Source: Bacteroidales bacterium (GTDB lineage: Bacteria; Bacteroidota; Bacteroidia; Bacteroidales; DTGW01). From it: a stretch of DNA of 64,000 nt. Positions 1 to 64,000 of this stretch are shown piece after piece. Location of the stretch: positions 5,408 through 69,407 of the forward strand of contig DAOSPF010000006.1 in assembly GCA_035374585.1 (NCBI GenBank), written 5' to 3'. A program made the position numbers and the translations under genes. How positions within the stretch are numbered: the first letter of the stretch is position 1; every line of letters starts with the position of its first letter. The notes beneath the pieces were generated by a model. It was not told the origin of the DNA. It worked only from the letters and a program-made list of their open reading frames with translations, and ran no database searches.

Positions 1-302
1 GGACGGGGGCGATGGATACTATATTTCAAAATAGTTGCAATAATTGCTGTCGTTGTAACTGAAACTGCCACATATACCGAACGCTGGCGGGCATCAATGT
101 TTTTTCTGCGGAAAGCAATTACTAATAACAAAACTGCCAATCCATAAGCCACAGTTGATGCGGAGTCGGTAATGACCCTGAAAACACCGTCGAGATTTTT
201 ATTGCGGTTCAGGTTGATATCTTTCAATATGTCGATATCAATATTTTGGGAGTATAGTACTATTGGAGAAAGTAGCAATAAAAATATAAGATATTTCTTC
301 AT
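1..302 (-). CDS. PAP2-family phosphatase, N-terminal part (ORF runs off window start)
   Basis: ATG at 302..300 on the minus strand, open to position 1. It translates MKKYLIFLLLLSPIVLYSQNIDIDILKDINLNRNKNLDGVFRVITDSAS..., a signal peptide followed by the LxxINxxRNxxLD-type N-terminus I associate with Bacteroidota PAP2 phosphatases. It is absent from the ORF track because it is truncated. Confidence 0.5.
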   Translation of the reverse strand, partial: MKKYLIFLLLLSPIVLYSQNIDIDILKDINLNRNKNLDGVFRVITDSASTVAYGLAVLLLVIAFRRKNIDARQRSVYVAVSVTTTAIIATILKYSIHRPR

Positions 303-450
303 TTGTATGAAATTTTAATTTATTGAAATTTAATTATTTAAGCCATTAATATTTGTTATTTAAAGTGAGTGGATGCAACCAACCATCCATGCCGATTTAT
401 CGGGATTCATGTGTGTTTTTTTTGGGGGCCGCAATCATGTGTGTTTCATT

Positions 451-1614
451 TTAATTCAAATTTTTAGAAGATAGTTTAACGAATAACGGAACAGATGCCA
501 GTTGCATTACTACCGAGAACGCAATTAGCCATATAATAGACATATCATATAGCCAGCCCATTAAAAAGCTTCCCAGAAACCAGAATAAGCCAAAAACTGC
601 ATTAAAAACCCCAAACCCGGTTGCTTTTTTATCGGCGGGCAATATGGATGACAGGACAGCCCTTACGACAGATTCCTGTGCAGCCATGCCCACGCCCCAG
701 CAAACCATTCCGGCTATGGCTGTGTAAAAATTGCCCATAAATACTAACGGGGCAAACAATAAAGATAGCAATGTACTGCCAATAAGTACTTTTATACCAT
801 GTTTATCAAACAACCTGCCCAGCAACAAAGCGGCCAATGCATCGACACCCATTGCAATGGCATACATTACAGGAATCCATTGGGTAGTAACCTGTCCGGT
901 TTTGTTAAAGTGGAATGCTATAAGCGGATAATCTGCAAACCCCGCAGCAATAAGCGATACGGCTGCCAGATAAATCCAGTAAAACTTTTTTGGAAAAACA
1001 AGTTTTGGCATGTTGTTTTTATCTTCCAAATGTTCGGTCCTTGGGTAGTTTAGCCTTGCAACAACCAATATTGTTAAGGCTATTAAGGCCGGGATAAGTA
1101 ATATCCCGAATGATTTAGCGTAATTGCCCGAAAAGAAAAACACAGCGCCAACGATAATTGGCCCTGTAACTGCCCCTATCTGGTCGAGCGCTTCATGCAC
1201 GCCAAAAGCCTTACCATGACCTATTGAAGACGAGGCATGAGAAAGCATCACATCTCTTGCAGGGTTACGGATAGCCCTTCCGGTGCGTTCCAGAATCATT
1301 AACACGGCTGCTATCTGCCAATTTCCGGCAAGGGCAAGTGCCGGTACTGCTAAAAGGTTGATGGCATAACCGACAAATGTTATAGTCCAGTATTGCTTTG
1401 TTTTGTCAGCAATAATACCAGAGGCTAACCGAATGGTATAACCCATGAGTTCGCCAAAACCGGCAATAAACCCGACAACTGTTGCGCTTGCCCCTAATAT
1501 GCCCAGAAACTGGCCTGTAATAGCCCGTGCCCCTTCATGGGTCATATCAGAAAACAGGCTGACAATGCCAATAAGTAATACAAAAGCCCAGGGAGTTTTT
1601 TTTATAAACTTCAT
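451..1614 (-). CDS. MFS transporter (unknown substrate)
   Basis: 387 aa, about 12 predicted hydrophobic helices. The N-terminus has FSDMTHEGARAITGQFLG, typical of one MFS subfamily. It lies downstream of fluoride riboswitch copy 2. Confidence 0.85.
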   Translation of the reverse strand: MKFIKKTPWAFVLLIGIVSLFSDMTHEGARAITGQFLGILGASATVVGFIAGFGELMGYTIRLASGIIADKTKQYWTITFVGYAINLLAVPALALAGNWQIAAVLMILERTGRAIRNPARDVMLSHASSSIGHGKAFGVHEALDQIGAVTGPIIVGAVFFFSGNYAKSFGILLIPALIALTILVVARLNYPRTEHLEDKNNMPKLVFPKKFYWIYLAAVSLIAAGFADYPLIAFHFNKTGQVTTQWIPVMYAIAMGVDALAALLLGRLFDKHGIKVLIGSTLLSLLFAPLVFMGNFYTAIAGMVCWGVGMAAQESVVRAVLSSILPADKKATGFGVFNAVFGLFWFLGSFLMGWLYDMSIIWLIAFSVVMQLASVPLFVKLSSKNLN

Positions 1615-1632
1615 TTTCTTTACTTCATTTTG

Positions 1633-1854
1633 TTATACAATAAAAAATGCTGGTTTAATTGGAAGCAAAGTATTTTGCCCCAAAATTATGGTTGACCGAA
1701 GATGCTCATGGAGCATGATGAAGAAAAACATAAAACCATCAAGCTGACAAGTATGCAATACAATAACAGCAGGTGCCTTTATGACCCTGTGAAGGCTCTT
1801 GGCCTTGTAAGTGAACGAAAATAAAATGACAAAATTATCAACAATAGATATCAT
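1633..1854 (-). CDS. hypothetical 73-aa ORF directly after fluoride riboswitch 2 (coding status uncertain)
   Basis: The ATG at 1854 lies 3 nt beyond the base of the hairpin that overlaps the 3' end of the aptamer. The stop at 1633 is 18 nt before the MFS start. I recognise no family similarity, and a plus-strand ORF overlaps it. Confidence 0.25.
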   Translation of the reverse strand: MISIVDNFVILFSFTYKAKSLHRVIKAPAVIVLHTCQLDGFMFFFIMLHEHLRSTIILGQNTLLPIKPAFFIV

Positions 1855-1881
1855 AAATGACTGGTTTTAATAAAATTAAAA

Positions 1882-1931
1882 CTACAGGAGTCATCAGTCA
1901 TTTACGACAATTCAAGGTGAACCCCATCACC
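1882..1931 (-). promoter_or_regulatory. fluoride riboswitch (crcB motif), copy 2
   Basis: The minus strand reads GGUGAUGGGGUUCACCUUGAAUUGUCGUAAAUGACUGAUGACUCCUGUAG. It matches the conserved GGnGAUGGnGUUCnCC ... CUGAUGAnUCCU core of fluoride aptamers. A hairpin follows (CUG-GUUUUAAU/AUUAAAAC-CAG) that recruits the aptamer 3' end. Confidence 0.75.
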
Positions 1932-1939
1932 ACACAAGA

Positions 1940-1947
1940 CAAAGGTA
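1940..1947 (-). promoter_or_regulatory. Bacteroidota -7 promoter box TACCTTTG for riboswitch 2
   Basis: TACCTTTG (TAnnTTTG consensus) lies 6 nt upstream of the aptamer. The same box and spacing occur at riboswitch 1. A second TAAATTTG box sits at 1947..1954. Confidence 0.45.
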
Positions 1948-1991
1948 CAAATTTATAATTTTGAAAAATGGATGTTGTTGTTAAAAAGAGC

Positions 1992-2028
1992 TAAAAATGC
2001 GCGGAAATTTTCACTGAAGCTTCCGCGC
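1992..2028 (-). terminator. intrinsic terminator after eno
   Basis: 8-bp GC-rich stem GCGCGGAA/TTCCGCGC (1999..2028), followed on the minus strand by AUUUUU. It lies 9 nt after the eno stop. Confidence 0.6.
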
Positions 2029-2036
2029 CGTAGATT

Positions 2037-3317
2037 TTACCTGTTTTTAAAAGCTGCAATGCCTGCAAATTTTGAGTTTTTCCCAAGTTCATGTTCAATG
2101 CGCATGAGTTGGTTGAATTTTTCAATACGCTCGCCACGGCAACCGCTGCCAGTCTTGAGATGTCCGGCATTGACAGCAACTGTCAGGTCTGCAATAAACG
2201 TATCGGGGGTTTCGCCGCTGCGGTGCGATACAAAGCAATTGTAACTGTTTTTGTACGCCAGTTCAATAGTTTCAAGCGTTTCTGTTACTGTCCCAATCTG
2301 GTTCAGTTTTATAAGAATAGAATTGGCTACACCTTTTTCAATGCCTTCAGCTAATATTGCCTTGTTAGTACAAAACAGGTCATCGCCTACTATCTCAATT
2401 TTGTTTCCAAGTGCTTTGGTCAGATTTTTCCATCCATCCCAGTCGTTTTCGGCCAGGCCGTCTTCAAGTAGCACAATAGGATATTGGTTTGTCCAGCTTT
2501 CCCAAAGTTTTATAAGCTCATCGCCCGTAATTAATTTGCCTGTACTTTTGAACATTTTGTATTTGCCATCTTCCCAAAGTTCGCTGGCAGCAGGGTCTAT
2601 ACATATACTAACTTCATTTCCGGGCTTATATCCGGCCTTATTGATAGCTTCGAGGATGACTTCTACAGCTTCTTCATTCGATTTGAGGTCAGGGGCAAAA
2701 CCACCTTCATCACCAACGCCAGTGCTGTAGCCTTTAGCCTTTAACACCCCTTTTAATGTATGGAAAACTTCAACACCCATACGGATGGCTTCGGTAAACG
2801 AAGGTGCACCATGCGGGGCAATCATAAATTCCTGAAAGTCCACGTTGTTATCGGCATGTTTCCCGCCGTTGATAATGTTCATACAGGGAACAGGCAACAA
2901 ATAAGCATTGCTCCCGCCTAAATATTGGTAAAGTGGCATCCCGGCGCTCATGGCTTTAGCACGGGCATAGGCCATTGACACTCCAAGAATGGCATTGGCC
3001 CCTAATTTTGATTTGTTTTGTGAACCGTCCAGATTAATCATAAAATAATCAAGTTCACGCTGGCTAACAAAACATTTTCCTTCGATTTCTTTAGCAATGA
3101 CTTTGTTTACGTTTTCAACGGCTTTCAACACGCCTTTACCTCCGTAGCGTTTTTTGTCACCATCACGCAGTTCGTAAGCCTCACGTTCTCCGGTAGATGC
3201 ACCGCTTGGGACCATTGCCCGGGCTTTTGTGCCATCTTCTAACTCTAAATTTACCTCAATGGTAGGATTGCCCCTCGAATCGAGTATTTCAATTGCTTCA
3301 ACTTTAATGATTTTCAT
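2037..3317 (-). CDS. eno: enolase (phosphopyruvate hydratase)
   Basis: 426 aa. [22 protein letters not shown]...[10 protein letters not shown]...[18 protein letters not shown] are canonical enolase signatures over the full length. Confidence 0.97.
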
Positions 3318-3644
3318 CCGTAAATAATTTTTTAATAAGGTCGGATGGAACTCGCATGATGAATTTTCATCCTTGTTTGTGTTTAACGAATCATGCTCGT
3401 TTCATGGCAGTATGTTTTTGAATTAAAACTAAATAACAACTAAATGTTGAATCCAATCAATAAACAATTTATTTCAGCTAAGGTTAATCCTAATATTGAA
3501 TTTTATTTATCTAAACCAACTTCTCTTGTATGCCTAAGGCTTGTGCTTTAGTTTAATTTCATTAAATGAAATGTAAGTATCTGAAATGCAGATGAATATA
3601 GCTTGTGCGTGTGTCTTCGCAGATTTATTAGTAGCAGGTAAATT

Positions 3645-5153
3645 TTATATTCCAGCATCGGGATTGTCAAATATCTTGTTGTACAAATCCTTTCCAAAGC
3701 TGGTTTGCAGTGGTTCCCCTTCGACCAGCTTAAAGGTCCGCGCCCCGTCAGCTTGTCTCTCAGCCCTGAGGAACAAGGCATTTTCTAACTTTCTAACGTA
3801 AAAACTTTGGGCAAAATCGTACAAATGGGTGACAAAAAAAACTTTTACCCCCTTTTCTATTAAGGCATTTACTATTTGTCTCCCTATTTCGGAGCCTTCT
3901 CTTTCGTTGGTGGCTGCAAACGACTCGTTAAAGAGGATCATGGAATGTGATGATAAATTGTCGGCAATGCTGCTCATCCTGCTTAGTTCTTCATCAAGTT
4001 TTCCGCTGTTCATGGCCGAATCTTCTTCTCTTTTGAAATGAGAAAACAACTGGCTACAGGTATTAGCCGAAAAAGAAGCGGCAGGTACAAACATCCCGCA
4101 CTGCATCATCAGTTGGGCAAGGCCAATACTCCGCAAAAAAGTAGATTTGCCTCCCTGGTTTGCCCCGGTAATTATCACCAGGTTTTTGTTTTCGGCTATA
4201 GCATCATTGGCCACTACCTTTTGTTTCATAGCCAAAGCGAGGGATACATCATACAAGCCGCGAAAAACGTGTGTTCGAAGGTGCCCAGGCAAGGGTTGGG
4301 GAAACGAGCAATCAGCCCCCAGGCTGGCAAGCTGTCCGTGCAAATTCAAACAACCTGTGTAGAAGGCTATTTCAGTCTTTAACATACTGAAAAAGCTGAA
4401 AATGTGTTCCATAGATTGTGCAAGGGCATTGGCTACAACATTGACCCCCTCGTCTTTTATTTCCCTCAATGCCCTTGCCCCGCTCTCGTCGCGTGGATGG
4501 ACATTGAAAGTGTATCCTGGCTTTTTGCGCGGAAAAAGCATTTGCACCCATCCTTGTTTTTGTTGAGGGAGCTTGCAAAGCTGGTAAGGGTAGCCTTTGT
4601 TTCCTTTTCCCAGTTGGGTGTTGAACAAAGCCCCATCGTGAAACTCAAGTTCTTTGATATGTTTCCAGGCTTCAGCCATAAAATCTTCATCCAACTCTTT
4701 TTGGAGCATTGCAAAAAACCTGGAAAAGCCCTTTGATTGAAAATGAGAGGCATGTTCATCTGCCAGCGCTTTTAATTGTTTGAGATAACCCAGCAAATCT
4801 TTCAAGGAAGCAATAGAGCTATAAAGTACCGATGATGGTGATGATGAAAGAAACCACCAATGTTCGTTCCTTGACAATAGGGCTTCGGTGGACAACCTGT
4901 ATATTTCCCTAACTACAAGTTGGTTTTCAATGCTATCTTTCAGGATGTCCTGGCGGTATAATATGGTTTCAATATCATTGAATGTGCCTGACAGGAGAGC
5001 TTCTTTAGCTATTTTGTAGATAAATTCATCGCCCGAAGCCATTGTGGCAAATAATGTCCCCAATTCTAAGTCTTGAACCAATGCAGCGCTGTTCGGCAGA
5101 AGTTTCTTCCGGGTTTCAAAATTATCTTTTTCGAACATCAGAAAAACTTTCAT
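3645..5153 (-). CDS. MutS-related ATPase (domain V only; no mismatch-binding or Smr domain), paralog B
   Basis: 502 aa. Walker A GANQGGKSTFLRSIG and MutS-type block MILFNESFAATNEREG. The helical N-terminal part lacks MutS domains I and II. Confidence 0.85.
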   Translation of the reverse strand: MKVFLMFEKDNFETRKKLLPNSAALVQDLELGTLFATMASGDEFIYKIAKEALLSGTFNDIETILYRQDILKDSIENQLVVREIYRLSTEALLSRNEHWWFLSSSPSSVLYSSIASLKDLLGYLKQLKALADEHASHFQSKGFSRFFAMLQKELDEDFMAEAWKHIKELEFHDGALFNTQLGKGNKGYPYQLCKLPQQKQGWVQMLFPRKKPGYTFNVHPRDESGARALREIKDEGVNVVANALAQSMEHIFSFFSMLKTEIAFYTGCLNLHGQLASLGADCSFPQPLPGHLRTHVFRGLYDVSLALAMKQKVVANDAIAENKNLVIITGANQGGKSTFLRSIGLAQLMMQCGMFVPAASFSANTCSQLFSHFKREEDSAMNSGKLDEELSRMSSIADNLSSHSMILFNESFAATNEREGSEIGRQIVNALIEKGVKVFFVTHLYDFAQSFYVRKLENALFLRAERQADGARTFKLVEGEPLQTSFGKDLYNKIFDNPDAGI

Positions 5154-5157
5154 GGCC

Positions 5158-6690
5158 TTAAGGTATAATGCGTTTTTTCAATTCACTGTATGTAAGCTGG
5201 TATTTTTCAGCTACCGATATTGCATAAGCCAAGCCATTGGCCGGCATCCTTGAGAACTTGAAAGTGCGTTGTGACGGGTCGCCCGAAACTACTGCGCCAA
5301 CCATGCTCACCGTTTTTTCATTGAACGATGCCAGCTCATCTATAAATGTTACCCAAACACAAAGTACATCAAGCCTGGTCAAATCCTCCATAATCTTTTT
5401 GCTCAGAAAAATACCATCTTGTAATGTAGTAGAGGTCAGTATTTCGTTCATGATGACAATTGTATCGGGGGTGCAATGCCCTAATATCCAATGTAGCCTT
5501 GCCAGGTCGTCTTCCAGCTTGCTTCGCAGGTTCAGTACATTTTCTTCCTTTTCGAAATGGGTAAAAATATTGTTGCAAAGAAAAAGCTTTGCCCTACTGC
5601 CGGGAACAGGGAGCCCGAGCCCTGCAAGGTAGTGCAACTGCCCAAATGTGCGGGCAAAAGTTGTTTTTCCCCCTTGGTTTGGGCCTGTAACGACCAAAAT
5701 ACGTTCATGGCCTTTGAGGTAAAAATCGTTGGCCACTACGGCTTTCTTTTCACTTACGAGCTTATGGGCCAAAGGCAGGTCAAAACAAGCTGTAACATCA
5801 ATTTCCTTGTCAACAGCCGAAACCTGCGGATAGCAAAACTCCAGGCCAGCCTTTTTTATATTTTCGATATACTCGAAGTAAGCCAGGTAAAACTGCACTT
5901 CACGGTCGAACCTGACAATGGTTTCGTCCTGAAAACGGGTATTCCCTTTGTAAAATGCATCAAGACGGGCAAAAGCATCGGGGTTCAAATATGCAACCCC
6001 ATCCAGGATTTTGGCCTCCACGTGGTTCATGCCCAATGGATATGAGAGCCCGCTTCTGTAATCTTTTACATCGCCTTGCTTGAATTTTGCAAAAGTAGCT
6101 TGTACTTCTTCTGTATAATCGTCACCCGGCTGAAAATCCAATACCCTGACACGTAGCTCCTTGATATGTACACTGTATTTTATTGAAGATAATTCATGTA
6201 TTATTGCCCTGGCTTCTGCAAGAAGGTTTTTAAATTGCAAAGATTCTGTGTAACTTGTGAGGTAGTTACAGAAGGTAATGAAACCCCGCGATTTTATGGG
6301 CAAATGGGGCAAATTTTTAGCCAACGATTCCATGGCTTGGCCATAAAAGATGACAATATCCAGAAACACCCGTTCTTTATGGTATTGATAGTATAATTTT
6401 TCTGTTTCGGCAAGCTGTTTGCGGATATTGCGCATATCTCCCTCGAAAGCTTTTAAATACCTGTATAAGTCCTGGCGTTCAATATCTTGCATTACCTCCT
6501 GGCGGTATTTTATATCTTCTGTGTTTGCCAACAAGGTATAAAAATAGGGCTTAAGGTTGTATTCTTCTTTACCTTTAAGGGCTGTATCTACCACCTGGTT
6601 GATGTTCAAATCAACCATAAATGCTGGCTCTTCAAGATGTAAACTGTCATCCGGGACAGTGCTGGCAAACAATATGCTTTCAAAAACCAT
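5158..6690 (-). CDS. MutS-related ATPase (domain V only), paralog A
   Basis: 510 aa. Walker A GPNQGGKTTFARTFG and block IVIMNEILTSTTLQDG. There is a 4-nt gap to paralog B. Confidence 0.85.
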   Translation of the reverse strand: MVFESILFASTVPDDSLHLEEPAFMVDLNINQVVDTALKGKEEYNLKPYFYTLLANTEDIKYRQEVMQDIERQDLYRYLKAFEGDMRNIRKQLAETEKLYYQYHKERVFLDIVIFYGQAMESLAKNLPHLPIKSRGFITFCNYLTSYTESLQFKNLLAEARAIIHELSSIKYSVHIKELRVRVLDFQPGDDYTEEVQATFAKFKQGDVKDYRSGLSYPLGMNHVEAKILDGVAYLNPDAFARLDAFYKGNTRFQDETIVRFDREVQFYLAYFEYIENIKKAGLEFCYPQVSAVDKEIDVTACFDLPLAHKLVSEKKAVVANDFYLKGHERILVVTGPNQGGKTTFARTFGQLHYLAGLGLPVPGSRAKLFLCNNIFTHFEKEENVLNLRSKLEDDLARLHWILGHCTPDTIVIMNEILTSTTLQDGIFLSKKIMEDLTRLDVLCVWVTFIDELASFNEKTVSMVGAVVSGDPSQRTFKFSRMPANGLAYAISVAEKYQLTYSELKKRIIP

Positions 6691-6749
6691 CTTAATACCT
6701 CCATCGGGGTTTAAACAACATTTTTCAACCTAAGCTCATAGCCCTTACT

Positions 6750-7220
6750 TTATCTCCTTAGGGTTGCAATAATCCTTTTCGGATTTAACAACAGTTCGAG
6801 GGCATCGACAATGCTAAAACAAACAATATCGGCTGCCATAATGCTTTTGGCCGAAGCACCTTCTTTTTGTATTACGGCAATACTAAGCGCGCTGCTTTTG
6901 AGCATGAGGGCATCATTTGCCCCGTTGCCAATGGCAACTACATTTTCAGCGCCTAAGCTAATTGTATATTTTTCTTTCTGAATATCCTGCATAGATAGCC
7001 CCAATATCTCGATAGAACAGTTTAGGCCTGACAATTGGCCCTTAGCAGAGCCAAAAGTGTCAGCTGTCAGTACATAGATGTTTAACTTACTGCCTATTTG
7101 GCCGATGAGTTGCTTAACTCCATCTATAAGCTTGCCGTCTATGGCCAGTGTCCCGTTATAATCGAGTACCAGATGTGCCAGCTCTATTTTTTTATATCCG
7201 GGAATATCAATCGCTATCAT
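6750..7220 (-). CDS. HAD-superfamily protein, soluble P-type-ATPase-like (COG4087-like)
   Basis: 156 aa. Motif I LVLDYNGTLA (DxNGT), C-terminal GNGANDALML (HAD motif III), ending ...IIATLRR. Confidence 0.7.
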   Translation of the reverse strand: MIAIDIPGYKKIELAHLVLDYNGTLAIDGKLIDGVKQLIGQIGSKLNIYVLTADTFGSAKGQLSGLNCSIEILGLSMQDIQKEKYTISLGAENVVAIGNGANDALMLKSSALSIAVIQKEGASAKSIMAADIVCFSIVDALELLLNPKRIIATLRR

Positions 7221-7243
7221 ACTTTAATCAATTAAGGCAGATG

Positions 7244-8488
7244 TTATTTACTCAAAGACAGCCCGTAAGCAATGCTGTTGAAATTGTCGCCCATGCGGAT
7301 TTTATGAGGCCCAAACAACTTTTCGAAGATATCTCTGATGGGCACCACAGATGCGCTCCCTCCTGTAAGGAATACTGTATCAATATCGGCTGCCTTGACA
7401 TTTGCGTTCTCCATTAATGATAAAACGCAGTGTTCAATTTTATTGGTTTCGTTATTTATAAAGTTACGAAACTCTTCAAGGGTCATAAGTTCTCTGATGT
7501 TGATTATGTTGCGGGCAAACTCTACCATGGTTTCTGTTTTTGACGAAAGTTCAATTTTGGCTTTTTCTATCTGTTGAAAAAGGGCATATACAAGGTTGTT
7601 GTCTATAAGCGCCATTAAGTCTTCCAGCCTTTTGTCGCGGCCAGAAAATATGTAATAGTTGTTTAAGTCCCTACGGAGCTTGGTTTCTTTGAGAAGAAAT
7701 GAGCGTTCCCATTTTTTGAGCTCGTGGTGAATGGTGGTAGGCACGTCAAGCTCTTTGTTGTATGAAGCATATTTGACCCCTCTGCCCAGCAACGGGGTTA
7801 GTTTATGCCACATAGTCTGGGAGTCGAACATATCGCCGCCAATATAAAGCCCTCCGTTTGCAATTATATCTCCCTTGCGGTCTTCAGCGTTTATCCGGTC
7901 GGGGCCAAGTTCCATGATGGTAAAGTCGGAAGTGCCCCCTCCAAAGTCTGCTACCAAAACCCTCTCGTGCTGAGTCAAGGAGCTTTCATAAGAGAATGCT
8001 GCAGCTATAGGCTCGTAAAGAAGCTTTACGTCTTTAAAACCTGCATTGGAAGCAGCTTTAAGCAGTCTTTTGACAGCTATTTCTTCTTTTTCGGGGTCTT
8101 CAGAAAAAACAACCGGACGGCCAAGTACCACTTGTTCAATTTCGTGACCTATAGCCTTTTCGGCTTGCTGTTTGAAATGTTTAATAATTAAAGCAGCCAG
8201 TTCATCAGGTGTAAACCTTTTGCCAAAAATAAAAGTATGTATAAAGTTTTTCTGTTTTAACAATGTTTTTATCGATTTTAAAAGGCGGCCGCTCATATCT
8301 GAACTAACATATTCATTGATAGCTGCTTTTCCAACCGAATATACATAATCGTTCGTGTTTTTAAAATGCAACACTGAGCTGTCATTTTCTATAAAAATAC
8401 TTTTACGTGTATGAATATCTGTAATGGCAATAGCCGTGTTAGAGGTCCCAAAATCCAGCCCACACTGGTACTTATTCAAAATCATCAA
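7244..8488 (-). CDS. Hsp70-family ATPase, nucleotide-binding domain only (YegD-like)
   Basis: 414 aa. Phosphate-1 GLDFGTSNTAIA, phosphate-2 DFGGGTSDFT, adenosine motif VFLTGGSASVVPI. There is no substrate-binding domain. Confidence 0.85.
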   Translation of the reverse strand: MMILNKYQCGLDFGTSNTAIAITDIHTRKSIFIENDSSVLHFKNTNDYVYSVGKAAINEYVSSDMSGRLLKSIKTLLKQKNFIHTFIFGKRFTPDELAALIIKHFKQQAEKAIGHEIEQVVLGRPVVFSEDPEKEEIAVKRLLKAASNAGFKDVKLLYEPIAAAFSYESSLTQHERVLVADFGGGTSDFTIMELGPDRINAEDRKGDIIANGGLYIGGDMFDSQTMWHKLTPLLGRGVKYASYNKELDVPTTIHHELKKWERSFLLKETKLRRDLNNYYIFSGRDKRLEDLMALIDNNLVYALFQQIEKAKIELSSKTETMVEFARNIINIRELMTLEEFRNFINNETNKIEHCVLSLMENANVKAADIDTVFLTGGSASVVPIRDIFEKLFGPHKIRMGDNFNSIAYGLSLSK

Positions 8489-8506
8489 TAATACTTTTTA
8501 TAAAAA

Positions 8507-8974
8507 TTATTTTTTCCACAATTTAAAAGGGGATTTCAACAGGTTGGAATTATAATACCTTGCATCATCAGATACTTCCTTGCCAACCCATTGGGGCAGT
8601 TCAAATTGTTCGCCTTCAGAATCCAATTCTATTTCGGCCACAATAAGCCCTTCGTTGTCCCCAAGAAATTCGTCCACCTCCCAGGTTTTGCTTTTGTATG
8701 TGATGGTATAGCGTTTTTTTTCAATTACGCCATCGGCTAACTTGTTGATAATTTCGGCAGCTTCATTGGCAGGGATTGGGTATTCGTACTCTTCTCTCGA
8801 TATATTGACCGTTTTTCCTTTAATGGTGATAAACCCATTATCACCCATTACCCTTACACGGATTGTCTTGTCAATACTACTATACAAATAGCCCTGTATT
8901 ATCCTTTCACCTTTCCCTTTAGCAATATTCTGCCAGTTTTCTATATCGACAATAAATTTTCTTTCTATTTCCAT
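8507..8974 (-). CDS. CYTH-domain protein (triphosphate tunnel metalloenzyme)
   Basis: I place the start at MEIERKFIV (the ExExK motif of CYTH). The longer ORF, starting at 9064, would overlap the USP gene. Confidence 0.8.
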   Translation of the reverse strand: MEIERKFIVDIENWQNIAKGKGERIIQGYLYSSIDKTIRVRVMGDNGFITIKGKTVNISREEYEYPIPANEAAEIINKLADGVIEKKRYTITYKSKTWEVDEFLGDNEGLIVAEIELDSEGEQFELPQWVGKEVSDDARYYNSNLLKSPFKLWKK

Positions 8975-8985
8975 AAAGTCAGTGT

Positions 8986-9411
8986 CTATTTTCGGGCTAT
9001 TAGCACGTTGCATTTGGCATTTTCGCTTACTTTGTCTGTAACATGCCCCAAATCGTTGCCCCACAAGCCTGAGTGGCCTTTACAGCCCATCACTATCAAG
9101 TCAACATGGTTTTTTTCGGCATACTCAACTATCAATTTTGCCGGGTTGCCTTGCAAATGGGCATATTCTATTTCAATGCCTTCACTTTTTGATATATTGT
9201 GGAGGTCCTTTTTCAACTTGGCCGAAAAGCTGTCAATGGCTTTCGATTCTTCGTCAATTTCGGCCACAGTTTCGTGATAGTAGGCCCTGTACCCCCCAAT
9301 CCATAAAGCTGTCAACTTTGCTTTCATGGCCTTGGCAAATGCCAATGAATTGTTCAATGCTGTTTTGGCCCCTTCGGAACCGTCGTAAGCTACTAAAATG
9401 TGTTTGTACAT
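8986..9411 (-). CDS. universal stress protein (UspA family)
   Basis: 141 aa. MYKHILVAYDGSEGAK...DLIVMGCKGHSGL...GHVTDKVSENAKCNVLIA is a typical USP fold signature. Confidence 0.9.
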   Translation of the reverse strand: MYKHILVAYDGSEGAKTALNNSLAFAKAMKAKLTALWIGGYRAYYHETVAEIDEESKAIDSFSAKLKKDLHNISKSEGIEIEYAHLQGNPAKLIVEYAEKNHVDLIVMGCKGHSGLWGNDLGHVTDKVSENAKCNVLIARK

Positions 9412-9413
9412 GG

Positions 9414-10601
9414 TTATTTCCTCCTTTTTGTTATGTTTTTCTTACTCATTCTTCTAAGCCTGCCCCAGGCTATCATGGTATGTATTTCGGGTTGAAAGAA
9501 TTTTTGTGCTATGAGTGTAGGTATTATGGCGCTAAGAATTACTACTGTAACCAGGATGGTGTATTGTTTTTGGTCAATAAGGTGGTTGTTTAGCCCAAAC
9601 AATGCCGATATGGTGCCAAAGGTAAGGCCGGTGGCCATCAGCAGTGTGGTATAAGAAGATTCTTTTTTGCGCATCTGGAACGACCTTGCCAACGGATATA
9701 CCCCAATAAATTTGGTAACTATTTTAATAACCAGGAACAATGTAATAATGCCCAGCGAAACCCATATTAATGGCAGCGAAACGTACAAGCCGGCTTTCAT
9801 AAAGTAAAACGGGGTAAAAATGGTAAAGGCAATGGTACGCATACGGTCAACCAAGGTTTTGTCGCGCACAAATACCCCGGCCACAACTAAGCCTATTAAA
9901 TAAGCCGGAAGCACAGCTTCGCTCTTTGCTGTGGTGGCCAAACCTCCCAAAAAGAACAACACGAGCAGGATAAATTTCACCTCAGGCTGGCTTACTTTAT
10001 TTGTACCCAAATGTCCTATAAGGTATTTTGTCCATCGTGGCATAAACCAAAGCATAACGCACATTACAACAACAAAAGCCACCATCCAAAGGTTGAAATT
10101 GGCAAACAAAACGCCCAGGGCAAGCACTGTCCCAAAATCGGTAATAAAACAGGCTGCGAGTATCATTTTGCCCATGGATGTATCGCCAAGCTTTTTTTCA
10201 ATCATAACTGCATATACAACGGCAACAGATGTAGTAGATAATGCTATCCCGGCAATCTGGGCCTGGTGTATCCCCCAGCCAAAAACATACTGTGCAATGA
10301 GCCAAACACTGGCAAATGGAACAACAAAAGACAATATGCCAATAGCAAGACTGGCTTTTAAGTTTGCTTTTAGTGAAGCCGGGTCAATTTCAGCGCCCGC
10401 CAAAAAGGTTAGAACACCACTACCCAGCATGGCCAAAAAATCTATCCATTGGGTAGTTTGGTGGATGCCTAAAAAATTTCCGGCTATGACACCTACCAAT
10501 ATCTCGATAAGGGCAACAGAAATACCTACACGGATAGATATTAAGCTGGCCACTAAAGCCATGCCCATCCACATTGCTGCAATTAACCAAATGTTATCCA
10601 T
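9414..10601 (-). CDS. cation:proton antiporter (CPA/Kef-type Na+/H+ exchanger family)
   Basis: 395 aa polytopic membrane protein with the Na_H_exchanger-like helix pattern. It is 2 nt from the USP gene. Confidence 0.88.
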   Translation of the reverse strand: MDNIWLIAAMWMGMALVASLISIRVGISVALIEILVGVIAGNFLGIHQTTQWIDFLAMLGSGVLTFLAGAEIDPASLKANLKASLAIGILSFVVPFASVWLIAQYVFGWGIHQAQIAGIALSTTSVAVVYAVMIEKKLGDTSMGKMILAACFITDFGTVLALGVLFANFNLWMVAFVVVMCVMLWFMPRWTKYLIGHLGTNKVSQPEVKFILLVLFFLGGLATTAKSEAVLPAYLIGLVVAGVFVRDKTLVDRMRTIAFTIFTPFYFMKAGLYVSLPLIWVSLGIITLFLVIKIVTKFIGVYPLARSFQMRKKESSYTTLLMATGLTFGTISALFGLNNHLIDQKQYTILVTVVILSAIIPTLIAQKFFQPEIHTMIAWGRLRRMSKKNITKRRK

Positions 10602-10613
10602 AACACGTAATTT

Positions 10614-10982
10614 TTACCATTTAAAAAAACTTTTCTTTTCGCCTTGTTTGTAAAGGACTATGTTTGCTTTTTCCATAGTTATCATACAACCATAACGCAG
10701 CTTTTCAAACCAGGGGAGTATTTTCTCGGCAAACTTTTCAATCTTTTCCGATTCGTCAACTATCTCAATTACCACCGGGAGTTTTTCGGTAAATTCCCAA
10801 AATTTAATAGAACGCACCACGCTGCTTGACCCGTAGCCCATCACCCCTTTCAGCACGGTAGCCCCTGCCAGTCCATATCGTTTGGCTGCAAAAACAACCA
10901 TTTCGTACAGTAAGTTATGTTTGAATTTGTCGGTATTACTGATAAAAATCCGCAATAATTTGGCTTCTCCTTTTATTTCCAT
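10614..10982 (-). CDS. DUF190 (PII-like) protein, usual crcB partner
   Basis: 122 aa. LLRIFISNTDKFKHNLLYEMVVFAAKRYGLAGATVLKGVMGYG resembles DUF190. There is a 2-nt gap after crcB. Confidence 0.8.
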   Translation of the reverse strand: MEIKGEAKLLRIFISNTDKFKHNLLYEMVVFAAKRYGLAGATVLKGVMGYGSSSVVRSIKFWEFTEKLPVVIEIVDESEKIEKFAEKILPWFEKLRYGCMITMEKANIVLYKQGEKKSFFKW

Positions 10983-10984
10983 GG

Positions 10985-11362
10985 TTATATTATTTTAGTG
11001 ATTAGGTTTCCCAAATAAGTGGCCAAAATGCCAATAAAAACACTCAGGCTTGTATATAAAGCAAAATAGAAAATATTACCATCGCGAAGCAGCGCAACAT
11101 TCTCGTTGGCAAAAGTCGAAAATGTAGTAAACCCGCCACAAAAGCCAACCGTCAGGAACATGCGCAACTCTGAAGACATCGCGTTGCCCCGTTCTGAAAT
11201 GCCATAAAACAACCCAATAAGAAAGCAGCCAAGAATGTTGACAACAAATGTTCCGTAAGGAAAAGACGCAATAAAGGTATTTTGAATAAAACGTGAAGTA
11301 AGAAAACGTGAGATGCCCCCCAGGAAACTCCCCGAACCAATAAACAAAAGTATTTTTATCAT
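10985..11362 (-). CDS. crcB: fluoride channel CrcB/FluC
   Basis: 125 aa, 4 [12 protein letters not shown]...[12 protein letters not shown] are CrcB signatures. It is immediately downstream of riboswitch 1. Confidence 0.93.
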
Positions 11363-11400
11363 ATATCCTGCATACTTTAAGGTTAAACAATAAAGTCATA

Positions 11401-11448
11401 CAGGAGTTATCAGCTTATTTAAGGCGGTTCGAGGCTAACCCCATAGCC
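11401..11448 (-). promoter_or_regulatory. fluoride riboswitch (crcB motif), copy 1
   Basis: The minus strand reads GGCUAUGGGGUUAGCCUCGAACCGCCUUAAAUAAGCUGAUAACUCCUG, ending 38 nt before the crcB AUG. The segment in between can form UCCUG...ACUUUA/UAAAGU...CAGGA, which competes for the aptamer 3' strand. Confidence 0.85.
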
Positions 11449-11454
11449 AGACAC

Positions 11455-11462
11455 CAAAGGTA
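11455..11462 (-). promoter_or_regulatory. Bacteroidota -7 promoter box TACCTTTG for riboswitch 1
   Basis: TACCTTTG lies 6 nt upstream of the aptamer 5' GG and just downstream of the preceding gene's stop (11472). Confidence 0.45.
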
Positions 11463-11471
11463 GGAAAAAAA

Positions 11472-11969
11472 TTAAAAACGGAAAGCTATTAATAGCTCAT
11501 TTGTAGAATAATACCCCGTATGCCTGAAAAACTCTTTACCTTCTTTATCTAAAAGCACTTGTGAAGATATGGCTGCAATGCCAAAGTATTTCATCAACCG
11601 CTGATTTTCGGGCAGCATGATGTTTATAAAGATTACGTTTACGCGGTCGGGGAAGCGGGCCTTTATTTCGGCCATAACCTGTTCCATACGTTTGCAGGCC
11701 GAACAGCCTTTTGCCCCAAATTCGAGAAATGTAAACTGGTAGCTTAGCCCATTTTTAGCGTAGTTGTAGGCCGAATCGACAAAAGCCGGTACCGAGTGTT
11801 GAACTTCGGGGCCAGCTTGTGTTTTAATGGCTTTTGATGCGTAATTGTTTAATGTATCTTTGAATACGAAAAGCAGGACAAAAAACAATACCGACAGCAC
11901 CATAAAAGCCGCCGACAGCGCCTGTTTTGTTTTAGAAGTCAACCGCAGCCTTTTCATAAACAGCTTCAA
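11472..11969 (-). CDS. membrane-anchored thioredoxin-family protein
   Basis: 165 aa. N-terminal TM helix, then FGAKGCSACKRM (CxxC) and a Trx-fold C-terminus. Confidence 0.75.
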   Translation of the reverse strand: MKLFMKRLRLTSKTKQALSAAFMVLSVLFFVLLFVFKDTLNNYASKAIKTQAGPEVQHSVPAFVDSAYNYAKNGLSYQFTFLEFGAKGCSACKRMEQVMAEIKARFPDRVNVIFINIMLPENQRLMKYFGIAAISSQVLLDKEGKEFFRHTGYYSTNELLIAFRF

Positions 11970-12309
11970 TTACTTCGCTGGTAACAGGGGTTTGGCCTTT
12001 CACATAACCGAGGTCGGTCATACGCATGTATTTGTAATTGGTAATGCCTGCTTTATCAAGTATCTTTTTGCCACAATCAACCGGGCAGCCATCTATTAGT
12101 AGAAGGTCTGCCTCCTTGAACATCTCGATGGTGGGTTTCACATCGGCTGCTACAGCCGCAAGGCAGTTCATTTTGCGGATATTATTGTCCCTCAGTTTTC
12201 GGGCAACCAAGTCCGATATTTGGCCCAAATCGCATGCCCCCGAACAGGCTATTACAACATATTCGCCGCTGCCACAAAGGCAGGTTTTTACGTTATTATT
12301 TGTTTCCAT
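11932..12309 (-). CDS. DGC-domain putative zinc-binding protein
   Basis: 125 aa. VIACSGACDLGQISD ... LIDGCPVDCGKK contains the eponymous DGC motif. Confidence 0.7.
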   Translation of the reverse strand: METNNNVKTCLCGSGEYVVIACSGACDLGQISDLVARKLRDNNIRKMNCLAAVAADVKPTIEMFKEADLLLIDGCPVDCGKKILDKAGITNYKYMRMTDLGYVKGQTPVTSEVIEAVYEKAAVDF

Positions 12310-12313
12310 ACAT

Positions 12314-13399
12314 TTAAAGTTTAAATTCTGTACTAAGCATTATTATATTGGTATGTTTTTTATCGGACTGTTTGGCTTTCCACCCCTGATAATTAATTGA
12401 AAGATTTACAGTTTTAACAGGTTGGTAATGAATCCCCATTATATAGGCTTTACCTTCTTTTGCAATATTCCAGCTTTGTGATTGACCAGATAAGGTATTG
12501 GATAACACATTGTCGTAGCGGGCAAAGATTTCAATTTTAGGATTCACAATGTAAGTGCCAAACAAAGAATATCCCCAAAAATCATGGTCATTGTAGTTTA
12601 GGTTGTTCAACCTGTAATTAACGTCAAGTCCTGCACGGAAAACTTTATCCAACTGGTAACCTGTGAAAAACGAAAAGAGGTGTTGCGTTGCATTATCGCT
12701 CGGGTCGCCCGATTGTGTATTGTCATAATACAGGCGGGTTAACAATCCTTTTAAAGGTTTAATGTCAATACCTGTTGCATATTTTACTTTACCGTAATCA
12801 TCTTGTTTAAACCTTATACCTTCTCCGTTGGTAACAGCAACGTCAAAAGCCAAAATGTTATTTACCTTAACAAACCCGATTGCCCCGAAATCGCCACTTG
12901 CAGTTCCATAATATCTGTCTTGGAAAGTTTCATAAACATAGCGATAGCCCCAAAACTTTTCCTGAGTGATATAATGATTTTGCAAAATACCACCCACTTG
13001 CAAAGTAAACATTTCAGAAGGTTTCCATTGAATAAAAGCAAACTTCAGGAATGCTGTATAATAGCTTCCTTCCTTGGAAGTGTTATTGACTGTATAATTT
13101 TTACCTGTAGAATCGGTTACAACAATATTACCAACAGTAGTTGGCCTACCAGCAGCATCAATTATCAATGTACCTGAAAAACTATTTGAAAAATTATAAT
13201 TATACCCAAAGTGGGCACGGGTAATACCAAAGCTTACAGGTTGTTTGGCATCTTTAGTTGCGTCAAGCTTGGAATACCCAAACACTTGCACAATAGGTTT
13301 GCCCGAAGGTTTAAAAGTTGTATCGGTATCTTGCCCGAATATTTGTACACTATAACATATACATGTGAATAGCAACAAAAACCTAAGTTTTGTTTTCAT
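12314..13399 (-). CDS. outer-membrane porin (beta-barrel)
   Basis: 361 aa. Signal peptide, alternating beta-strand pattern, C-terminal ...LSTEFKL. It abuts the upstream gene with a 0-nt gap. Confidence 0.7.
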   Translation of the reverse strand: MKTKLRFLLLFTCICYSVQIFGQDTDTTFKPSGKPIVQVFGYSKLDATKDAKQPVSFGITRAHFGYNYNFSNSFSGTLIIDAAGRPTTVGNIVVTDSTGKNYTVNNTSKEGSYYTAFLKFAFIQWKPSEMFTLQVGGILQNHYITQEKFWGYRYVYETFQDRYYGTASGDFGAIGFVKVNNILAFDVAVTNGEGIRFKQDDYGKVKYATGIDIKPLKGLLTRLYYDNTQSGDPSDNATQHLFSFFTGYQLDKVFRAGLDVNYRLNNLNYNDHDFWGYSLFGTYIVNPKIEIFARYDNVLSNTLSGQSQSWNIAKEGKAYIMGIHYQPVKTVNLSINYQGWKAKQSDKKHTNIIMLSTEFKL

Positions 13400-14170
13400 T
13401 TACGGTTTAATTCTATTGTATATACCTGTTAAATATTGGTCGTAATAGCCTTTAATGGTTTCTTCCACTTCTGCCATTGGTTTTACCGGAACAAGGTCGG
13501 CTACTTCGGCATAAGGTAAACCTGAGTTGAAAAGGGTTTCGGTTGTACCCCAAAGCATATTTGAGATAGTTTTAGCGGCCTCTTGTTCATCCATGCCAAA
13601 CGAAACGGCCAGTTCTTTAAGCTTTTGCAACTGGAAGTTAAAGTAAGTATGCCCCATGGCGCTAATAACAGCATAAGCTTCAATTTTGTTGTCGGCTACT
13701 TCGGGCTCATAGCCTAATGGCCGAAACAGTTCGAGAAATGCTTTCTTTTTATCAGCATCAAAAGAAGCAGAAAACGAAACCGGGTTAACGCCTTTGTTTA
13801 CAATGGTTGAAGCGCTGGGGTTCATGCGGGCAATGTTGGCAAAACCACCCAGCAAAGCAGTCAGTTTTTCAATAGTAAACTTTGGCGCTAACGAAAGCAA
13901 TACCGAACCGGGTTGCAGGCTGCCTTTGATTTTCTCAATGGTCTCCATTACCATTGGGGGGTGAACGGAAAGAATAACAAGTTCGGCTGTTGCAGCTTCA
14001 TCAACACTGGTTGTAGTGGTAACCTGTGGAAATTTAGCTTTTACAGCTTTTAATGCTTCTTCGCTTACATCATACACAACTACTTTGTCAAAACGTACAT
14101 TGGCATTGTTAAATGCCTGGGCTAAAATGCGGGTAATACGGCCGCCGCCAATAAAACTGATTGTTTTCAT
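13400..14170 (-). CDS. pyrroline-5-carboxylate reductase-like NADP oxidoreductase
   Basis: 256 aa. N-terminal Rossmann motif ISFIGGGRITRILAQAF and a ProC-like C-terminal dimerisation region. Confidence 0.75.
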   Translation of the reverse strand: MKTISFIGGGRITRILAQAFNNANVRFDKVVVYDVSEEALKAVKAKFPQVTTTTSVDEAATAELVILSVHPPMVMETIEKIKGSLQPGSVLLSLAPKFTIEKLTALLGGFANIARMNPSASTIVNKGVNPVSFSASFDADKKKAFLELFRPLGYEPEVADNKIEAYAVISAMGHTYFNFQLQKLKELAVSFGMDEQEAAKTISNMLWGTTETLFNSGLPYAEVADLVPVKPMAEVEETIKGYYDQYLTGIYNRIKP

Positions 14171-14195
14171 TTTTTTTAATATTAAGGGTTAAAAA

Positions 14196-14420
14196 TTATT
14201 CAACATATTTTGCAATGGTTTTCTTTATTATGGGCATAATCACCATCACCACCGGAAGGGCTGCCACGAAGGCAAGTCCCCATGATTTCATCCATTTGGC
14301 AATAAATCCGGCATGGTAGCCAAAGTTTACCGATACACTTACAAACGTTACTACAAATGTCATTACCAAAACCATGATGATTAATGTAACTTTCATTTCA
14401 TTCTTTTTTGCGATTTTCAT
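14196..14420 (-). CDS. DUF2798 small membrane protein
   Basis: I chose the start at MKIAKKNE to avoid overlap with the permease. There are two TM helices and WMKSWGLAFVAALPVV, which is DUF2798-like. Confidence 0.6.
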   Translation of the reverse strand: MKIAKKNEMKVTLIIMVLVMTFVVTFVSVSVNFGYHAGFIAKWMKSWGLAFVAALPVVMVIMPIIKKTIAKYVE

Positions 14421-14433
14421 TTTTTTTATTGTT

Positions 14434-15774
14434 TTAAATTGCACCAAATATTAGTCCGGAAATTGTGGCCATTACAATTACCAATGTAACATAAACTACC
14501 GTTTTTTGGGTACCCATTACGCCTCGTATTACCAACATGTTGGGTAATGATAATGATGGCCCGGCCAATAATAACGCTAAAGCAGGGCCTTTGCCCATAC
14601 CTGAAGCGATTAATCCTTGTAAAATAGGTACTTCGGTAAGAGTGGCAAAGTACATAAAAGCGCCTACAACTGAAGCAAAAAAATTGGAGAATACCGAGTT
14701 TCCGCCAACTAAAGCAGAAATCCATTCGTTAGGGATTATGCCTGCAATTGTTTTTCCATCATGGGTGGAGCCTAACAAAAAACCTGCTGTAACAACACCT
14801 ATGGCAAGCAAGGGCAGGATTTGTTTGGCAAACCCCCAGGCAGAAATTGTCCACTCTTTATTGTCTTCGTCTTTTTTGTCTAAAAGTGTTATGGTACTTA
14901 AAGCTGCAATGCCAACTATCATGGGTACAAGCGGGGCAAGTTTGACGTTTTCAATAAACGTCGATGATAAGAAAGCTGATGTAACAGTTGCCACGGTTGC
15001 CAGTAAAACCCATTGCCATTTTATTTTCAAGATATAGATTAATGAATAACCAAGCAGCAATGCAAAAAAGCCGGTGATATACCATTTATAAGCCCATATA
15101 TAATACCAGGCACTTGAAGTATCGCTACTTGCAGGACTGCCCCAGTTAGCAAAAACAAGGATTAATACTAATGTAAAAAAATGGAACGAAGTTTGCCACA
15201 TCGGACGTTTTTCAGCCTGAAATTCAATATTCATCTGTTCTTCACGCTTTGCTTTTTCTTCTTTACGGTATATGAGCGACATAGCCACTCCTATAATGAT
15301 ACTAAAAGATACTGCTCCAATAGTCCGTGCAACACCCATCTCAAAGCCTAATATACGTGCGGTTAAGATAATGGCAAGGATGTTTATTGCCGGGCCCGAA
15401 TACAAAAAGGCAATAGCCGGGCCCAAACCGGCACCACGTTTGTGAATACTTGAAAACAAGGGCAAAATAGTACAACTGCAAACGGCAAGTATAGTGCCTG
15501 ATACAGCGGCAACTGTATATGCCAGCCATTTCTTGGCATTAGCCCCAAAATAACGTAATACAGAGCCCTGGCTGACAAATATTGATATTACACCTGCAAT
15601 AAAGAATGCTGGTAACAAACATAAAATTACATGCTCACGGGCATACCATTTTACAAGGTCGAACGTGGCTGCAATGGCCGTATTAAACCTGACACTTTCG
15701 ATGGGCAGAAAAAATGCTGCCCCAAATATTACTGCTATCCATAGCAGGATTTTAAACTCTTTTTTTGTTTCCAT
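14434..15774 (-). CDS. permease, ArsP/COG0701 family
   Basis: 446 aa polytopic protein with the AVCSCTILPLF cysteine pair, characteristic of the permeases found next to ArsR and redox-active disulfide protein 2. Confidence 0.85.
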   Translation of the reverse strand: METKKEFKILLWIAVIFGAAFFLPIESVRFNTAIAATFDLVKWYAREHVILCLLPAFFIAGVISIFVSQGSVLRYFGANAKKWLAYTVAAVSGTILAVCSCTILPLFSSIHKRGAGLGPAIAFLYSGPAINILAIILTARILGFEMGVARTIGAVSFSIIIGVAMSLIYRKEEKAKREEQMNIEFQAEKRPMWQTSFHFFTLVLILVFANWGSPASSDTSSAWYYIWAYKWYITGFFALLLGYSLIYILKIKWQWVLLATVATVTSAFLSSTFIENVKLAPLVPMIVGIAALSTITLLDKKDEDNKEWTISAWGFAKQILPLLAIGVVTAGFLLGSTHDGKTIAGIIPNEWISALVGGNSVFSNFFASVVGAFMYFATLTEVPILQGLIASGMGKGPALALLLAGPSLSLPNMLVIRGVMGTQKTVVYVTLVIVMATISGLIFGAI

Positions 15775-15832
15775 TACTTCTTTTGTTTTATTTAGAATTT
15801 CGTCTAAACCCGAAATATGTTTTCAAATTTTT

Positions 15833-16531
15833 TTATAAATAAACCCTTATGATATAGTAGATGCCAACCAGAATGAACAATATTGCTATAATGCGACGGA
15901 ACCACTTTTCAAAGGTCTTCACCTTATGGTAAACATGCCCAATGCCCGATACGGTGTATGCAAGCACCCATGCAAAAAGAATGACCGGGATACCCGTAGC
16001 CAGAGCAAAAATTACTGGAAGGTACAAACCCGATGCGCTGGCAACCGTCATGGGTACAAGCATGCCGAAATATAAAACCCCGCTGTAAGGGCAAAAAGCT
16101 AACGCAAAAACAATCCCCAGCAGAATGGTGTCTATATAATTCCATGTAGCTTTGTTTTCCATTCGGGAAGTTAATTTGCCCATGCCTGGAAATTTCATTT
16201 TGATGACATCCAGCATAAACAACCCAATAATGATAAGCAATGGGCCGAGGAACTTTTCGCCATACTGCTGAAAAATACCGGAAAACTTAAACTGGTCAAC
16301 CCCAAGAAAAATCACCAGGGCTATTGCGGTATATGAAATGGCCCTGCCAAGGGTGTAAAGCAAACCATTGATAAATACACGGTGGCGGTTTTCAATATCT
16401 TTGCTGATAAAGCCTATTGCTGTAATGTTGGTGGCCAGGGGGCATGGACTGATAGCTGTCATCAAACCCAGTACCAATGCCGAAAGCCACGGCATTGTAC
16501 TGTTTTCTAATATGCTGTTAAAAAAATCCAT
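15833..16531 (-). CDS. CcdA/DsbD-like thiol:disulfide transmembrane protein (ArsG-family-like)
   Basis: 232 aa, 6 TM. LMTAISPCPLATN and FCPYSG cysteine motifs in TM1 and TM4. Confidence 0.72.
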   Translation of the reverse strand: MDFFNSILENSTMPWLSALVLGLMTAISPCPLATNITAIGFISKDIENRHRVFINGLLYTLGRAISYTAIALVIFLGVDQFKFSGIFQQYGEKFLGPLLIIIGLFMLDVIKMKFPGMGKLTSRMENKATWNYIDTILLGIVFALAFCPYSGVLYFGMLVPMTVASASGLYLPVIFALATGIPVILFAWVLAYTVSGIGHVYHKVKTFEKWFRRIIAILFILVGIYYIIRVYL

Positions 16532-16537
16532 GTTGTG

Positions 16538-16945
16538 CTACTTCAAAAGCTCATCAACTTTTTCTTTAATAACAGATCTTAATTTTTCAGGGTTTGAGCG
16601 GGCATACATAAAACCTTCGTTGGTAATGTTGATTTTTGTATCGCCTTTTACTATCAATAAAGTTTGTCCTGATACTTTTAACTTTTCAGCAAGGGCTTTG
16701 CTTGAAGCTTCGTCTAAATTGACCGACTGAAAAGAAACTTTGTCGCCATAAAGGGCTGCGATGCTTTCTTTGGCTTCTGCTTCAACCGTCTTACAAGTAA
16801 CACAGCGACTGGTAAAATGAAAATAATAAGCTTCTACTTTAGCCGAAGCATTGGGTTTATCCTCTTTTTTTGTAGTTTGTGCATTGCACGATAAACTGCC
16901 CAATGTCATTACAAGGGCAAAACTGAACATTACAATCTGTTTCAT
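16538..16945 (-). CDS. thioredoxin-fold lipoprotein (ArsF-family-like)
   Basis: I place the start at MKQIVMFSFALVMTLGSLSCNAQ (lipoprotein signal). It has the CVTC CxxC motif. The longer ORF to 17053 runs through an AT-rich repeat spacer. Confidence 0.6.
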   Translation of the reverse strand: MKQIVMFSFALVMTLGSLSCNAQTTKKEDKPNASAKVEAYYFHFTSRCVTCKTVEAEAKESIAALYGDKVSFQSVNLDEASSKALAEKLKVSGQTLLIVKGDTKINITNEGFMYARSNPEKLRSVIKEKVDELLK

Positions 16946-17049
16946 AATTATTTTAATTTGAAGATTATCTAATTTGAAAATTATACAATTTGAGAATTTG
17001 AGAATGATTTGCTTATTAACCATCTTCAAATTTTCAAACCAATACATTT
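16946..17049 (-). repeat. AT-rich intercistronic dyad element, copy A
   Basis: Contains AATTATACAATTTGAGAATTTGAGAAT plus the inverted pair TTTGAAGAT ... ATCTTCAAA. The same architecture occurs at 17290..17378. Confidence 0.5.
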
Positions 17050-17289
17050 TCAAATTGCTTTTAACAATACTTGTTTTATTTCGTCGGCAGAAGGTACACG
17101 GCCTTTTATTTCAACCTTTTCGTTCACTACAAGGGCAGGGGTTGCCATAATGTTGTATTTCATTATCTCCACAATGTCCTCTACCTTGGTAATATTGGCA
17201 TTTATGCCATTTTGTTCGACCACTTCACGGGTTATCTTTTCTAGTGTTTTACATTTGGCGCAACCAGAGCCTAAAATTTTTATTTCCAT
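17050..17289 (-). CDS. thioredoxin-family redox-active disulfide protein 2
   Basis: 79 aa. MEIKILGSGCAKCKTLE is the diagnostic N-terminal CxxC. Confidence 0.87.
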   Translation of the reverse strand: MEIKILGSGCAKCKTLEKITREVVEQNGINANITKVEDIVEIMKYNIMATPALVVNEKVEIKGRVPSADEIKQVLLKAI

Positions 17290-17378
17290 ACCTTAAATTT
17301 ATTTGATAATTATACAATTTGATAATTTGAAGATTGAAGAATTGATTTTTATTTTCAAGTCAATTCATCTTCAAATTA
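17290..17378 (-). repeat. AT-rich intercistronic dyad element, copy B
   Basis: AATTATACAATTTGATAATTTGAAGATTGAAG ... ATTCATCTTCAAATT. It lies between arsR and the thioredoxin gene. Confidence 0.5.
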
Positions 17379-17714
17379 TTATATTTTCAAATTAAAAAAT
17401 TGTATCATTGTTTTTTTTGCTTCTTCCCAATTTTCGCGGTTTATACAATACTTGATATACGGAGGGTTTATTTCACCCTGTATCAATCCTGCTTTTTTTA
17501 GTTCGGCCAAATGCTCTGATAAGGTAGAGCGGGCAATGGGCAATTCTTCGGCCATGTCGCCACTGTAACAGCATTTATCTATATTGTTGGCCAGGTAATC
17601 GAGGATAAAAACCCTTACCGGGTGCGAAAGCGCTTTGGCAAACCGGGCAACCTTCTCTTGTGAATCGGTGTAATATTTTTCTTTTTCTGACATTGTTAGA
17701 AATATGTTTCGCAA
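17379..17714 (-). CDS. ArsR/SmtB-family transcriptional regulator
   Basis: 111 aa. FAKALSHPVRVFILDYL...CCYSGDMAEELPIARSTLSEHLAELKKAGLI, a wHTH with a metal or metalloid Cys pair. Confidence 0.9.
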   Translation of the reverse strand: MRNIFLTMSEKEKYYTDSQEKVARFAKALSHPVRVFILDYLANNIDKCCYSGDMAEELPIARSTLSEHLAELKKAGLIQGEINPPYIKYCINRENWEEAKKTMIQFFNLKI

Positions 17715-17776
17715 ATATACGAAATATATTTCGGAAATTTGCGAAATGGATTAAAAATTTTTATTATTTTGATGAA

Positions 17777-20074
17777 TTATATTGTTTTAAACCCCAGTGC
17801 ATCCATCAACTTTTCGTTCAGCTTGCGGTTCTTACCTTTATAAGGATGGCAATGGATGTGGATGGCGGGGTTGAAGTTTAGCTCTAAGATGGCGTAATTG
17901 TCTGGCCTGGCTTCCTGATAGTAATCTTTTATCATCATATCCAGCCCGGTAATCTTGACATTGAGTGCAGATGCAGCTTTTATGGCTATTTGCTTGTACG
18001 AATCCGGGATTTCGTCTGTAAAATCAATGCTATCGCCGCCAGTGCTAATGTTTGAGTTCTCGCGTAGGTAAACAACTTCTCCGTTTGCCGGAACGTCATC
18101 AAAAGTCTTATGTTGCGACTTCAGAAACATGGCTTCGGCCTCGCCCAGTTGGATTTTTTCAAGCGGGGTGCGGTATCCTTTACCACGCAAAAGGTCTTGG
18201 TTTTTTATTTCTACCAGTTCGCGAATGGTCTTGTTTCCATCGCCAACCACATTGGCCGGGACACGGTGCAGAATGCCTGCCACCTCGTTGTTGATGACAA
18301 ATATCCTGTATTCCTTGCCTTCAATAAATTCTTCGATAAGAATGGAGGTGTCGTGCTCAAAAGCAATGTCCACGGCCCTGAAAAAGGTTGTTTCATCGGT
18401 GTTTTCTTTGAGAATAGTGATGCCTATGCCGAAATTGGTCTGGTTGGGCTTAATAACAACAGCTTTGCCCTTGAATAAGGCGAAATCTGTTTTTGCAGCT
18501 TCAGCATTGGTATATTCATAGCCCTCAGGGACGCGGATGCCGGCTTCCCTGACAATCTTTTTGGTCACTTGCTTGTTTTCCATGGCCAGGATGCTGGCGT
18601 AGTTGTCTAACGAAGTTTTGGTGGCTTGTTTTACGTATTGGATATTCCCGTTTTGTTTTAACCTCACGAAATTCTCTTTTCTGTCTAAAATATCAAATAA
18701 AATGCCCCGTTTTACAGCTTCACGCAAAAGCAACTGTGTTGAAAGCTCCATGTCTTCCAGCCCGATAAAGTTGTAGCTCTTCTGTTGGCTGGCATTTAAA
18801 TAGCTTTTAGCTTTTTCTAAATGAAAAGGTACATATCCTTTTTGCAATATACCATCGAGGACTTCATAAACTTTTCTTTTCTTGGGGTTTTTAATTAGTT
18901 TGTTTGCTACATCAATTGATTTTATTATACTTTCATTATTTACCATCAGGTCTTGAAGTAAATTAGCCATGTGCTGAATATGCTTTTTGGCTTTTGCCCA
19001 TACATCTGCTTCTTCCTGATTTGCATGCGGGTTTGGGATTAAGCCGTAAAGCGATACATAGCCATGATATTGGTTGGCATGCGACTGTGCTGTTGCATCA
19101 AACGAATCGGGTTCTTCTGAAAGCAGCCCATAAATGGCCATAGCATGAAGGAAGTGTAAAGCTTCTTCGCTTATACCGGCTTTTGTCAACGGGTCAATGT
19201 CGATAAACCGCAATTCTACATAAGTTATATGCTTAGGGTCTTTGATAAACTTTGGCCGAATGGACGAATAAAGCTCTTTGGTGGAGGCTAACTTTCCATC
19301 TTTGACCATTTGCTCAATGCTTTGTTGGAAATTCTGTACCGAGCTGTAGTCGGGGTATAGCTCGCCAATGTTTTGGTAACCATAGCAACTATTGCGGATA
19401 GAAAGGCCTATTACGTGTTTGTCAATAGTAAAAGGCGATTGCTTGCATTTAAGTTCCATCGAAGGGTCAACTACCGGGCTGTTGCCATAAAGCAACACAT
19501 ACAGCCATCGCAGTCTGAGCATTTGTCGGGTAACTTTCAAATACGCTTCATCTTTGAACTCTTCAAAAGTCATAACTGAGTTGCTCTTGTGATATAGCAT
19601 TTCCATCAGCTTTTCGCCAAATGACAGGTTGAAATGGATGCCTGAAAATAGCTGGTTTTTGGGGCCGTATTTGTTGGCCAAAAATTCGCGGTATTGTTCG
19701 GCTTCTTTTCCTTCATCGTCAAAACGGGCTATAGGAATAAGGGTTTCGTCTGGTAAAACTGGCGGGATGCTCTGAGGCCAAAGGTATTCATCTTCCAGCT
19801 CAAGGCTGACTATGTCGTGAATGGTTTCCAGGAACCCAACCGTCTCTTTGATAGTTGGCAGGGGCGGGGTAATCATTTCTACCTGGCTTTCGGAAAAATC
19901 TGTAGTGACGTATGCATGTTTACGCTTGTTGCCAAATGTTTTGGGGTGAGGTGTAAGCGAAAGGTTGCCGTTTTTGTCCACACGGATGTTTTCTTTTTCA
20001 AGGCCAAACAAGCCTTCTGTCCAGATATTACCTTTGATCTGGCTTACTAACGGGGTGAAAATATCGTTGTTCAT
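17777..20074 (-). CDS. gshF: bifunctional glutamate--cysteine ligase / glutathione synthetase (GshF/GshAB)
   Basis: N-terminal GCL domain (GLFGLEKENIRV...) and C-terminal ATP-grasp domain. I prefer the start at MNNDIF (20074). An alternative ATG at 20191 overlaps the MATE stop by 4 nt (ATGA). Confidence 0.88.
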   Translation of the reverse strand: MNNDIFTPLVSQIKGNIWTEGLFGLEKENIRVDKNGNLSLTPHPKTFGNKRKHAYVTTDFSESQVEMITPPLPTIKETVGFLETIHDIVSLELEDEYLWPQSIPPVLPDETLIPIARFDDEGKEAEQYREFLANKYGPKNQLFSGIHFNLSFGEKLMEMLYHKSNSVMTFEEFKDEAYLKVTRQMLRLRWLYVLLYGNSPVVDPSMELKCKQSPFTIDKHVIGLSIRNSCYGYQNIGELYPDYSSVQNFQQSIEQMVKDGKLASTKELYSSIRPKFIKDPKHITYVELRFIDIDPLTKAGISEEALHFLHAMAIYGLLSEEPDSFDATAQSHANQYHGYVSLYGLIPNPHANQEEADVWAKAKKHIQHMANLLQDLMVNNESIIKSIDVANKLIKNPKKRKVYEVLDGILQKGYVPFHLEKAKSYLNASQQKSYNFIGLEDMELSTQLLLREAVKRGILFDILDRKENFVRLKQNGNIQYVKQATKTSLDNYASILAMENKQVTKKIVREAGIRVPEGYEYTNAEAAKTDFALFKGKAVVIKPNQTNFGIGITILKENTDETTFFRAVDIAFEHDTSILIEEFIEGKEYRIFVINNEVAGILHRVPANVVGDGNKTIRELVEIKNQDLLRGKGYRTPLEKIQLGEAEAMFLKSQHKTFDDVPANGEVVYLRENSNISTGGDSIDFTDEIPDSYKQIAIKAASALNVKITGLDMMIKDYYQEARPDNYAILELNFNPAIHIHCHPYKGKNRKLNEKLMDALGFKTI

Positions 20075-20187
20075 AGCGGTTGATTTTTTAATTGAAGCTT
20101 GAAATTTTGATGAGTTGGAGGTTTTGCAGCATTTGTCTATTAAAGCTGGTTTTTCCTTCAATTTTTTATTTATTAAACATGCTGTAC

Positions 20188-21552
20188 TCATGATTTTACG
20201 GATTGGGTGTTTTTAATAAATATCTTAAAAAGAATAACATACAACAGTACAAGCAGTGAGCCTTTGGCAATGCTGCTGATGCTGATACTCCACCATACTG
20301 AGGATAAGGAGTTTTCCCAGAAATGGATAAAAGCAATGGCCATAGGAATTCTCAACACGGTAAGTGTAATCCCTGTAATGGCAGGTATATTGGTGCGCCC
20401 CCAACCAAAGAACGCCCCGGTAGCCATCAGTTCCATGCACATAAATAGCTGCGAAACACCTAAAATAAGCAGGTATTCGCGCCCCATGGCAACACTTTCC
20501 TTTTCATGAAGGAAAATAGAAAACAAGGAGCTTGGAAATGCAATCAAAATGGCAGTTGTAATAATACCAATGATGAAAGCAAGCACCATCCCTGACCGAA
20601 ACGTTTCCCATTGCTGCTGGTAATTTTTGGCACCGTATGCTTTACCGGACAACGAGGATAAGGCCGACATGAACCCGATAATGGTCATGTACGAAATGGC
20701 TTCAATCTGAATCCCTACTTTTTGAACAGCAATGGCGTTTGCTCCCCAGTTGCTGATGATACGGGCCATGGCAATAGCAACAATGGTAAAGGATACACGC
20801 TGTATGGTAGGGCTGATGCCTAACCCGATGATGTTTTTCAGGAGGACTTTACGGAATGTTACGCCTTTAGGCCTTAGCATTTCATTTTTATACAATTTAT
20901 TGTAAAAAACTATTGTAGCAACAGCCTGCGAAAGGATAGTGGCCACAGCAGCGCCATAAATGCCCCATCCTGCAAGGAAAATAAGCAAAGGGTCTAAGGC
21001 TATATTGATGCCAAAAGCCAGGGCGTTTATCCTAAAAGGGGTTTTACTATCGCCTGAGCCGATAAAAACATTGGTAAAAAACAGGTTTTGAAAGGTGAAC
21101 GGAATGCTCAAGCCTGTCAACATCAAATAATTGGTGGTGGCCTGTTCTATCTCAGGGTCATTCAGGCGGATAATGCCAACCAGGAAGCTTTTTGTTGCCA
21201 GCAATACCAGATAGTAAAGGACTGCTACAATCAATGTTGCTACAATGCCACTTTTTACATAGCTTTTGGCCAAAAGATTGTTTTTCTGCCCGATGCTGTG
21301 CGATACTTTTATTCCTGCCCCTACAGTCAGCAATGAAGATAAGCCCCAGCCAAGGTTCATATAAAATCCTGCTGAACCAACTGCTGCAACAGCGCTACTT
21401 CCAAGCTGCCCTACAAAAATGATATTGACGAAATGGTAGGCCATAGACATGAACGACGTGGCAATAACTGGCAATGCCAGGCATATCAGCTGTTTCATTG
21501 TTGAACTTGCTTGACATTTATTCAGAATGCCCGAAAAATGGAGGTATTTCAT
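20188..21552 (-). CDS. MATE-family efflux transporter
   Basis: 454 aa, 12 TM. The N-terminus LALPVIATSFMSMAYHFVNIIFVGQLG is typical of MATE. Confidence 0.9.
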   Translation of the reverse strand: MKYLHFSGILNKCQASSTMKQLICLALPVIATSFMSMAYHFVNIIFVGQLGSSAVAAVGSAGFYMNLGWGLSSLLTVGAGIKVSHSIGQKNNLLAKSYVKSGIVATLIVAVLYYLVLLATKSFLVGIIRLNDPEIEQATTNYLMLTGLSIPFTFQNLFFTNVFIGSGDSKTPFRINALAFGINIALDPLLIFLAGWGIYGAAVATILSQAVATIVFYNKLYKNEMLRPKGVTFRKVLLKNIIGLGISPTIQRVSFTIVAIAMARIISNWGANAIAVQKVGIQIEAISYMTIIGFMSALSSLSGKAYGAKNYQQQWETFRSGMVLAFIIGIITTAILIAFPSSLFSIFLHEKESVAMGREYLLILGVSQLFMCMELMATGAFFGWGRTNIPAITGITLTVLRIPMAIAFIHFWENSLSSVWWSISISSIAKGSLLVLLYVILFKIFIKNTQSVKS

Positions 21553-21564
21553 GCTTTGCAGTCT

Positions 21565-21620
21565 TTCCCCTCCTTTATAAGGAGAGCTTGTCCCTTCTCA
21601 GGCGGGAGGTTGGGGTGGTT
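21565..21620 (+). repeat. CCCCTCCTTTATAAGGAG hairpin plus GG(A)GGTTGGGGTGGTT tail element, copy 1 (interrupted)
   Basis: TTTCCCCTCCTTTATAAGGAGAG...GGCGGGAGGTTGGGGTGGTT, lying between the MATE start and the cysK stop. Confidence 0.6.
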
Positions 21621-21627
21621 AAGAATC

Positions 21628-22527
21628 TTAATTTTCCTTGAATAAACCTGTACTTAAATACTTTTCACCGCTATCCGGGAAGATGACGACAATATTGCCC
21701 GAATCAATTTTCCTGGCTACTTCCAGCGCGGCATACATGGCTGCTCCACTACTCATGCCTACAAAAATCCCTTCTTTTCTGATAATTTGACGTGCCATAT
21801 CATAAGCTGCTTCTGTTTCTACCATAATGGTTTCGTCAATCTGCGAAGGATCGTATATAGCAGGTACAATGGCTTCTTCCATATTTTTCAAACCTTGTAT
21901 ATAATGGCCTTTTACGGGGTGCGCACATACAATCTTAATATTGGGGTTGTTTTCTTTCAAAGCAAGGCCTACACCCATGATAGTACCTGAAGTTCCAAGG
22001 GCAGAAACAAAATGCGTGATTTTGCCATTGGTTTGTTTCCATATTTCTTCGCCGGTAGTCTTGTAGTGGGCTATTTTGTTGTAGCTGTTTGAAAACTGGT
22101 CGGGCATAAAGTATTTCTCAGGATGGGCCTTGACCAGCTCTTTGGCTTTAATGATGGCACCGTCTGTACCGAGTTTCTCATCTGTCAGGGTTACCTTTGC
22201 CCCGAAAGCCTTAATCATTTTGACCCTCTCAATGGATACACCTTTGCTTATCACTATTTCCACGTCATAGCCTTTCATTCGGCCTATCATGGCCAATCCT
22301 ATGCCTGTATTGCCCGAAGTAGGTTCAATGATGGTTTTTCCCTTTACCAACGAACCTTCTGCTTCGGCTTGTTCAATCATTTTGAGGGCTATTCGGTCTT
22401 TGATGCTTCCAGACGGGTTAAAACCTTCTATTTTGGCGCTGATCGAAATATTTTCGTATGGGTTTAGTTTGTTAATCCTTACAAGTGGCGTATTGCCTAT
22501 TGTTTCTAATATGTTTTCGTAAATCAT
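21628..22527 (-). CDS. cysK: cysteine synthase (O-acetylserine sulfhydrylase)
   Basis: I place the start at MIYENILETIGNTPLVRINKL. It has the PLP lysine block NPSGSIKDR and TSGNTG. Confidence 0.92.
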   Translation of the reverse strand: MIYENILETIGNTPLVRINKLNPYENISISAKIEGFNPSGSIKDRIALKMIEQAEAEGSLVKGKTIIEPTSGNTGIGLAMIGRMKGYDVEIVISKGVSIERVKMIKAFGAKVTLTDEKLGTDGAIIKAKELVKAHPEKYFMPDQFSNSYNKIAHYKTTGEEIWKQTNGKITHFVSALGTSGTIMGVGLALKENNPNIKIVCAHPVKGHYIQGLKNMEEAIVPAIYDPSQIDETIMVETEAAYDMARQIIRKEGIFVGMSSGAAMYAALEVARKIDSGNIVVIFPDSGEKYLSTGLFKEN

Positions 22528-22537
22528 GTTTTTAATT

Positions 22538-23005
22538 TTAATCATTAATAGGGCAACAGCCTGTTGACCTGAGTTTAACCATCTGACTGGTAATCTTTTC
22601 AAATAACCTGATTAGTTCATCCTTTTCCTGGTCGGATAATACCGACAGCGTTTTTTCAATATACTTGTCATTGTTGCCATTGATGGTATGGCAAACGTCA
22701 ATGCCGGCTTGTGTAAGCTGCAAAATTGAAGTACGTCTGTCTTCTGCGGGAATAGTGCGCTGTATAAGCCCTATGTTGACCAGCCCGTCAACTGTACGGC
22801 TAATAGTACTTTTGTCAAGTCCAAGATTATTGGCTAATTCAGTCAATGTTTCTTTTTCTTTGCTTTCTATTTCAAGCAAAGTATGGCATTGAGCCAGGGT
22901 CACATTGCTACAACAACATTCATTCGTCTGCACAAAAATCTCCCGTTCAAACCTTCTGAGCAGTTCCCTGAATTTTTTAATGGTTTGATTTTCTGTATTT
23001 TTCAT
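22538..23005 (-). CDS. MarR-family transcriptional regulator
   Basis: 155 aa. wHTH LTELANNLGLDKSTISRTVDGLVNIGLIQR. Cys-rich ends (NECCCSN ... TGCCPIND). Confidence 0.85.
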   Translation of the reverse strand: MKNTENQTIKKFRELLRRFEREIFVQTNECCCSNVTLAQCHTLLEIESKEKETLTELANNLGLDKSTISRTVDGLVNIGLIQRTIPAEDRRTSILQLTQAGIDVCHTINGNNDKYIEKTLSVLSDQEKDELIRLFEKITSQMVKLRSTGCCPIND

Positions 23006-23144
23006 TTTACAAAGTTGTAATTTAAAACTGTTGCAAGTTACAACTATAATTTTTGTTGAAAAGCTTTTTTATTTTTTTAACAAAAAAATACACTAACTTT
23101 ACTTGTTATTAAAAGAGAATAATTCTTATCTAATAGTTAGTATT

Positions 23145-23567
23145 ATGAAATTAAATAGTATTAGTAGTGCGTTGAATGAAAAAGGGTTAAAAGTTACTCC
23201 GCAAAGAATTGCCATACTTGAGGCTGTTTTTAAACTGTGTAATCATCCTACGGCAGAACAGGTGCTGGATTACATCAGGAAAAAGAATCCCAATATCTCG
23301 CTGGCCACTGTGTATAAGGTGTTGGATGCTTTTGTTGAAAATGGTTTGGTAAAGACTGTAAAAACTGATAAGGACATTAAGCGTTATGATGCCTGTGTTG
23401 AAAAGCACCATCATATCTATTATTCTGAATCAGATATCATTGAAGATTACATGGATGCTGAGCTAAATGATTTGCTTGAAAAATATTTTGAGAGGAAACA
23501 AATAACTGGTTTTAAGATTGAAGAAATAAAATTGCAAATAGTTGGAAAATCAACATCTAAATATTGA
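23145..23567 (+). CDS. Fur-family metalloregulator (Fur/PerR-like)
   Basis: Start at MKLNSISSALNEKGLKVTPQRIAILEAV. It has HPTAEQV and the HHH block. Confidence 0.87.
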   Translation: MKLNSISSALNEKGLKVTPQRIAILEAVFKLCNHPTAEQVLDYIRKKNPNISLATVYKVLDAFVENGLVKTVKTDKDIKRYDACVEKHHHIYYSESDIIEDYMDAELNDLLEKYFERKQITGFKIEEIKLQIVGKSTSKY

Positions 23568-23953
23568 AAATGAACGTGTTTCGATTTGTACTAATAGTGT
23601 TAGGGACATTGTCGCTGGCGTTGGGGATAATAGGGATTTTTGTGCCGGGGTTACCTACAACTCCTTTTATTTTGCTTACTGCCGGGTTATACATGCGAAG
23701 CTCGGACTGGCTGTACAAGTGGGTGATAAACAACAGGTTTGTAGGGAGTTATGTTCAAAATTTTCAAAAAAGCAATAGTATTCCGCTTCAGACCAAGTTG
23801 TATTCAATAGCAATGATGTGGACAATGATAGGCATTTCAACGTTTTTTTTTATAGAAAGCCTATGGGGAAAAGGATTAGTGGTATTGGCAGGTGTGGTTG
23901 GAACTGTAGTAGTGGGTATTGTTATTAAAACGAGGAAACATAGTAATTTGTAG
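23564..23953 (+). CDS. DUF454/YbaN-family inner-membrane protein
   Basis: LGIIGIFVPGLPTTPFILLTAG motif. It overlaps the fur stop by 4 nt. Confidence 0.75.
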   Translation: MKMNVFRFVLIVLGTLSLALGIIGIFVPGLPTTPFILLTAGLYMRSSDWLYKWVINNRFVGSYVQNFQKSNSIPLQTKLYSIAMMWTMIGISTFFFIESLWGKGLVVLAGVVGTVVVGIVIKTRKHSNL

Positions 23954-24083
23954 GGTTTTAATATTTGTTATAATATTTCTGACACAGTTATATGCAACTT
24001 ATTGTAAATGATTTATTTGATTCTTGGTTCTTGGTTCTTACGTTTTATATATTTAGATGTTTAACCAAAAAATAATTGAGATT

Positions 24084-24599
24084 ATGAAAATTAGTAAAAA
24101 AATAGAAGAAGTGCTGAATAAGCAGGTAAATGCCGAGCTTTGGTCAGCTTATATGTACTTGTCGATGTCGGCTTGGGCTGAGAATAAGGGGTTTAAAGGT
24201 TTTGCCAACTGGATGCGTGTCCAGTTTCACGAAGAAACCTCTCATGCCCTGAAAATACTGGATTTCATTCTTACCCGCTCGGGCGAGGTTAAGCTTGAGC
24301 CTATTGCAGCTGTTAAAACCTCATGGGACAGCCTTCTGAGTATGATGGAAGAAACATATGAGCACGAGTGCAAGGTTACAAGCCTTATTAACCAATGTTA
24401 TGAAGTGGCTTTGGCCGAAAAAGACTATGCTACAGCAACAATGCTGCAATGGTTCATTGAAGAACAAATTGAAGAGGAAGCCAATGCCCTCGAAATTATT
24501 GATGTGCTGAAAATCACTGGTGAAAAGAGCGGTGGCGTTTTTTACCTCGACAAAAAATTGGGGCACCGTACATTTTCTGATGATACCAAGAAAGAATAA
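24084..24599 (+). CDS. ftnA: non-heme ferritin
   Basis: Start at MKISKKIEEVLNKQVNAELWSAYMYLSMSAW. Ferroxidase ligands E..H and EE are present. Confidence 0.9.
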   Translation: MKISKKIEEVLNKQVNAELWSAYMYLSMSAWAENKGFKGFANWMRVQFHEETSHALKILDFILTRSGEVKLEPIAAVKTSWDSLLSMMEETYEHECKVTSLINQCYEVALAEKDYATATMLQWFIEEQIEEEANALEIIDVLKITGEKSGGVFYLDKKLGHRTFSDDTKKE

Positions 24600-24631
24600 C
24601 TTTTTCTTTCAATAACTTTTTTGAAAATCTT

Positions 24632-24675
24632 GAGGTTGGGTTCTTTATTTCAAAATAGAGCCCAACCTCTTTTTC
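24632..24675 (+). terminator. intrinsic terminator after ferritin
   Basis: GAGGTTGGG...CCCAACCTC stem followed by TTTTT. Confidence 0.7.
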
Positions 24676-24789
24676 TTTATACTTCCGCTCGTTTTTTTGG
24701 AAACGGCCTTTTTTAACTTTTTCTGCTAGCTCAAAAATTTCTTTGATGCTCTTAGTGTGAGAAAAACGAGCTACATGGTAGGGCGGGCT

Positions 24790-25932
24790 TTAGTATTTTA
24801 TTTCTAACCAATTTTCAAAATTATTGATATTAACTACTTCAAATGAAGAATCTGGATATGCGTTTTTCCATTGTGTCGGGATTTTAACCTTTGATTCCTT
24901 CCATTTTAATTCATATCCAAATAAAGTTCCATCACGTTCCTCTACCCAGTCTATTTCTTGTTGTTCATAAGTTCTCCAAAAGTAATTGTTTGAAGAGATT
25001 CTTTTATATTCTTGATATTTAATCCGTTCACTAATCATATAGTTTTCCCATAATTGACCAATATCGTTACGAGACTCTATTGGGTTGAAATTAGCAATTA
25101 CCGCATTCCTTATCCCATTATCAAGAAAATACCATCTTGAACTTTTAGTAATTTCTTTTCTAAGGTTTCTGCTAAATCCTTCTACTTTATGAAGAATATA
25201 AACCTTGCTCAATAAGTCAAGATATTTCTCAACTGTGTTTTTGCTAATTGATAATTGTTGGCCTAACTCTTGAAGAGACACCTCCTTGCCTAATTGAAAT
25301 GCAATCAAACGCAATAAATTGAATATTGTTTGAGAGTTTTTTATGTTTTCATAAACCAGAATATCCTTTAACAGATAGGAACTTACCATTTCATTTAAAT
25401 ATTCAATCTTATCTTTTTTGTCAGGCAAATGAAGGAGTTCTGGATAGTTTCCTAAAACTAATCTTTCCCTTAATTTATCCGTTTTTGATATACGATCTTC
25501 GATTTGGCTATATTCTCTTTCGGACAAAGCATATAAATTAAATGTATATTTACGACCAGTTAATGGTTCTCCAGCCTCTCGATTAATATCAAATGATGAT
25601 GAGCCAGATATTATTATTTTAAGTCCTTCAATTTCATCAATCATTAATTTAAGTTTCACACCAATATCAGGAATTTTTTGAGCTTCATCAATAAAAAGAA
25701 ATTTATACGACCCTAAAAGTTGCCTATAATTTTCTATCGTCCTTATTGCTAATTTATCATGGACATTAATATCTTCCCCATTTAATCTTAGGACTGGTTC
25801 ATTAACCTTTTCCAAAATCTTTTTTACGAGCATGGTTTTCCCTACACGTCTTGCTCCATATACTATTACAACCTTATTTGATTGAAGCTTATTTAATAAA
25901 TTTTCAGTTATCTCTCTGACTAAATAATTCAT
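24790..25932 (-). CDS. AAA-family ATPase with DUF4143-type C-terminus (COG1373-like)
   Basis: Walker A GARRVGKT, Walker B LFIDEAQ. The C-terminal part resembles DUF4143. The gene is visibly more AT-rich than its neighbours. Confidence 0.8.
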   Translation of the reverse strand: MNYLVREITENLLNKLQSNKVVIVYGARRVGKTMLVKKILEKVNEPVLRLNGEDINVHDKLAIRTIENYRQLLGSYKFLFIDEAQKIPDIGVKLKLMIDEIEGLKIIISGSSSFDINREAGEPLTGRKYTFNLYALSEREYSQIEDRISKTDKLRERLVLGNYPELLHLPDKKDKIEYLNEMVSSYLLKDILVYENIKNSQTIFNLLRLIAFQLGKEVSLQELGQQLSISKNTVEKYLDLLSKVYILHKVEGFSRNLRKEITKSSRWYFLDNGIRNAVIANFNPIESRNDIGQLWENYMISERIKYQEYKRISSNNYFWRTYEQQEIDWVEERDGTLFGYELKWKESKVKIPTQWKNAYPDSSFEVVNINNFENWLEIKY

Positions 25933-26229
25933 AATTCCGTCAATTTTGTGACGCAATTTAGTTTATTTCCGTCAAATATCCAAATTATGCAAAAAAATAT
26001 TAGAATCAAAAAAACAGCGATGCTGCAAATACTGCCACTCCTGTAAAGCAAAATGCAATTCACCTTTTTATACCTCGGTAATACTCGCTTTGATAACCAA
26101 CGGATGAAATAAGCTGATAATAAGTCCATCGAGATTTGTATTTTTTTTGAATAAGTGTTCTAACTCACTTTTGAGTTTATGGTTTCAACTTTTTCCTGAA
26201 AACTTTGTTTCAAGGCTAAAGCATAAATA

Positions 26230-26955
26230 ATGTCTTCTTCAAATTTGTATATCACTCAGGATACTGAGCTGTCTGATATTGTCAGGGCTTATCCCGGGTC
26301 AATGCTATTTCTTGAGCATTTTGACATTCATGTACCTTTTCAAACAAAGACGGTTGACAAAATATGTAGTGAACACAATATAAGCAGCGATTTGTTTATC
26401 GCTTTTGCTAATCTTTATCTGGGAAAGGATTCTTACCAAATTCCCAAGCTCAGATTTTCTGACCTTCCGGCTATCATCAGGTACTTACATAACAACCATA
26501 AATACTATTTGGACGAGATATATCCCAAAATACAGCAGTGTATAAAGTTAATTATGGGATTGAACGACCTGGATGAAAGCAAACTGGTGGAAAAATTTTT
26601 CCAGGATTATTTTAACGAAGTGAGAGAGCACCTTAACTATGAAAATAGTGTTGTATTTCCTTTTGTTACTGGTCTTTATGATGTTTTTATAAATAAAATC
26701 CCTTACAGGCAACGCAACGCTTATTCAGTAAGCGAATATAAAGATCATCACAGCGATATTGAAGAGAAGCTCGACGACCTGATGAGCCTGCTGATAAAGT
26801 ACCTGCCTCACAAAAATGACCAACAGGCAAGGCGCGAATTATTTCACCTGTTGGTTGAGTTAGATTACGATTTGAAGGTACATGCCCGCATCGAGGATTT
26901 GATATTGGTTCCTTTGGTTGAAAAACTGGAAAAACAACTGAATGCAAAGCCATGA
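26230..26955 (+). CDS. hemerythrin-like di-iron domain protein (ScdA/RIC-like architecture)
   Basis: 241 aa. H-x-x-x-E and H...ENSVVFP, DHHSDIEE, HARIEDL histidine/glutamate spacing resembles hemerythrin-like cation-binding domains. Confidence 0.55.
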   Translation: MSSSNLYITQDTELSDIVRAYPGSMLFLEHFDIHVPFQTKTVDKICSEHNISSDLFIAFANLYLGKDSYQIPKLRFSDLPAIIRYLHNNHKYYLDEIYPKIQQCIKLIMGLNDLDESKLVEKFFQDYFNEVREHLNYENSVVFPFVTGLYDVFINKIPYRQRNAYSVSEYKDHHSDIEEKLDDLMSLLIKYLPHKNDQQARRELFHLLVELDYDLKVHARIEDLILVPLVEKLEKQLNAKP

Positions 26956-27557
26956 GCAAGGTAACCAATATAATAGTTGTCGAAACATCATCGGTGCTTT
27001 ATGAAGGGCTTGTTCAGGTTATTTCGCATGCTGGCATGCCTTTGCATATCAGGCAGGCCGGAAATATTGATGATGCTGAAAAATTTATTTGTGCTAAACC
27101 TGAAAGCCTTGTAATTGTTAATCCGGCAATAATTCAGCATAATGTAAAAAGCTTCCAATCGCTTAAGAATAATTGGGACAAAGCGCACTGGATGGCATTG
27201 GTTTACTTGCATTATGACCAGCAGGTCCTGGGGCTTTTTGATGGTATTATTAGTATTTCGGATAGTCCAGGAACAATTATTTCTACTATTAAAAAAGTTC
27301 TTTCTTCTAAACATTCCCAAAATACTTATATTTCTGAAGATATTCTTAGTGAACGGGAAGTGGAAGTCCTGCAATTATTGGCTGTTGGGCTTTCAAACAA
27401 AGAGATTGCCGATAAACTGAGCATAAGCATTAATACTGTTATCACCCATAGGAAAAACATCTCGCAAAAGACCGGAATTAAAACTGTCTCGGGTTTGACT
27501 ATCTATGCTGTTGTAAATAAGTATATTACGCTTGAAAGTGTAAAACCTATGGTTTAA
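26952..27557 (+). CDS. LuxR-family transcriptional regulator with receiver-like N-terminus
   Basis: C-terminal LSEREVEVLQLLAVGLSNKEIADKLSISINTVITHRKNI. It overlaps the upstream gene by 4 nt. Confidence 0.8.
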   Translation: MSKVTNIIVVETSSVLYEGLVQVISHAGMPLHIRQAGNIDDAEKFICAKPESLVIVNPAIIQHNVKSFQSLKNNWDKAHWMALVYLHYDQQVLGLFDGIISISDSPGTIISTIKKVLSSKHSQNTYISEDILSEREVEVLQLLAVGLSNKEIADKLSISINTVITHRKNISQKTGIKTVSGLTIYAVVNKYITLESVKPMV

Positions 27558-27649
27558 TATATTATTCTAAAGATAATTTATTAATTAACGTGAGTTCGAT
27601 GTAAAAAATCATTTTCATTGAGTTATTCAGTAATAAGCCATTATTTCCA

Positions 27650-27980
27650 TGCAACTTTTTTATCGAAAAAAGTTGCTCAAAAACTCTTATCGCCTTAACT
27701 CTTTCACCCTCGAAGCCTTTTAATGTTGCAATATGCAAACAAAGGAATGTTAGGCTTCTCGGCCGAAATCGAACAAAAAGGCGATGAAAAGGAATTTTTT
27801 TCTTTTTAATGCTTCGCCTTTTTCATAGAAACGTCTCTGCTATTGGCCTGACGAAAATGGCGTTAAGAAAAAAGCTTTATCGACGAAGCGAGTTATTGCC
27901 CGGAGCCGTTGATAAAGCTTTTTTTAGCCAATTTACGTCAAGCCTTGAATTTTTGGAACTTTTGCTTCAAGGCAAAAGTT
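27650..27980. repeat. cluster of strong A/T-flanked hairpins (REP-like, bidirectional-terminator-like)
   Basis: GCAACTTTTTT/AAAAAAGTTGC, CGAAGCC/GGCTTC, AAAAAGGCGA/TCGCCTTTTT, AAAAAGCTTTATCGACG/CCGTTGATAAAGCTTTTT, and overlapping GCCTTGAA/TTCAAGGC versus AACTTTTGC/GCAAAAGTT. Confidence 0.6.
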
Positions 27981-28177
27981 AGGAAGCTTTTGCTAATACC
28001 TGTAAATATTAGCTATGTAAGCATTCTTAGACTCTCGTTATTATAATGTTGAATTGACGTTAATTTAGCCTCCTCATTTATGATGAGGATTATCTTTTTT
28101 TTCATCATATCTTGGTATTTCACACCTCTTGGGCCAAAGCTACTTTTGCTGTGTAAATAATTAAAACACAACAAAAA

Positions 28178-29320
28178 ATGAAAAAGATATACACGTTGGC
28201 TCTTTCGCTTTTCTTCGTTACATCCATCATTGCCCAAACGTCAGAAAACAATTCGGACGACCCTTTGCTGCTTGAGGCGTCTTATACCTGCGATAACGTA
28301 AGCAACCTGGCTGGGGGTATCAAAACTGGCTATGGTTATTTGGGCATGGCTACTATACGTATTGGTTTTGATACCGAAAAAGCCGGGCTGTGGAAGGGCG
28401 GACAGCTTTTTGTCAATGCTGCAAACACTCACGGGGCAACACCTTCGGCTGATTTGCTCGGCGATATGCAGGTAGCTTCTAACATTGAGGCAGGCAACCA
28501 TACATACTTGCAGGAATTTTGGCTTAAACAGGCTGTTGGCCATGTCGAACTCACTGTTGGTTTGCAGGATTTGAATGTAGAGTTTGCCAATTCTGAGCAT
28601 GGCGCGTTGTTTTTGAACAGTTCGTTTGGGATTCTTCCCATTATTTCTGGCAACGTTGCAGCGCCTATTTTTCCGCTTACCTCGTTGGGCTTGACAGCCA
28701 AGTGGAATATAACCGAAAAAACCTCATGGCTCAACGCCGCTTATGATGGCAGTCCTACGGATTTTGACTATAACCCGCACAACATTAAGTGGGAGTTTGT
28801 TTCAGGCGATGGGTTGCTGGCTATTTCTGAGTTACAGCAAAGCCTTGATATTGTTGGTTTGCCCGGAACGTATAAGTTAGGAATTTATTCACATAGCCAT
28901 ATTGTCGAAAATAACTTTAATTCAACATTAGCCGACTCGTTAAACTACAACACTTTTGGGGCTTATGTTTATGCAGACCAAAAAGTATGGGCGCAGGCCG
29001 AACGAAGCCTTGGATTTTTTGTTCAGGCAGGTTATAGCCCCTCTAAAATCAGCGTCAATAATGCGTATATTGGCATAGGGGCCAACCTGACCGGGATGTT
29101 GAGCAAAGCTAAAGATGATGTGCTTGGTCTGGCTGTTGCCCACGAAAACTTTAACAATGGCTTAGGTAGCGAAACCACGATAGAACTGACCTGGCAAAAA
29201 CAGTTGTTCAGAAACATTTTTATACAGCCTGATTTACAATATATCATTAAGCCTTCCGGTAAAAATAGTGGCTTAGAAAATTGTTTGGCTGGAATTATCA
29301 GACTTGGTTTGGCTTTTTAG
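28178..29320 (+). CDS. outer-membrane porin (OprB/carbohydrate-porin-like)
   Basis: 380 aa. Signal peptide MKKIYTLALSLFFVTSIIAQ, beta-barrel pattern, C-terminal ...RLGLAF. Confidence 0.7.
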   Translation: MKKIYTLALSLFFVTSIIAQTSENNSDDPLLLEASYTCDNVSNLAGGIKTGYGYLGMATIRIGFDTEKAGLWKGGQLFVNAANTHGATPSADLLGDMQVASNIEAGNHTYLQEFWLKQAVGHVELTVGLQDLNVEFANSEHGALFLNSSFGILPIISGNVAAPIFPLTSLGLTAKWNITEKTSWLNAAYDGSPTDFDYNPHNIKWEFVSGDGLLAISELQQSLDIVGLPGTYKLGIYSHSHIVENNFNSTLADSLNYNTFGAYVYADQKVWAQAERSLGFFVQAGYSPSKISVNNAYIGIGANLTGMLSKAKDDVLGLAVAHENFNNGLGSETTIELTWQKQLFRNIFIQPDLQYIIKPSGKNSGLENCLAGIIRLGLAF

Positions 29321-29454
29321 TTAATCGATATTTTTAATAACTCGAAATAATTCTTGATTAATAATGACTCATTGAAATTAGGTTTATGAATGTTATTATA
29401 GCAATGACTTTGAAATAATGGCTGCGAAGCAGACAAATAGATATTCCTTATTTT

Positions 29455-29515
29455 GGCTGTGAACTGTCTGAACGAATCCGATAGGCGGAGTGAGTTTTCA
29501 CAGCCAGTCTTTTTT
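29455..29515 (+). terminator. hairpin plus T-run between porin and feoAB
   Basis: GGCTGTGAA ... TTCACAGCC followed by AGTCTTTTTT. The loop is long (about 33 nt), so this is tentative. Confidence 0.45.
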
Positions 29516-29611
29516 GGTTTCTTTTTTTGACAAAAAAAAGAAACAATTGAATAACAGAATATTAGTCTATTACTGCAGTTCTATAGTTGAACTCTCGTTA
29601 AACAATATATA

Positions 29612-32077
29612 ATGCAATTATCAGAATTAACAAATAATCAGCAGGCCGTAATTGCCAAAGTATCTGGTCACGGCGCTTTTCGCAAACGTATTACCGAAAT
29701 GGGCTTTGTCCGTGGCAAAATGGTGAAAGTAATCAAAAATGCCCCGCTACAAGACCCTATTGAATATGAAATTATGGGTTATAACGTGTCGTTGCGTCGT
29801 AGCGAAGCTGCATTAATTGAGGTTGTCCGTGAAGAAGGAGCGGAAACAATCGTCCAGTCAGGTTTTGAAGGAACAATAGTTGACGATCGCCTCAAAATTT
29901 CGCTAAAAGAAAAGGGTAATACTATCCATGTGGCATTGGTAGGGAATCCCAATAGTGGCAAAACCACTTTGTTCAACCATGCCTCGGGTTCGCACGAAAG
30001 AGTGGGTAACTATGGCGGTGTTACGGTAGATGCCAAAGAAGCTTATATTGCTTTTGAAGACTATCAGTTGAAAGTGACCGACCTGCCCGGCACGTATTCC
30101 ATCACCGAATATACGCCCGAAGAGCTTTTTGTGCGTAACCATATTGCTGAGAAGATGCCCGATGTTGTGGTCAATGTGATTGATGCTTCCAACCTTGAGC
30201 GTAATTTATTCCTCACCACACAGCTTATCGACATGAATATCAAAGTGGTTATCGCCCTCAATATGTATGATGAGCTGGAACAAAAAGGCATTTCGCTTGA
30301 TGATGATGCCCTGGGTAGGATGCTTGGAATACCCATAATTCCTACTGTTGCTGTGAAAGGGCAGGGAATAATCGCGCTGATTGCAAAAATAGTGGAAGTG
30401 TATGAAGACAGAGACCCGGTGGTACGGCATATTCATATAAACTATGGCAATACTATTGAAGATTCAATTGCCCGTATCCAGGCTGAGTTGAAGAAAAGTA
30501 AAGAGTTGACCGACCGCTTTTCGACCCGCTATTTGGCTATTAAGCTTATTGAAAACGACAAAGCCACGCTCAGTCAGCTTAAAAGCTTTTTTAATTTTGA
30601 AAATATTGAAAAAATAAGCCAGGCTGAGATACAGAAGCTCGAAAAAGAGTACCACGAGAAATCAGAAACGGTGATTGCCGATGCTAAATATGGCTTTATT
30701 GCTGGGGCTTTGCGCGAAACTTGTTCAGGTTGTGCTGAAAATACAACCAACAAGAAATGGAATGTTGATTTTCTGCTAACCCACAAATACTGGGGATTCC
30801 CTATTTTCTTCTTTTTCATGTGGCTAATGTTTCAGGCTACTTTTTCACTGGGCAGCATCCCAATGGATTGGATTGACGCAGGCATAGCCTTTATTGGAAG
30901 CCAGTTGGGTAATCTGCTTCCCGAAGGAGCCGTGCACGACCTCCTTATTGATGGCATCATTGGCGGGGTAGGAGGGGTTATTATATTTCTTCCCAATATC
31001 CTCATCTTGTTTTTCTTCATCTCACTGATGGAAGATACAGGCTATATGGCCCGTGTTTCCTTTATCATGGACAAACTTATGCACAAGATTGGCCTGCATG
31101 GCAAGTCTTTCATTCCTTTGCTGATGGGGTTTGGGTGCAATGTTCCAGCTGTAATGGCTACCCGTACGCTCGAAAATCGCAAAGACCGCATAATGACTAT
31201 GCTCATCACCCCGTTTATGTCGTGTAGTGCACGTTTGCCGGTTTATGTGCTGATCATTTCTGCTTTCTTCCCTAAAAACCAGGGATTGGTGTTGTTTTCG
31301 GTTTATTTTATCGGAATTATCCTGGCTGTGCTGATTGCGCTATTGTTGAAGAAGACATTATTTGCAAAGCAGGACGTCCCTTTTGTAATGGAACTACCAC
31401 CATACAGGGTCCCTACATTGAAGAACACTTCAAAACACATGTGGTTCAAGGGCTCACAATACATACATAAAATGGGTACGGTTATTCTCATGGCTTCCAT
31501 TCTTATCTGGGCATTGAGTTATTATCCCCGAAATGTTCAGTATGCTGTGAATTATGATGAACAGATTGAACAAATTACAGCAAATGCCACTTTGGCTGAT
31601 TCAGTGAAAGAATCGAACATAGCTCAGGTTGAACTAATGAAAGTTGGAGAGCATCAGGAACAGTCATATATTGGTCGTTTAGGAAGGTTTATTGAACCTG
31701 CAATTCAGCCGTTGGGTTTCGATTGGAAAATTGGTATCAGCATTCTTACCGGCCTTGCAGCCAAAGAGATTGTTATAGGCTCCATGGGCGTGCTATACCA
31801 GGCAGACCAGGAGGCCGATGAAAACTCAGGCAGTTTGATTGAGAAACTACAACAACAGGAGCATAGCAGTGGCGAGCTGAAAGGCCAGAAAGTGTTTACA
31901 CCTTTGGTCGCTTTTGGGTTTATGTTGTTTGTGCTCATTTATTTTCCTTGTGTAGCTGTTATTGCAGCTATTAAGAAGGAGTCGAGCTGGGGATGGGCTG
32001 TATTTACAATGTTTTATACCACAGCAATTGCTTGGTTAGTAGCATTTGCAAATTATCAGATTGGAAGTTTGTTTTAA
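29612..32077 (+). CDS. feoB: ferrous iron transporter, FeoA-FeoB fusion
   Basis: 821 aa. N-terminal FeoA SH3-like domain (QAVIAKVSGHGAFRKRITEMGF), G-domain GNPNSGKTTLFN, and the polytopic FeoB C-terminus. Confidence 0.95.
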   Translation: MQLSELTNNQQAVIAKVSGHGAFRKRITEMGFVRGKMVKVIKNAPLQDPIEYEIMGYNVSLRRSEAALIEVVREEGAETIVQSGFEGTIVDDRLKISLKEKGNTIHVALVGNPNSGKTTLFNHASGSHERVGNYGGVTVDAKEAYIAFEDYQLKVTDLPGTYSITEYTPEELFVRNHIAEKMPDVVVNVIDASNLERNLFLTTQLIDMNIKVVIALNMYDELEQKGISLDDDALGRMLGIPIIPTVAVKGQGIIALIAKIVEVYEDRDPVVRHIHINYGNTIEDSIARIQAELKKSKELTDRFSTRYLAIKLIENDKATLSQLKSFFNFENIEKISQAEIQKLEKEYHEKSETVIADAKYGFIAGALRETCSGCAENTTNKKWNVDFLLTHKYWGFPIFFFFMWLMFQATFSLGSIPMDWIDAGIAFIGSQLGNLLPEGAVHDLLIDGIIGGVGGVIIFLPNILILFFFISLMEDTGYMARVSFIMDKLMHKIGLHGKSFIPLLMGFGCNVPAVMATRTLENRKDRIMTMLITPFMSCSARLPVYVLIISAFFPKNQGLVLFSVYFIGIILAVLIALLLKKTLFAKQDVPFVMELPPYRVPTLKNTSKHMWFKGSQYIHKMGTVILMASILIWALSYYPRNVQYAVNYDEQIEQITANATLADSVKESNIAQVELMKVGEHQEQSYIGRLGRFIEPAIQPLGFDWKIGISILTGLAAKEIVIGSMGVLYQADQEADENSGSLIEKLQQQEHSSGELKGQKVFTPLVAFGFMLFVLIYFPCVAVIAAIKKESSWGWAVFTMFYTTAIAWLVAFANYQIGSLF

Positions 32078-32148
32078 TATTATAAAGTTCTTTAATTAAG
32101 TGACTACACCCTATTAATTTTGATTACTGTTTGTTCAGTGATGCAAAT

Positions 32149-32180
32149 CCCCTCCTTTATAAGGAGGGGTAGGGGTGGTT
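32149..32180 (+). repeat. CCCCTCCTTTATAAGGAGGGG hairpin plus TAGGGGTGGTT tail element, copy 2
   Basis: Perfect 9-bp stem with a TAT loop, then a G-rich tail and T-run, 72 nt after the feoB stop. Confidence 0.8.
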
Positions 32181-32201
32181 TTTATTAAATTTTAAAAAAA
32201 T

Positions 32202-32384
32202 ATGATACAAAACATTATTGTCTTAATGATTGTTTTTACTACAGTAGCCTATATTATTTATGCCATTGGGCGTTCATTTAAAACAAAGAAAACATGTAAT
32301 TGCGATGGATGCAGCGGCTGTGACTTAAAAGCAATAGTAAAAGCTAAAGAATTACGAACATTGAAAATAGTCAAAAATAAATAG
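32202..32384 (+). CDS. FeoB-associated Cys-rich membrane protein
   Basis: 60 aa. One TM helix, then CNCDGCSGCD. Confidence 0.75.
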   Translation: MIQNIIVLMIVFTTVAYIIYAIGRSFKTKKTCNCDGCSGCDLKAIVKAKELRTLKIVKNK

Positions 32385-32386
32385 AA

Positions 32387-33022
32387 ATGGATAAAAAGTA
32401 TTTTAAATATGCTTTATGGTTAGCTGTATTTACGGTGGCTTATAACATAATTGAAGGTGTGGTGTCGGTTTGGTTAGGGGCAGGAGATGAAACCCTTGCA
32501 TTGCTTGGCTTTGGAGTGGACAGTTTTATTGAAGTTGTTTCTGGTATAGGAATCTTGCAAATGATACTCCGTATTCAGAATAATCCCGACAAACCACGAG
32601 GTCGCTTCGAGATAACCGCTTTGCGCATAACGGGTTGGGGTTTTTATGTACTTGCTGTTGGTTTATTTGTTGGGGCTGCACTTAATATTTATCAGGGACA
32701 TAAGCCTGAAACCACATTTTGGGGCTTTGTGATTTCTGCAATCTCCATTATTGTGATGCTTTGGTTGTATAAGTCGAAGGTAAAATATGGTAAAAAGCTC
32801 AATTCAGAGGCTATTATAGCAGATGGCCGATGCACCTTGGTTTGCATTTATATGTCTGTAATACTTCTAATATCAAGTATTGTATATGAATTTACCGGCT
32901 TTGGCTGGATTGATGCCCTTGGCGCTATTGGCCTTGCATGGTTTTCCTATTCTGAAGGAAAAGAAGCCATGGAAAAAGCTAAAGGAAAAGAATGCTGCTG
33001 TTGCGGGCATGATAATTGTTAA
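32387..33022 (+). CDS. cation transporter, CDF-like membrane domain
   Basis: 211 aa. AYNIIEGVVSVWLG...GFGVDSFIEVVSG resembles the TM domain of cation efflux proteins. The C-terminal tail is KGKECCCCGHDNC. Confidence 0.7.
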   Translation: MDKKYFKYALWLAVFTVAYNIIEGVVSVWLGAGDETLALLGFGVDSFIEVVSGIGILQMILRIQNNPDKPRGRFEITALRITGWGFYVLAVGLFVGAALNIYQGHKPETTFWGFVISAISIIVMLWLYKSKVKYGKKLNSEAIIADGRCTLVCIYMSVILLISSIVYEFTGFGWIDALGAIGLAWFSYSEGKEAMEKAKGKECCCCGHDNC

Positions 33023-33110
33023 GCTCTAATATATTTCTACATTTGGAGAAATACAATTCTTTCATTTCTTTTGTATTTCAATTAGTCATTCGTAATTCGT
33101 CATTGAATTT

Positions 33111-33527
33111 ATGCCCATCACCGAAAAAACCGAAACGGAATTTGAATTTCGTACCAGCCGCAGCTCTGGTGCCGGAGGACAGAATGTCAATAAGGTAGAG
33201 ACAAGGGTTGAACTATGGTTCAATATTCTGCAATCCACATCTTTGACAGATAATGAAAAAATGTTGATTTCAGAGCGTTTGTCTGCCAAACTTACTAAAG
33301 ACGGCTGGCTTCGGGTGGTTTCGCAAAATGAGCGTTCGCAACTGGCCAATAAAAAGCGGGCAATTGCCAAGTTTTATCATATCATGGAGCAGGCATTATG
33401 GGTTGATGTTACCCGGGTTGCTACCCGTCCTACACGTGCTTCTAAATTGAAAAAAAAGGAAGCAAAGATCAAACACTCCTCAGTAAAGAAGGCTCGTTCA
33501 AAAGATTGGAGTAAGGAAAGGGAATAA
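33111..33527 (+). CDS. arfB: alternative ribosome-rescue factor ArfB (peptidyl-tRNA hydrolase, RF-1 domain)
   Basis: 138 aa. SSGAGGQNVNKVETRVEL (GGQ motif) and a basic C-terminal tail. Confidence 0.9.
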   Translation: MPITEKTETEFEFRTSRSSGAGGQNVNKVETRVELWFNILQSTSLTDNEKMLISERLSAKLTKDGWLRVVSQNERSQLANKKRAIAKFYHIMEQALWVDVTRVATRPTRASKLKKKEAKIKHSSVKKARSKDWSKERE

Positions 33528-33555
33528 ACAGCAGTTAGTTATTGCTTTTCTTTTC

Positions 33556-33586
33556 TCTCCTTTACAAGGAGGGGTTGGGGTGGTAT
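33556..33586 (+). repeat. CTCTCCTTTACAAGGAGGGG hairpin plus TTGGGGTGGTA element, copy 3
   Basis: Degenerate copy 29 nt after the arfB stop, in the same orientation as copies 1 and 2. Confidence 0.7.
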
Positions 33587-33629
33587 TTAATAATTCACTA
33601 TTTTTGCTCCTTCAAAATTTATAAAAACC

Positions 33630-36110
33630 TTGTCATTCAATCCGTTTAGCATAGATTTGCCTATTACAGAGGTTTTAAAAGCTGTAAAAGATTCGCTTTC
33701 AAAAGAAAATACGCTTATTGTTAGTGCTCCTCCAGGGGCAGGGAAAAGTACATTGCTCCCTTTGGCCTTGTTGGATGAACCTTGGCTTGAAGGCCGTAAG
33801 ATAATCATGCTTGAGCCCCGTCGTTTGGCAGCTCGCACCATTGCAGCCCGCATGGCTTCGCTTTTGGGTGAAGAAGTTGGGCAAACGGTCGGTTACCGCA
33901 TACGGTTTGACAATTGCACCAGCGAAAAGACCCGTATAGAGGTCATTACCGAAGGGATACTCTCGCAGATGATTATTTCGGACAATACACTCGAAGGGGT
34001 AGGGGCGGTGCTGTTTGATGAGTTTCACGAAAGGAGCATATTTGCAGATGTTGCCATGGCGCTTTGCCGCGAGACACAAAATATCCTGCGTCCCGATTTG
34101 CGTATGGTTGTCATGTCTGCTACACTCGATATTCCAAACTTTCAAACAGTACTCAAAGCTCCGGTTATTGAGAGTAAAGGGAAACAATTTCCGGTAGAGA
34201 TTGTCTATACTGGCACACACGACTTGATGATGCTCCCCGAACTTGCTGCCCGGACTGTTGCAAAAGCTGTGTCTTCGCACCCGGGTGATGCGTTGGTGTT
34301 TTTGCCCGGTGAAGCTGAAATTCGCAAGTGCGAAGAGATCCTGAAAGGTGAACTTCGGGATTTTGCCATTCATCCTTTGTACGGACAGCTTACCCAGTCG
34401 GAACAAAACAGCGCTATTGTTCCCAATAAATTTGGAAAACGTAAGATTGTGCTGGCAACTTCCATTGCCGAAACGAGTTTGACCATTCAGGGGATTAAAA
34501 TAGTCGTGGATTCTGGCTTTGGCCGTACTTCAAAGTTTGACCCTAAGACTGGTCTGACACGTTTAGAAACTGTTGCTATCTCAAAAGATTCTGCCGATCA
34601 GCGTGCCGGACGTGCAGGGCGTTTAAGTGCCGGCGTTTGTTACCGCATGTGGTCTAAAGCTACGCAGGAAAACATGCGAGGGCATCGTGTCCCCGAAATC
34701 ATGGAAGCTGACCTTACTTCGCTGGTACTCGATATGGCTGAGTTTGGCATTATTGACATACAGCAGTTGACATGGCTTACTCCTCCTCCTAAAAGTGCCA
34801 TATCGCAGGCTACAGAGTTATTGCACGAACTGGAGGCTTTGGAACATGGCCGTATTACCGAACAAGGACGCAAGATGCACCGGTTGCCATGCCACCCGCG
34901 TATTGCCCACCTGCTGTTAAAGGCCGAAGAAACGCATTTGCTTGCCCTGGCTACTGATTTGGCCGCTGTGCTCGAAGAACGTGACCCGCTTTCGCGTGAT
35001 GCAGGTATTGATATTAATGTACGTATTGAAACACTAAGGAGACAGCGTAGTCAGCAACGCATTCAAAGAAATTTTGCGCGTATCGAACAGGTTGCTTCTA
35101 CTTATCGCAGGTTGTTCAATATTGAGGCGGATAATGATTCGCATAACCCTTACGATACAGGCTTTTTATTAACCTTTGCTTATCCCGAACGTATTGCCTG
35201 TGCCCGCCCGGGTAACAATGCCCAGTTTCAGTTGTCCAACGGGGCTATTGCTATGGCCGGGCATAAGGACGACCTGGCTCACGAGTCGTGGCTGGCTGTG
35301 GCACACCTCGATGCCCGTGATGGCATGGGGAAGATATTCCTTGCAGCCCCGCTTAATCCCAAAGACCTTGCCCCTTTGGTAAAGGAACAGGAGGTTATCA
35401 CTTGGGATACCCGTAAAGGTGGGCTTGTAGCTACTAAAGACCTTAAAATAGGTAATATTGTCCTTCAATCAAAACCATTGCCTGAGCCTGACGAAGAACA
35501 TAAAGTACTTGCCATATCGGAGGCTATAAAAAAGGAAGGAGAGGCGTTGCTCAACTTCGACGATGCTTTTACCAATTGGCAAAACCGAGTGTTAAGCCTT
35601 CGCAAATGGCGTCCGCAGGAAGCCTGGCCTGATGTAAGCACAACAACACTGCTTGTGACCAACTATACATGGCTTGCCCCTCATTTGTCGCAGGTGAAAA
35701 AGACCGAGGATTTGAAAAAAATGAATTTGGTAGAAATTCTTCAGGCTCAGCTCGACTGGGAAAAACAGGCTGCGCTTGATAAGCTTGCCCCAACCAGGAT
35801 AGAAGTCCCAAGCGGTTCAAAAGTTGCCATCCAGTATCAGGCCAATGGCGACAACCCTATCCTTGCAGTGCGCTTGCAGGAAGTGTTTGGCCTGGCCGAT
35901 ACTCCGCTTATCAACGAAGGCCGGACACCTTTGGTCTTGCACCTCTTATCTCCCGGATTTAAACCGGTACAGATAACCTCTGACTTACGAAGCTTCTGGA
36001 ACAATGCTTATTTCGAGGTAAAGAAAGACCTCCGTGCCAGGTACCCCAAGCATTCATGGCCCGACGACCCTTGGACAGCCCAAGCGTTGAGGGGAATAAA
36101 AAAGAAATAA
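33630..36110 (+). CDS. hrpB: ATP-dependent RNA helicase HrpB (DEAH box)
   Basis: 826 aa. APPGAGKST, DEFHER, SATL, TSIAETSLTI, QRAGRAGR and the HrpB C-terminal domain. It appears to start at TTG. Confidence 0.92.
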   Translation: MSFNPFSIDLPITEVLKAVKDSLSKENTLIVSAPPGAGKSTLLPLALLDEPWLEGRKIIMLEPRRLAARTIAARMASLLGEEVGQTVGYRIRFDNCTSEKTRIEVITEGILSQMIISDNTLEGVGAVLFDEFHERSIFADVAMALCRETQNILRPDLRMVVMSATLDIPNFQTVLKAPVIESKGKQFPVEIVYTGTHDLMMLPELAARTVAKAVSSHPGDALVFLPGEAEIRKCEEILKGELRDFAIHPLYGQLTQSEQNSAIVPNKFGKRKIVLATSIAETSLTIQGIKIVVDSGFGRTSKFDPKTGLTRLETVAISKDSADQRAGRAGRLSAGVCYRMWSKATQENMRGHRVPEIMEADLTSLVLDMAEFGIIDIQQLTWLTPPPKSAISQATELLHELEALEHGRITEQGRKMHRLPCHPRIAHLLLKAEETHLLALATDLAAVLEERDPLSRDAGIDINVRIETLRRQRSQQRIQRNFARIEQVASTYRRLFNIEADNDSHNPYDTGFLLTFAYPERIACARPGNNAQFQLSNGAIAMAGHKDDLAHESWLAVAHLDARDGMGKIFLAAPLNPKDLAPLVKEQEVITWDTRKGGLVATKDLKIGNIVLQSKPLPEPDEEHKVLAISEAIKKEGEALLNFDDAFTNWQNRVLSLRKWRPQEAWPDVSTTTLLVTNYTWLAPHLSQVKKTEDLKKMNLVEILQAQLDWEKQAALDKLAPTRIEVPSGSKVAIQYQANGDNPILAVRLQEVFGLADTPLINEGRTPLVLHLLSPGFKPVQITSDLRSFWNNAYFEVKKDLRARYPKHSWPDDPWTAQALRGIKKK

Positions 36111-36176
36111 AACTTTGTTTACTTGTTTTATGAAGTCAACTTCTTTTGATTTGAGGAAAAATTTCTAACGTTGTAT

Positions 36177-36956
36177 TCATTTTTCTTTTTCAATGAAATG
36201 CTTTAATGCTCTTCTTAGCGCTTCATTAAAAAAAGTCCAATCATGGTTGCCTTGCCAGTCTTCAAAAACAGGATCATATCCTAAGCTTTGCAATGTAGCA
36301 AAATACCTTTTGTTATCACCATAAAAAAAGTCTTCTGTTCCGCAGGTTATATATAACTTAGGCTTTGTTGTTTTATCTTTTGTTTCTTTGGCCAGTTCTA
36401 TCACGTCTTCACGCGGATCCCATTCAATATTTTCGCCAAATACAGCCTGAAAGTCTTTAAACAAGGCTTCACCAAACAGTTCTTTGAATCTTTTGGCTCC
36501 TTCGCAATACTCAAGAGATTCTTTGAGCATTAAACAGGGAGAAGAAAAAGCTCCGCAAAAACCATATTGCTCAGGTTTTGATAAGGTACATTTCAAAGCT
36601 CCGTATCCTCCCATTGAAGCTCCAATAATGGCTATGTCTTCTTTTTTTGCCGATATTTTAAAAATACTGTTGCACATTAAAGGGAGCTCTTCGGTGATGT
36701 AACTGAAATAATTCAGGCCGTACTTCATGTCCGAATAGAAACTGCGGGCTACTTCAGGCATAACAAATATTGCATGATATTCTTTTGAGTAATTGGGCAA
36801 CAGGGTATAGTCAACCCAATCTCCGCTTCTTCCGCATATCCCATGCAACAGATATACTACTTTATAGGGCTGACCTGAAAAATTATCAGGAGCTACAAAG
36901 GTAATATTGGTTTCTATCTCCAATTTACCTGAAAAAAAGGTGCCTCGTAAAATCAT
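36177..36956 (-). CDS. esterase-family alpha/beta hydrolase (esterase D-like)
   Basis: 259 aa. Nucleophile elbow GASMGG, and the HGxxG-like LLHGICGRSGDW. Confidence 0.8.
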   Translation of the reverse strand: MILRGTFFSGKLEIETNITFVAPDNFSGQPYKVVYLLHGICGRSGDWVDYTLLPNYSKEYHAIFVMPEVARSFYSDMKYGLNYFSYITEELPLMCNSIFKISAKKEDIAIIGASMGGYGALKCTLSKPEQYGFCGAFSSPCLMLKESLEYCEGAKRFKELFGEALFKDFQAVFGENIEWDPREDVIELAKETKDKTTKPKLYITCGTEDFFYGDNKRYFATLQSLGYDPVFEDWQGNHDWTFFNEALRRALKHFIEKEK

Positions 36957-37076
36957 ATTGTTTCGATTAATATTTTACTTATTATTAGACTTACAAAAAT
37001 ATTTATAGTTCACACTTGCTTTTAGTGTTACCCTTATTCTTAAAAGTAAATTTCTTATAATTCTTTTTTTGACAAG

Positions 37077-37313
37077 TTTAAATATATTGAAATACAATTA
37101 CATATAGTTAAAATATGAAGGTAAAAAGCAACGTAGTTGCTACCTCTTTGCAGTCAATAAAATTGCCATAGTCATCAGGTGTGCAGCACCGATATAGCAT
37201 ATAATATATTTCGCCACTACGTGGCTTAATATTTACGAACAACATTTTTCTATAAAGATTTCGCCGCTAAGCGGCTAATAGCAAGGGTTAACTAATCTGT
37301 CAAAGTAGAATTA
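37077..37313. repeat. left arm of a ~235-bp inverted repeat flanking the T9SS gene
   Basis: Reverse complement of 41209..41441. A 91-bp core (AAAAGCAACGTAGTTGC...ATATATTTCGC) is identical. The inner part has a few substitutions, and the outer ~45 bp has indels. Confidence 0.92.
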
Positions 37314-37426
37314 AGTATTTTCTAATATTTAATTAGGGTTAAAGTAAAATTGAGCTGTTGGTATCATGTTTAAAAATGCTTAACAAATGATTGTGTTTAT
37401 GAAAGACTCTGCAACCCAGGAACAAA

Positions 37427-37456
37427 ACAAAAAAAGCGGAACCTATTGAGCTCCGC
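37427..37456 (-). terminator. intrinsic terminator after the T9SS adhesin gene
   Basis: GCGGA...TCCGC stem flanked by an A-run and a T-run (bidirectional shape), 26 nt after the stop. Confidence 0.7.
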
Positions 37457-37481
37457 TTTTTTGCTTTATAAGATGATAAGA

Positions 37482-40400
37482 TTATTTCTTAACAACTTTT
37501 TGAGTTGTAGAGCCATTAGCAGTTTGGATTTTTACAAAATAAACCCCATTTTTCAATCCTGAAAGGTTGAGTTCAACGCTATTGCCATTAACACTGGCAA
37601 TACGGTTAAGTTGGCCAGACATGCTGTATATAGCAACTGTGCTGATGGTTTCGTTACTGCGAATGTTTAATACATCTACAACAGGGTTAGGGTAAACCGA
37701 AAGACTTGCAATAGAAGCATTGTTAATGCTGGTTTGACCTGTGATAGTAACAGTAAATGTAGCTTTTACGCCAGAAGCATCAGTAGCTGTGGCTGTTACT
37801 ACTACTGTACCATTAGCAACAGCAGTCAATACTCCTGTTTTTGCATCAATAGTAGCAATGGCCGTATTGTCAACACTCCATTTAACAGCAGTGGTTGTCG
37901 CATTGGTAGGAGTTACTTTAGCTGTTAAGGTTGTAGTTCCTTTGGCTGTTGTAATAGAAGACTCACCGCTGATTTCGATCTTTGTTACAAGAACAGGAGT
38001 GAAGAATTCCATTTTACCAATGTAAACAACATAGCCTTTAAGAGCTGACCAGTTAGCTGTTGATTGGGCTGCAAGCTGAAGCATGCTAAATGTTGTATCT
38101 ACTAAAGTTGATGTCAACTCCTTAATGGTTGTAGAAGCAGGATTGTCGGTAATAGCTTTGTTTTTCTTGAAATCACCCGGGGCTAACTGAATAAATGCCT
38201 GAACTGCATCAGTTTTGGTAACAGTGTCTTTGTCATATTTGTAAGAGAATTTCACTGTTGAGTATGACTTAGCAACTACCGGTTCGATGGCAAATGCTGT
38301 GCCCCAACCGTTAACCCTGATTTTTAAGTAATCTTTGTTGTTAATTTTAACAATCTCGCCTCCGTCAGGCACTTTGCCTTCAAATGTAGTCATGTTGAAA
38401 GGATTGGTGAATTCCATCTGGCTGATGTAAACAACATAGCCTTTAAGGGCAGACCAGTTAGCTGTTGATTGAGCTGCAATCTGAAGGTTTACAATCGTAT
38501 CAGCTTGTAATTTAGCTGTAACCGTTTTGAAAGTTGTAGAAGCAGGGTTTTCAGTAAATGCTTTTTTGCTTACAAAACCGCTATCGGCAAATTGGATAAA
38601 GGCTTGAACAACATCAGTTTTAGTAACTGTGTCTTTATCGTATTTGTAAGTAAATTTAGCGGTAGAATTTGAATAAGTAACAACAGGTTCAACAGCTATT
38701 GTTGTATTCCAGCCATTTACGCGTACTTTCAAATATTTTTTACCTTCAATGGTATCAATAGTAGCTCCGGCAGGAAGGTCGCCTGCAAATGTAGCTAAGT
38801 TGAACAATACCTGGTTAGAAGCGGTAATTCTGATAGAGTCTTTCTTTGCTCCTTCATTGCTGGTAACATAAACCATAAAGCTGCCATTTTTGGTACCATT
38901 GGCTTTTACAACACCTTTATTGCTAACTGTAGCAATAGTAGCATCGCTTACACTCCATGTTACGTTGGTATTAGTTGCGTATGATGGATAAACATTAGCC
39001 TTTAACTCAATAGAACCTTTTCTTGTGGTAATAGTAGTGTCATTATCAAAGGTTAGTTTAACACTGTCAACAAACACTTCCTGGTAAACGATAATAATGG
39101 TTTTTTCGGCTTTAATAGTACTGTTACCTGCAGCTACAACTTTAAGTATGGCATAGCCGTTGGCTAAAGATGTGATTGTAGAATCTGCCGCATTGATAGA
39201 TGCTGTAGTAACTGCATTACCGGTGCTGTCAACTAAACTTGAAATATAAGTTAATGTATCAGCATCGGCAGGGCTTATAGAAGCAAAAAATTTGGCCGGG
39301 CCATTAGCCGCTCTTATGGTGTCCGGGGCTGTAATAGTAATACCTGCAACAGGTACAACCTGGTTGCTGATAGCAATGTCTTGTGTAGCAGAGAAACCTC
39401 CGTCAACAGAAACAGCTTTTACTTTAACTGTTGCATTACGAACTGCTGTAAGCAACCCTGTAGCTGAGATAGTAGCAGTATCGGCGTTTTGATTAACCAG
39501 GCTCCATGTTACACTTTTGTTACTTGCATCTTCAGGGGTAAACACAGCTTCCATTTGCAATGTGCCGTTGTCGGTTGTGATAGTGTTTACATTGTTAGCG
39601 CCCCTAATTGTCAATGCGTTAACTGGTTTGTAAGTTGAACCATCTCCGGCAATAAAGGTTATAGAGTCAATATAGAAGGTATAACCTAATGAGTCGGCAT
39701 TAGGAGGGGTAACCCTGCTGTATGTTGCTTTTGGAGAATTCATTTTGATATAGAACTGGCCATCAGCAGCCATAGCAGGGTCAATAACATACTCGTACTC
39801 TGTCCATGTGGCTTTGGTGATTCCTGTAGCGGTGTATTTTTCAGCAATACTGTTATTGATGTTCATTGCAAATTGGAAATCAACATAAGCAGAGTCTGAA
39901 TATACTTTAAACTTAATCCTGTTGTATTTGTTGAGGTCAATAGCCGGTGTCTTAACTGCTGCAGCATAACGGTTGCATTTTTCTACTTTCAGTACTTTGT
40001 CTGATGAATTTCCTACTTTATTAGGGTTGTCAACTATCGTGACAGTTGGGGCAGGTGTGCCAGCGCCATTCCATCCGCCCTGGGTTTGGTTAGGATTGAT
40101 ACCGTTTTCAAAATTGGCCTGTACCATTGATGTCCCTACAACAGGGTCAGATATTGTAAAAAACAGGGTGTCGCTTACGTTGGCATCTAATGTGCTGGTG
40201 GCATAAATTTTCACAGCGCCGGCCTTTAGTGCAGTTACTACACCGGCAGAGGTAACTGTTGCAATAGTGGCATCTGAGGTACCATAGGTAACTTGCGAAC
40301 CTGCTGTGGCTGGTTCTACTGTTAAGCTTGTTGTTATTTTTTTACCTACAATAGGCGTTAATGTTGCAGCAGATAAAGTGATTTTGGTAGGTGGGGTTGA

Positions 40401-40916
40401 TGGCTTGGCTACAATTTTTATATTGTCGAAAAGTAAGTTTGTAGCAACAGTATTATTCTGAAGGGCAATTTGTGTTATTGAAACAAATGTACCAAAGTTG
40501 GTAGAATTGGTCAAGTCCACTTCATAATGTTTCCAAGCCCCGGCATTAGTAGATGGGTAGAAACCCTTTGAAACATCTGAATTACTGGCATTTTTGCCAT
40601 ATACATTGACAATGAAATTTACTGCTCCGGTAGGGTCGTAAACATCTAAAGTTACTTTTTGGTAATCTGCGATGTTTACATTTAATCCACCTTTGGCAAC
40701 ACCTTGATATTGGGCTGTTGTTACAACCTGCAATACCTTGTCAGAATTGTTGTCTGTGTTTTTTAGAGGATTGCTGGCATTTGTAACTGTTCCACCCCAA
40801 GTTACCCATGAGTTGACAGTTCCATCCTCAAAATCGCCCAGATTGATATCTGCGGCAGCTTGCGCGAAGCTTGTAGCGATAAAAAACGCTACCAGAAAAA
40901 TAAATAGTTTTTTCAT
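37482..40916 (-). CDS. large secreted surface protein: CBM-like beta-sandwich modules, several Big_2 (Ig-like) domains, T9SS C-terminal sorting domain
   Basis: 1144 aa. Signal peptide MKKLFIFLVAFFIATSFAQA. Repeated ...ATVTSAGVVTALKAGAVKIYATS-type Big_2 units. C-terminus LSVYPNPVVDVLNIRS...NGVYFVKIQTANGSTTQKVVKK. Confidence 0.85.
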   Translation of the reverse strand: MKKLFIFLVAFFIATSFAQAAADINLGDFEDGTVNSWVTWGGTVTNASNPLKNTDNNSDKVLQVVTTAQYQGVAKGGLNVNIADYQKVTLDVYDPTGAVNFIVNVYGKNASNSDVSKGFYPSTNAGAWKHYEVDLTNSTNFGTFVSITQIALQNNTVATNLLFDNIKIVAKPSTPPTKITLSAATLTPIVGKKITTSLTVEPATAGSQVTYGTSDATIATVTSAGVVTALKAGAVKIYATSTLDANVSDTLFFTISDPVVGTSMVQANFENGINPNQTQGGWNGAGTPAPTVTIVDNPNKVGNSSDKVLKVEKCNRYAAAVKTPAIDLNKYNRIKFKVYSDSAYVDFQFAMNINNSIAEKYTATGITKATWTEYEYVIDPAMAADGQFYIKMNSPKATYSRVTPPNADSLGYTFYIDSITFIAGDGSTYKPVNALTIRGANNVNTITTDNGTLQMEAVFTPEDASNKSVTWSLVNQNADTATISATGLLTAVRNATVKVKAVSVDGGFSATQDIAISNQVVPVAGITITAPDTIRAANGPAKFFASISPADADTLTYISSLVDSTGNAVTTASINAADSTITSLANGYAILKVVAAGNSTIKAEKTIIIVYQEVFVDSVKLTFDNDTTITTRKGSIELKANVYPSYATNTNVTWSVSDATIATVSNKGVVKANGTKNGSFMVYVTSNEGAKKDSIRITASNQVLFNLATFAGDLPAGATIDTIEGKKYLKVRVNGWNTTIAVEPVVTYSNSTAKFTYKYDKDTVTKTDVVQAFIQFADSGFVSKKAFTENPASTTFKTVTAKLQADTIVNLQIAAQSTANWSALKGYVVYISQMEFTNPFNMTTFEGKVPDGGEIVKINNKDYLKIRVNGWGTAFAIEPVVAKSYSTVKFSYKYDKDTVTKTDAVQAFIQLAPGDFKKNKAITDNPASTTIKELTSTLVDTTFSMLQLAAQSTANWSALKGYVVYIGKMEFFTPVLVTKIEISGESSITTAKGTTTLTAKVTPTNATTTAVKWSVDNTAIATIDAKTGVLTAVANGTVVVTATATDASGVKATFTVTITGQTSINNASIASLSVYPNPVVDVLNIRSNETISTVAIYSMSGQLNRIASVNGNSVELNLSGLKNGVYFVKIQTANGSTTQKVVKK
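37998..38810 (-). repeat. in-frame tandem duplication (2 x ~405 bp) inside the T9SS gene
   Basis: Modules FNLATFAGDLPAGATIDTIEGKKYLKVRVNGW...ANWSALKGYVVYISQMEF and FNMTTFEGKVPDGGEIVKINNKDYLKIRVNGW...ANWSALKGYVVYIGKMEF. Stretches are near-identical at DNA level (TGTAAACAACATAGCCTTTAAG.GC.GACCAGTTAGCTGTTGATTG). Confidence 0.85.
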
Positions 40917-41208
40917 AATTAATTTGTTTGTTTATGCCTTTCGGCTTAGTTAGTGAATAAGTATTTAGTTGAATAAAAAACATAGTGTATGTGTGAGTAC
41001 GAGTATTTCTTAGTTTGTATTTTTAGAAAACTTTCTTTTATCTAAACGAACCAAAAATATGAATTAAAGACCCTAAAGGTTATGAACAATTATTGCACAA
41101 AGGAGGATTATTCTGTCATATTGACAATTATATTATTATTCAAGGGATAGGATAGGAATAGGAATAGTGTTTTATGTTAACGAACTGTTTTAATGCATTT
41201 AACAAAGC

Positions 41209-41441
41209 TAATTCTACTTTGACAGATTAGTTAACCCTTGCTATTAGCCGCTTAGCGGCAAAATCTTTGTAGAAAAGTGTTGCTCGTAAATATTAAGCTA
41301 CCTAGTAGCGAAATATATTATATGCTATATCGGTGCTGCACACCTGATGACTATGGCAATTTTATTGACTGCAAAGAGGTAGCAACTACGTTGCTTTTTT
41401 ACTTTCATATTTATATATAATTGAATTTCAATATATTTAAA
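41209..41441. repeat. right arm of the ~235-bp inverted repeat flanking the T9SS gene
   Basis: See the left arm. On the plus strand it ends with AGCAACTACGTTGCT plus TTTTTT (a hairpin and T-run pointing away from the cassette). Confidence 0.92.
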
Positions 41442-41656
41442 AAGTAGAACTAATTTTTTATTGTTTTAGTTATTGTATTTTCAAAAAAATCGTGGTTGAC
41501 ATTTTGCCTTTTTTAAACAACTTCTGTAAAATATGAAAGTGTATTTGTTAAAAATACTATAATGTAAAATGCACAATTTCAACAAGATTTACCTCCGGTT
41601 GATAGTGTGGTGTTATCTAATTTAGTATATTTATATTGACTAAACCTAAAACGCTC

Positions 41657-42115
41657 ATGGAAATAAAATATCAACTTTTTGAGGCTGAAAACTTATTGGT
41701 ACAAAAGTACAGCGGCCAATTTTCAATGGAAGAATTTGCGGCTTATGCCCGTTTTAGCGGGATGAATTTTGCTTCAAAACCAATAAAAAAGGTTTTGCTC
41801 GATTTTAGAGACTTGCACATGGGTAACTACGAAGATTTCAACGAAACGCTGGATAAAGTCATCAAGGTGCGAGAACAGGTCAACGAAAATGAGTTTAAAA
41901 ACAGGGCAGTGACTTTTGTTATTTGGGTCGAAAAACCCATGCCTACTGCTGTGGCACATCTTTTTACGGCCAACTTTTCTGGCAAAAATTATCACTATGC
42001 CCTCACTGTCGATAGTATTGTTGATATATTGAAACTCCCGCAACACCTTAGGAATGTAGAGAAGATTGTTGAAAATGCCGAAAATACTTTTTATGCGGAC
42101 AATACTAAAATTTAA
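41657..42115 (+). CDS. hypothetical protein
   Basis: ORF with ATG at 41657 (MEIKYQLFEAENLLVQKYSG...). I recognise no family with confidence. Confidence 0.45.
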   Translation: MEIKYQLFEAENLLVQKYSGQFSMEEFAAYARFSGMNFASKPIKKVLLDFRDLHMGNYEDFNETLDKVIKVREQVNENEFKNRAVTFVIWVEKPMPTAVAHLFTANFSGKNYHYALTVDSIVDILKLPQHLRNVEKIVENAENTFYADNTKI

Positions 42116-42184
42116 AGCTTGGATGCGCCCCACAATGGCTTTTTAAAAGATTGAGATAAAATTTATTATTGAGCTGGCGTTTGT

Positions 42185-42709
42185 TTAAAACTTATACCCC
42201 ATTCCCAGCCCCACATGAGGTTGAAAAAAGTATTTATCATCCTGCAATAAAGGATCCTGAAGACAGGCTACCCCAAAAACAACCTGCCACATTAAGCCAA
42301 AGTGCGCTGTTCCTTTATATCCGGCAATAAATGACAGCCCATCCAAAGATTTCTTGTAAATTACAGCATTTTCAGGGTCATTGGAAATATTTCTGGCTCC
42401 CACTATCTGAGGACCTAATATAAACCTGTGCATTCTGCCCATTTCAAGATTAACGCCAATAGCATAACTGTACCAAACGTATTCAGCACTTGATGAGTCT
42501 GAGCATCCTACAGAGAATCCACTACCGACGTAAGGTGTTATACGAACATTATCTTTAAAACGTAACTGATATTCAATCATTCCACCCATACCTCCATACA
42601 AAACCCCATTCCCTACTTGGATTGCAAACCCTCCTTTGGTGGTTTTATCTTCCTGCTGGGCAGATAAAAGAGAGAAGGTAAAAAGCAATATGACAACCCA
42701 ACGCTTCAT
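42185..42709 (-). CDS. small outer-membrane beta-barrel protein
   Basis: 174 aa. Signal peptide, Gly/aromatic-rich alternating strands, C-terminal GLGMGYKF. Confidence 0.6.
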   Translation of the reverse strand: MKRWVVILLFTFSLLSAQQEDKTTKGGFAIQVGNGVLYGGMGGMIEYQLRFKDNVRITPYVGSGFSVGCSDSSSAEYVWYSYAIGVNLEMGRMHRFILGPQIVGARNISNDPENAVIYKKSLDGLSFIAGYKGTAHFGLMWQVVFGVACLQDPLLQDDKYFFQPHVGLGMGYKF

Positions 42710-42965
42710 CTTGCCAGAGTTTAGTTTTACTGCTAATTTCCTATAAATTTACGAAAATTCAGGGCTTAAAACAAGGTAAAAGACAAATAAATACGTGGAT
42801 TTGAAAGTTTTCTAAAAATAAAAAATTGAGAAAATAGGTTTCAGAAAACAGCTAAATCACTTCCGAAACCTTTACACAATGGTATTCGGTAAGAAACCCA
42901 ATGGAAAGAAGATAAATAATAGCAAATAAACCTTACATTTGATAATACATCATAATGGTATTAAC

Positions 42966-43448
42966 CTAATGACTACCTATCATAATTAAATCCGCTACTT
43001 CGCATGAAGCGCTTGCGATTAAGTCATTAGGCGTTATTTTTATTTGCAATCCCCGTATTCCGGCACTCACAAAAATGTAATCCTGCAAAATACAGCTCTC
43101 ATCAATATATGTCGGGAATTTCTTTTTCATCCCCAACGGTGAACAGCCTCCGCGAATGTAACCGGTAATCCCCAGTATTTCTTTTTGGGGAACCATAGCG
43201 GCACTTTTGTTGCCTGAAACATGGGCAGCCTTTTTAAGGTCGAGTTCTTCGCCCCCGGGAATGATACAAACGAATACTCCCGTTTTATCACCTTGCAAAA
43301 CAAGGGTTTTAAACACCTGTTCGATATTTTGTCCCAGCTTTGAAGCCACTGCAATAGCGCTTAAATCTGATTCGTCAACGGTGTATTCTACTAAATCGTA
43401 CTTTATGCCCTGAACATCCAACAAGCGGGCAGCATTGGTCTTTGTCAT
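42966..43448 (-). CDS. ybaK: Cys-tRNA(Pro)/Cys-tRNA(Cys) deacylase YbaK
   Basis: 160 aa. MTKTNAARLLDVQGIKYDLVEY...FKTLVLQGDKTG...GGCSPLG. Confidence 0.88.
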   Translation of the reverse strand: MTKTNAARLLDVQGIKYDLVEYTVDESDLSAIAVASKLGQNIEQVFKTLVLQGDKTGVFVCIIPGGEELDLKKAAHVSGNKSAAMVPQKEILGITGYIRGGCSPLGMKKKFPTYIDESCILQDYIFVSAGIRGLQIKITPNDLIASASCEVADLIMIGSH

Positions 43449-44305
43449 ATCTCCCCCTTTTCGAACAAATCAATAAGTTCGCCTGCTATACTAATATTAT
43501 TGGGACGATTGGGCAGATTGCCACGTGTAAACCAAGCTGCATGGGTAATTTCTTTATTATCAATGATGATTGGTTGGTTACAATCGGCCTCTGCAAAGAA
43601 CCCTATCATCATTGACCCTGAAACAGGCCAAGGCTGGCTTTTGTAATAACGAAGGTTGGTAATATCAAGGCCCACTTCTTCCTTTACTTCACGTACCACA
43701 GTCTGCTCCAACGACTCGCCAACATCTGCATACCCGGCAATGATAGAATACCAATCGGCACGGAAGTTGGCATTTTTGGCCATCAGTATCTTGTCTTCAC
43801 AAGTGATGGCAACAATGATGGCCGGAGATATTTTAGGAAATACCAAATGATTACAATGAGGGCACATAATTGCCCTCTCGTCGGGTTTCTCGATGGTTTT
43901 ACTGCCACACTTCCCACAATAACGGTTTTCTAAGTACCAGTTTTTCATCTGATGCCCTACAATGCTCACCCAGGCTATTTCTTTTTGAGGAAAATCCCGA
44001 AACAGGTTCGATTCCTGGTAAGAAAGTTGCCCATTGACCTTTTTGGGGTCATCCCAAAGAAGAAAACAAGGCACATTGTCGTAAGTGAACAGAAATGTAC
44101 TTGCTGAAGTGTCGTATATTTCGTTGACATCTTTCTTTCGGGGCAGTTCAAAGCCATGTCCGTTTTGCTTCAACAGCAACGAATTCTGGCTGTAATGAAG
44201 AATGTAATCCGACTCTTCAATATGTTTGGTCGCAATAAACTGGTTGTTGAACTGATGGGGAAATATATCGTTAATCATGCTGCGAATATTTAAAACTATC
44301 ACCAT
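43445..44305 (-). CDS. nudC: NAD+ diphosphatase (NADH pyrophosphatase) NudC
   Basis: Zinc ribbon CGKCGSKT...CPHCNHLVFP, then Nudix box GYADVGESLEQTVVREVKEEVGL. There is an alternative start at 44278. Confidence 0.87.
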   Translation of the reverse strand: MVIVLNIRSMINDIFPHQFNNQFIATKHIEESDYILHYSQNSLLLKQNGHGFELPRKKDVNEIYDTSASTFLFTYDNVPCFLLWDDPKKVNGQLSYQESNLFRDFPQKEIAWVSIVGHQMKNWYLENRYCGKCGSKTIEKPDERAIMCPHCNHLVFPKISPAIIVAITCEDKILMAKNANFRADWYSIIAGYADVGESLEQTVVREVKEEVGLDITNLRYYKSQPWPVSGSMMIGFFAEADCNQPIIIDNKEITHAAWFTRGNLPNRPNNISIAGELIDLFEKGEI

Positions 44306-44373
44306 TTACAGTGATTAGGCCATGCAAAGATATACAGATTAGTGTTTTGTTGGAACAACCATGTTTTATTAGC

Positions 44374-44408
44374 ACAAAAAAAGCAAGGCACGTTTTATAT
44401 TGCCCTGC
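44374..44408 (-). terminator. intrinsic terminator after the Spy-like gene
   Basis: GCAGGGCA...TGCCTTGC stem (one mismatch) followed by a T-run on the minus strand. Confidence 0.6.
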
Positions 44409-44434
44409 TTTTTGATAATTAAACTAATTGGTGC

Positions 44435-44953
44435 TTATTTGTTTTCAGAAACGTTCATTTCGCACTTTTTCATTGGCATTTGAGCGTGTTCCATACGGTT
44501 ATGCCTTATTTGCATCCCTTTTTTCCCTGGTTTGTGCTTGCGTGAGTCAAATATCATGCGTTGTTCATCTGTCAGAAGTGCCCTTATCTGCTGGATATGT
44601 GCAGCTCGGGCTTTCATCAACGTATTTTCGAGCTTGGTTATTTCATCAATGTTGGCATTGATGGCTTTCATGTCGGGTTTTTCAGCAGTGGTCAGGGTAT
44701 GTTGTTTGGCTTTCAGCTCCTTTAGCTGGTTTTTGACCGGCTGCACTTCTTTGTAATGGGCAAGTTTCAACTCTTTGAGTTTGGCAGACTGCTCAGTGGT
44801 CAACCCGGGGATGCCCATTTCATTGTTGAAAGGACACAAAGCGGCTTTTTCGCATTTCATAGGTGGGTTTTCCTGGTTGGGCTGAGCTACCATGTTTACG
44901 CCAATAAACATGGCCAATGCAGTAATGATAATCAGATTTTTTGTTCTCATCAT
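44435..44953 (-). CDS. periplasmic Spy/CpxP-family (LTxxQ) protein
   Basis: 172 aa. Signal peptide, LTTEQSAKL and LTDEQRMIF motifs, helical and Lys-rich. Confidence 0.7.
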   Translation of the reverse strand: MMRTKNLIIITALAMFIGVNMVAQPNQENPPMKCEKAALCPFNNEMGIPGLTTEQSAKLKELKLAHYKEVQPVKNQLKELKAKQHTLTTAEKPDMKAINANIDEITKLENTLMKARAAHIQQIRALLTDEQRMIFDSRKHKPGKKGMQIRHNRMEHAQMPMKKCEMNVSENK

Positions 44954-45134
44954 AAAAAATTTTTAAATGTTATTGCTGTTTTTAATACTTAATACTTTTT
45001 AGACAGTCGTCAAACAAAAATCTTTTTCCAGCGAAGCACTATTTTCATTTATTTAAGTAATTTTCACTTTTGTAAAATTCATATTAATCAGATGGAATTG
45101 AACTTTTACAGAAAATAGAAACAACTAATACTTT

Positions 45135-45362
45135 ATGATGATGAAAACAATTAATTGGAAAAAGTTTATTCGCAAAGCAAGTGTTGCATTATTGCTTATT
45201 ACGGTTGTCATGCTCATGGCTTCTGTTTTGGCTATGGAAACTATGGGTAAAAGTCACGATTTAGAAGAATTGCATGAGTTTTTTGGTTTCACGTTTTTAA
45301 TTCTGGTTATGGTGCATATCGTTGCGTTTCGTAAAAGCCTGAAAAACACTTTTTTTGTGTAA
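45135..45362 (+). CDS. hypothetical small membrane protein
   Basis: 75 aa with two hydrophobic helices. I recognise no family. Confidence 0.4.
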   Translation: MMMKTINWKKFIRKASVALLLITVVMLMASVLAMETMGKSHDLEELHEFFGFTFLILVMVHIVAFRKSLKNTFFV

Positions 45363-45759
45363 AAAATACTGTTGTCTGATAAAAATTTTGTACTAAAAGT
45401 ATATTGATATGTTTGGGTTTTTGCCCTAATGTATTTTTATATTGGCCATTAAACTTAATTTATAGTGTCTTTTTATTGGTTTGTTGACAAAAATAAAAAG
45501 GGACGCAACCTATTATGGTTTATTATCATCTAAGCAGAAATTTAAGATATAAAACACTCATGTAATAGAAAAACAAACATTTAAGGATAAATTGCTTTCA
45601 TGAGAATTTCGATTGAATAAGCTATCCCTTTAAAAATTAAAATTTAGTATGATTCGTTAAACACAAACAAGGACGACCCGATTAGTCGGGACGGGTTTTC
45701 TTTCGGAGTGCCCTTCGGGGTTTATCTGATCTTAATAAAATTTAAAAAATTATTTACGG

Positions 45760-46302
45760 ATGAAAACTTTGATAACTTTATTTATTACGGCATCGCTGAT
45801 TGGATTTGCAATTTACAGTTGCGAAAAGGACAAAGCTAATACCCCACAATCAACGTTTAAGGGTCAACTTATAAGTAAGTCTGCTTGTAAAAGTTTTTTA
45901 AAATCTACAAGAGTGATTACTGATATTACTAATACTCCTGATAGTTTAGTTTGTATAGGATATTCATTTGACAATTCAACTAATAAGCTGTCAATTAAAC
46001 ATATTAACGCTGGGTTTAATTGTTGTCAAGATACTGTTTATTGTAATGTTTCATTAAGTGTTGATACAATACTGATTCAGGAAATCGAGCAAAACCCCAA
46101 ATGTGATTGTGATTGCTTGTATGATTTAAACATCGAAATTCAGGGTGTTGACGCTAAAAAATATCAGATTAAAGTGATTGAGCCGTATGTTGGTGATCAA
46201 AAGAAAATATTATTTGAGATTGATTTGACAAAAGATAAAGTGGGTTCATTTTGCGTGACAAGAAAACAGTATCCTTGGGGTATGAAAAGTCTTAACAATT
46301 AA
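45760..46302 (+). CDS. hypothetical Cys-rich lipoprotein
   Basis: 180 aa. Lipobox ...GFAIYSCEKD. Cys-rich (CCQDTVYC, CDCDCLYD). Confidence 0.6.
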   Translation: MKTLITLFITASLIGFAIYSCEKDKANTPQSTFKGQLISKSACKSFLKSTRVITDITNTPDSLVCIGYSFDNSTNKLSIKHINAGFNCCQDTVYCNVSLSVDTILIQEIEQNPKCDCDCLYDLNIEIQGVDAKKYQIKVIEPYVGDQKKILFEIDLTKDKVGSFCVTRKQYPWGMKSLNN

Positions 46303-46323
46303 CTTTTGCCTACAACCAAGCTC

Positions 46324-46434
46324 ATGTTTTGTGACAAAAATATGGAATATGTGGTCGGACCCGGCGATTTTGAGGTCATGGATGGACGTTCGTCAGATGA
46401 CAACTTGCAAATGGCTACGTTTACAGTATTGTAA
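46324..46434 (+). pseudogene. relic of the C-terminus of a GH3 beta-glucosidase-like gene
   Basis: The 36-codon ORF MFCDKNMEYVVGPGDFEVMDGRSSDDNLQMATFTVL resembles the conserved ...V.PGEFEV.VG.SS.D..L...F.V end of GH3 enzymes. No upstream body is present. Confidence 0.5.
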
Positions 46435-46503
46435 ATAGTTGTTACTGGTTAAAAGTTATTCTTTGCTGTATTGACTCAATGCCAAATAGTTCCTGTTTTA
46501 GCA

Positions 46504-48714
46504 TTATTGTTTTATAAATTTCTTTTTAATTCCACTTACGTTAATCATATAAACACCTGAATTAAGAGAATGTACATCTACCATTGTTTTTCCTGAGAAA
46601 TTTTCTTCGTACACCATTTTTCCTGTTAAATCGTATATTTGTACATAATGCGGCTTTCCATCAGCAATGTCAATAGTAATAAACGTTGTAGCAGGATTTG
46701 GCTTAATGGTTATTTTATTTACATTTTCAGCAATGGTAGGTATTTCTTTAGCTTTAACAACTATGTTAAATTCTTTAGACAGAGTGTCTGGACCAATATG
46801 AACAAGTGCTTTTATTGTTACATTTTTTGAATAGTTAAATGGGCGTGTTACTATTCCTGAGTTTGATACAATAGAAGTGTCGTCCGATTGCCAGATAATT
46901 TTTGTACCTTCTCCAAGAGTGCTGGTCAGTTGTAAATTTGAGACAATACCAGTAGAGTCTTCATTAGAAGCAATACCCAATGCCGATATCGTCATGCTGT
47001 TTATTAATCTTTGTAATGTTTCCAATCTGGATTCGGGTTTAACTAAAACCTTATAACCTTTGCATAATACTGTATCTTCAAGTGGTACCGTGGCAATTAA
47101 ATCAACGCAGGTATCTTTATGCATCCAATTGAACCTCTTTATATTTCCATCAGGAAGTAACAAGGATTTATCTTTGGTATCCCATGAAATTGAAAATTGG
47201 TTGTTATAAAAACTCTTGGCCAAAGCATACTTTGAAAAGGCAATATTATCTGAATAGTTTGTAACTCCTAAAATTTTACTCTTGTCAGACAATGAATCCA
47301 AAACAATTTGATAATAATATTGCCTTGCATTCAGTACTACCAACCATCTTGAAACTTCTTTGGCAGCTTTGTAAATTGAATTACCTTCCTGACGGGCTGT
47401 AACTTTTGTGATACCGGGTATTCCTTTTAGGATGCATTTAGAGCCTGAATTAAAAGCAATATTGGCATTTTCAATGCTAAAATTTACATCCAGTCCTGAA
47501 GTTGCAAAAGCTTTTAAATCAAAAGCACTATCGTTTACAGATTTATATAGAATTGAATCAAACGTAACAGATTGCGGTAAGCCCTTATTGCTAAATGAAA
47601 CCGGGATTTTTCCATCTGTATAACCAATGTGCCAGCTTTTTTCATGGTTTGCCGAATACCATACTTTATAATAATATCCCGAATCGGTCCGGTATGATTG
47701 AAATGTAGGGCGGTATAATTTTGTATCCCATTGTCTGTAATTAATGGCATTGTTAAGGATAGGCGTTTTAAACTCAAGGTCTATTATGTTGGGGGTATCC
47801 ATGTGGCATTGTGCAAAAATGATACATGCCACGTTATATACATTTTCGTAACTACTTGTGCGTGCGGCAATCATAAATTCTATTCTTTTCTCAAAATAGT
47901 TGGGTTTGCACGCAATATGCCAGCTATAAAAACCACTAGAATCTAAAGCATATTTGTTGCTACTGTTTTTACATAAGGTTTCTTCTTCCCAATGTATCCC
48001 ATCGCTACTAAAACAATGGACTAAACGGTTGGGTTTCAAAATGTAAACACCCCAGAAAAGCCATTTATTAGATGCTTCTCGCCAAAAACATGGTGATACA
48101 ATTGTTGCAATATCGCGTGGTTTATATAATTTTACAGTTTCTGGTTCAGTTGACTCTCCATTTTCTTTTATCCGTATCAGTTTTATGGCTCCATATATTG
48201 AATCTTTTCCAACAATAATCAGCCCCCGGTACATATAATATAACCAGATTTCGTTTACATCAGGATTATAAACTATATCAACATCGCAATTATTGCCTGT
48301 TGGAGGAGTGCCTGTTAAAGGAAACTTAAACCCCGTGGGGATTATCCAATTCTTGCCGTCATTGCTTGCGGCTATACATGGGTTTTCTACTAATGCGTTT
48401 GTATTATAGTATGGAGTATAGGCCATCCAGTAACGGTAACCTCCCCATGTCCCACTTGTGTTGACTTCTTTCTGAAAATCAATAATTGACGGGTGCACAG
48501 CTTCTGAAGTTGAATCCGGGGTCGGAAATTGCATTGGAAATTCGGCATTTTGCAATATGGATGATGCCCCTAATGCTTTTGTACTTTTTAAATTTGAAAT
48601 TGTAAATTTTCTGAAATTATCAATAGTGTCAGGGTTGAGTTGTGCTTGATTTTTGTTGTTTAACCCTATTAAAAAAAATGATAGTAGTAATTGACAGTAA
48701 AATAAGCGTCTCAT
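46504..48714 (-). CDS. secreted protein with beta-propeller glycosidase-like N-terminal region and T9SS C-terminal sorting domain
   Basis: 736 aa. Signal peptide. HPSIIDF...WGGYRYWMAYTPY...ENPCIAASNDGKNW. C-terminus IKPNPATTFITIDI...SGVYMINVSGIKKKFIKQ. The gene is AT-rich. Confidence 0.78.
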   Translation of the reverse strand: MRRLFYCQLLLSFFLIGLNNKNQAQLNPDTIDNFRKFTISNLKSTKALGASSILQNAEFPMQFPTPDSTSEAVHPSIIDFQKEVNTSGTWGGYRYWMAYTPYYNTNALVENPCIAASNDGKNWIIPTGFKFPLTGTPPTGNNCDVDIVYNPDVNEIWLYYMYRGLIIVGKDSIYGAIKLIRIKENGESTEPETVKLYKPRDIATIVSPCFWREASNKWLFWGVYILKPNRLVHCFSSDGIHWEEETLCKNSSNKYALDSSGFYSWHIACKPNYFEKRIEFMIAARTSSYENVYNVACIIFAQCHMDTPNIIDLEFKTPILNNAINYRQWDTKLYRPTFQSYRTDSGYYYKVWYSANHEKSWHIGYTDGKIPVSFSNKGLPQSVTFDSILYKSVNDSAFDLKAFATSGLDVNFSIENANIAFNSGSKCILKGIPGITKVTARQEGNSIYKAAKEVSRWLVVLNARQYYYQIVLDSLSDKSKILGVTNYSDNIAFSKYALAKSFYNNQFSISWDTKDKSLLLPDGNIKRFNWMHKDTCVDLIATVPLEDTVLCKGYKVLVKPESRLETLQRLINSMTISALGIASNEDSTGIVSNLQLTSTLGEGTKIIWQSDDTSIVSNSGIVTRPFNYSKNVTIKALVHIGPDTLSKEFNIVVKAKEIPTIAENVNKITIKPNPATTFITIDIADGKPHYVQIYDLTGKMVYEENFSGKTMVDVHSLNSGVYMINVSGIKKKFIKQ

Positions 48715-48868
48715 TAAAAATCTGTTTTAAATTTCTTTTTGCTAATATATTTTAAGAAAACAGTCTTTTTGTATTCCCCCTTTGTTTCTAATTTTTTTCT
48801 AATCTGCGTTTAATACCATTCTAATTCCTCAATGATTTCTTTGTGACAAACTATAAATTACATGTGTT

Positions 48869-49207
48869 ATGGAATTGGAGAGAAAGAAACGGTTTACTTT
48901 GGCAATTTTACTTGCCCTTTCATTAGTTTTTAGTGGGATCTTGTTTTACATGTATAGGTCTTTAAAGCATGATTGCTCAATAGACAAATCTGTTTTAACT
49001 ACCGAAAAATCAATGTTAAAGCAAAGCAATAACGAACTGGCTGCTGAAAAGCGGGCCCTGTGTGATGAGAACTTTGAACAGAAAGAAAAAATTGAAAGGA
49101 TGATGGAAACTTTCAAGCCTGAAAAGAAGTTTACTAAAGGCATTTATAAATTTTCCATTATGAAAGGTACTGAGACTGTTTCAACCATGCAGTTTCAGCT
49201 AAAATAA
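48869..49207 (+). CDS. hypothetical membrane-anchored coiled-coil protein
   Basis: 112 aa. One TM helix, then a charged helical segment. A terminator follows. Confidence 0.5.
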   Translation: MELERKKRFTLAILLALSLVFSGILFYMYRSLKHDCSIDKSVLTTEKSMLKQSNNELAAEKRALCDENFEQKEKIERMMETFKPEKKFTKGIYKFSIMKGTETVSTMQFQLK

Positions 49208-49222
49208 CGGTTGTGTTCTGTT

Positions 49223-49263
49223 GCCCGGAGATTGGCATAATTTTGCCTCTTCGGGCTTTTTTT
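49223..49263 (+). terminator. intrinsic terminator
   Basis: GCCCGGAG...CTTCGGGC stem followed by TTTTTTT. Confidence 0.65.
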
Positions 49264-49279
49264 AATTTTTTGTAAAGCC

Positions 49280-49792
49280 ATGAAAAAGTCAATTACCCTT
49301 ATATTAAGTTTAGCATTTGTCAGTTTTTATGCAACATCCCAGTCATTGTATAAGATTGGCCATATCAACACCCAGGAGTTAATAGAATTAATGCCTGAAA
49401 CAGACAGTGCTCAAAAGAAAATCGACAAGCTTTATAAAGACCTTCAACAGCAACTGGAACTCATGCAGACTGAGTTAAAGGTGAAATACCAGGACTATAT
49501 CAACAAAAAAAATACATTCTCGGAGTCCGTTTTAGAGCTTAAAGAAACTGAATTACAAGACCTTAATGCCCGCATTCAAAAATTTCAAACCTTGGCACAA
49601 GATGAGGTTGAGAATAAGCGAAACGATTTGTATAAACCCATACTCGACAAAGCCAATGCCGCAATATCTGCGGTTGCTAAAGAAAATAGCTTTACCTACA
49701 TATTTGATGCAAGCGGAGGGGCTTTGCTATATAAAGCTGATAACAGCATAGACATAATGCCGTTAGTGAAACAAAAGTTGAAATTACGTTGA
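49280..49792 (+). CDS. OmpH/Skp-family periplasmic chaperone
   Basis: 170 aa. Signal peptide, then the long helical Q/E/K-rich region typical of OmpH. Confidence 0.87.
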   Translation: MKKSITLILSLAFVSFYATSQSLYKIGHINTQELIELMPETDSAQKKIDKLYKDLQQQLELMQTELKVKYQDYINKKNTFSESVLELKETELQDLNARIQKFQTLAQDEVENKRNDLYKPILDKANAAISAVAKENSFTYIFDASGGALLYKADNSIDIMPLVKQKLKLR

Positions 49793-49829
49793 TCTATTTT
49801 TATAACTTTATCAAAAACATATTTTTCCT

Positions 49830-50246
49830 ATGAATACTATATCGCTTAAACTCTTCTTTATTGAATTTCAAAGAAATGAGATAACCGATCACCTTATTTA
49901 TTGCCGCTTAAGCAATTTAACAAAAGACTATTCGCTCAAAGAACTTTTAGAAAAAATTGCTGATGACGAGATGAAACATTACTCCTTTTGGAAAGAATAC
50001 ACCAATAAAGATGTAAAACCATATTATTTTAAGCTGTTTTGGTACGGTTATATTATGCCATTTGTAAGTAAAAAGTTGGCCCTGCGGTTTATGAAACGGC
50101 TCGAAAACTATGCCCACCTTGAATATACAGCCAATCTTCTCAATGAAGTTGAAGGGCAATGGATTATTAATGATGAAAGCTTGCACGAAAAAATGTTAAA
50201 CCAGGTGTTGGAAAATGATTATTTATCCAAAACTGTCGAAGAATAA
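49830..50246 (+). CDS. ferritin-like/rubrerythrin-like domain protein
   Basis: 138 aa. EITDHLIY ... DEMKHYSFW ... E..H spacing suggests a di-iron four-helix bundle. Confidence 0.5.
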   Translation: MNTISLKLFFIEFQRNEITDHLIYCRLSNLTKDYSLKELLEKIADDEMKHYSFWKEYTNKDVKPYYFKLFWYGYIMPFVSKKLALRFMKRLENYAHLEYTANLLNEVEGQWIINDESLHEKMLNQVLENDYLSKTVEE

Positions 50247-50264
50247 AATACTTAGTTTTGACGT

Positions 50265-50963
50265 ATGACAGTCGGAAAAAAAATACTAATTGTTGAAGAT
50301 GAAAAAAGGCTTGCCGATATCCTGAAAACCGGTTTTGACGAAAATGGTTTTGCTGTTGAAATTGCTTATGATGGGTATATTGGCAAAGAAATGTTTTCAA
50401 AAAACAAATATGACCTTGTCATCCTGGATATTAACCTGCCTTTAATAAATGGCTATGAGCTGTGCAAAGCTATTCGTATAGTTAATAATAATGTACCCAT
50501 TATCATGCTCACGGCCATGGGGGCTGCTGAGAACAAATTAACAGGTTTTGAGGTAGGGGCTGATGACTATGTGACAAAACCTTTTAATTTTAAAGAGCTA
50601 CTGGCCAGGGTGAGAGTATTTTTAAAACGTTCTTCAACCATTGAGGTGGTAAATGATGAGATGATACAAATTGACGATTTAATTATTAATACAAGTAAAA
50701 AAACAGTCTTTAGAGGAAATACCCAGATTGAACTTACGGCAAAAGAATATTCATTACTTGCATACCTGGCAAAAAATAAAGGAATTGTAATATCCAGAAC
50801 TGATATAGCTGAGAAAATCTGGGGGTTGAAATTTGACACCGGGACAAACTATATTGACGTTTATATTAATTATTTAAGAAGAAAAATTGATTATGGTTTT
50901 TCGAATAAACTCATTCATACAAGAGTAGGTTTAGGTTATGTGCTAAAAAATGAAAATGAATAG
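50265..50963 (+). CDS. OmpR-family response regulator
   Basis: ILIVEDE...DLVILDINLP receiver domain and a winged-helix C-terminus (LTAKEYSLLAYL...HTRVGLGY). Confidence 0.93.
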   Translation: MTVGKKILIVEDEKRLADILKTGFDENGFAVEIAYDGYIGKEMFSKNKYDLVILDINLPLINGYELCKAIRIVNNNVPIIMLTAMGAAENKLTGFEVGADDYVTKPFNFKELLARVRVFLKRSSTIEVVNDEMIQIDDLIINTSKKTVFRGNTQIELTAKEYSLLAYLAKNKGIVISRTDIAEKIWGLKFDTGTNYIDVYINYLRRKIDYGFSNKLIHTRVGLGYVLKNENE

Positions 50964-50965
50964 CC

Positions 50966-52339
50966 ATGAATATTCGCCTTAAACTCTCCATCCAGTTTTC
51001 ATTGATTGTAATATCCATTTTATTGGTATTCACTACAAGTATATATTACTTTTCTTCTTCATATCGCAAAAATGATTATTACAACAGGATTAAAGACAGG
51101 GCATATACAACAGCACGCCTGCTTCTTGATGTCCAAGAGGTTGATAAATCTCTCCTTAAAATTATCGACAAAAATACACAAGCCCTCTACCAGGAAAAAA
51201 TCCTGTTTTATGACCAAAACAATGAATTGGTGTATAGTACCACTGATGATTCGGTTAAAATAAACCTTCCTTTAATTAATGAAATAAGGGCAGCTCAAAC
51301 TGTTGAAACTAATGATAGCCTTCGCGAAGTTTTAGGTTTTCTTTACAAATACAATAATCAGGAATATGTTGTTATAGCTTCAGCTTATGACATCTATGGA
51401 TTGGCTAAAATCAAAAACCTAAAATTTATTTTAATTGTCGGGTTCTTAATCAGCATAATAATTACCATTATAGCAGGCTTAATATTTTCTGGCCGTGCCC
51501 TTAAACCAATGTCTAAAGTAATTAACCAGGTGAAAAAAATTACCATCACTAACCTGAATTCAAGGGTTGATGAAGGAAATTGTAAAGACGAGATAGCTCA
51601 GTTAGCAATTACTTTTAATCAAATGTTGCAGCGGCTTGAAGAGGCTTTTATTCTTCAGCGTGATTTTGTTTCTAATGCAGCTCACGAGCTGCGTACACCT
51701 TTTACTGTCATGCTCGCCGAAGTTGAATACAACCTTTTACAGGAGAGGACTAAAGCCCAATATGTTAATACGTTGACTAATTTGGCCATTGAAATTAGAA
51801 AAATTAGTAAACTTTCCAATGGACTGCTCGACCTTGCCAGGATAAGTTATGATAATTCTGCTTTTGAAATTAACACAATACGGATAGATGAACTTTTATT
51901 AGAAATTTGTAATGATATTTCTGACATTAAAAAAGAACACCATACCAACATTACTTTTAAATCGTTGCCCGAAGATGATAACGATTTGAATATCCTTGGA
52001 AATGCACAACTTTTATCTATCGCTTTTAAAAACATTATTGAAAACGCAAGTAAGTTTTCAAACTATAATGTTGTCGATATTGATTTTTATTCGTTAGGTA
52101 AAAATATACTCATTCAGTTTAAAGATAAAGGGATAGGCATTTCACCAGATGATATACATAAGATATTTCAACCTTTTTACCGTGGCAAAAATACGCAATT
52201 TATTGCAGGTTATGGGCTTGGGCTGGCATTAACCCTCAAAATTATCCAGCTACATAACGGGACAATTGATATTACTTCTGAATTAGGCGTTGGAACTACT
52301 GTAACTGTTACTTTGCCCAACAAAGCAAGTTTTATTTAA
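50966..52339 (+). CDS. sensor histidine kinase (2 TM, HAMP, HisKA, HATPase_c)
   Basis: H-box SNAAHELRTPFT, N-box IENASKFS, G-boxes DKGIGI and GYGLGLAL. Confidence 0.92.
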   Translation: MNIRLKLSIQFSLIVISILLVFTTSIYYFSSSYRKNDYYNRIKDRAYTTARLLLDVQEVDKSLLKIIDKNTQALYQEKILFYDQNNELVYSTTDDSVKINLPLINEIRAAQTVETNDSLREVLGFLYKYNNQEYVVIASAYDIYGLAKIKNLKFILIVGFLISIIITIIAGLIFSGRALKPMSKVINQVKKITITNLNSRVDEGNCKDEIAQLAITFNQMLQRLEEAFILQRDFVSNAAHELRTPFTVMLAEVEYNLLQERTKAQYVNTLTNLAIEIRKISKLSNGLLDLARISYDNSAFEINTIRIDELLLEICNDISDIKKEHHTNITFKSLPEDDNDLNILGNAQLLSIAFKNIIENASKFSNYNVVDIDFYSLGKNILIQFKDKGIGISPDDIHKIFQPFYRGKNTQFIAGYGLGLALTLKIIQLHNGTIDITSELGVGTTVTVTLPNKASFI

Positions 52340-52371
52340 TACTCATCTGACAATATTATTTTTTTGTGTAT

Positions 52372-52402
52372 AAAAAAAGGGCAGTAATCAAAATTACTGC
52401 CC
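52372..52402 (-). terminator. hairpin with T-run on the minus strand
   Basis: GGGCAGTAAT/ATTACTGCCC 10-bp stem with a CAAA loop. The A7 on the plus side gives U7 on the minus strand. Confidence 0.5.
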
Positions 52403-52526
52403 CCTAACACAAATTTACCTAGAAAACCCTTTAAAGGATTCGTATTTCTTTGTCAAATTTACCTGTAATAAACCTTGATTACAATCTTTTCTTATTAGAA
52501 TAAGATTAGAATACATTGTTGTCTGG

Positions 52527-52690
52527 TACAAACAGGTCGCCGCTATGCAGCTTAGGAACATTTGGTGTATTGGGTTATCCTACAAACTGGTCGCAGCTAC
52601 ACTGCTATTATTTGGTCGCGTAGCGACGTTTTGTTTGTAGTAATTTAAACATCGTTAAAATAAAGCCCCGGCGGGGCGACCAGTTTCTAA
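52527..52690. repeat. nested-palindrome hairpin repeat cluster (MITE/REP-like)
   Basis: Outer imperfect IR AAACAGGTCGCC / GGCGACCAGTTT. Inner palindrome CTACAAACTGGTCGC...GCGACGTTTTGTTTGTAG. Short-loop hairpins GTCGC-GTA-GCGAC and GCCCC-GGC-GGGGC. Confidence 0.65.
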
Positions 52691-52799
52691 TCAACAATAT
52701 AACTAGTATTTATTGTATCTGTTTTATTTTACCGGACAACATTGATTAGAATGTTTAAAACATAGAATGTTTTATATGAGATTCTGAGTCTGATTACTT

Positions 52800-53315
52800 T
52801 TAATCATGGGTACTCATAATGTTAGCGTTTATTTTTTCTAACATCTTCCAAAGGGTTTTCAATTCGGCCGGCCCGTCTGTCATTAAATCAAACATTACTT
52901 TGTGCCTGTCATTTCTGGTTTTTACTATTATCCATCCGGCACCTCCATCGCAGCAGTCGGGGCATCCATAGATGGTGTCGAGTTGGGCAAAATTGATTTT
53001 TTTTACTTCATTAACAATACTGTCCCATTTTGCTGTAGTAATGTATTTTGTATATTGTTTTGTAGGGTATTTGTCTTTATGCCAGCTTGAAATAGTAATA
53101 TTTGCAGTGGTCCCGGACAGTTCAATTTCGTGATGACAGTATCCATAACATTCTCCAAAAGAAGTTCCATAGTTTATACTAAGGCTATCGTTCATATTGG
53201 TGAGGTAAGATTTTTTTTCTTTTTCGCATGAAACCATAAACAAATAAATGCAAGCAATCATAATAGGGATAATGAGCGTGGCCCCTAAAGCGACAATAGC
53301 AATTTTTGTTTTCAT
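52800..53315 (-). CDS. hypothetical membrane-anchored Cys-rich protein
   Basis: 171 aa. N-terminal TM or signal anchor, with CYGYCHH and CPDCCDGG motifs. Confidence 0.55.
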   Translation of the reverse strand: MKTKIAIVALGATLIIPIMIACIYLFMVSCEKEKKSYLTNMNDSLSINYGTSFGECYGYCHHEIELSGTTANITISSWHKDKYPTKQYTKYITTAKWDSIVNEVKKINFAQLDTIYGCPDCCDGGAGWIIVKTRNDRHKVMFDLMTDGPAELKTLWKMLEKINANIMSTHD

Positions 53316-53373
53316 ACAGCAGGTTAGTTTGTGTTTTTATAAAGACCCGACAAAACAAAAAGGTTGCTTATAA

Positions 53374-53407
53374 AAACAAAAAAACCTTCCAGGTTCTCCG
53401 GGAAGGT
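53374..53407 (-). terminator. intrinsic terminator after GH43
   Basis: ACCTTCC...GGAAGGT stem with a T-run on the minus strand. Confidence 0.7.
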
Positions 53408-53432
53408 TTTTGATAAGATTCTCTGAGATTAC

Positions 53433-54440
53433 TTATTTGTATGCAGTCACAGTTTCAATAGTACCATCTGGTCTGTGTTTAAGTTCTACTACTTTTATGC
53501 AGCGCAGGCGAGTCTCTCCATTTGAAAGACTGCTATCGTGATAATAAAGGTACCATTTGCCTTTAAACTCAACAACTGAATGGTGGTTGGTCCATCCAAT
53601 AACAGGATTTAATAATATCCCTTTGTAAGTAAAAGGGCCATAAGGATTGTCACCAATAGCGTAGCAGATAAAATGTGTATCACCTGTAGAATAAGTAAAA
53701 TAATATTTACCATTGTATTTGTACATCCAAGGGGCTTCAAAATACCTGCGGTTGTGATCGCCGGCAAGAAGTGGTTTGCCATTTTCGTCAAGGATAACAA
53801 CGTCTTTTGGCTTCTCGTCAAACTCAAGCATGTCGTCTGTCAAACGGGCCACTTTAGCGCATAATGCAGGCTGGTCGTCAGCAGGTTCAAGGTCGAAAGG
53901 CGTTTTTACATTTTCAACAAACTTGCCAGTTTGCCAGCGTTGAAGCTGTCCTCCCCAAATACCTCCAAAGTAAAGGTATGCTTTGCCATCATCATCTACA
54001 AAAGCGCATGGGTCTATGCTAAAGCTTCCTTTGATGGGCTCAGGCTGTGGCTTAAACGGCCCTGCAGGGTTGTTGCTTGTTGCTACCCCAATACGGAATG
54101 CGCCATCTTTTGCTTTTGCTGGAAAATAAAAATAATATGTACCATTTTTGTAAGCAGCATCAGGGGCCCACATTTGTCTTTCGGCCCATGGAACATCCTT
54201 TACATGCAATGCTACGCCATGGTCTTTGGCTTCTTTGTCTGTAGGTGAATCCATTGAGAATACGTGATAGTCTTCCATGCAGAAGTGCCCGCCAAAATCG
54301 TCTTCCGGAACATCTACATCAATATCATGTGAAGGGTAGATGTAGATTTTGCCTTCAAAAACATGAGCAGAAGGATCTGCTGTGTAAATATGTTTTACTA
54401 AAGGTTCTGAAATAGGCGTTAATTTTTTTTCGTCTGCCAT
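53433..54440 (-). CDS. glycoside hydrolase family 43 (xylosidase/arabinofuranosidase-like)
   Basis: 335 aa. IYTADPSAHVFEGKIYIYPSHD, WAPDAAYKNGTYYFYF, YFEAPWMYKYNGKYYFTYS. Confidence 0.9.
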   Translation of the reverse strand: MADEKKLTPISEPLVKHIYTADPSAHVFEGKIYIYPSHDIDVDVPEDDFGGHFCMEDYHVFSMDSPTDKEAKDHGVALHVKDVPWAERQMWAPDAAYKNGTYYFYFPAKAKDGAFRIGVATSNNPAGPFKPQPEPIKGSFSIDPCAFVDDDGKAYLYFGGIWGGQLQRWQTGKFVENVKTPFDLEPADDQPALCAKVARLTDDMLEFDEKPKDVVILDENGKPLLAGDHNRRYFEAPWMYKYNGKYYFTYSTGDTHFICYAIGDNPYGPFTYKGILLNPVIGWTNHHSVVEFKGKWYLYYHDSSLSNGETRLRCIKVVELKHRPDGTIETVTAYK

Positions 54441-54605
54441 AATATTTAATTTTTAGTTTGAATTAATGTATTTTTTTGAATTCCCCAAAAGTATAAAAAT
54501 ACTTCTTTTCAACTAAGAATGAAAGGAGGAATAATAAGTCAAAAAAGGGTAACTTTTTAATTTTAATCTGGACGACATTAGTAAATGAAAGATTATTAAT
54601 AGAAG

Positions 54606-55307
54606 TTATTGAATTTCTTCAATTATCCATTCTAAATTGTCATTAATGATGAAAGATGCCGGATACGATTGCCAGTTGCCTTTTTTGTTTATAATTTCGT
54701 CTATGATAAGCTTTTTGTCGCTGCCAGTGATGATAAAACATACTTCATTGGCGTTGTTAATGGTTTTTCCGGTAAGGGTAATGCGTTTTTGACCGGTATG
54801 AGGATTGACGCTGGTAGTATAAGCCTCGTCAAGGTTAAAAAGTTCGAGTTGACCGGGGAAAATAGAGGCAGTGTGTCCGTCGGTCCCCATGCCCAAAAGT
54901 ATCAAGTCAAAAACTGGCAGGTTGTTTTTTTGAGGAAGTTTACTTTGTACTAATGAATTTAATATAAATACTTCTTCGTGGGGCTTATTATCCCCTACAA
55001 TGGGGAATACATTGTCCTGGGTTGTTAAAACTTTATCAAAAAAAAGGCGTTTAGCCTCTCCATAATTACTTTCGCTGCTTGATGACGGGACACAACGTTC
55101 GTCCACCCAATAAAATGAAATATTTCGCCAGTTTATTTCATTCTTAAAGTGTGAGCTCCAATGTTTAAATATCTCTTTTGGGGTATTGCCTCCAGAAATA
55201 GCTATATTTATAGTGCTTTTCTTTGCGTCAAGCTTTTTGTCCAGCTTATGGGCAATGTACGAGGCAATTTCAAATGTATTGCGAAGTGTTGTAATTGTAG
55301 GGCCCAT
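54606..55307 (-). CDS. pgl: 6-phosphogluconolactonase
   Basis: Start at MGPTITT. It has AISGGNTP, WVDERCVP and LGMGTDGHTASIFPG. Confidence 0.88.
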   Translation of the reverse strand: MGPTITTLRNTFEIASYIAHKLDKKLDAKKSTINIAISGGNTPKEIFKHWSSHFKNEINWRNISFYWVDERCVPSSSSESNYGEAKRLFFDKVLTTQDNVFPIVGDNKPHEEVFILNSLVQSKLPQKNNLPVFDLILLGMGTDGHTASIFPGQLELFNLDEAYTTSVNPHTGQKRITLTGKTINNANEVCFIITGSDKKLIIDEIINKKGNWQSYPASFIINDNLEWIIEEIQ

Positions 55308-55317
55308 GATATTAAAG

Positions 55318-56844
55318 TTAAAGTTCGCAATATAAACCATCGTCTGAAAGGTTCTTACATGGATATCGCCAGGTGTTATTGTTCCCCATCAGTTCGTCTG
55401 CGACTTTTGGGCCCCAGGTGCCGGCCGGATAGCCATATAGCTTGATGTCGCAATTGGTTTCCCAGGCTTTCAAGATTGGGTCAACAAATTCCCATGCTGC
55501 TTCAACAGCATCGCCTCGCGAGAATAACGAAGCATCGCCAATCATGCAGTCGTGGATAAGCCTTTCGTACGAGCCCAGAACAAATGAGTTGTCGCTACTG
55601 GCATATTTAAACTCAAGGTTGGCTTGCTTTACATTAAAGCCGGTTCCTGGTTCTTTCATGCCAAACTTCATCAGAATGCCTTCGTCTGGCTGGATACGGA
55701 TGATGAGCATATTTCCGGCCTGCGTTTTTTCTATCTCTTTAAGCAGATGAGGATGAGGCGTAGGCTTGAAATGGATTACAATTTCTGTAACTCTTGTCGG
55801 GAGCTTTTTACCTGTTCGTATGTAGAATGGAACACCGCCCCAGCGCCAATTGTCTATGAAAAATTTAATGGCAACATACGTTTCGGTACGCGATTGGGGG
55901 TTTACATCTGGTTCTTCTTTGTATCCGGGAACACTAACACCTTTTATTACCGAAGCTGTATATTGGCCACGAATGACGTTTTTCATTATATCTTTTTCAG
56001 TCATAGGCCGCAAAGACTGAAAAACTTTCAGAAATTCGTTACGAATGGCAGTAGGGGTAATGACTGTAGGTGGTTCCATAGCAGTGAGTGCCACTAATTG
56101 CAAGAGGTGGTTTTGCAGCATGTCGCGCAAAGCACCGCTTTTGTCGTAATAACCACCACGGCCTTCGACGCCAACACTTTCAGCAGAAGTTATTTCCACC
56201 CTGTCAATATAGTTGCGGTTCCACAGGGGTTCAAAAAAGCCATTGAAAAACCTTGTTACCAGTATGTTTTGAGCTGTTTCTTTGCCTAAATAGTGGTCTA
56301 TTCGGTATAGCTGGTCTTCGCTGAAATTGTCCAGAAGCTTTTTGTTCAGCGCTTTTGCTGTTTCGAGGTTATAGCCAAATGGTTTTTCAACTATCAGTCG
56401 TTTCCAGCCATCTGTGCCGCAATAGCCACACATGCCAGCTTTGTTGAGGTTGTCGGCTATTATACCATATAAGGCAGGCGGTGTGGACAGGTAGTAAATG
56501 TAGTTGCCTTTTGTGCCGTACATTTCATCTAAAGAGGCAAGGCGGTTTTTGAGCAACATGAAACTTTCAAATTGTTGAGGATCGGCCGAGAGAAAATAAA
56601 TATTTTCAACAAAATCAGCTATTTTATCGTCCCGGGTAATTTCTTTCCGGCCAAATTGCCTGATCCCTTCTTTTATTTTATTGCGAAAAGATGTGTCGTC
56701 AAGGGCTGATCGTCCCATGCCCAGTACTGCAAAGCGTTGCGGGAGCATTTCCTGGTGCCGGAGTTCGTATAAGGCTGGCATCAACTTGCGCCAGGTAAGG
56801 TCGCCGGATGCGCCAAAGATGACTAGTATATGGTTTTCGGGCAT
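55318..56844 (-). CDS. zwf: glucose-6-phosphate 1-dehydrogenase
   Basis: 508 aa. IFGASGDLTWRKL, RIDHYLGKE, EKPFG. Confidence 0.96.
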   Translation of the reverse strand: MPENHILVIFGASGDLTWRKLMPALYELRHQEMLPQRFAVLGMGRSALDDTSFRNKIKEGIRQFGRKEITRDDKIADFVENIYFLSADPQQFESFMLLKNRLASLDEMYGTKGNYIYYLSTPPALYGIIADNLNKAGMCGYCGTDGWKRLIVEKPFGYNLETAKALNKKLLDNFSEDQLYRIDHYLGKETAQNILVTRFFNGFFEPLWNRNYIDRVEITSAESVGVEGRGGYYDKSGALRDMLQNHLLQLVALTAMEPPTVITPTAIRNEFLKVFQSLRPMTEKDIMKNVIRGQYTASVIKGVSVPGYKEEPDVNPQSRTETYVAIKFFIDNWRWGGVPFYIRTGKKLPTRVTEIVIHFKPTPHPHLLKEIEKTQAGNMLIIRIQPDEGILMKFGMKEPGTGFNVKQANLEFKYASSDNSFVLGSYERLIHDCMIGDASLFSRGDAVEAAWEFVDPILKAWETNCDIKLYGYPAGTWGPKVADELMGNNNTWRYPCKNLSDDGLYCEL

Positions 56845-56851
56845 AGCGGTG

Positions 56852-57748
56852 TTATTTTTGTTTTACTTCATGGCCTCCAAATTGATTGCGCATAGCAGCT
56901 ACCAGTTTCATGGCAAACGAGTCGTCCTGGCGGGAAGCAAAGCGGGTAAAAAGCGAAGCAGTAATGACATGTGCAGGCACGGAAAGCTCAACTGCTGCAT
57001 CTACTGTCCAACGGGCTTCGCCACTATCAGCTACATAAGGTTTCAGCTTATCAAGCCTGGGGTCTTCATTTAGGGCATTGCCAATGAGTTCGAGCAGCCA
57101 GCTACGGACCACGCTGCCATGCATCCAGAGGTCTGCTACCTTGTTGAGCTCAGTTCCGAAACCAGATTTTTCGAGTATTTCAAAACCTTCGGCATAGGCT
57201 TGCATCATGCCATATTCAATACCGTTGTGTATCATCTTGGTAAAGTGGCCGCTGCCAATGGCTCCACAGTATAAATGCCCCCCAGGTTCAGTCAAAGCAT
57301 CGAATATTGGGGTTAATGAGTTGCAAACTTCTTTGCTGCCTCCATACATTAGACAATATCCGTTTTGTAACCCCCAAACACCGCCGCTTGTACCTGAGTC
57401 AACATATTCAATGCCTTTTTCTTTGAGCCATGCAGCCCTGCGTTGTGTATCTTTCCAATTGGAATTTCCACCGTCAATGATAACTGCGCCTTTTCCAACA
57501 AGCGTGCTCAATAGTTCAAGGTTGTCGTCCACTGGTTTGCCCGATGGAACCATAAGCCATACGATTTTTTTTTCGGGCAGGGCCTGGATCATGGAAGGTA
57601 TATCTTTTGCACCTGTGGCGCCTTTACTTTCAACTAATTTTACTGCGTCTGCGTTTGGATCCCAGGCTACTACTTCCTGTCCTTTGATTAATAAGCGCTG
57701 TACCATGTTGGCGCCCATTTTCCCTAATCCTATAAATCCTATTTTCAT
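56852..57748 (-). CDS. gnd: 6-phosphogluconate dehydrogenase (decarboxylating), short ~300-aa form
   Basis: MKIGFIGLGKMGANMVQRL Rossmann motif and GHFTKMIHNGIEYG. Confidence 0.92.
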   Translation of the reverse strand: MKIGFIGLGKMGANMVQRLLIKGQEVVAWDPNADAVKLVESKGATGAKDIPSMIQALPEKKIVWLMVPSGKPVDDNLELLSTLVGKGAVIIDGGNSNWKDTQRRAAWLKEKGIEYVDSGTSGGVWGLQNGYCLMYGGSKEVCNSLTPIFDALTEPGGHLYCGAIGSGHFTKMIHNGIEYGMMQAYAEGFEILEKSGFGTELNKVADLWMHGSVVRSWLLELIGNALNEDPRLDKLKPYVADSGEARWTVDAAVELSVPAHVITASLFTRFASRQDDSFAMKLVAAMRNQFGGHEVKQK

Positions 57749-58110
57749 TAGCTTGATTTTTTATTTTTATTTATAAACAATACAATCATTAAAAATGTTG
57801 AATCTTTAATGGTTGCAGAAAAAGAAAAGATAGTAAAAAGTCGGATGTTACGCAATAGAAAAATGGCAATATTTATGGTACTATTAATACAAAAGCGTTT
57901 TCACAGCTGTCTAAAATAATTTAAAATCAAAGATACAATAATTGAATTTCAATACTTTAAGTGTTAGTAAGAACAATTTTCAAAATGAAAACTATTTTGA
58001 GAACAGAAATAGTTGTATTACTTCTTTCTTTTTTAGCCGGATATAAATTTTTTTAGTTATTTTTATATACATATCGTGTTAACGCATTTTGTTTATTATT
58101 TCACTTTTTC

Positions 58111-60302
58111 ATGTTTCAAAAATTGAATAAGATAGTTAGGCAAGGTTTGGGCACAAAATATATCTTGATGTTAAGAATGGGTTGGATAAAGAAGTGTATT
58201 AGTTTCAATGAACAACTCACGGTTGACAAGCGGATTGCAAATCAGGTAGTGGCTATACTTGCTGTTACTGCTTTATTTTCTGGAATTTTAAATATAATGA
58301 TGGGCTTCCCGTGGTGGTTTACGGTGTTAATATTGGGGGCTATTGTTTTATCGGTACTTTATATCGCCCTGTCTGTCATTAAAACTAAATTTGTAATTCC
58401 CAAAGCGGCTCTTATTGTTGCATTATATGTTGTAGTTATATTGTTGTGGCTATATAATCCTGGTTTAAGCAAGGCTCCGGTGATTTTATCTTTTGCTATT
58501 ATTGTTTTTAGTATTGCTATTTATGTTAAAAATTTTGTTCTTCTTTTTCTTTTAAACTTTATAATCGTTACATCATTAGTTGTTATAGGAGTTTTGTTCC
58601 CGCCATTATTTTCTTTTTCTTACAAAAATGAGATACATCGGGTTGTAGATGTTTTAGGCTCTTATTTTTTGCTTGGGATGTCTGTAGTTTTAATCCTTAG
58701 GTCAATTATAAACAGCTACATAAAGGCAAAAAATGATTCGGAACAACAAAAATGCCAGCTTGAGGCAGCTAATACCCAACTGCAAATCTTGAATGAAAAG
58801 TTGAGGGCTATCAATAATGAGCTTGTCGATGCAAGGGCAAAGTTATTGGAAAATGAAGAAAAGTTGCAGACCATTTTTAATAACCTGCATTTACTTATAT
58901 GTATTGTTGATTTGAAAACTTCGGGCTTTGTTAATATAAATCCTGAGTTTACCGACATTCTGGGTTATTCGCATGAAGAATTACTCAACAGGCCTTTCTA
59001 TGATTTTATACATCCCGATGACAGGCAGAAAACGGCTTTTGTAATAGAAGACGTACTGCTTAAGGGGAAAATGGTAATTTCTTTTACCAATCGTTATCAA
59101 TCTAAGGGGGGGGCTTATCGCTGGTTTAACTGGAATGCATTCCCTGCGCTGGAAAAAGGAATTGCTTATGCAGTGGCAATTGACATTACTGATTTGATGA
59201 AAACCGAGCAAGCCCTTAAAGAAAGCAATGAACTGCTGACGTTGTTTATCAAAAATTCGCCCATATATGCTTTTATTAAAGATGTCAAGAAAAAGAAAGC
59301 CGGGTTATTTTTGCCAGTGACAATTTTATTGACATGATTGGTGTCAATGGGGCTGATATGGTGGGTAAAACTATGGAAGAATTGTTTCCCTTTGAGTTTG
59401 CCCGCAAAATATCTATGGACGACTGGATGGTGGTACAGTCAAATCAGGTTATCAACGTGGATGAAAATCTGAATGACCGGAATTATACTACTTTCAAATA
59501 TCCTATTTTGTTAGGAGAAAGAAACCTGCTTGCCGGCTATACCATTGAAATAACCGAAAGGATTAAAGCCGAGCATTTAATTAATGAACAGAATGCAGAA
59601 CTTAAAAAACTAAATGCCGATAAAGACCGCTTTATTTCTATCCTTGCTCATGACCTTAAAAACCCTTTCAATGCACTTCTCGGATTGTCAGATCTTATTT
59701 TGAAAAATATAGATACTTATAATATTGATAGAACCAAGTCTTTGATTGTTTATATTAACCAAATTGCACAGAATACCTATGATTTACTTAATGACCTGCT
59801 GGCCTGGTCTAAAAATCAGGCAGGCATGTTGCCTTTTATGCCCGAAAAGATTTTGCTTGCAGATATTTGCAACGAAATTATTGATAATTACAAAATATCA
59901 TTTGAAACAAAAGAGATTGTAGCAGAATATGCCGGAGATTGCGGCATTTACGTTTATGCAGATGTTTTTATGCTCAAAACTATTGTCCGCAACTTACTTG
60001 CTAATGCTATTAAGTTTACCAATAAAGGGGGGCATATTAACATAAAGACTGAAATAAAAGATAAAGAAGCCTTAATTACTATTTCAGATAACGGTATAGG
60101 CATAAGTAGTGAAAATATGGCAAAGCTTTGGGGGCAATCTTGCCAGTTTTCTACGGTCGGGACCGCCAAAGAAGAAGGTACTGGATTTGGGCTGCTTTTA
60201 TGTAAAGATTTTGTTGAAAAGCACGGTGGTAAAATCATCGTCAAAAGTGAAGTTGGCAAAGGGAGCGATTTTCAGTTCAACATCCCTTTATATATTGAAT
60301 GA
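58111..60302 (+). pseudogene. membrane PAS-PAS sensor histidine kinase interrupted by a frameshift in an A-rich run (~59287..59298)
   Basis: ORF 58111..59337 ends in the middle of a PAS domain (...IKNSPIYAFIKDVKKKK). The -1 frame is open from 59280 and continues ...ESRVIFASDNFIDMIGVNGADMVGKTMEELFP through the H-box (LAHDLKNPFN) and HATPase_c. Confidence 0.75.
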
Positions 60303-60376
60303 TAAAATTCTAAGGTGAGAATTTCATAAATATGCGAAATATTCCTATTTTCGCTTAAACGATAAACTAAACAAGC

Positions 60377-60838
60377 ATGATGGAAGATAATTCACAAATT
60401 ATAGAAACGGTTGTTGCCGGGGAGAAAAAACTGGAGTTGAACGAAGAAGCCTTGAACGAGCTCACCCAAATTCGCAAATGGGCTATGTTTTTCTCTGTTT
60501 TGGGCTTTATATTTATTGCATTGATGGTATTTGCCGGATTAATCATGGCTGCCTTGTCGTCAGGCTTAGCAGGTGCAGGTTTGGGCAAATTGCCAATGGT
60601 ATTTGTTGGGATTTTATATCTTGCATTAGGTATTATCTACATTCTTCCGGTTATCTATTTATATAGATTCTCGGTAGATGCCAAAATTGCAATTGAAAGT
60701 AAAGATGCTATACTTATTGCCTCAGCGCTGAAAAGCCTGAAAAAACATTTCAGGTTTATTGGAGTGTTTACTATTGTTATTTTTAGTATATATGTTCTTG
60801 CTATTATCGGGTTTGCTATTGGTCGTATGATTGGTTGA
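60377..60838 (+). CDS. DUF5362-like membrane protein
   Basis: 153 aa. Charged N-terminus, then 4 TM helices. A terminator follows. Confidence 0.55.
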   Translation: MMEDNSQIIETVVAGEKKLELNEEALNELTQIRKWAMFFSVLGFIFIALMVFAGLIMAALSSGLAGAGLGKLPMVFVGILYLALGIIYILPVIYLYRFSVDAKIAIESKDAILIASALKSLKKHFRFIGVFTIVIFSIYVLAIIGFAIGRMIG

Positions 60839-60861
60839 ACCGAAAATATTGGTTATATCTC

Positions 60862-60905
60862 ATGCCTGTTGAGTAAAGAAGCCTTTATCAACAGGCATTT
60901 TGTTG
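60862..60905 (+). terminator. intrinsic terminator
   Basis: ATGCCTGTTG...CAACAGGCAT 10-bp stem followed by TTTTG. Confidence 0.65.
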
Positions 60906-60939
60906 TATTGCTGAGCTTAATGTTTACCTCCCCAAAAAA

Positions 60940-61326
60940 TTGTATCTTTGCTCGATATTTTACTGCAACAAATTGAAAGGGATACGAAGATATAAATTAT
61001 TGATTGTGAGCTTTTTTGCTGTGGTGCTGTTGTTTTTTGTTCAGCAATATACTGCATCAGCGACTATCGCAGAAAATTATAACAACCCTGTTACATATAC
61101 ATTAAAGAGTGCCCCGATTTTCATCGCTTCTGGCAACAGCTTTTCCTCGCCGACAGAAAGAGTGGGGCATCACCTGATGGCATTGAAGAAGATGCCTTTG
61201 TTTAACCTTTGTTTTAAGCCTGTTGATGTTTTTTCAAATTTAATAACACGTTTCATTTTTCTTCAAAAGTCATCATTAGCCTCAGTTCCTTCAAAACTGG
61301 AGCTGCATTGTATCTTACGTATTTGA
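60940..61326 (+). CDS. hypothetical ORF (weak)
   Basis: 128-codon ORF with a non-ATG start and one hydrophobic segment. I recognise no family, so it may be non-coding. Confidence 0.2.
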   Translation: MYLCSIFYCNKLKGIRRYKLLIVSFFAVVLLFFVQQYTASATIAENYNNPVTYTLKSAPIFIASGNSFSSPTERVGHHLMALKKMPLFNLCFKPVDVFSNLITRFIFLQKSSLASVPSKLELHCILRI

Positions 61327-61516
61327 GATTTTCCAAACTATTTTCATTGTAAAGCTGGTCAATATTTGTGTTTTAATCGCAAATATTAGTAGCTCTTTTC
61401 CCCATGAATATTATTCTTGGTAAAAGCAACTTATCAAATCTTGGTTCTATCCTGTTTAATCGTGATAGGTTTTGGAATTGAATAGGTTATTGTAAAATTT
61501 TTTAAAAAGTGAAATT

Positions 61517-61669
61517 ATGGAAACAAATCTCAATAATAATGTTGAAAATACTAATGAAAATGAAAAACCAAAAGGCTTTTGGGCAAGTGGCTGGGCTTTT
61601 TTAGTGTTTTTTGCCGGCCTTATTGTCTTGGTGGTTGCAATCTCGTATCTTATCAAGTGGTTTATATAA
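61517..61669 (+). CDS. small (50 aa) membrane protein, not in ORF track
   Basis: METNLNNNVENTNENEKPKGFWASGWAFLVFFAGLIVLVVAISYLIKWFI. It has one TM helix, and a clean terminator follows 10 nt later. Confidence 0.5.
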   Translation: METNLNNNVENTNENEKPKGFWASGWAFLVFFAGLIVLVVAISYLIKWFI

Positions 61670-61679
61670 CATCGAAAAG

Positions 61680-61703
61680 TCCCGCCAAGTGCGGGATTTT
61701 TTA
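61680..61703 (+). terminator. intrinsic terminator
   Basis: TCCCGC-CAAGT-GCGGGA followed by TTTTTTA. Confidence 0.75.
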
Positions 61704-61775
61704 TTTAACTTTTAATTTGACATTTTGTTGTATTTGCTTCACTCAGAGAAAAGTGTTAACTTGAGAGAAAAATTC

Positions 61776-64000
61776 ATGATGAAGGTCTTTTGGATATTTT
61801 TTTTCACTTTTGTTTTTGTTTTAAGCATTTTCGCCCAGGAAAAAAAGACCTTGGAAGCTTTAAAAATATCTAACCCATTAACCATTGATGGCATTTTAGA
61901 TGAACCTTTTTACTCGCAAATAGCTCCGGCAAAGGATTTTGTCCAGCTCCAGCCATACAACGGGAAACCTTCCTTTCAACCTACTGAGGTATATATTTTT
62001 TACGACCAGGATGCCGTGTATGTTGGGGCAATGCTTTATGACAGCAGTCCCGACAGCATCTTTAATTACCTTTCGGAACGCGATAATATTGGAATGTCTG
62101 ATTATTTTGGCATTTACCTTGACCCATACAACCAGGGACAGGTAGCTTATGGTTTTTTTATTACCCCTGCTGGCGTACAAACTGATTTGAAAGCTGTTAA
62201 AAGTGATTATGATTATGAAGACAGCAACTGGAATGCTGTTTGGGAAAGCATGACCCGAATGACAGATAAAGGTTGGGCCCTGGAATTGCGGATACCTTAT
62301 TCAGCCCTTCGTTTCTCGGGCTCTGTCGAAAATGTTTGGGGCCTGAATATGTTCCGAAATATCAGGCGTTATAGCTCAAACAACTCGTGGAATTTTGTTG
62401 ACCGTAATGTAAATGGCTTTATCCATCAACAAGGACAACTTATTGGAATTAACGATATTAAACCTCCTGTAAGATTATCGTTAAGCCCTTATGTGGCATC
62501 GTATTTTGAACGAAAGAAAGATGGAAAGGTTGATTTTCTTTACAAAGGGGGAATGGATTTGAAATATGGAATTAGCGAAAGTGTTACCTTAGATATGATG
62601 CTTATACCTGATTTTGGCCAGGTACAATCGGATGACAAGAAGCTTAACCTTTCTCCGTATGAAATGTATTATGACGAAAAACGCCAGTTTTTTACCGAAG
62701 GTACCGAAATGTTTCAAAAGGGAAGCGTTTTCTATTCAAGGCGCATTGGGGCAAGCCCAAAGTTTAATGCTGAAGATATGAAGGAATCTAATGAGGTGGT
62801 AGATTTTAAACCTAATGAAACACAATTATATAATGCAACCAAGATCTCGGGCAGGTCAAAAAATGGATTTGGCATAGGCTTCCTTAATGCCGTTTCGGTT
62901 GAATCGCGTGCTACAATGAAAGATACTATTTCTGGAGAAACCCGCGATGTTGTGGTGCAACCTGTTACAAATTACAATGTTACTGTCATAGACCAATCTC
63001 TCAAAAATAACTCATATATAAGCCTTATCAATACTAATGTTAAGATGGCGGATAATCCGTTTTATGCCAATGTTACGGCTACAGAATTTAATATCAGGGA
63101 TAAATCCAAGACTTTTTCCCTTAAAGGAAAAGGTGGCCTTAGTGTCAGGGATAATAGCTCTAAAGAAGATGGCTTCTTTACCAACCTCGGATTGGAAAAA
63201 AACAAAGGAAAGTGGCAATATGCAGTTACCCAGTATATCTATTCTGACAAATATAACCCTAATGATTTAGGGTACCTGCAAAAAAATAACCAGATAATTA
63301 GTGAAGCCTGGGTGTATTTTCAGAATATAGAGCCTTTTGGGATTGTTCGTGAATACAATTGGAATTTGTGGTATGACTATGTTAGGGTTTTTAACCCTAA
63401 TACTTTTTGTTACCATCAGGGTGGAGGCTATATGAATGTAACTTTTACCAATAACTATTCTTTTAATTTTAATAGCGCTTTGGTTTCCGAACAGTTTAAT
63501 TACGATGAGCCCCGCGTGAAAGGCCGTTTTTATCATACCCCCCCTTATTATTACTACAATTTTAACTTAAATACAGATGACCGAAAACTTCTGAGTTTTT
63601 ATTTTCACTACGGGCATACTGATGAGCCCTTTGACCAATATTTTGCAGATTTTGGCGATTTTCAGGCTAATATGCGTATCGGGCAACGGGCAAGTGTTTA
63701 TTATGGGCTTGGGGTTAACCTTGTTGCCAATGTTCACGGTTATGTTGACCATTATGCCAATGACGACTCTATTGTATTTGCCAGGCGTGATGTAAATACC
63801 ATTACCAATGTGTTGTCTTGCTCGTATGTATTGAACAATAAAATGAGCGTAAACTGTAGGGCCCGTCATTATTGGTCCGGGGCTAAAAATAAAATGTTTT
63901 ATTTGTTGATGGATGATGGAAGTTTGGCTTTTAATCCTTCCTATACAAAAAACAAAGACAAAAATTACAACACGTTTACTGTTGATATGAACTTCCGGTG
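61776..64000 (+). CDS. DUF5916 / CBM9-like domain outer-membrane-associated protein (runs off window end)
   Basis: ATG at 61776, open to the window end. MMKVFWIFFFTFVFVLSIFAQ signal, then ...LTIDGILDEPFY...DYFGIYLDPYNQGQ...LDMMLIPDFGQVQSDDKKLNLSPYEMYYDEKRQFFTEG. It is absent from the ORF track because it is truncated. Confidence 0.85.
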   Translation, partial: MMKVFWIFFFTFVFVLSIFAQEKKTLEALKISNPLTIDGILDEPFYSQIAPAKDFVQLQPYNGKPSFQPTEVYIFYDQDAVYVGAMLYDSSPDSIFNYLSERDNIGMSDYFGIYLDPYNQGQVAYGFFITPAGVQTDLKAVKSDYDYEDSNWNAVWESMTRMTDKGWALELRIPYSALRFSGSVENVWGLNMFRNIRRYSSNNSWNFVDRNVNGFIHQQGQLIGINDIKPPVRLSLSPYVASYFERKKDGKVDFLYKGGMDLKYGISESVTLDMMLIPDFGQVQSDDKKLNLSPYEMYYDEKRQFFTEGTEMFQKGSVFYSRRIGASPKFNAEDMKESNEVVDFKPNETQLYNATKISGRSKNGFGIGFLNAVSVESRATMKDTISGETRDVVVQPVTNYNVTVIDQSLKNNSYISLINTNVKMADNPFYANVTATEFNIRDKSKTFSLKGKGGLSVRDNSSKEDGFFTNLGLEKNKGKWQYAVTQYIYSDKYNPNDLGYLQKNNQIISEAWVYFQNIEPFGIVREYNWNLWYDYVRVFNPNTFCYHQGGGYMNVTFTNNYSFNFNSALVSEQFNYDEPRVKGRFYHTPPYYYYNFNLNTDDRKLLSFYFHYGHTDEPFDQYFADFGDFQANMRIGQRASVYYGLGVNLVANVHGYVDHYANDDSIVFARRDVNTITNVLSCSYVLNNKMSVNCRARHYWSGAKNKMFYLLMDDGSLAFNPSYTKNKDKNYNTFTVDMNFR

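Follow-up and report, generated by a model that had tools for sequence, protein, structure and literature searches.

A predicted second fluoride riboswitch with its own putative promoter lies between eno and an MFS transporter gene in a Bacteroidales bacterium

Analysis of a 64,000-nucleotide stretch of DNA from a Bacteroidales bacterium (the window) indicated that a second fluoride riboswitch (FRS2), predicted to have its own promoter, has been inserted between eno and the gene for an MFS transporter, in what appears to be a fairly ordinary rewiring of a known fluoride-defence cluster. We propose that FRS2 is an independently transcribed ON switch that controls the MFS gene, gating the AUG of a 73-codon leader ORF, and we give this proposal an even chance of being right. 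The fluoride riboswitch class (crcB motif) was reportedly described in Science in 2012 by Baker et al. Its members include transcriptional switches, such as that of B. cereus crcB, and translational ones, such as that of P. syringae eriC. The genes crcB, CLC-F, eno, Na/H exchanger, USP and MutS form a fluoride 'super-regulon' (PMC7266159), within which FRS2, like other members of the class, is found. The other riboswitch of the window (FRS1) heads a crcB-DUF190-Na/H exchanger-USP-CYTH-Hsp70-like-HAD-MutS-MutS cluster, with crcB at 10985-11362.

Table 1. Features of the FRS2 region and its context in the window, in order of transcription
Feature	Position	Strand	Details
Fluoride riboswitch 1 (FRS1)	11394..11457	-	Rfam 48.5 bits; genes by Pfam, NCBIfam
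eno, enolase, 426 aa	2037..3317	-	Pfam Enolase_C 3.5e-122, Enolase_N 8.5e-57; upstream of module
eno intrinsic terminator, GCGCGGAAG...UUUCCGCGC then AUUUUUA	1992..2028	-	fold -14.4 kcal/mol
TACCTTTG, Bacteroidota-type -7 box	1940..1947	-	8 nt 5' of P1; putative promoter
FRS2 aptamer	1878..1940	-	P1 1928-1931/1916-1919; P3 1905-1908/1897-1900; pseudoknot strands GGGG 1922-1925 and CUCC 1887-1890
Anti-aptamer helix, 5' arm, UGUCGUAAAUGACUG	1895..1909	-	contains the complete P3 stem-loop and the first nucleotides of conserved CUGAUGA; inverted repeat I1
Inner hairpin, GUUUUAAU-UUU-AUUAAAAC	1864..1882	-	enclosed by anti-aptamer helix
Anti-aptamer helix, 3' arm, CAGUCAUUUAUGAUA	1849..1863	-	holds ORF start codon 1852-1854
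73-codon leader ORF, orphan	1633..1854	-	ATG 1852-1854, TAA 1633-1635; start is the platform AUG
Direct repeat AAAAUGAAGU, 10 nt	1622-1631 and 1608-1617 (junction 1608..1631)	-	read from sequence
MFS transporter, 387 aa	451..1614	-	Pfam MFS_1 81.5 bits; AlphaFold2 model pLDDT 86.1
PAP2-family phosphatase gene, 5' part	3..302	-	conserved downstream neighbour of MFS gene

A covariance-model search matched FRS2 to Rfam family RF01734 (Fluoride) over the full model (1-64 of 64) at 44.0 bits (E 6.4e-09), 10 bits above the gathering score of 34 bits, in agreement with the second fluoride aptamer proposed in a preliminary description of this DNA. FRS1 was the only other Rfam match in the whole window, and a permissive scan of 300-2100 returned FRS2 alone, with no other RNA family in the leader at E <= 1. 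A custom model, R1, scored FRS2 at 63.7 bits. Alignment to RF01734 gave P1 as GGUG/CACC and P3 as GUCG/UGAC, with an intact core (GAUGGnGUU and CUGAUGACUCCU) and a junction reading AAUUG against the consensus AACCG, two conserved nucleotides being altered. The P1 loop (GGGG) and 3' tail (CUCC) are complementary as pseudoknot strands; the pseudoknot makes no contribution to the Rfam score, and covariation within it was seen solely in the other lineage, in the form of GGGG/CUCC in FRS1 and GGAA/UUCC in locus L109. FRS2 resembles the class as a whole (Weinberg et al., 2010; PMC2864571) in being a full-length match with P1, P3 and both putative pseudoknot strands, in occupying the 5' leader of a co-directional gene, and in having an alternative structure that overlaps the 3' half of the aptamer, predicting ON logic.

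The TACCTTTG box was found where it had been described, immediately upstream of FRS2, and again at 11455-11462(-) ahead of FRS1; a further match, TAAATTTG, abuts the FRS2 box at 1948-1955(-). The spacing had been given as exactly 6 nt in both copies. This is true of FRS1, where the spacer to P1 is GUGUCU, but the FRS2 spacer is UCUUGUGU, of 8 nt, and the coordinates in the preliminary description themselves give 8. The consensus TAnnTTTG is not enriched across the window (92 observed, 95 expected), so the box alone is weak evidence. It stands, however, 5-10 nt 5' of P1 in eight of the nine Bacteroidota fluoride riboswitches listed, the exception being L109, and by this comparison its position relative to P1 is nonrandom. 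The terminator claimed for eno was also present, as a stem of nine pairs (1999-2028) followed by AUUUUUA; a simple terminator scanner does not list it, probably because its 14-nt loop exceeds the limit of the program. Since FRS2 follows this terminator and is immediately preceded by a -7 box, it may plausibly head a separate transcription unit that includes the MFS gene and is under fluoride control, and transcription would start a few nucleotides past the TACCTTTG box, just 3' of the terminator.

We then considered the expression platform. The minimum-energy fold pairs 1895-1909 with 1849-1863 in a helix of 15 standard pairs out of 15 (-20.5 kcal/mol; z = -5.5 to -5.8), and none of 200 shuffles folded as well. 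This anti-aptamer helix competes with P3, taking up P3 and junction nucleotides, and covers the AUG at 1852-1854. An alternative hairpin, CUG-GUUUUAAU/AUUAAAAC-CAG, had been described earlier. The 3' part of the aptamer is indeed drawn into it, but it is just the inner part of the 15-bp helix, and its base, which had been placed 3 nt from the ATG, does not mark the end of the pairing, which extends over the AUG. The segment CAGTCATTTATG is conserved in the related switches of loci L089, L121 and L090, and the core is identical in all copies, with no covariation supporting the helix. In the window the helix is 6 bp longer than in these relatives, and the extension lies exactly over the AUG. In the absence of fluoride, this pairing would leave the aptamer unfolded and the AUG buried; in its presence, docking of the aptamer (P3 and pseudoknot) would free the 3' arm, and ribosomes would start at the AUG. 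Bacteroidota largely lack Shine-Dalgarno-led initiation, and burial of the AUG fits this. In this respect FRS2 departs from the fluoride riboswitch class, the element masked by its platform being an AUG instead of a Shine-Dalgarno sequence. In the Bacteroidales loci L001/L082, ACCAUAAA pairs with UUUAUGGU and covers the crcB start.

Comparison with other switches bore on the origin of this platform. FRS2 had been taken to be a duplicate of the FRS1 cassette. Over the aptamer and flanks it is nearer to L121 (65% identity) and L090 (61%) than to FRS1 (57%), and FRS1 shares 75% identity with the crcB-type switch of L109; on these identities FRS1 and FRS2 are two separate riboswitch lineages, which speaks against the duplication. 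FRS2 and its platform align to the L121 switch at 78 of 102 nt (E 6e-17), through the hairpin and CAGUCAUUUAUGA and into the ORF, and in relatives the homologues of its aptamer, helix and AUG belong to a riboswitch lineage situated immediately 3' of the MFS gene. These sister switches, on Bacteroidales metagenome contigs (L089/L121, 419-481; L090, 4174-4242), have the same TAnnTTTG box, an aptamer with a GUC...UGAC P3, an inner hairpin and CAGUCAUUUAUG, the arrangement AAAUGACUG ... hairpin ... CAGUCAUUUAUG being common to the window, L089/L121 and L090. The hairpin at the inner site differs in sequence in L090, and L121 has just three predicted pairs there. Like FRS2, the sister switches adjoin an orthologous MFS gene, but their cassette is downstream of it and that of the window is upstream. 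In L090 a dynamin-like GTPase begins at the platform AUG, with the P-loop motif LFKRGKSS at a normal distance. In L121 it opens a 22-codon ORF whose stop lies 9 nt before the next ORF, and the cassette heads this ORF, a 75-aa ORF and Na/H exchanger-USP-MutS.

In the window, the AUG opens the 73-codon ORF, whose position was as described earlier, as was the gap of 18 nt (CAAAAUGAAGUAAAGAAA) between its end and the MFS ATG at 1612-1614. After the AUG the frame continues through 72 codons of AT-rich sequence without a stop, a length equalled in 148 of 20000 shuffles (0.7%). The codon-usage score of the ORF was intermediate, at 0.059 compared to a null of -0.06 +/- 0.08 and 0.195 +/- 0.08 for real genes. 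A start codon occluded in the ligand-free fold and a frame reaching to the MFS start are both as would be seen for a riboswitch-gated leader ORF. A phmmer search of 1.84 billion representative proteins with the 73-aa product found no homologue, returning the query itself and one repetitive 553-aa protein over 26 residues, and the product had no Pfam or NCBIfam match. We also asked where the leader might have come from. When all ORFs of at least 40 aa in the window and in 130 loci were compared with 1615-1878 by tblastn, no match rose above noise to indicate a decayed gene remnant, and in blastn comparisons with relatives eno and the MFS gene matched and the leader did not. The first copy of the direct repeat AAAAUGAAGU forms a mini-ORF, AUG-AAG-UAA, and the second contains the MFS start; the repeat is possibly a recombination scar.

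The 15-bp helix and its tail could alternatively act as an intrinsic terminator that fluoride blocks, the leader being untranslated and the ORF having no role, as a by-product of the T-rich composition downstream of an inherited AUG. Terminators overlap the aptamer in many fluoride riboswitches (Weinberg et al., 2010; PMC2864571), with a clear example in L100 (GGGAGUCAUUUUUAUUU). The tail behind the window helix, UCUAUUGU, has five U in eight, for which reason a termination mode for the FRS2 platform is possible, and four of the 15 helix pairs are G-C. An ORF with no homologues and a codon score that is not gene-like would also be expected of a by-product. However, the site is absent from the calls of the terminator scanner, and in L090 the homologous platform lacks a U-rich tail behind its helix and uses its AUG as a real gene start; the feature that the three platforms have in common is the AUG, and not a terminator tail. 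Few shuffled sequences keep a frame open for as long as this one, which runs from the AUG to within 18 nt of the MFS gene, and the additional base pairs of the window helix fall precisely on the start codon. We regard attenuation as a serious candidate, though on the unlikely side, and continue with the reading in which FRS2 gates translation of the leader.

Another possibility is that the 73-aa product is itself a functional, fluoride-induced small hydrophobic protein that is co-expressed with the transporter. Its start codon would be gated by FRS2, the product is hydrophobic (GRAVY 0.96), its ORF has been annotated by gene callers in another assembly (L087), and a small hydrophobic ORF of 75 aa stands behind the same type of switch in L121. 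T-rich sequence already predicts hydrophobicity, however, and the 73-aa product was rejected as a homologue of the L121 ORF (E 0.2 over 6 residues), which itself has three near-identical relatives only. The absence of homologues and families for the product, the absence of such an ORF in the closest relatives of the MFS gene, and the single strain variant described below all argue against a function, and we consider it very unlikely. The preliminary description had left a choice between a long leader and a real fluoride-induced peptide. These results disfavour the peptide; the long leader is closer to what was found, with the refinement that the leader is probably translated. The ORF is probably a riboswitch-gated leader ORF and not a conserved peptide.

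Strain variation and RNA contigs provided further information. Nearly all metagenome contigs were identical, with one variant strain, X10. Of its three changes in 1775-1942, too small a sample to analyse substitutions, none falls in the aptamer or the helix arms; those at 1872 and 1875 are in the loop and the closing pair of the inner hairpin, and the variant in the 73-codon ORF, seen in this one strain only, is non-synonymous (N7K). Two metatranscriptome runs, with identical contigs and sparse, low-depth coverage of the cluster, showed no end at the predicted start (~1933-1937) and no RNA contig on the MFS gene. One RNA contig (1923-2172, depth 2.5) runs from the 3' end of eno through the terminator into the aptamer, and may represent read-through transcription or DNA carry-over. 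Two more TAATTTTG matches in the leader, at 1830-1837 and 1681-1688, may act as promoters within it and so circumvent the switch. FRS2 might be a relic that no longer matters, with expression of the MFS gene depending on read-through from eno (under riboswitch 1) or on a leader promoter such as the box at 1681-1688. The contig across the terminator, the two additional -7-like boxes, the altered junction nucleotides of the aptamer and the expression of the MFS gene of relatives from upstream across a similar hairpin are all consistent with this. Yet the aptamer score remains well over the cut-off, the anti-aptamer helix has no mismatch and has kept its sequence in the variant strain, which does differ at nearby positions, and read-through transcripts from eno would still carry FRS2 and remain subject to the switch. 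A relic is therefore improbable in our view, and a working FRS2 is preferred.

In the proposed mechanism, ribosomes released onto the AUG would translate the leader ORF to its end, 18 nt before the MFS AUG, and this translation would relay the signal. It could do so by shielding the ~260-nt leader from premature (Rho-type) termination, by holding the MFS start open, or by re-initiation. The E. coli ribB FMN switch and the Salmonella mgtA Mg2+ switch (mgtL leader ORF) provide a precedent, in that leader translation and Rho-dependent polarity are involved. As in these systems, a ligand-controlled start would lie in a long leader and the downstream gene would depend on leader translation; a role for Rho in the window is putative, and the window ORF far exceeds classical leader peptides in length, spanning nearly the whole leader. 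Compared to the fluoride riboswitch class, the gated AUG opens an orphan ORF of 73 codons ~240 nt ahead of the cargo gene, and the cargo is an MFS transporter rather than Fluc or CLC-F. The PAP2 gene, which begins 148 nt behind the MFS gene and is 83% identical in DNA sequence to its L085 counterpart, would probably also be under FRS2 control.

The MFS transporter exceeds the Pfam MFS_1 (PF07690) cut-off of 33.4 bits, and its AlphaFold2 model resembles NorA, MdfA and VMAT in Foldseek (TM 0.72-0.79, about 0.75 for NorA and MdfA; 12-18% identity), placing it among the MFS proteins. It reached no named subfamily such as the DHA1 drug:H+ antiporters, Tet or LtaA (best NCBIfam score 33 against a cut-off of 475 bits), and a sequence profile found no PDB chain at E <= 0.001. 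The structural comparison did not point to a substrate, the Foldseek matches being generic MFS folds at 12-18% identity. A Fluc/CrcB or CLC-F exporter was also rejected, as MFS_1 was the only match and crcB is a separate gene. Members from Bacteroidota share 50-60% identity with those from Chloroflexota, Planctomycetota and archaea. Of 80 loci spread over many phyla, archaea among them, about a quarter have the family within 4 kb of a fluoride riboswitch. Operons led by Rfam-level fluoride riboswitches and carrying an MFS orthologue (50-88% identity) were seen, for example, in L003 (Ignavibacteria), L057 (Ginsengibacter), L030 (Deltaproteobacteria), L037 (Freyarchaeota) and L100, where its co-directional partners were crcB, DUF190, eno, the Na/H exchanger, MutS and dynamin. 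In these operons of other phyla the MFS gene is mostly a distal member. In L037 and L100 the switch is directly upstream of it, as in the window, but the leaders of such directly controlled cases are 120-190 nt long and, unlike that of the window, have no long ORF. No description of a link between this family and fluoride was found in the literature searched, and the family goes unmentioned in a 2026 preprint on divergent fluoride switches.

In the closest relatives, the orthologous MFS gene stands behind eno inside riboswitch-led operons, with eno, a hairpin and the MFS gene ~50 nt apart and no switch between. Because close relatives have this order, the MFS gene was already in a fluoride operon and has been rewired here, and because they lack the module between eno and the MFS gene, the module is a discrete insertion that would give the MFS gene its own control. 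The gene had been thought to be recruited to the fluoride regulon; given its place in the operons of relatives, and its linkage across phyla, the comparison indicates rewiring and not recruitment.

The window provides a clean added case for one uncharacterised MFS family belonging to the fluoride response, here with a dedicated fluoride switch. It is also an example of how such clusters are rewired, a cassette with its own putative promoter and start codon appearing in three gene contexts among relatives. More speculatively, and with the odds against us, the promoter box, aptamer, anti-aptamer helix and AUG could be a portable cassette in Shine-Dalgarno-poor Bacteroidales, whose AUG becomes a gene start or opens an arbitrary leader ORF that relays the fluoride signal. 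The window would then record a transplant before a pan-prokaryotic MFS family that, alongside Fluc and CLC-F, would make up an unrecognised third transporter arm of the defence against fluoride. The arrangement suggests that a riboswitch masking a start codon could control a gene ~240 nt away through a leader ORF.

An Rfam search of the whole window returned two fluoride riboswitch aptamers and no other RNA family. On the minus strand, FRS1 is followed by crcB, a 122-aa ORF occupying the slot of DUF190 in relatives, and genes for Na/H exchanger, USP, CYTH, Hsp70-like, HAD-like and two MutS-V proteins; then come eno with its terminator, FRS2, a 73-codon ORF, the MFS gene and a PAP2 gene. FRS2 is genuine, a fluoride riboswitch whose class is known and whose regulon is of a known kind. 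When checked on the sequence, the coordinates in the preliminary description for the aptamer, the TACCTTTG box, the ORF and the 18 nt between the ORF stop and the MFS AUG were all correct, and the description was accurate except in the box spacing and the helix extent.

Features of the FRS1 and FRS2 units, and stretches of comparison loci (L-numbers, from other genomes and metagenome contigs) in which an MFS gene is bracketed by two switches
Feature	Position	Strand	Remark
FRS1 fluoride aptamer	11394-11457	-	Rfam 48.5 bits, gathering score 34
FRS2 fluoride aptamer	1878-1940	-	Rfam 44.0 bits, gathering score 34
eno	2037-3317	-	terminator follows
73-codon ORF	1633-1854	-	between FRS2 and MFS gene
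MFS gene	451-1614	-	Pfam MFS_1
Bracketed MFS gene	L016 1144-2716		
Bracketed MFS gene	L037 1454-3039		
Bracketed MFS gene	L100 920-2420		
Bracketed MFS gene	L003 1756-5284		
Bracketed MFS gene	L030 387-5251		
Bracketed MFS gene	L089 1-3195		

The promoter box, thought to be spaced alike in both copies, lies 6 nt before aptamer stem P1 in FRS1 and 8 nt before it in FRS2. Because TAnnTTTG is no more frequent in the window than chance predicts (92 found, 95 expected), a single match proves nothing. Of the 9 Bacteroidota fluoride switches compared, 8 have a match 5-10 nt upstream of P1, including both sister switches (L089/L121 and L090, from related Bacteroidales metagenome contigs), and this position supports a promoter from which transcription would start almost at the aptamer. 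Two more matches to the Bacteroidota -7 consensus, TAATTTTG, lie in the leader at 1681-1688 and 1830-1837 (minus strand); the two are also 9-nt direct repeats of each other and make inverted repeats with 1955-1963. The box at 1681-1688, which precedes the MFS AUG by 67 nt, could be a candidate internal promoter independent of the switch.

The stable fold behind the FRS2 aptamer pairs UGUCGUAAAUGACUG (1895-1909) with CAGUCAUUUAUGAUA (1849-1863). The hairpin described earlier is present, yet it is merely the inner part of this larger anti-aptamer helix, in which 15 of 15 pairs are standard and the 5' arm takes up all of P3 and the start of the conserved CUGAUGA. At -20.5 kcal/mol (z -5.5 to -5.8), the helix was equalled by none of 200 shuffles. 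Because it excludes the folded aptamer and contains the AUG of the 73-codon ORF, we propose an ON switch, in which fluoride would keep P3 and the pseudoknot together and free the AUG (1852-1854).

FRS2 had been taken for a duplicate of FRS1. Compared over the aptamer and flanks, the two share only 57% identity, against 65% between FRS2 and L121/L089 and 61% between FRS2 and L090, its nearest switches; FRS1 is nearest to the crcB-type switch of L109 (75%). Judged from these sequences, the FRS2 insert is no copy of FRS1. The pseudoknots of FRS1 and its L109 orthologue (465-527) differ by a compensatory double change (AUGGGGUU...ACUCCU versus AUGGAAUU...AUUCCU), and the crcB leader platform is likewise conserved between them.

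The alignment of FRS2 with L121 (78 of 102 nt, E 6e-17) extends past the aptamer through the inner hairpin and CAGUCAUUUAUGA into the following codons, and the 12-mer CAGTCATTTATG was restricted, among the loci compared, to FRS2, L089/L121 and L090. The same helix was found in all three folds, with an inner hairpin that differs in sequence in L090 and has only 3 predicted pairs in L121; one cassette (box, aptamer, helix and AUG) is therefore seen in three different gene settings. The window has it before the MFS gene, and in L089/L121 and L090 the sister switch lies directly downstream of the orthologous MFS gene. In L090 (4174-4635) the switch leads straight into a gene for a dynamin-like GTPase, recognised by its P-loop motif LFKRGKSS, and the AUG is the start of that gene. 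In L121 (503-808, likewise in L089) the gated AUG begins an ORF of 22 codons whose stop is 9 nt ahead of a hydrophobic ORF of 75 aa. The latter has only three near-identical relatives and is followed by genes for Na/H exchanger, USP and MutS; this, too, is a lineage-specific small-ORF leader. Dynamin-like genes also come after switches in L003, L032 and L069.

The main rival to a gated leader ORF is plain transcription attenuation, with which the 5 U among the 8 nt of the tail behind the FRS2 helix would agree. The L090 platform, however, is without a U-rich tail, and the AUG is therefore the sole feature common to the three platforms after the helix. In the crcB leaders of L001, L082 and L118, ACCAUAAA of the aptamer 3' tail pairs with UUUAUGGU, which holds the start codon of crcB. 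As a rule, platforms in these Bacteroidales seem to mask the start codon and not a Shine-Dalgarno sequence.

One of two earlier suggestions was that the 73-codon ORF encodes a real fluoride-induced peptide. Its product has no homologue among 1.84 billion representatives and no family match in Pfam or NCBIfam, it does not resemble the small ORF of L121 (also lineage-restricted), and the sole variant seen in it is non-synonymous, all of which argues against a conserved peptide. In favour of a translated frame, the start is the inherited AUG gated by the switch, the frame stays open beyond it for 72 codons at 32% G+C, matched by only 148 of 20000 shuffles, and its stop is 18 nt short of the MFS AUG; codon usage is intermediate and favours neither side. 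We favour a switch-gated leader ORF, whose translation rather than its product would matter for MFS expression.

The leader is near-unchanged in many sludge and digester metagenomes. A variant strain carries three changes in 1775-1942, two in the inner-hairpin loop and closing pair and one in ORF codon 7, and its aptamer and helix arms are free of changes. Two metatranscriptome runs, with identical contigs and sparse, low-depth coverage of the cluster, gave no RNA contig on the MFS gene. A 250-nt contig (1923-2172, depth 2.5, variant strain) covers the eno 3' end, terminator, box and first 18 nt of the aptamer, and could represent read-through from eno or DNA carry-over.

The genomes whose MFS genes are closest to this one (Bacteroidales and one Ignavibacteria genome; ~86% DNA and 87-94% protein identity) have no switch between eno and MFS. 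Their junction consists of the eno stop, a GGGGG...CCCCC hairpin plus T run, and the MFS start ~20 nt on; one relative carries CLC and DUF190 genes between the two. Where upstream sequence sufficed (L001, L082-L084, L003), a fluoride riboswitch lies farther upstream, before crcB or a Na/H exchanger gene; none was found in the stretches searched in L081 and L085. The 430-nt insert is shared only with a second assembly from this species, which is 99.84% identical across 3180 nt. Recruitment of the MFS gene to the fluoride regulon, as proposed before, does not fit relatives in which it already follows eno: the gene is rewired, not newly recruited.

The order eno-MFS-PAP2-PAP2-EamA, then dynamin-like or MutS genes, is kept in L081, L085, L086 and L084, where the MFS stop runs straight into the PAP2 start; in the window the two are 148 nt apart (PAP2 at 3-302). 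In L084 (2501-2944) the enolase of the riboswitch operon has shrunk to 147 aa, with an N-terminal fragment fused to a C-terminal one; this eno has apparently decayed, and the MFS gene behind it is intact. A 10-nt direct repeat, AAAAUGAAGU, marks the leader-MFS junction (1622-1631 and 1608-1617, minus strand). Its first copy forms a two-codon mini-ORF, AUG AAG UAA, just past the 73-codon ORF stop, and includes a single metagenome variant (1631 T>C, plus strand); the second holds the MFS start. We speculate that the repeat is a microhomology scar of cassette insertion.

The MFS protein is a canonical 12-helix member (Pfam MFS_1, 81.5 bits; AlphaFold2 model pLDDT 86) that reached no named subfamily in NCBIfam; by sequence it has no relative of solved structure, and Foldseek gave TM ~0.75 to NorA and MdfA at 12-18% identity. 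Conservation is unusually high: members from many bacterial phyla and from archaea share 50-60% identity. With our own covariance model, fluoride aptamers were located within 4 kb of the MFS gene in ~21 of 80 loci (one per species), against a rough background estimate of well under 1% of random 8-kb windows at 1-3 switches per genome; all 20 loci re-tested were confirmed by Rfam at gathering score. Mostly the switch stands at the head of a co-directional operon containing, or ending in, the MFS gene, with partners Na/H exchanger (5), enolase, DUF190, CrcB and dynamin-like (3 each), USP and MutS-V (2 each), and CLC and DUF6062 (1 each). In L037 (Freyarchaeota) and L100/L101, the MFS gene has one switch immediately upstream and a second immediately downstream. 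Bracketing by two switches occurs in several phyla; the downstream switch adjoins MFS and heads the next gene. MFS there closes one fluoride unit and borders directly on the following one.

The MFS gene usually stands beside crcB or CLC-F, not in their place, and an accessory function is more likely for it than that of main fluoride exporter. The interest of the locus lies in this uncharacterised MFS family and in a portable cassette with its own start codon.

Follow-up and report, generated by a model that had tools for sequence, protein, structure and literature searches.

Previous studies described a fluoride riboswitch super-regulon (Weinberg 2010, Baker 2012, Sherlock & Breaker 2020) and a riboswitch-led fluoride operon of E. 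cloacae FRM, ppaC-uspA-eno-gpmA-crcB-orf5249, which was found by experiment to be co-transcribed, with each gene contributing (PMC5533749). In the 64,000-nucleotide stretch of a Bacteroidales genome analysed here (the window), we found the same aptamer class as in the super-regulon, and the cargo common to both comprises CrcB, a Na+/H+ antiporter, Usp, enolase, HAD and mutS. However, a single aptamer in the window heads fused modules that usually have separate aptamers, and the unit adds a CYTH-Hsp70-like pair that is not otherwise fluoride-linked. Like the E. cloacae operon, the predicted unit is a riboswitch-led polycistron that mixes an exporter, Usp and a fluoride-sensitive glycolytic enzyme, although the E. 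cloacae operon lies in a proteobacterial genomic island and lacks MutS4, HAD, CYTH and Hsp70-like genes.

The RNA heading the gene cluster is a genuine fluoride riboswitch. Aptamer 1 (crcB motif, 11394..11457, minus strand) matched Rfam RF01734 (Fluoride) over its full length (model positions 1-64) with 48.5 bits (E = 2e-10; gathering score = 34 bits) and our own aptamer model R1 with 67.9 bits, which bears out the close match to the motif claimed in an earlier sequence-only reading that had pointed to the Rfam model as the check. The Bacteroidota-type -7 promoter box TACCTTTG (11455..11462, minus; exact match) lies 6 nt upstream of P1, whose first base is 11448, as that reading had also noted, and the identical octamer is present 8 nt before P1 of a second aptamer (1940..1947, minus). 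Although TAnnTTTG occurs no more often across the window than expected (92 matches observed vs 95 by chance), the like position before both aptamers gives the box weight. The MFE and centroid folds of 11340..11452 contained an expression-platform hairpin of ~14 bp (11366..11405, minus), which takes in UCC of CUCC (11403..11405), the 3' pseudoknot strand of aptamer 1, and stops 4 nt short of the crcB AUG. No U-run was found 3' of this hairpin; therefore, the platform more probably acts through translational control or polarity than as an intrinsic terminator.

Nine minus-strand ORFs follow with gaps of 2, 12, 2, 11, 18, 23, 59 and 4 nt, and Pfam assigned them to CrcB, DUF190, Na_H_Exchanger, Usp, CYTH, HSP70 (nucleotide-binding domain only), a weak HAD and two MutS_V. 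The sequence-only reading had given the same gaps and had seen no hairpin plus U-run between the genes; indeed, the ORF coordinates agree, and a hairpin-plus-U scan of the minus strand found no candidate between any two of the nine genes. No internal aptamer was found within the run in a search with filters off. The proximal genes are crcB (Fluc fluoride channel, 10985..11362, minus; Pfam CRCB 105 bits, and TIGR00494 92.9 bits, above the cut-off of 80.45), the P-II-like DUF190 gene (10614..10982, minus; 101.6 bits), a usual CrcB partner that is paired with it in many of the surveyed loci, a CPA2-type Na+(K+)/H+ antiporter (9414..10601, minus; Na_H_Exchanger 137.6 bits) and a universal stress protein, Usp (8986..9411, minus; Pfam Usp). 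Antiporter-Usp pairs are aptamer-led in L001, L011, L033, L051, L062 and L080, and the earlier description of CrcB, DUF190 and antiporters as classical fluoride-riboswitch cargo agrees with a review (PMC11139923).

The two genes described earlier as truncated MutS ATPases are the pair MutS4A (5158..6690, minus; Pfam MutS_V 69 bits) and MutS4B (3645..5153, minus; MutS_V 79 bits), named in 2007 by Lin, Nei & Ma (PMC2190696). As in that subfamily, the ATPase (MutSac) domain is the one part that sequence comparison can recognise, and the two ancient paralogues are adjacent, A then B, and scattered over distant lineages including Thermoanaerobacter. MutS4A and MutS4B share 27 % identity, over the ATPase domain only. 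Profile searches found no domain I, domain II, nuclease or Smr in either protein, and both are MutS cores without the mismatch-binding and connector domains, with domains III, reduced IV and V plus an HTH assigned in MutS4A. The AF2 model of MutS4A (pLDDT 86.4) matched MSH2/MSH3/MutS/MutS2 in Foldseek (TMq 0.5-0.63). New here is that Asn occupies the Walker-B position of the Mg-binding Asp: by the alignments, which included T. thermophilus MutS2 and Taq MutS for the motifs of MutS4B, MutS4A has N415-E416 and an H-loop F449 (N415 and F449 invariant in 83/83 sequences), and MutS4B has N409-E410 and keeps the H-loop His443 (invariant in 76/76), so that the H-loop His is lost in A only. Such invariance suggests that the Asn is selected, and MutS4A/B would most likely be an obligate asymmetric heterodimeric clamp ATPase. 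In E. coli MutS, the D693N replacement disturbs Mg2+ coordination and the ATP switch. Judging by the entry title (PDB 3k0s) and the alignments, the same Walker-B Asp-to-Asn change is an engineered defect there and naturally invariant in MutS4. In MutS2, a ribosome-collision sensor and splitter (T. thermophilus core 7vuf, B. subtilis 7qv3), the MutS core likewise lacks domains I and II, and on the evidence of PMC10897456 and PMC11275761 MutS2 is a precedent for a MutS acting on other than DNA mismatches; however, it is a single-gene homodimer with the canonical DE in Walker B, whereas MutS4 is encoded by two genes, has NE there and is without KOW or Smr.

The MutS4 pair is recurrent fluoride-riboswitch cargo in many phyla. 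The 2007 account listed five bacterial and two archaeal carriers without regulatory context (PMC2190696), whereas we found at least 597 matching stretches in species-representative genomes, and a link to fluoride. Among 80 MutS4 loci from more than twelve phyla, both genes, wherever found, were adjacent and in the same order; the MutS4A stop and MutS4B start overlap by 4 nt in 66/75 loci, whereas the window has a 4-nt gap. In 47 of these 80 loci (E <= 0.01) an aptamer-led gene chain includes MutS4, which comes first in 33 and distally (2nd to 8th) in 14, and 172 aptamer-like matches were present in 1.44 Mb of MutS4 loci vs none in 86.6 kb of control loci. Of six weak matches to the model upstream of MutS4A, three fell below the Rfam cut-off, which makes the lower counts the safer choice; Rfam confirmed aptamers directly before MutS4A in L003, L008, L018 and L068, and in L008 (Thermoanaerobacter) a 17-pair terminator with a T-run overlaps the aptamer 3' strand just upstream of MutS4A. 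Separate aptamers lead CrcB and MutS4 in the Bacteroidota loci L062, L013 and L003, and also MFS in L062. Next in frequency as cargo come dynamin-like GTPases, in loci picked by MutS4 presence and with cargo frequencies biased towards MutS4 in consequence; these GTPases have canonical Mg-site motifs, and Walker-B DE is retained in the third MutS-like gene of L026, so the Asp-to-Asn theme is not general. The association of mutS with the fluoride riboswitch was already known: the original motif description included mutS, as the sequence-only reading had suggested, and proposed a link to DNA repair (Weinberg 2010, PMC2864571). The view of that reading that the distal cargo has no known role holds for function, but associations of mutS and HAD have been in the literature since 2010-2012. 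The MutS4 pair is therefore a widespread part of the bacterial fluoride response with an already known riboswitch association.

The other distal genes differ in how far they share this link. The 156-aa HAD protein (6750..7220, minus; weak Pfam HAD match), called a soluble P-type ATPase in sources, has more than 7500 homologues, mostly of exactly 156 aa, and is recurrent fluoride-riboswitch cargo, being aptamer-led in L026, L007 and L091. Its motif I (D20-x-N22-G-T24) and motif IV (G98-N99-G100-x-N102-D103) are invariant in 43 sequences, and N99 falls opposite the D in the AIGDGAND motif of P4-ATPases; a HAD with GNGxND in place of GDGxND is, on these alignments, new here. The CYTH gene (triphosphate tunnel metalloenzyme with an N-terminal EIERK signature, 8507..8974, minus; 62.2 bits) adjoins HAD in two further loci, L093 (Eno-CYTH-HAD) and L060 (HAD-CYTH-aptamer-MutS4A), and an Hsp70-like gene in the contig of P0121; it recurs only weakly as fluoride-linked cargo, each time beside HAD. 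The Hsp70-like protein (YegD-like, nucleotide-binding domain only, 7244..8488, minus; HSP70 106 bits) scored 201 bits against NF008673, below the cut-off of 331. Its gene was present in 0/80 MutS4 loci, its closest homologues (59-77 % identity) lie in six unrelated contexts with no fluoride genes, and no fluoride aptamer was found in the five contexts with DNA; it is probably a local passenger. The five distal genes, which the earlier reading had grouped as one possible module, are thus no single conserved block: co-occurrence with fluoride aptamers holds for the MutS pair and HAD, but not for the Hsp70-like gene, and weakly for CYTH.

MutS4B is followed by an AT-rich spacer of 327 nt (3318..3644, minus), in which no aptamer, Rfam family, minus-strand TAnnTTTG or terminator-like hairpin was found, and by an enolase gene (2037..3317, minus; Pfam Enolase_N and Enolase_C) that shares 87 % identity with the aptamer-led enolase of L003. 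Between aptamers 1 and 2, the minus strand has a single intergenic terminator-like site, an intrinsic terminator (1990..2028, minus) that folds into a 9-bp GC-rich stem, GCGCGGAAG/UUUCCGCGC, followed by UUUUU. Enolase is known riboswitch cargo (PMC11139923, PMC5533749), and it is probably the tenth gene of the aptamer 1 unit.

We consider it probable that this locus is a composite fluoride-stress operon, in which one aptamer-switched long mRNA carries an export arm and a MutS4/HAD non-export arm. Transcription would start just after the -7 box and enter the aptamer directly; without fluoride the hairpin would sequester the 3' pseudoknot strand and end just short of the crcB start codon, whereas bound fluoride would keep that strand in the aptamer and free the crcB start region. 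Up to this point the switch rests on sequence and folding. Translation of crcB, translational coupling over the short gaps and relief of polarity would then presumably express one long mRNA, which would join modules that are each led by a separate aptamer elsewhere: CrcB-DUF190-Na/H antiporter-Usp for export and pH, and HAD-MutS4A-MutS4B, with the CYTH-Hsp70-like pair captured between them and enolase probably the last part, up to the terminator. Since the platform has no U-run, the switch may act on crcB translation only, and the distal genes could then be constitutive or be expressed from promoters inside coding regions. It seems unlikely to us that riboswitch control stops at crcB, or perhaps at the fourth gene, and that internal promoters drive CYTH, Hsp70-like, HAD and the MutS pair independently of fluoride. 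The translational look of the platform, the non-fluoride contexts of Hsp70-like and CYTH homologues, and minus-strand TAnnTTTG matches inside the antiporter (9617), Hsp70-like (8224), MutS4A (6090) and MutS4B (5117) genes agree with such a split, but these matches occur at chance frequency, gaps of 2-59 nt leave no room for intergenic promoters, and terminators are absent. Moreover, the pair is aptamer-led in most surveyed loci and has no aptamer of its own here, so that the regulation found elsewhere could be reached by read-through only, and MutS4 stands at positions 4, 6 and 8 of long aptamer-led chains (L026, L069, L064).

Within the composite operon, MutS4A/B and the small HAD (GNGxND) would keep working, or report, once fluoride sequesters Mg2+ and forms Mg-fluoride phosphate mimics; fluoride is known to sequester Mg2+ and inhibit an ATPase (PMC12700350). 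Candidate clients of MutS4A/B are DNA, stalled ribosomes or a poisoned enzyme. A DNA-maintenance clamp, induced as fluoride stress damages DNA or disturbs replication or recombination, is the original 2010 suggestion (PMC2864571) and fits the role in DNA metabolism suggested in 2007 (PMC2190696) and the modelled MutS core fold with its levers, small clamp hairpin and C-terminal HTH. We regard it as a tentative possibility, as the domains absent from MutS4A/B include I, II, nuclease and Smr, the aptamer-led chains hold no MutL or other repair gene, and a MutS core is able to act on ribosomes, not DNA, as MutS2 shows (PMC10897456, PMC11275761). In the PDB, MutS4B is closest in sequence to the core of T. 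thermophilus MutS2 (E = 2e-18), the MutS2-disome complex 7qv3 and the core structure 7vuf are among the fold matches (TMt 0.57-0.60), and dynamin-like GTPases are co-regulated, all of which suit a MutS2-like remodeller of ribosomes or GTPase complexes that rescues fluoride-stalled translation. However, MutS1/MSH Foldseek scores are equally good, the neighbourhoods contain no ribosomal or RQC gene, and the KOW and Smr domains by which MutS2 is recruited to collided ribosomes (PMC10897456) are missing from MutS4, which leaves this role doubtful. Equally doubtful is a role along the lines of the earlier idea, in which the distal cargo supplies decoys, sensors, replacements or reactivases when phosphoryl-transfer enzymes such as enolase are poisoned by fluoride. 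An enolase gene is found within 10 kb in about 33/83 loci, often directly upstream, and the Asp-to-Asn changes at Mg-ligand sites of MutS4A/B and HAD are compatible with this, though no proof of it; but enolase and MutS4 are usually under separate aptamers (L016, L027, L036, L042, L045), so adjacency may mean a shared regulon only. The NCBIfam profile NF052383 (lysine 5,6-aminomutase reactivase ATPase KamC), by name a precedent for a MutS-type ATPase acting on an enzyme, gives weak matches to MutS4A and MutS4B, but the scores (54 and 74 bits; profile of ~508 positions) are far below the cut-off of 300 and cover domain V only, and we found no literature on KamC. A stoichiometric sink for millimolar fluoride would also be implausible.

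Beyond the terminator, aptamer 2 (1878..1940, minus; Rfam 44 bits vs the cut-off of 34), preceded by the second TACCTTTG box and with a hairpin that overlaps P3 and the 3' tail in its fold, leads an MFS transporter gene (451..1614, minus; MFS_1 81.5 bits), which it would control separately. This aptamer and its MFS gene, the enolase after the ninth gene and the terminator after enolase were absent from the earlier reading. The same MFS family (49-59 % identity) is aptamer-led in L001, L007, L049, L057 and L074.

The Rfam fluoride riboswitch model RF01734 gives a full-length match at 11394..11457 (minus strand) with 48.5 bits, above the gathering score of 34, which bears out the fluoride riboswitch that the sequence-only reading had proposed ahead of crcB (10985..11362). 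In the cmscan alignment of this aptamer, P1 is formed by GGCU/AGCC and P3 by GCCU/AAGC (including one non-standard pair), and GGGG (11439..11442) can pair with CUCC (11403..11406) as a pseudoknot with one G-U. The octamer TACCTTTG, taken as a -7 box in the same reading, is located at 11455..11462 and the first P1 base follows 6 nt on, as had been described; the same octamer precedes the second aptamer of the window at a similar distance. TAnnTTTG was rejected as stand-alone promoter evidence, since it is not enriched in the window (92 matches vs 95 expected), and inside coding regions it occurs at chance level. The crcB AUG lies 32 nt downstream of the aptamer, and a 14-bp platform hairpin (11366..11405), mutually exclusive with the pseudoknot strand (UCC is common to both), ends 4 nt before this AUG. 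Because this hairpin has no U-run, and because the start codon in other Bacteroidota loci follows only 10-27 nt after the aptamer, fluoride control is probably translational rather than by intrinsic termination. Upstream of the riboswitch, and unrelated to it, is a thiol/arsenic-type cluster (11472-16531, minus strand) with DsbD_2, an ArsP_1 permease, an F420_oxidored/P5CR-like protein, a 361-aa porin-like protein (no Pfam match), DGC and a thioredoxin-like protein; between the stop codon of the last and the promoter box of the riboswitch lie 10 nt.

Nine minus-strand ORFs are located behind the aptamer, and the gaps reported for them earlier (2, 12, 2, 11, 18, 23, 59 and 4 nt) were reproduced from the ORF coordinates. 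According to Pfam and NCBIfam, their products are CrcB, DUF190, a CPA2-type Na/H exchanger, Usp, CYTH, an Hsp70 NBD, a small HAD and two MutS domain V proteins. A purpose-written scan of the eight gaps found no hairpin with a U-rich tail between any two neighbouring genes, in agreement with the sequence-only reading; the shared strand, the short gaps and the lack of an internal terminator are what would be expected of a polycistronic unit of nine genes. A hidden internal aptamer ahead of HAD or MutS4A was ruled out, as the next best match with filters off scored 9.8 bits. The ninth gene is followed by a 327-nt spacer and enolase (2037..3317, minus strand). The spacer contains no aptamer, no TAnnTTTG on the minus strand and no terminator, and a structured RNA or riboswitch was rejected there because the Rfam matches were at chance level only. 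On the minus strand downstream of aptamer 1 and up to aptamer 2, the sole intergenic terminator-like structure found is a 9-bp GC-rich stem with UUUUU (1990..2028) directly after enolase. Since the only intergenic terminator comes after enolase and the spacer has no aptamer, -7 box or terminator, the transcription unit may comprise ten genes, enolase included.

The second aptamer (1878..1940, minus strand; RF01734, 44 bits vs gathering score 34) has the identical TACCTTTG box at 1940..1947 (minus) and is followed, after a 264-nt leader, by an MFS_1 transporter (451..1614, minus). The family of this transporter (49-59 % identity) is aptamer-led in several phyla, and may represent an unrecognised fluoride-related transporter. 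Aptamer 2, enolase and the terminator after enolase were absent from the sequence-only description.

Previous work defined the MutS4 subfamily as proteins with the ATPase domain only, with the paralogues MutS4A and MutS4B, unstudied in function, encoded by adjacent genes with overlapping stop and start codons and scattered among distantly related bacteria (Thermoanaerobacter is one of them) and in two acidophilic archaea; T. tengcongensis was listed as MutS4-positive (Lin, Nei and Ma 2007, PMC2190696). The window pair (MutS4A 5158..6690, then MutS4B 3645..5153) has MutS_V as the only Pfam match in both proteins, PDB sequence matches limited to residues ~280-500 of both, and 27 % identity between the two over 192 aa, in the ATPase domain only, vs 50-60 % among orthologues across phyla. 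The pair of a Thermoanaerobacter sp. (locus L008) is 55 % and 59 % identical to it, and with this locus as the sole proxy reference the window pair fits the published description of MutS4A/MutS4B. In 66 of 75 related loci, the MutS4A stop and MutS4B start codons overlap by 4 nt, so the overlap is a family trait and the window, with a 4-nt gap instead, is a minor variant. At least 8000 relatives of the first MutS-like protein are present in the database, and those of Moorella, Chloroflexota and Thermodesulfobacteriota are still 54-60 % identical; the pair is thus widespread and no oddity of the window.

Unlike MutS1, MutS4 is without domains I and II (no PF01624 or PF05188 match), and the window proteins reach only 66-84 bits on TIGR01070 and PRK05399, with cut-offs of 480-642. 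Unlike MutS2, they stop after the HTH (510 and 502 aa) with no Smr and no KOW domain, and score 76-77 bits on TIGR01069 (cut-off 400). The AlphaFold model built from 119 sequences (pLDDT 86.4, pTM 0.82) was used, and an earlier 20-sequence model (pLDDT 59.6) was discarded. Structure matches to MSH2, MSH3, MutS and MutS2 span the entire model (TMq 0.5-0.63; TMt 0.57-0.60 against the T. thermophilus MutS2 core). The predicted MutS4 fold is therefore that of a MutS core: the lever helices are there, only a beta-hairpin is left of the clamp, and the ATPase is joined by a helix-turn-helix at the C-terminus.

In Weinberg et al. (2010), mutS is already one of the genes given as following the crcB motif, and later reviews repeated "DNA repair proteins" as fluoride riboswitch cargo; the association is therefore old. 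The link is not mentioned in a 2024 review of fluoride resistance, and our literature searches found no functional study of a fluoride/riboswitch/MutS link. Among species-representative genomes, at least 597 stretches encode a relative of the first MutS-like protein, and 80 loci, chosen by MutS4 presence and spread over more than twelve phyla, were kept as the survey sample. In tblastn with the window proteins, the two MutS genes were always adjacent and in the same A-then-B order in loci holding both, and frequent neighbours were enolase (~33 loci), the MFS family of 451..1614, DUF190, CrcB, Usp and the Na/H exchanger. Our own covariance model, built from six Rfam-verified aptamers and giving rough E-values, produced 172 matches in 1.44 Mb of MutS4 loci, 0 in 86.6 kb of control loci, and nothing in the window beyond the two known aptamers. 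Rfam confirmed the aptamers before the MutS pair in four loci (L003, L008, L018, L068), and the three weakest own-model matches (22.4 bits or below) all failed its cut-off; because of this rejection, aptamer counts are given conservatively at E <= 0.01. At this threshold, the pair stands in an aptamer-led co-directional chain in 47 of the 80 MutS4-selected loci (first gene in 33, position 2 to 8 in 14). When all matches to E = 1 are admitted, 43/80 loci have an aptamer-like match that precedes the first MutS gene by at most ~310 nt, which drops to 34/80 once nine matches with E > 0.01 are removed. The Thermoanaerobacter locus has a textbook riboswitch architecture as judged from its sequence: aptamer, 17-pair terminator with T-run, Shine-Dalgarno and MutS gene, with the 5' arm of the terminator overlapping the 3' strand of the aptamer.

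In three other Bacteroidota loci examined (L062, L013, L003), the export module is led by one aptamer and the MutS4 pair by another, and the MFS of L062 has a third. The window pair has none of its own, and read-through from aptamer 1 would therefore be the only way to keep the regulation of the other genomes. Long fused chains occur elsewhere, with MutS4 at position 4 (L026), 6 (L069) and 8 (L064). If read-through from aptamer 1 reaches the MutS4 pair, control would pass to the distal genes via translational coupling and polarity, a step that we infer and regard as the weakest link of the claim of a nine-gene fluoride operon. The gene content and the riboswitch are real, and the window cluster is another, unusually fused member of a known fluoride regulon, which for the window itself is a modest result.

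The sequence-only reading had joined the five distal genes into one coherent module for fluoride-poisoned enzymes, of which MutS4A/B and the HAD held up, CYTH perhaps belongs, and the Hsp70-like gene does not. The HAD (6750..7220) is one of over 7500 family members, most of them exactly 156 aa long and named "soluble P-type ATPase" by the sources; it is 99 % identical to a protein from a Bacteroidales MAG and matches Pfam Hydrolase_3 with 21.5 bits (cut-off 20.9). Its motif I has the nucleophile D20 and G-T with Asn at +2 (DxNGT), and its motif IV is GNGAND (GNGxND), both invariant in 43 sequences; in P4-ATPases, the position of N99 is taken by the first Asp of GDGxND, which binds Mg. HADs are often riboswitch-associated (review PMC11139923), and this HAD is aptamer-led in L026, L007 and L091 and directly before MutS4A in L026 and L032. 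An aptamer-CrcB-DUF190-HAD-Eno-MFS-CLC fragment (L091 / L092 7460-14835) has a phage-type integrase and a transposase on its flanks, and could be a mobile island of fluoride resistance.

The window CYTH (Pfam 62.2 bits vs cut-off 23.2; EIERK at residues 2-6 of MEIERKF as the ExExK motif) recurs rarely in the surveyed loci, each time adjoining HAD: L093 8040-10471 (Eno-CYTH-HAD) and L060 11-911 (HAD-CYTH-aptamer-MutS4A). The Hsp70-like protein (7244..8488; 414 aa) is NBD only and YegD-like, with 103 bits on the DnaK model (cut-off 823) and no substrate-binding domain as compared with DnaK, and 201 bits on the YegD model NF008673, below the cut-off of 331. Its gene was found in none of the 80 MutS4 loci, and the six closest homologue contexts (59-77 % identity) have no fluoride genes and the five with DNA no aptamer, so the MutS pair, HAD and Hsp70 were rejected as a conserved block. 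CYTH-Hsp70-like adjacency had one further case, on the JGI contig of P0121, where a CYTH gene comes just before the 77 % homologue; in our reading, the CYTH and Hsp70-like genes are a small cassette that was captured between modules. CYTH appears as a small hub, and the window unites its arrangements with HAD and with the Hsp70-like gene. An anti-phage defence reading of CYTH, Hsp70-like, HAD and MutS was rejected, as PADLOC gave nothing meaningful (its only two matches were to P-loop or NBD fragments and scored near 20 bits).

Dynamin-like GTPases of ~600 aa rank second among the aptamer-led cargo of MutS4 neighbourhoods, with 24 genes, of which 13 have an aptamer immediately ahead. Some of these GTPases are fused to DUF6062, and G1, G3 and G4 are canonical; examples are L001 14782-16584, L026 6373-8181 and 13116-15029, and L027 13708-15549, among others. 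In the Bacteroidales locus L026 (6216-17702), a single aptamer leads a chain of at least ten genes, in the order dynamin-like GTPase, third MutS-like gene, HAD, MutS4A, MutS4B, dynamin/DUF6062, DUF211, VIT-like, PAP2 and MFS. Its third MutS-like gene encodes 443 aa with MutS_III and V and a canonical DE.

The nucleotide site was checked in 83 MutS4A and 76 MutS4B sequences, and its positions were set with MSH3, T. thermophilus MutS2 and Taq MutS as alignment references. Both paralogues have an intact Walker A, the Walker-B Asp is replaced by Asn in 83/83 MutS4A and 76/76 MutS4B, the H-loop His is Phe in every MutS4A and kept in every MutS4B, and the S-T-F signature-like motif reads G-K-L. An Asp-to-Asn change engineered at this site of E. 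coli MutS reportedly disturbs Mg2+ coordination. What was made there by design (PDB 3k0s, from the entry title) is natural in MutS4A/B. From this site pattern, together with low identity between A and B vs high identity among orthologues, we infer that MutS4A/B would be an old, obligate, asymmetric heterodimer. A regulon-wide Asp-to-Asn theme was rejected, since G1, G3 and G4 are preserved in the dynamin-like GTPases, and DE and the H-loop His in the third MutS-like gene of L026.

Published work shows that fluoride sequesters Mg2+, and that ClpX is disassembled and its ATPase inhibited by fluoride (PMC12700350). Based on these effects, on the motif changes of MutS4 and on the parallel change in the HAD, our preferred reading is that MutS4A/B may be a fluoride-induced heterodimeric clamp ATPase with an Mg site adapted to fluoride chemistry. 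Three candidate clients each have some support. DNA is the idea of 2010. Ribosomes are suggested by analogy with MutS2. Poisoned enzymes would fit the "KamC reactivase ATPase" model of NCBIfam, to which the MutS proteins are weakly similar; our literature searches found no functional study of KamC. We consider a joint reading rather improbable: the rebuilt Mg2+ sites of MutS4A/B and the 156-aa HAD would either let them go on cycling under Mg2+ loss or capping by fluoride or bind Mg-fluoride as a signal, and together with the co-regulated dynamin-like GTPases they would form a second, non-export fluoride arm of bacteria and archaea, which would repair or reset its target, be it a nucleoprotein or an enzyme.

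The lasting interest thus lies in the MutS4 family rather than in the window cluster. The link between mutS and the riboswitch is now tied to one defined family, MutS4A/B, with its strength and phylogenetic breadth shown, and the obligate A/B gene pair, the invariant Walker-B Asn, the H-loop His lost in A only and the Asp-to-Asn of the HAD are testable handles. If true, a fluoride-tolerant or fluoride-sensing clamp ATPase would extend the MutS family, with its roles in mismatch repair and ribosome rescue, by a new function, and would show intracellular fluoride damage beyond enolase and pyrophosphatase.

When characterizing the remaining aptamer-led cargo (L054 13071-13487, L045 15099-15854, L020 2601-3362, L064 4725-5672 and related), we observed a 139-aa HEAT_2 and zinc-ribbon protein, Metallophos phosphoesterases, stand-alone DUF6062, His_Phos_1, formate-hydrogen-lyase-type subunits (NADHdh, Proton_antipo_M, Complex1_49kDa, Oxidored_q6) and several clusters without a Pfam match. 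Moreover, aptamer-like matches cluster very densely in L049, L044, L085, L027 and L007, with five to eight per 21-kb locus on both strands.

Follow-up and report, generated by a model that had tools for sequence, protein, structure and literature searches.

The mobile elements of Porphyromonas gingivalis offer the closest described counterparts to the locus reported here. MITE239 is a 239-bp element that carries the terminal inverted repeats (TIRs) of the IS5-family element ISPg3, inserts in and between genes, and differs in presence and absence between strains (PMC2575886, PMC4596501). All MITEs of P. gingivalis derive from IS5-family elements (PMC4596501). Composite transposons framed by a pair of insertion sequences, such as TnPg17, are also known in Bacteroidales (PMC2575886). 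Inverted repeats are likewise found at invertons, where repeats of 10-40 nt with recombinase-binding motifs enclose promoter or gene segments that occur in both orientations, and surface proteins are the class most often under inversion control in Bacteroidales (PMC11892184).

Our 64-kb window (the whole stretch of DNA that was analysed) contains two inverted copies of ~240 bp each on either side of a gene for a 1144-aa Big_2 and T9SS-sorted protein (Table 1). The source organism is an uncultured Bacteroidales that has been seen in several metagenomes. We interpret the arms as two copies of a ~240-bp non-autonomous MITE, which arrived in separate events and in opposite orientations to the left and right of a T9SS gene already in place (estimated probability ~0.75). 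The units resemble MITE239 in their Bacteroidales host, length (238-250 vs. 239 bp), non-coding content and short TIRs, as well as in their intergenic placement and their presence or absence between relatives. However, the termini are unrelated (ACGTGAGTTCGA... in MITE239, Table 2 of PMC4596501, vs. TTCTACTTT... here). MITE239 also reaches 5-14 copies per genome and its parent insertion sequence is known, compared with two known copies and no known parent in our case.

Table 1. Features of the inverted-repeat locus (positions in the 64-kb window)
Feature	Position	Strand	Basis or remark
Esterase-family gene, pointing away from left copy	36177..36956	-	Pfam Esterase 3.1e-21
Left element, outer flank	37057..37060		ATAA; 3/4 positions match inner flank
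Left element copy, 250 bp	37061..37310	+	Global alignment with right copy
Perfect core, 92 bp	37123..37214		Reverse complement of 41308-41399
Left element, inner flank	37311..37314		TTAA; putative target-site duplication
Intrinsic terminator hairpin of T9SS gene	37430..37462	-	14 pairs, then T run
T9SS gene, 1144 aa, secreted, signal peptide	37482..40916	-	Pfam Big_2 3e-33, Por_Secre_tail 1.7e-15
Conserved 5' region of T9SS gene	40917..41131	-	Three-genome alignment
Right element, inner target-site duplication	41208..41211		CTAA on + strand; TTAG in element orientation
Right element copy, 238 bp	41212..41449	-	Missing from orthologous intergenic region of L011/L012
Right element, outer target-site duplication	41450..41453		CTAA on + strand
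152-aa ORF, divergent from T9SS gene	41657..42115	+	Called gene in L001/L003

Inverted repeats around a surface-protein gene had been described at this locus in an earlier note, and were confirmed. A repeat search of the window paired 37103-37313 with 41209-41419 (211 nt, 92% complementary) and, further out, 37077-37106 with 41412-41441 (30 nt, 93%). The arms matched each other at 93.3% across 238 columns in blastn (E = 8e-100), and 225 of 251 columns were identical when the complete units were aligned globally. In that alignment the longest perfect run was 92 bp, one more than the 91 bp given earlier; seven substitutions fell within 37215-37262 and none within 37263-37310, and all three indels (8, 5, and 1 bp) were located in the outer 60 bp of the arms. 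A 49-nt core probe hit two places in the window, namely the two arms, against an expectation of 0 (100 shuffles). The arms themselves are real, but the limits originally proposed for them (37077-37313 and 41209-41441) were redrawn to those in Table 1, because the empty site in a relative and the TIRs place the ends of the unit. The same note had placed a complete 1144-aa T9SS gene with its terminator inside the repeats, and ORF, sorting domain, and hairpin were all located there; the upstream sequence within the bracket, put at ~290 bp, measured 295 bp from the ATG to the right arm.

The right copy stands out as a bounded insertion: it ends in terminal inverted repeats and is flanked by a target-site duplication. 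In the closest relative (L011/L012; product 88% identical), the 5' region of the T9SS gene directly abuts the 152-aa gene. Window positions 42074..41452 and 41213..37429 correspond to contiguous L011 sequence (7071-7693 and 7690-11483), with the arm as the sole extra DNA. This extra DNA amounts to 242 bp, i.e., the 238-bp element plus the duplicated 4-bp target (TTAG). At base level, the window reads AAATTAG, then TTCTACTTT...AAAGTAGAA, then TTAGCTTTG, and the L011 counterpart is AAATTGGCCTTG; once the element and one TTAG copy are removed, the window aligns to this empty site without a gap. TTAG stands on both sides of the right copy, and a single TTGG occupies the relative's empty site. L011 and L012 both lack precisely the element and one copy of the duplication. 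The two ends of the right copy, TTCTACTTT and AAAGTAGAA, are perfect inverted repeats of 9 bp and lie exactly at the boundaries of the empty site, for which the chance expectation is ~4^-9 per position. The right copy combines four features of a MITE (a size within ~50-1000 bp without a transposase gene, TIRs, a target duplication, and a precise empty site), in line with the earlier suggestion of two copies of a MITE-like element. With one outgroup, insertion here and precise excision in the relative are formally indistinguishable, and the unit is mobile either way.

With regard to the left copy, its 3' end (TGTCAAAGTAGAA) is intact and the same as that of the right copy. Its 5' end (TTCTTTTTTTGACA) is degenerate, has 8 extra nt relative to the right copy, and, set against the reverse-complemented 3' end of this copy, agrees at 11/14 positions (one gap). 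Given the identical 3' end, the degenerate 5' end, and the flanks ATAA and TTAA (3/4), we infer that the left copy probably arose in the same way as the right copy. Elements of the IS5 group produce a 4-bp duplication at a YTAR target. TTAG at the right copy and TTAA at the left inner flank fit this pattern, with one clean duplication only. Unlike in the IS5 group, no transposase gene or full-length element with TTCTACTTT termini was found in the window or its flanks.

The ORFs in the arms reach 25-47 aa at most, which leaves no coding capacity, and their translations had no homologue among 5.8 billion proteins. No Rfam family matched the arms and the fold of the whole element was not unusual when compared with shuffles (z = -0.7 and -1.5), and the arms are therefore unlike a structured RNA gene. 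Elements of the IS200/IS605 palindrome-associated or REP/BIME type, which lack TIRs and target duplications and in which a Y1 transposase works on subterminal hairpins, were considered and rejected, since TIRs and a duplication are present here and the small internal hairpins of the arms are not subterminal; no Y1 transposase gene was found in the window.

Copy number is the weak point of the MITE reading, as both known copies are at one locus. Copies of the core beyond the two arms, the search for which had been proposed earlier, did not turn up in the ~80 kb covered of this genome, nor did a single 20-mer reveal any in public collections. Specifically, no further arm copy was present in the other ~76 kb covered (window, L014, and L018) or in the DNA fetched for the relatives' loci (L011-L013). 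The core 20-mer had no true match, and one chance match, in 185,579 species genomes, and none in metagenome and viral collections; the metagenome negative is weak because that collection does not hold the source contig itself. Plasmid and phage collections gave no match to the element. Pfam searches detected neither a transposase nor a recombinase gene across the 64-kb window and ~16 kb of flanks, and a scan for the termini returned noise only, with no cognate insertion sequence in the window or flanks. Two known copies 3.9 kb apart require either local hopping or a larger family that is unseen.

The product of the enclosed gene has four Big_2 (Ig-like) stretches and a type A C-terminal sorting domain (TIGR04183, 9.6e-16), and its PDB sequence matches comprise Ig-like domains and the T9SS sorting domain only. 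Homology with L011 continues through the terminator to 37429. The 5' region carries TAnnTTTG at 41059..41052, a Bacteroidota-type motif that we take as a putative promoter, and a palindrome (TGTCATATTGACA) at 41114-41126; it is 91% identical between the window and L013, compared with ~85% for the coding part. Orthologues in L011/L012 and L013 have the same 5' region and terminator, and no arm in the fetched DNA. The region of the 152-aa ORF, which had no Pfam or NCBIfam match, shares 84% nucleotide identity with L011 7071-7693, where it is also the syntenic neighbour of the T9SS gene. Homologues of the esterase gene sit in unrelated contexts, with no synteny with the T9SS gene in relatives. 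The T9SS orthologues occupy three neighbourhoods in three close relatives (window, L011/L012, and L013).

Taken as a MITE, the unit would be a ~240-bp element with short TIRs (consensus about TTCTACTTT(GACA)) and no coding capacity. It would have inserted into AT-rich intergenic DNA on both sides of a gene that was already resident. Its movement would depend on a DDE transposase supplied in trans by a cognate insertion sequence at another genomic site, and the closeness of the two copies may reflect local hopping. The gene retains its own conserved, putative promoter region and its terminator inside the bracket. If the arms are MITE insertions, the inverted-repeat 'cassette' is a by-product and not a device. 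Homologous recombination, and likewise assembler breaks, would most probably take place at the 92-bp core. The inverted homology (92 bp perfect; ~240 bp at 90%) could permit a rare RecA-dependent inversion of ~3.9 kb, and none was observed.

Several other origins were weighed against this reading, and all appear unlikely. The best placed is a local inverted segmental duplication, produced by template switching or repair, with the copy in the relative lost by deletion between short repeats. It would be consistent with only two known, adjacent copies and with an empty site that depends on a single outgroup. Template switching, however, copies adjacent sequence and not a bounded unit, and the unit here has a perfect 9-bp terminal repeat at the exact empty-site boundaries together with a direct 4-bp flanking repeat. 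Moreover, the arms are ~10% different and carry three indels, so that neither can be a fresh copy of the other.

Slightly less credible is that the MITE pair turns the gene into a 4.4-kb module that can be mobilised or inverted, with a transposase acting on the outer ends or recombination acting on the core, which would add to the unusually fluid context of the gene.

We find it improbable that both inverted copies and the gene move as one 4.4-kb composite transposon. Such a unit would account for the three neighbourhoods of the gene, and the outer flanks (ATAA and CTAA) agree at 3/4 bases; the arrangement also recalls TnPg17-type composites, in which two inverted mobile-element copies bracket cargo (PMC2575886). 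Nevertheless, the armless relative keeps the gene beside the same 152-aa neighbour, which indicates that the gene was resident before the right arm arrived, and L013 lacks the arm as well. Homology among relatives stops inside the bracket (41131/41213 and 37370/37429) rather than at the outer ends of the arms. The right copy also owns a perfect 4-bp duplication. In contrast to TnPg17-type composites, the units here are non-autonomous, have their own flank duplications (3/4 for the left), and enclose cargo that pre-dates the right copy.

Selection on two copies of a functional cis element (leaders, small RNAs, or insulators for the esterase, 152-aa, or adhesin gene) seems very improbable. The two flanking genes are directed outward from the arms, and each arm holds four G+C-rich hairpins of 5-6 bp, one of which has a compensatory stem change between arms (GCCAC..GTGGC vs. 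GCTAC..GTAGC), as well as an outward-facing hairpin followed by a T run. By our own estimate, the 92-bp mutation-free core exceeds the length expected if 15 differences were spread uniformly (p ~0.02). Yet the orthologue of the 152-aa gene manages without the element, and neither Rfam nor the comparison with shuffled folds points to a structured RNA. Terminator-like hairpin and T-run matches were no more common than in shuffles (8 vs. 5.3 +/- 2.4), and these weak matches are all that we found for the insulating elements proposed earlier. Two loci of one genome that are 90% identical point to a recent shared origin or to gene conversion rather than to constraint, and regulatory elements are not characterised by terminal repeats or a target duplication.

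The least probable reading is a phase-variable inverton, in which a site-specific recombinase, perhaps a distant one, flips the 3.9-kb segment to turn the adhesin on and off: the inverted repeats beside a surface-protein gene are real, as at Bacteroidales invertons, and global invertases can work from a distance (cited in PMC11892184), but repeats of 238-250 bp (vs. 10-40 nt; PMC11892184), the lack of a recombinase gene in the 64-kb window and ~16 kb of flanks (a distant global invertase aside), a right arm that inserted recently and duplicated its target site, and a single assembly orientation all speak against the invertible cassette raised in the earlier note. The conserved 5' region with TAnnTTTG lies inside the segment and is also present in armless relatives; flipping would leave the putative promoter and the gene coupled, which disfavours the related idea that inversion switches the gene off. 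Here the repeats enclose a whole gene with its putative promoter and terminator, and only one orientation was seen. The right arm is crossed in this same orientation by four independent assemblies from different samples (the source contig, L022, L023, and L026). Two assemblies span the whole cassette in the reference orientation, with the caution that a minor orientation is masked in a consensus assembly. Contig L004 of another sample stops at the core edge, and L027 starts inside the 92-bp core; the arm pair explains these breaks of short-read assemblies at the locus.

Our preferred reading, two separate MITE insertions, brings in a MITE family that had not been characterised, which has TTCTACTTT(GACA) at its termini and duplicates 4 bp at TTAG, in an uncultured Bacteroidales. 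It also calls for caution, as long inverted repeats around a Bacteroidota surface-protein gene can mimic a phase-variation device where, as is likely here, two small elements have inserted. Should it be true that the pair mobilises or inverts the gene, the locus would be a simple example of MITEs rendering a resident gene movable as a cassette.

The inverted repeat that the earlier note had described around the surface-protein gene is real and far beyond chance. The repeat search of the window returned inverted arms of 211 nt (92% complementary) and a second, outer pair of 30 nt (93%), blastn aligned arm with arm at E = 8e-100 (93.3% over 238 columns), and a 49-nt core probe matched only the two arms within the window, where 0 matches were expected. 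In the global alignment of the full units, 225/251 columns were identical; the longest perfect run was 92 bp (37123-37214 = 41399-41308), seven substitutions fell between 37215 and 37262, the inner 48 bp were perfect, and the three indels all lay in the outer 60 bp. With ~10% divergence and three indels between the two, neither copy is a recent duplicate of its partner. Also borne out was the claim that the repeats enclose a complete gene with its terminator and upstream DNA: the ORF is 1144 aa long, its product has four Big_2 stretches together with a T9SS sorting domain of type A, and 295 bp separate its ATG from the right arm.

Features of the window and of related loci (window coordinates unless a locus is named)
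Feature	Location	Strand	Size
Left copy	37061-37310		250 bp
Right copy	41212-41449		238 bp
Inverted arms, repeat search	37103-37313 / 41209-41419		211 nt
Outer inverted pair, repeat search	37077-37106 / 41412-41441		30 nt
Target-site duplication, right copy	41208-41211 and 41450-41453		4 bp
ORF in left arm	37108-37245	-	45-47 aa (both arm ORFs)
ORF in right arm	41277-41420	+
T9SS gene	40916..37482	-	1144 aa
T9SS-gene orthologue, L011	7995-11429
T9SS-gene orthologue, L013	3101-6520
Terminator of T9SS gene	37462..37430	-
Internal direct repeat of T9SS gene	37995-38294 and 38400-38699		405-bp period
5' region of T9SS gene	40917-41131		~215 bp
TAnnTTTG motif	41059..41052
Palindrome TGTCATATTGACA	41114-41126
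Left-side genes: FeoB, cation-efflux protein, peptide-release-factor-like protein, HrpB, esterase
Right-side genes: 152-aa ORF, 174-aa ORF, YbaK-like protein, NUDIX protein
Second T9SS-sorted protein gene	46504-48714	-	736 aa
Hairpin-rich intergenic stretch	52520-52700
PAS-domain gene end	59146-59249 (L020 3147-3156)		104 bp (L020 10 bp)
Fluoride riboswitches	1878-1940; 11394-11457	-

Orthologues of the T9SS gene were found in related genomes, namely P0122 (88% identical; loci L011 and L012) and P0123 (82%; locus L013). The 152-aa gene beyond the right arm with its upstream DNA (42074..41452) corresponds to L011 7071-7693, and the T9SS 5' region, coding region and terminator (41213..37429) to L011 7690-11483; in both L011 and L012 these flanking blocks are contiguous and the right arm is the only DNA missing. 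Read in element orientation, the junction in the window is AAATTAG, then TTCTACTTT ... AAAGTAGAA, then TTAG CTTTG, and the empty site in L011 is AAATTGG CCTTG. When the 238-bp unit is removed together with one TTAG, window and L011 align without a gap; the right copy is therefore a bounded unit with a perfect 9-bp terminal inverted repeat, placed exactly at the empty-site boundaries, and a 4-bp target-site duplication (CTAA on the + strand). Such a terminal repeat and duplication are the signature of DDE-type transposition.

The element has no coding capacity, and the concatenated stop-free arm translations had no homologue at E <= 1. No Rfam family was detected in the arms, either at the gathering threshold or at E <= 10, and arm folds on either strand were not better than those of shuffles; on these two grounds a structured RNA was rejected. 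Together, the lack of coding capacity and of an Rfam family and the unremarkable overall fold identify the element as MITE-like. The suggestion of two MITE-like copies, one of several in the earlier note, is supported by the empty site, terminal repeat and target-site duplication of the right copy. Each arm does hold an outward-reading ORF with three cysteines (…YRCCTPDDYGNFIDCKEV…), one with a GTG start; the inter-copy differences are all non-synonymous, gene callers left both uncalled, no homologue was found, and this is probably not a gene.

The 3' end of the left copy, TGTCAAAGTAGAA, is identical to that of the right copy and is followed by TTAA. Its 5' end, TTCTTTTTTTGACA, preceded by ATAA, is longer and degenerate, matching the reverse complement of the copy's own 3' end at 11/14 positions. 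No empty site for this copy was found among the relatives because homology stops short of the arm, at 37429 with L011 and at 37370 with L013. We infer that the left copy represents a second insertion. Duplicative inversion (replicative intramolecular transposition) was rejected because the flank duplication of the right copy is direct, not split.

With regard to the parent, IS5-group elements produce a 4-bp duplication at TTAG/TTAA, and the same pattern here makes an IS5-family element our best guess. The closest analogue is MITE239 of P. gingivalis, a 239-bp element with IS5-family ISPg3 termini, 5-14 copies and strain-variable insertions (PMC2575886, PMC4596501). The MITE239 termini (ACGTGAGTTCGA...) bear no relation to those of the arm element (PMC4596501), so identity was rejected; the arm element belongs to another family of this kind.

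No third copy was present in ~80 kb of the same genome. An exact 20-mer search gave one chance match among species genomes (a G+C-rich Bryobacterales coding region) and 0 matches among viral contigs and metagenome contigs, the latter a weak negative since the source contig is missing from that collection; blastn against plasmids and phages gave no match. The scan for full-length elements with the same termini gave noise only, no cognate insertion sequence was seen in the termini and Pfam scans, and neither a recombinase nor a transposase gene occurs in the 64-kb window or in ~16 kb of flanks. One stretch, flanked by genes for a histidine kinase and a DUF6438 protein, was considered as a diverged third copy (nhmmer E = 0.02) and rejected, its Smith-Waterman scores lying inside the shuffle distribution. 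It is rich in hairpins, with several 5-bp G+C stems (e.g., GCCCC-GCC-GGGGC, GTCGC-TAC-GCGAC) and an 11-bp inverted repeat (AAACTGGTCGC/GCGACCAGTTT), and resembles the arms' hairpins only superficially, without significant similarity. That both known copies lie only 3.9 kb apart suggests, as a conjecture, local hopping.

The source contig of the window is a 165.6-kb JGI metagenome contig (3300010345, Ga0116253_10000109); the same strain (99.8-100% identity) recurs in the MAG GCA_036567665.1, which is fragmented, and in several further samples. Samples with this strain comprise JGI 3300010345, 3300010347, 3300025720 and 3300010342, SRR4236788, and the runs underlying ERZ27257438 and ERZ27257440. 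Among named protein homologues, the nearest come from Bacteroidales MAGs. The neighbourhood of the bracketed gene is ordinary chromosome. Esterase homologues (73-81% identity) lie in unrelated contexts, and synteny from the esterase led to no related loci. The T9SS gene itself occupies three different neighbourhoods (window, L011/L012 and L013; orthologues 82-88% identical) that have only the 152-aa ORF in common, and this only between the window and L011/L012. Its internal direct repeat (72% identity), consistent with tandem Ig-like domains, gives cross-matches in the orthologues too. The second T9SS-sorted protein gene, with an atrophied Big_2 domain and a Por_Secre_tail, lies 5 kb away and has no surrounding repeats. 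Elsewhere in the window, two fluoride riboswitches scored 44 and 48.5 bits, above the Rfam gathering score, one upstream of a crcB / DUF190 / Na-H-exchanger operon and the other just past enolase, preceding a 73-aa ORF and a gene for an MFS transporter; the strain in sample 3300010347 (locus L020) has 10 bp instead of 104 bp at the end of the PAS-domain gene, giving a shorter product (357 vs 408 aa).

Compared with L013, the 5' region of the T9SS gene is 91% identical vs ~85% for the coding region, and this conservation suggests a long functional leader. The three-genome alignment shows in it a conserved TAnnTTTG motif, which we take to be a putative Bacteroidota -7 promoter element; transcription would be expected to start ~130 nt upstream of the ATG, a short way downstream of the motif. 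A perfect palindrome ~200 bp upstream of the ATG, where the conserved block of window, L011 and L013 has its distal edge, could be a regulator-binding site; L013 has a 36-nt inverted match at the equivalent position, and a cNMP-binding (Crp/Fnr-like) protein gene lies near the orthologue in L011.

A phase-variation switch acting through inversion between the arms, one of the readings in the earlier note, is not supported. Inverton repeats measure 10-40 nt (PMC11892184), far from the ~240 bp of the arms, and the searched region holds no recombinase gene. Because the TAnnTTTG-bearing 5' region lies inside the bracket, between arm and ATG, and is kept in arm-less relatives, the promoter almost certainly lies on the gene side of the right arm, and inversion would not silence the gene. 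Contigs from four independent assemblies (the source contig, L022, L023 and L026) all traverse the right arm in one orientation, two of them spanning the entire cassette, and none has an inverted junction, with the caveat that a minority orientation could hide in consensus assemblies. Other contigs that break inside the arms (L004, L024, L025 and L027) say nothing on inversion because such breaks arise at any exact inverted repeat. A perfect core of 92 bp suffices in length for RecA-dependent exchange, and it is possible that a rare, functionally neutral inversion occurs across it.

A regulatory or insulator role of the arms is likewise not supported. They contain four small G+C-rich hairpins, one with a compensatory inter-copy difference (GCCAC/GTGGC vs GCTAC/GTAGC), and each has a weak outward-facing hairpin with a T run; however, terminator-like matches are no commoner than in shuffles and the orthologue of the 152-aa gene does without the element, which speaks against the insulators once suggested. 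Compensatory changes can also come from templated correction of quasi-palindromes, and we regard the arm hairpins as belonging to the element. Nor is a composite transposon uniting arms and T9SS gene supported: the gene does occur in three contexts, but the relatives carry no arm, the gene already adjoined the 152-aa ORF when the right copy inserted, and homology stops inside the bracket, not at the arms' outer ends. The two MITE-like copies are a clean example of how a MITE pair can mimic an invertible cassette.
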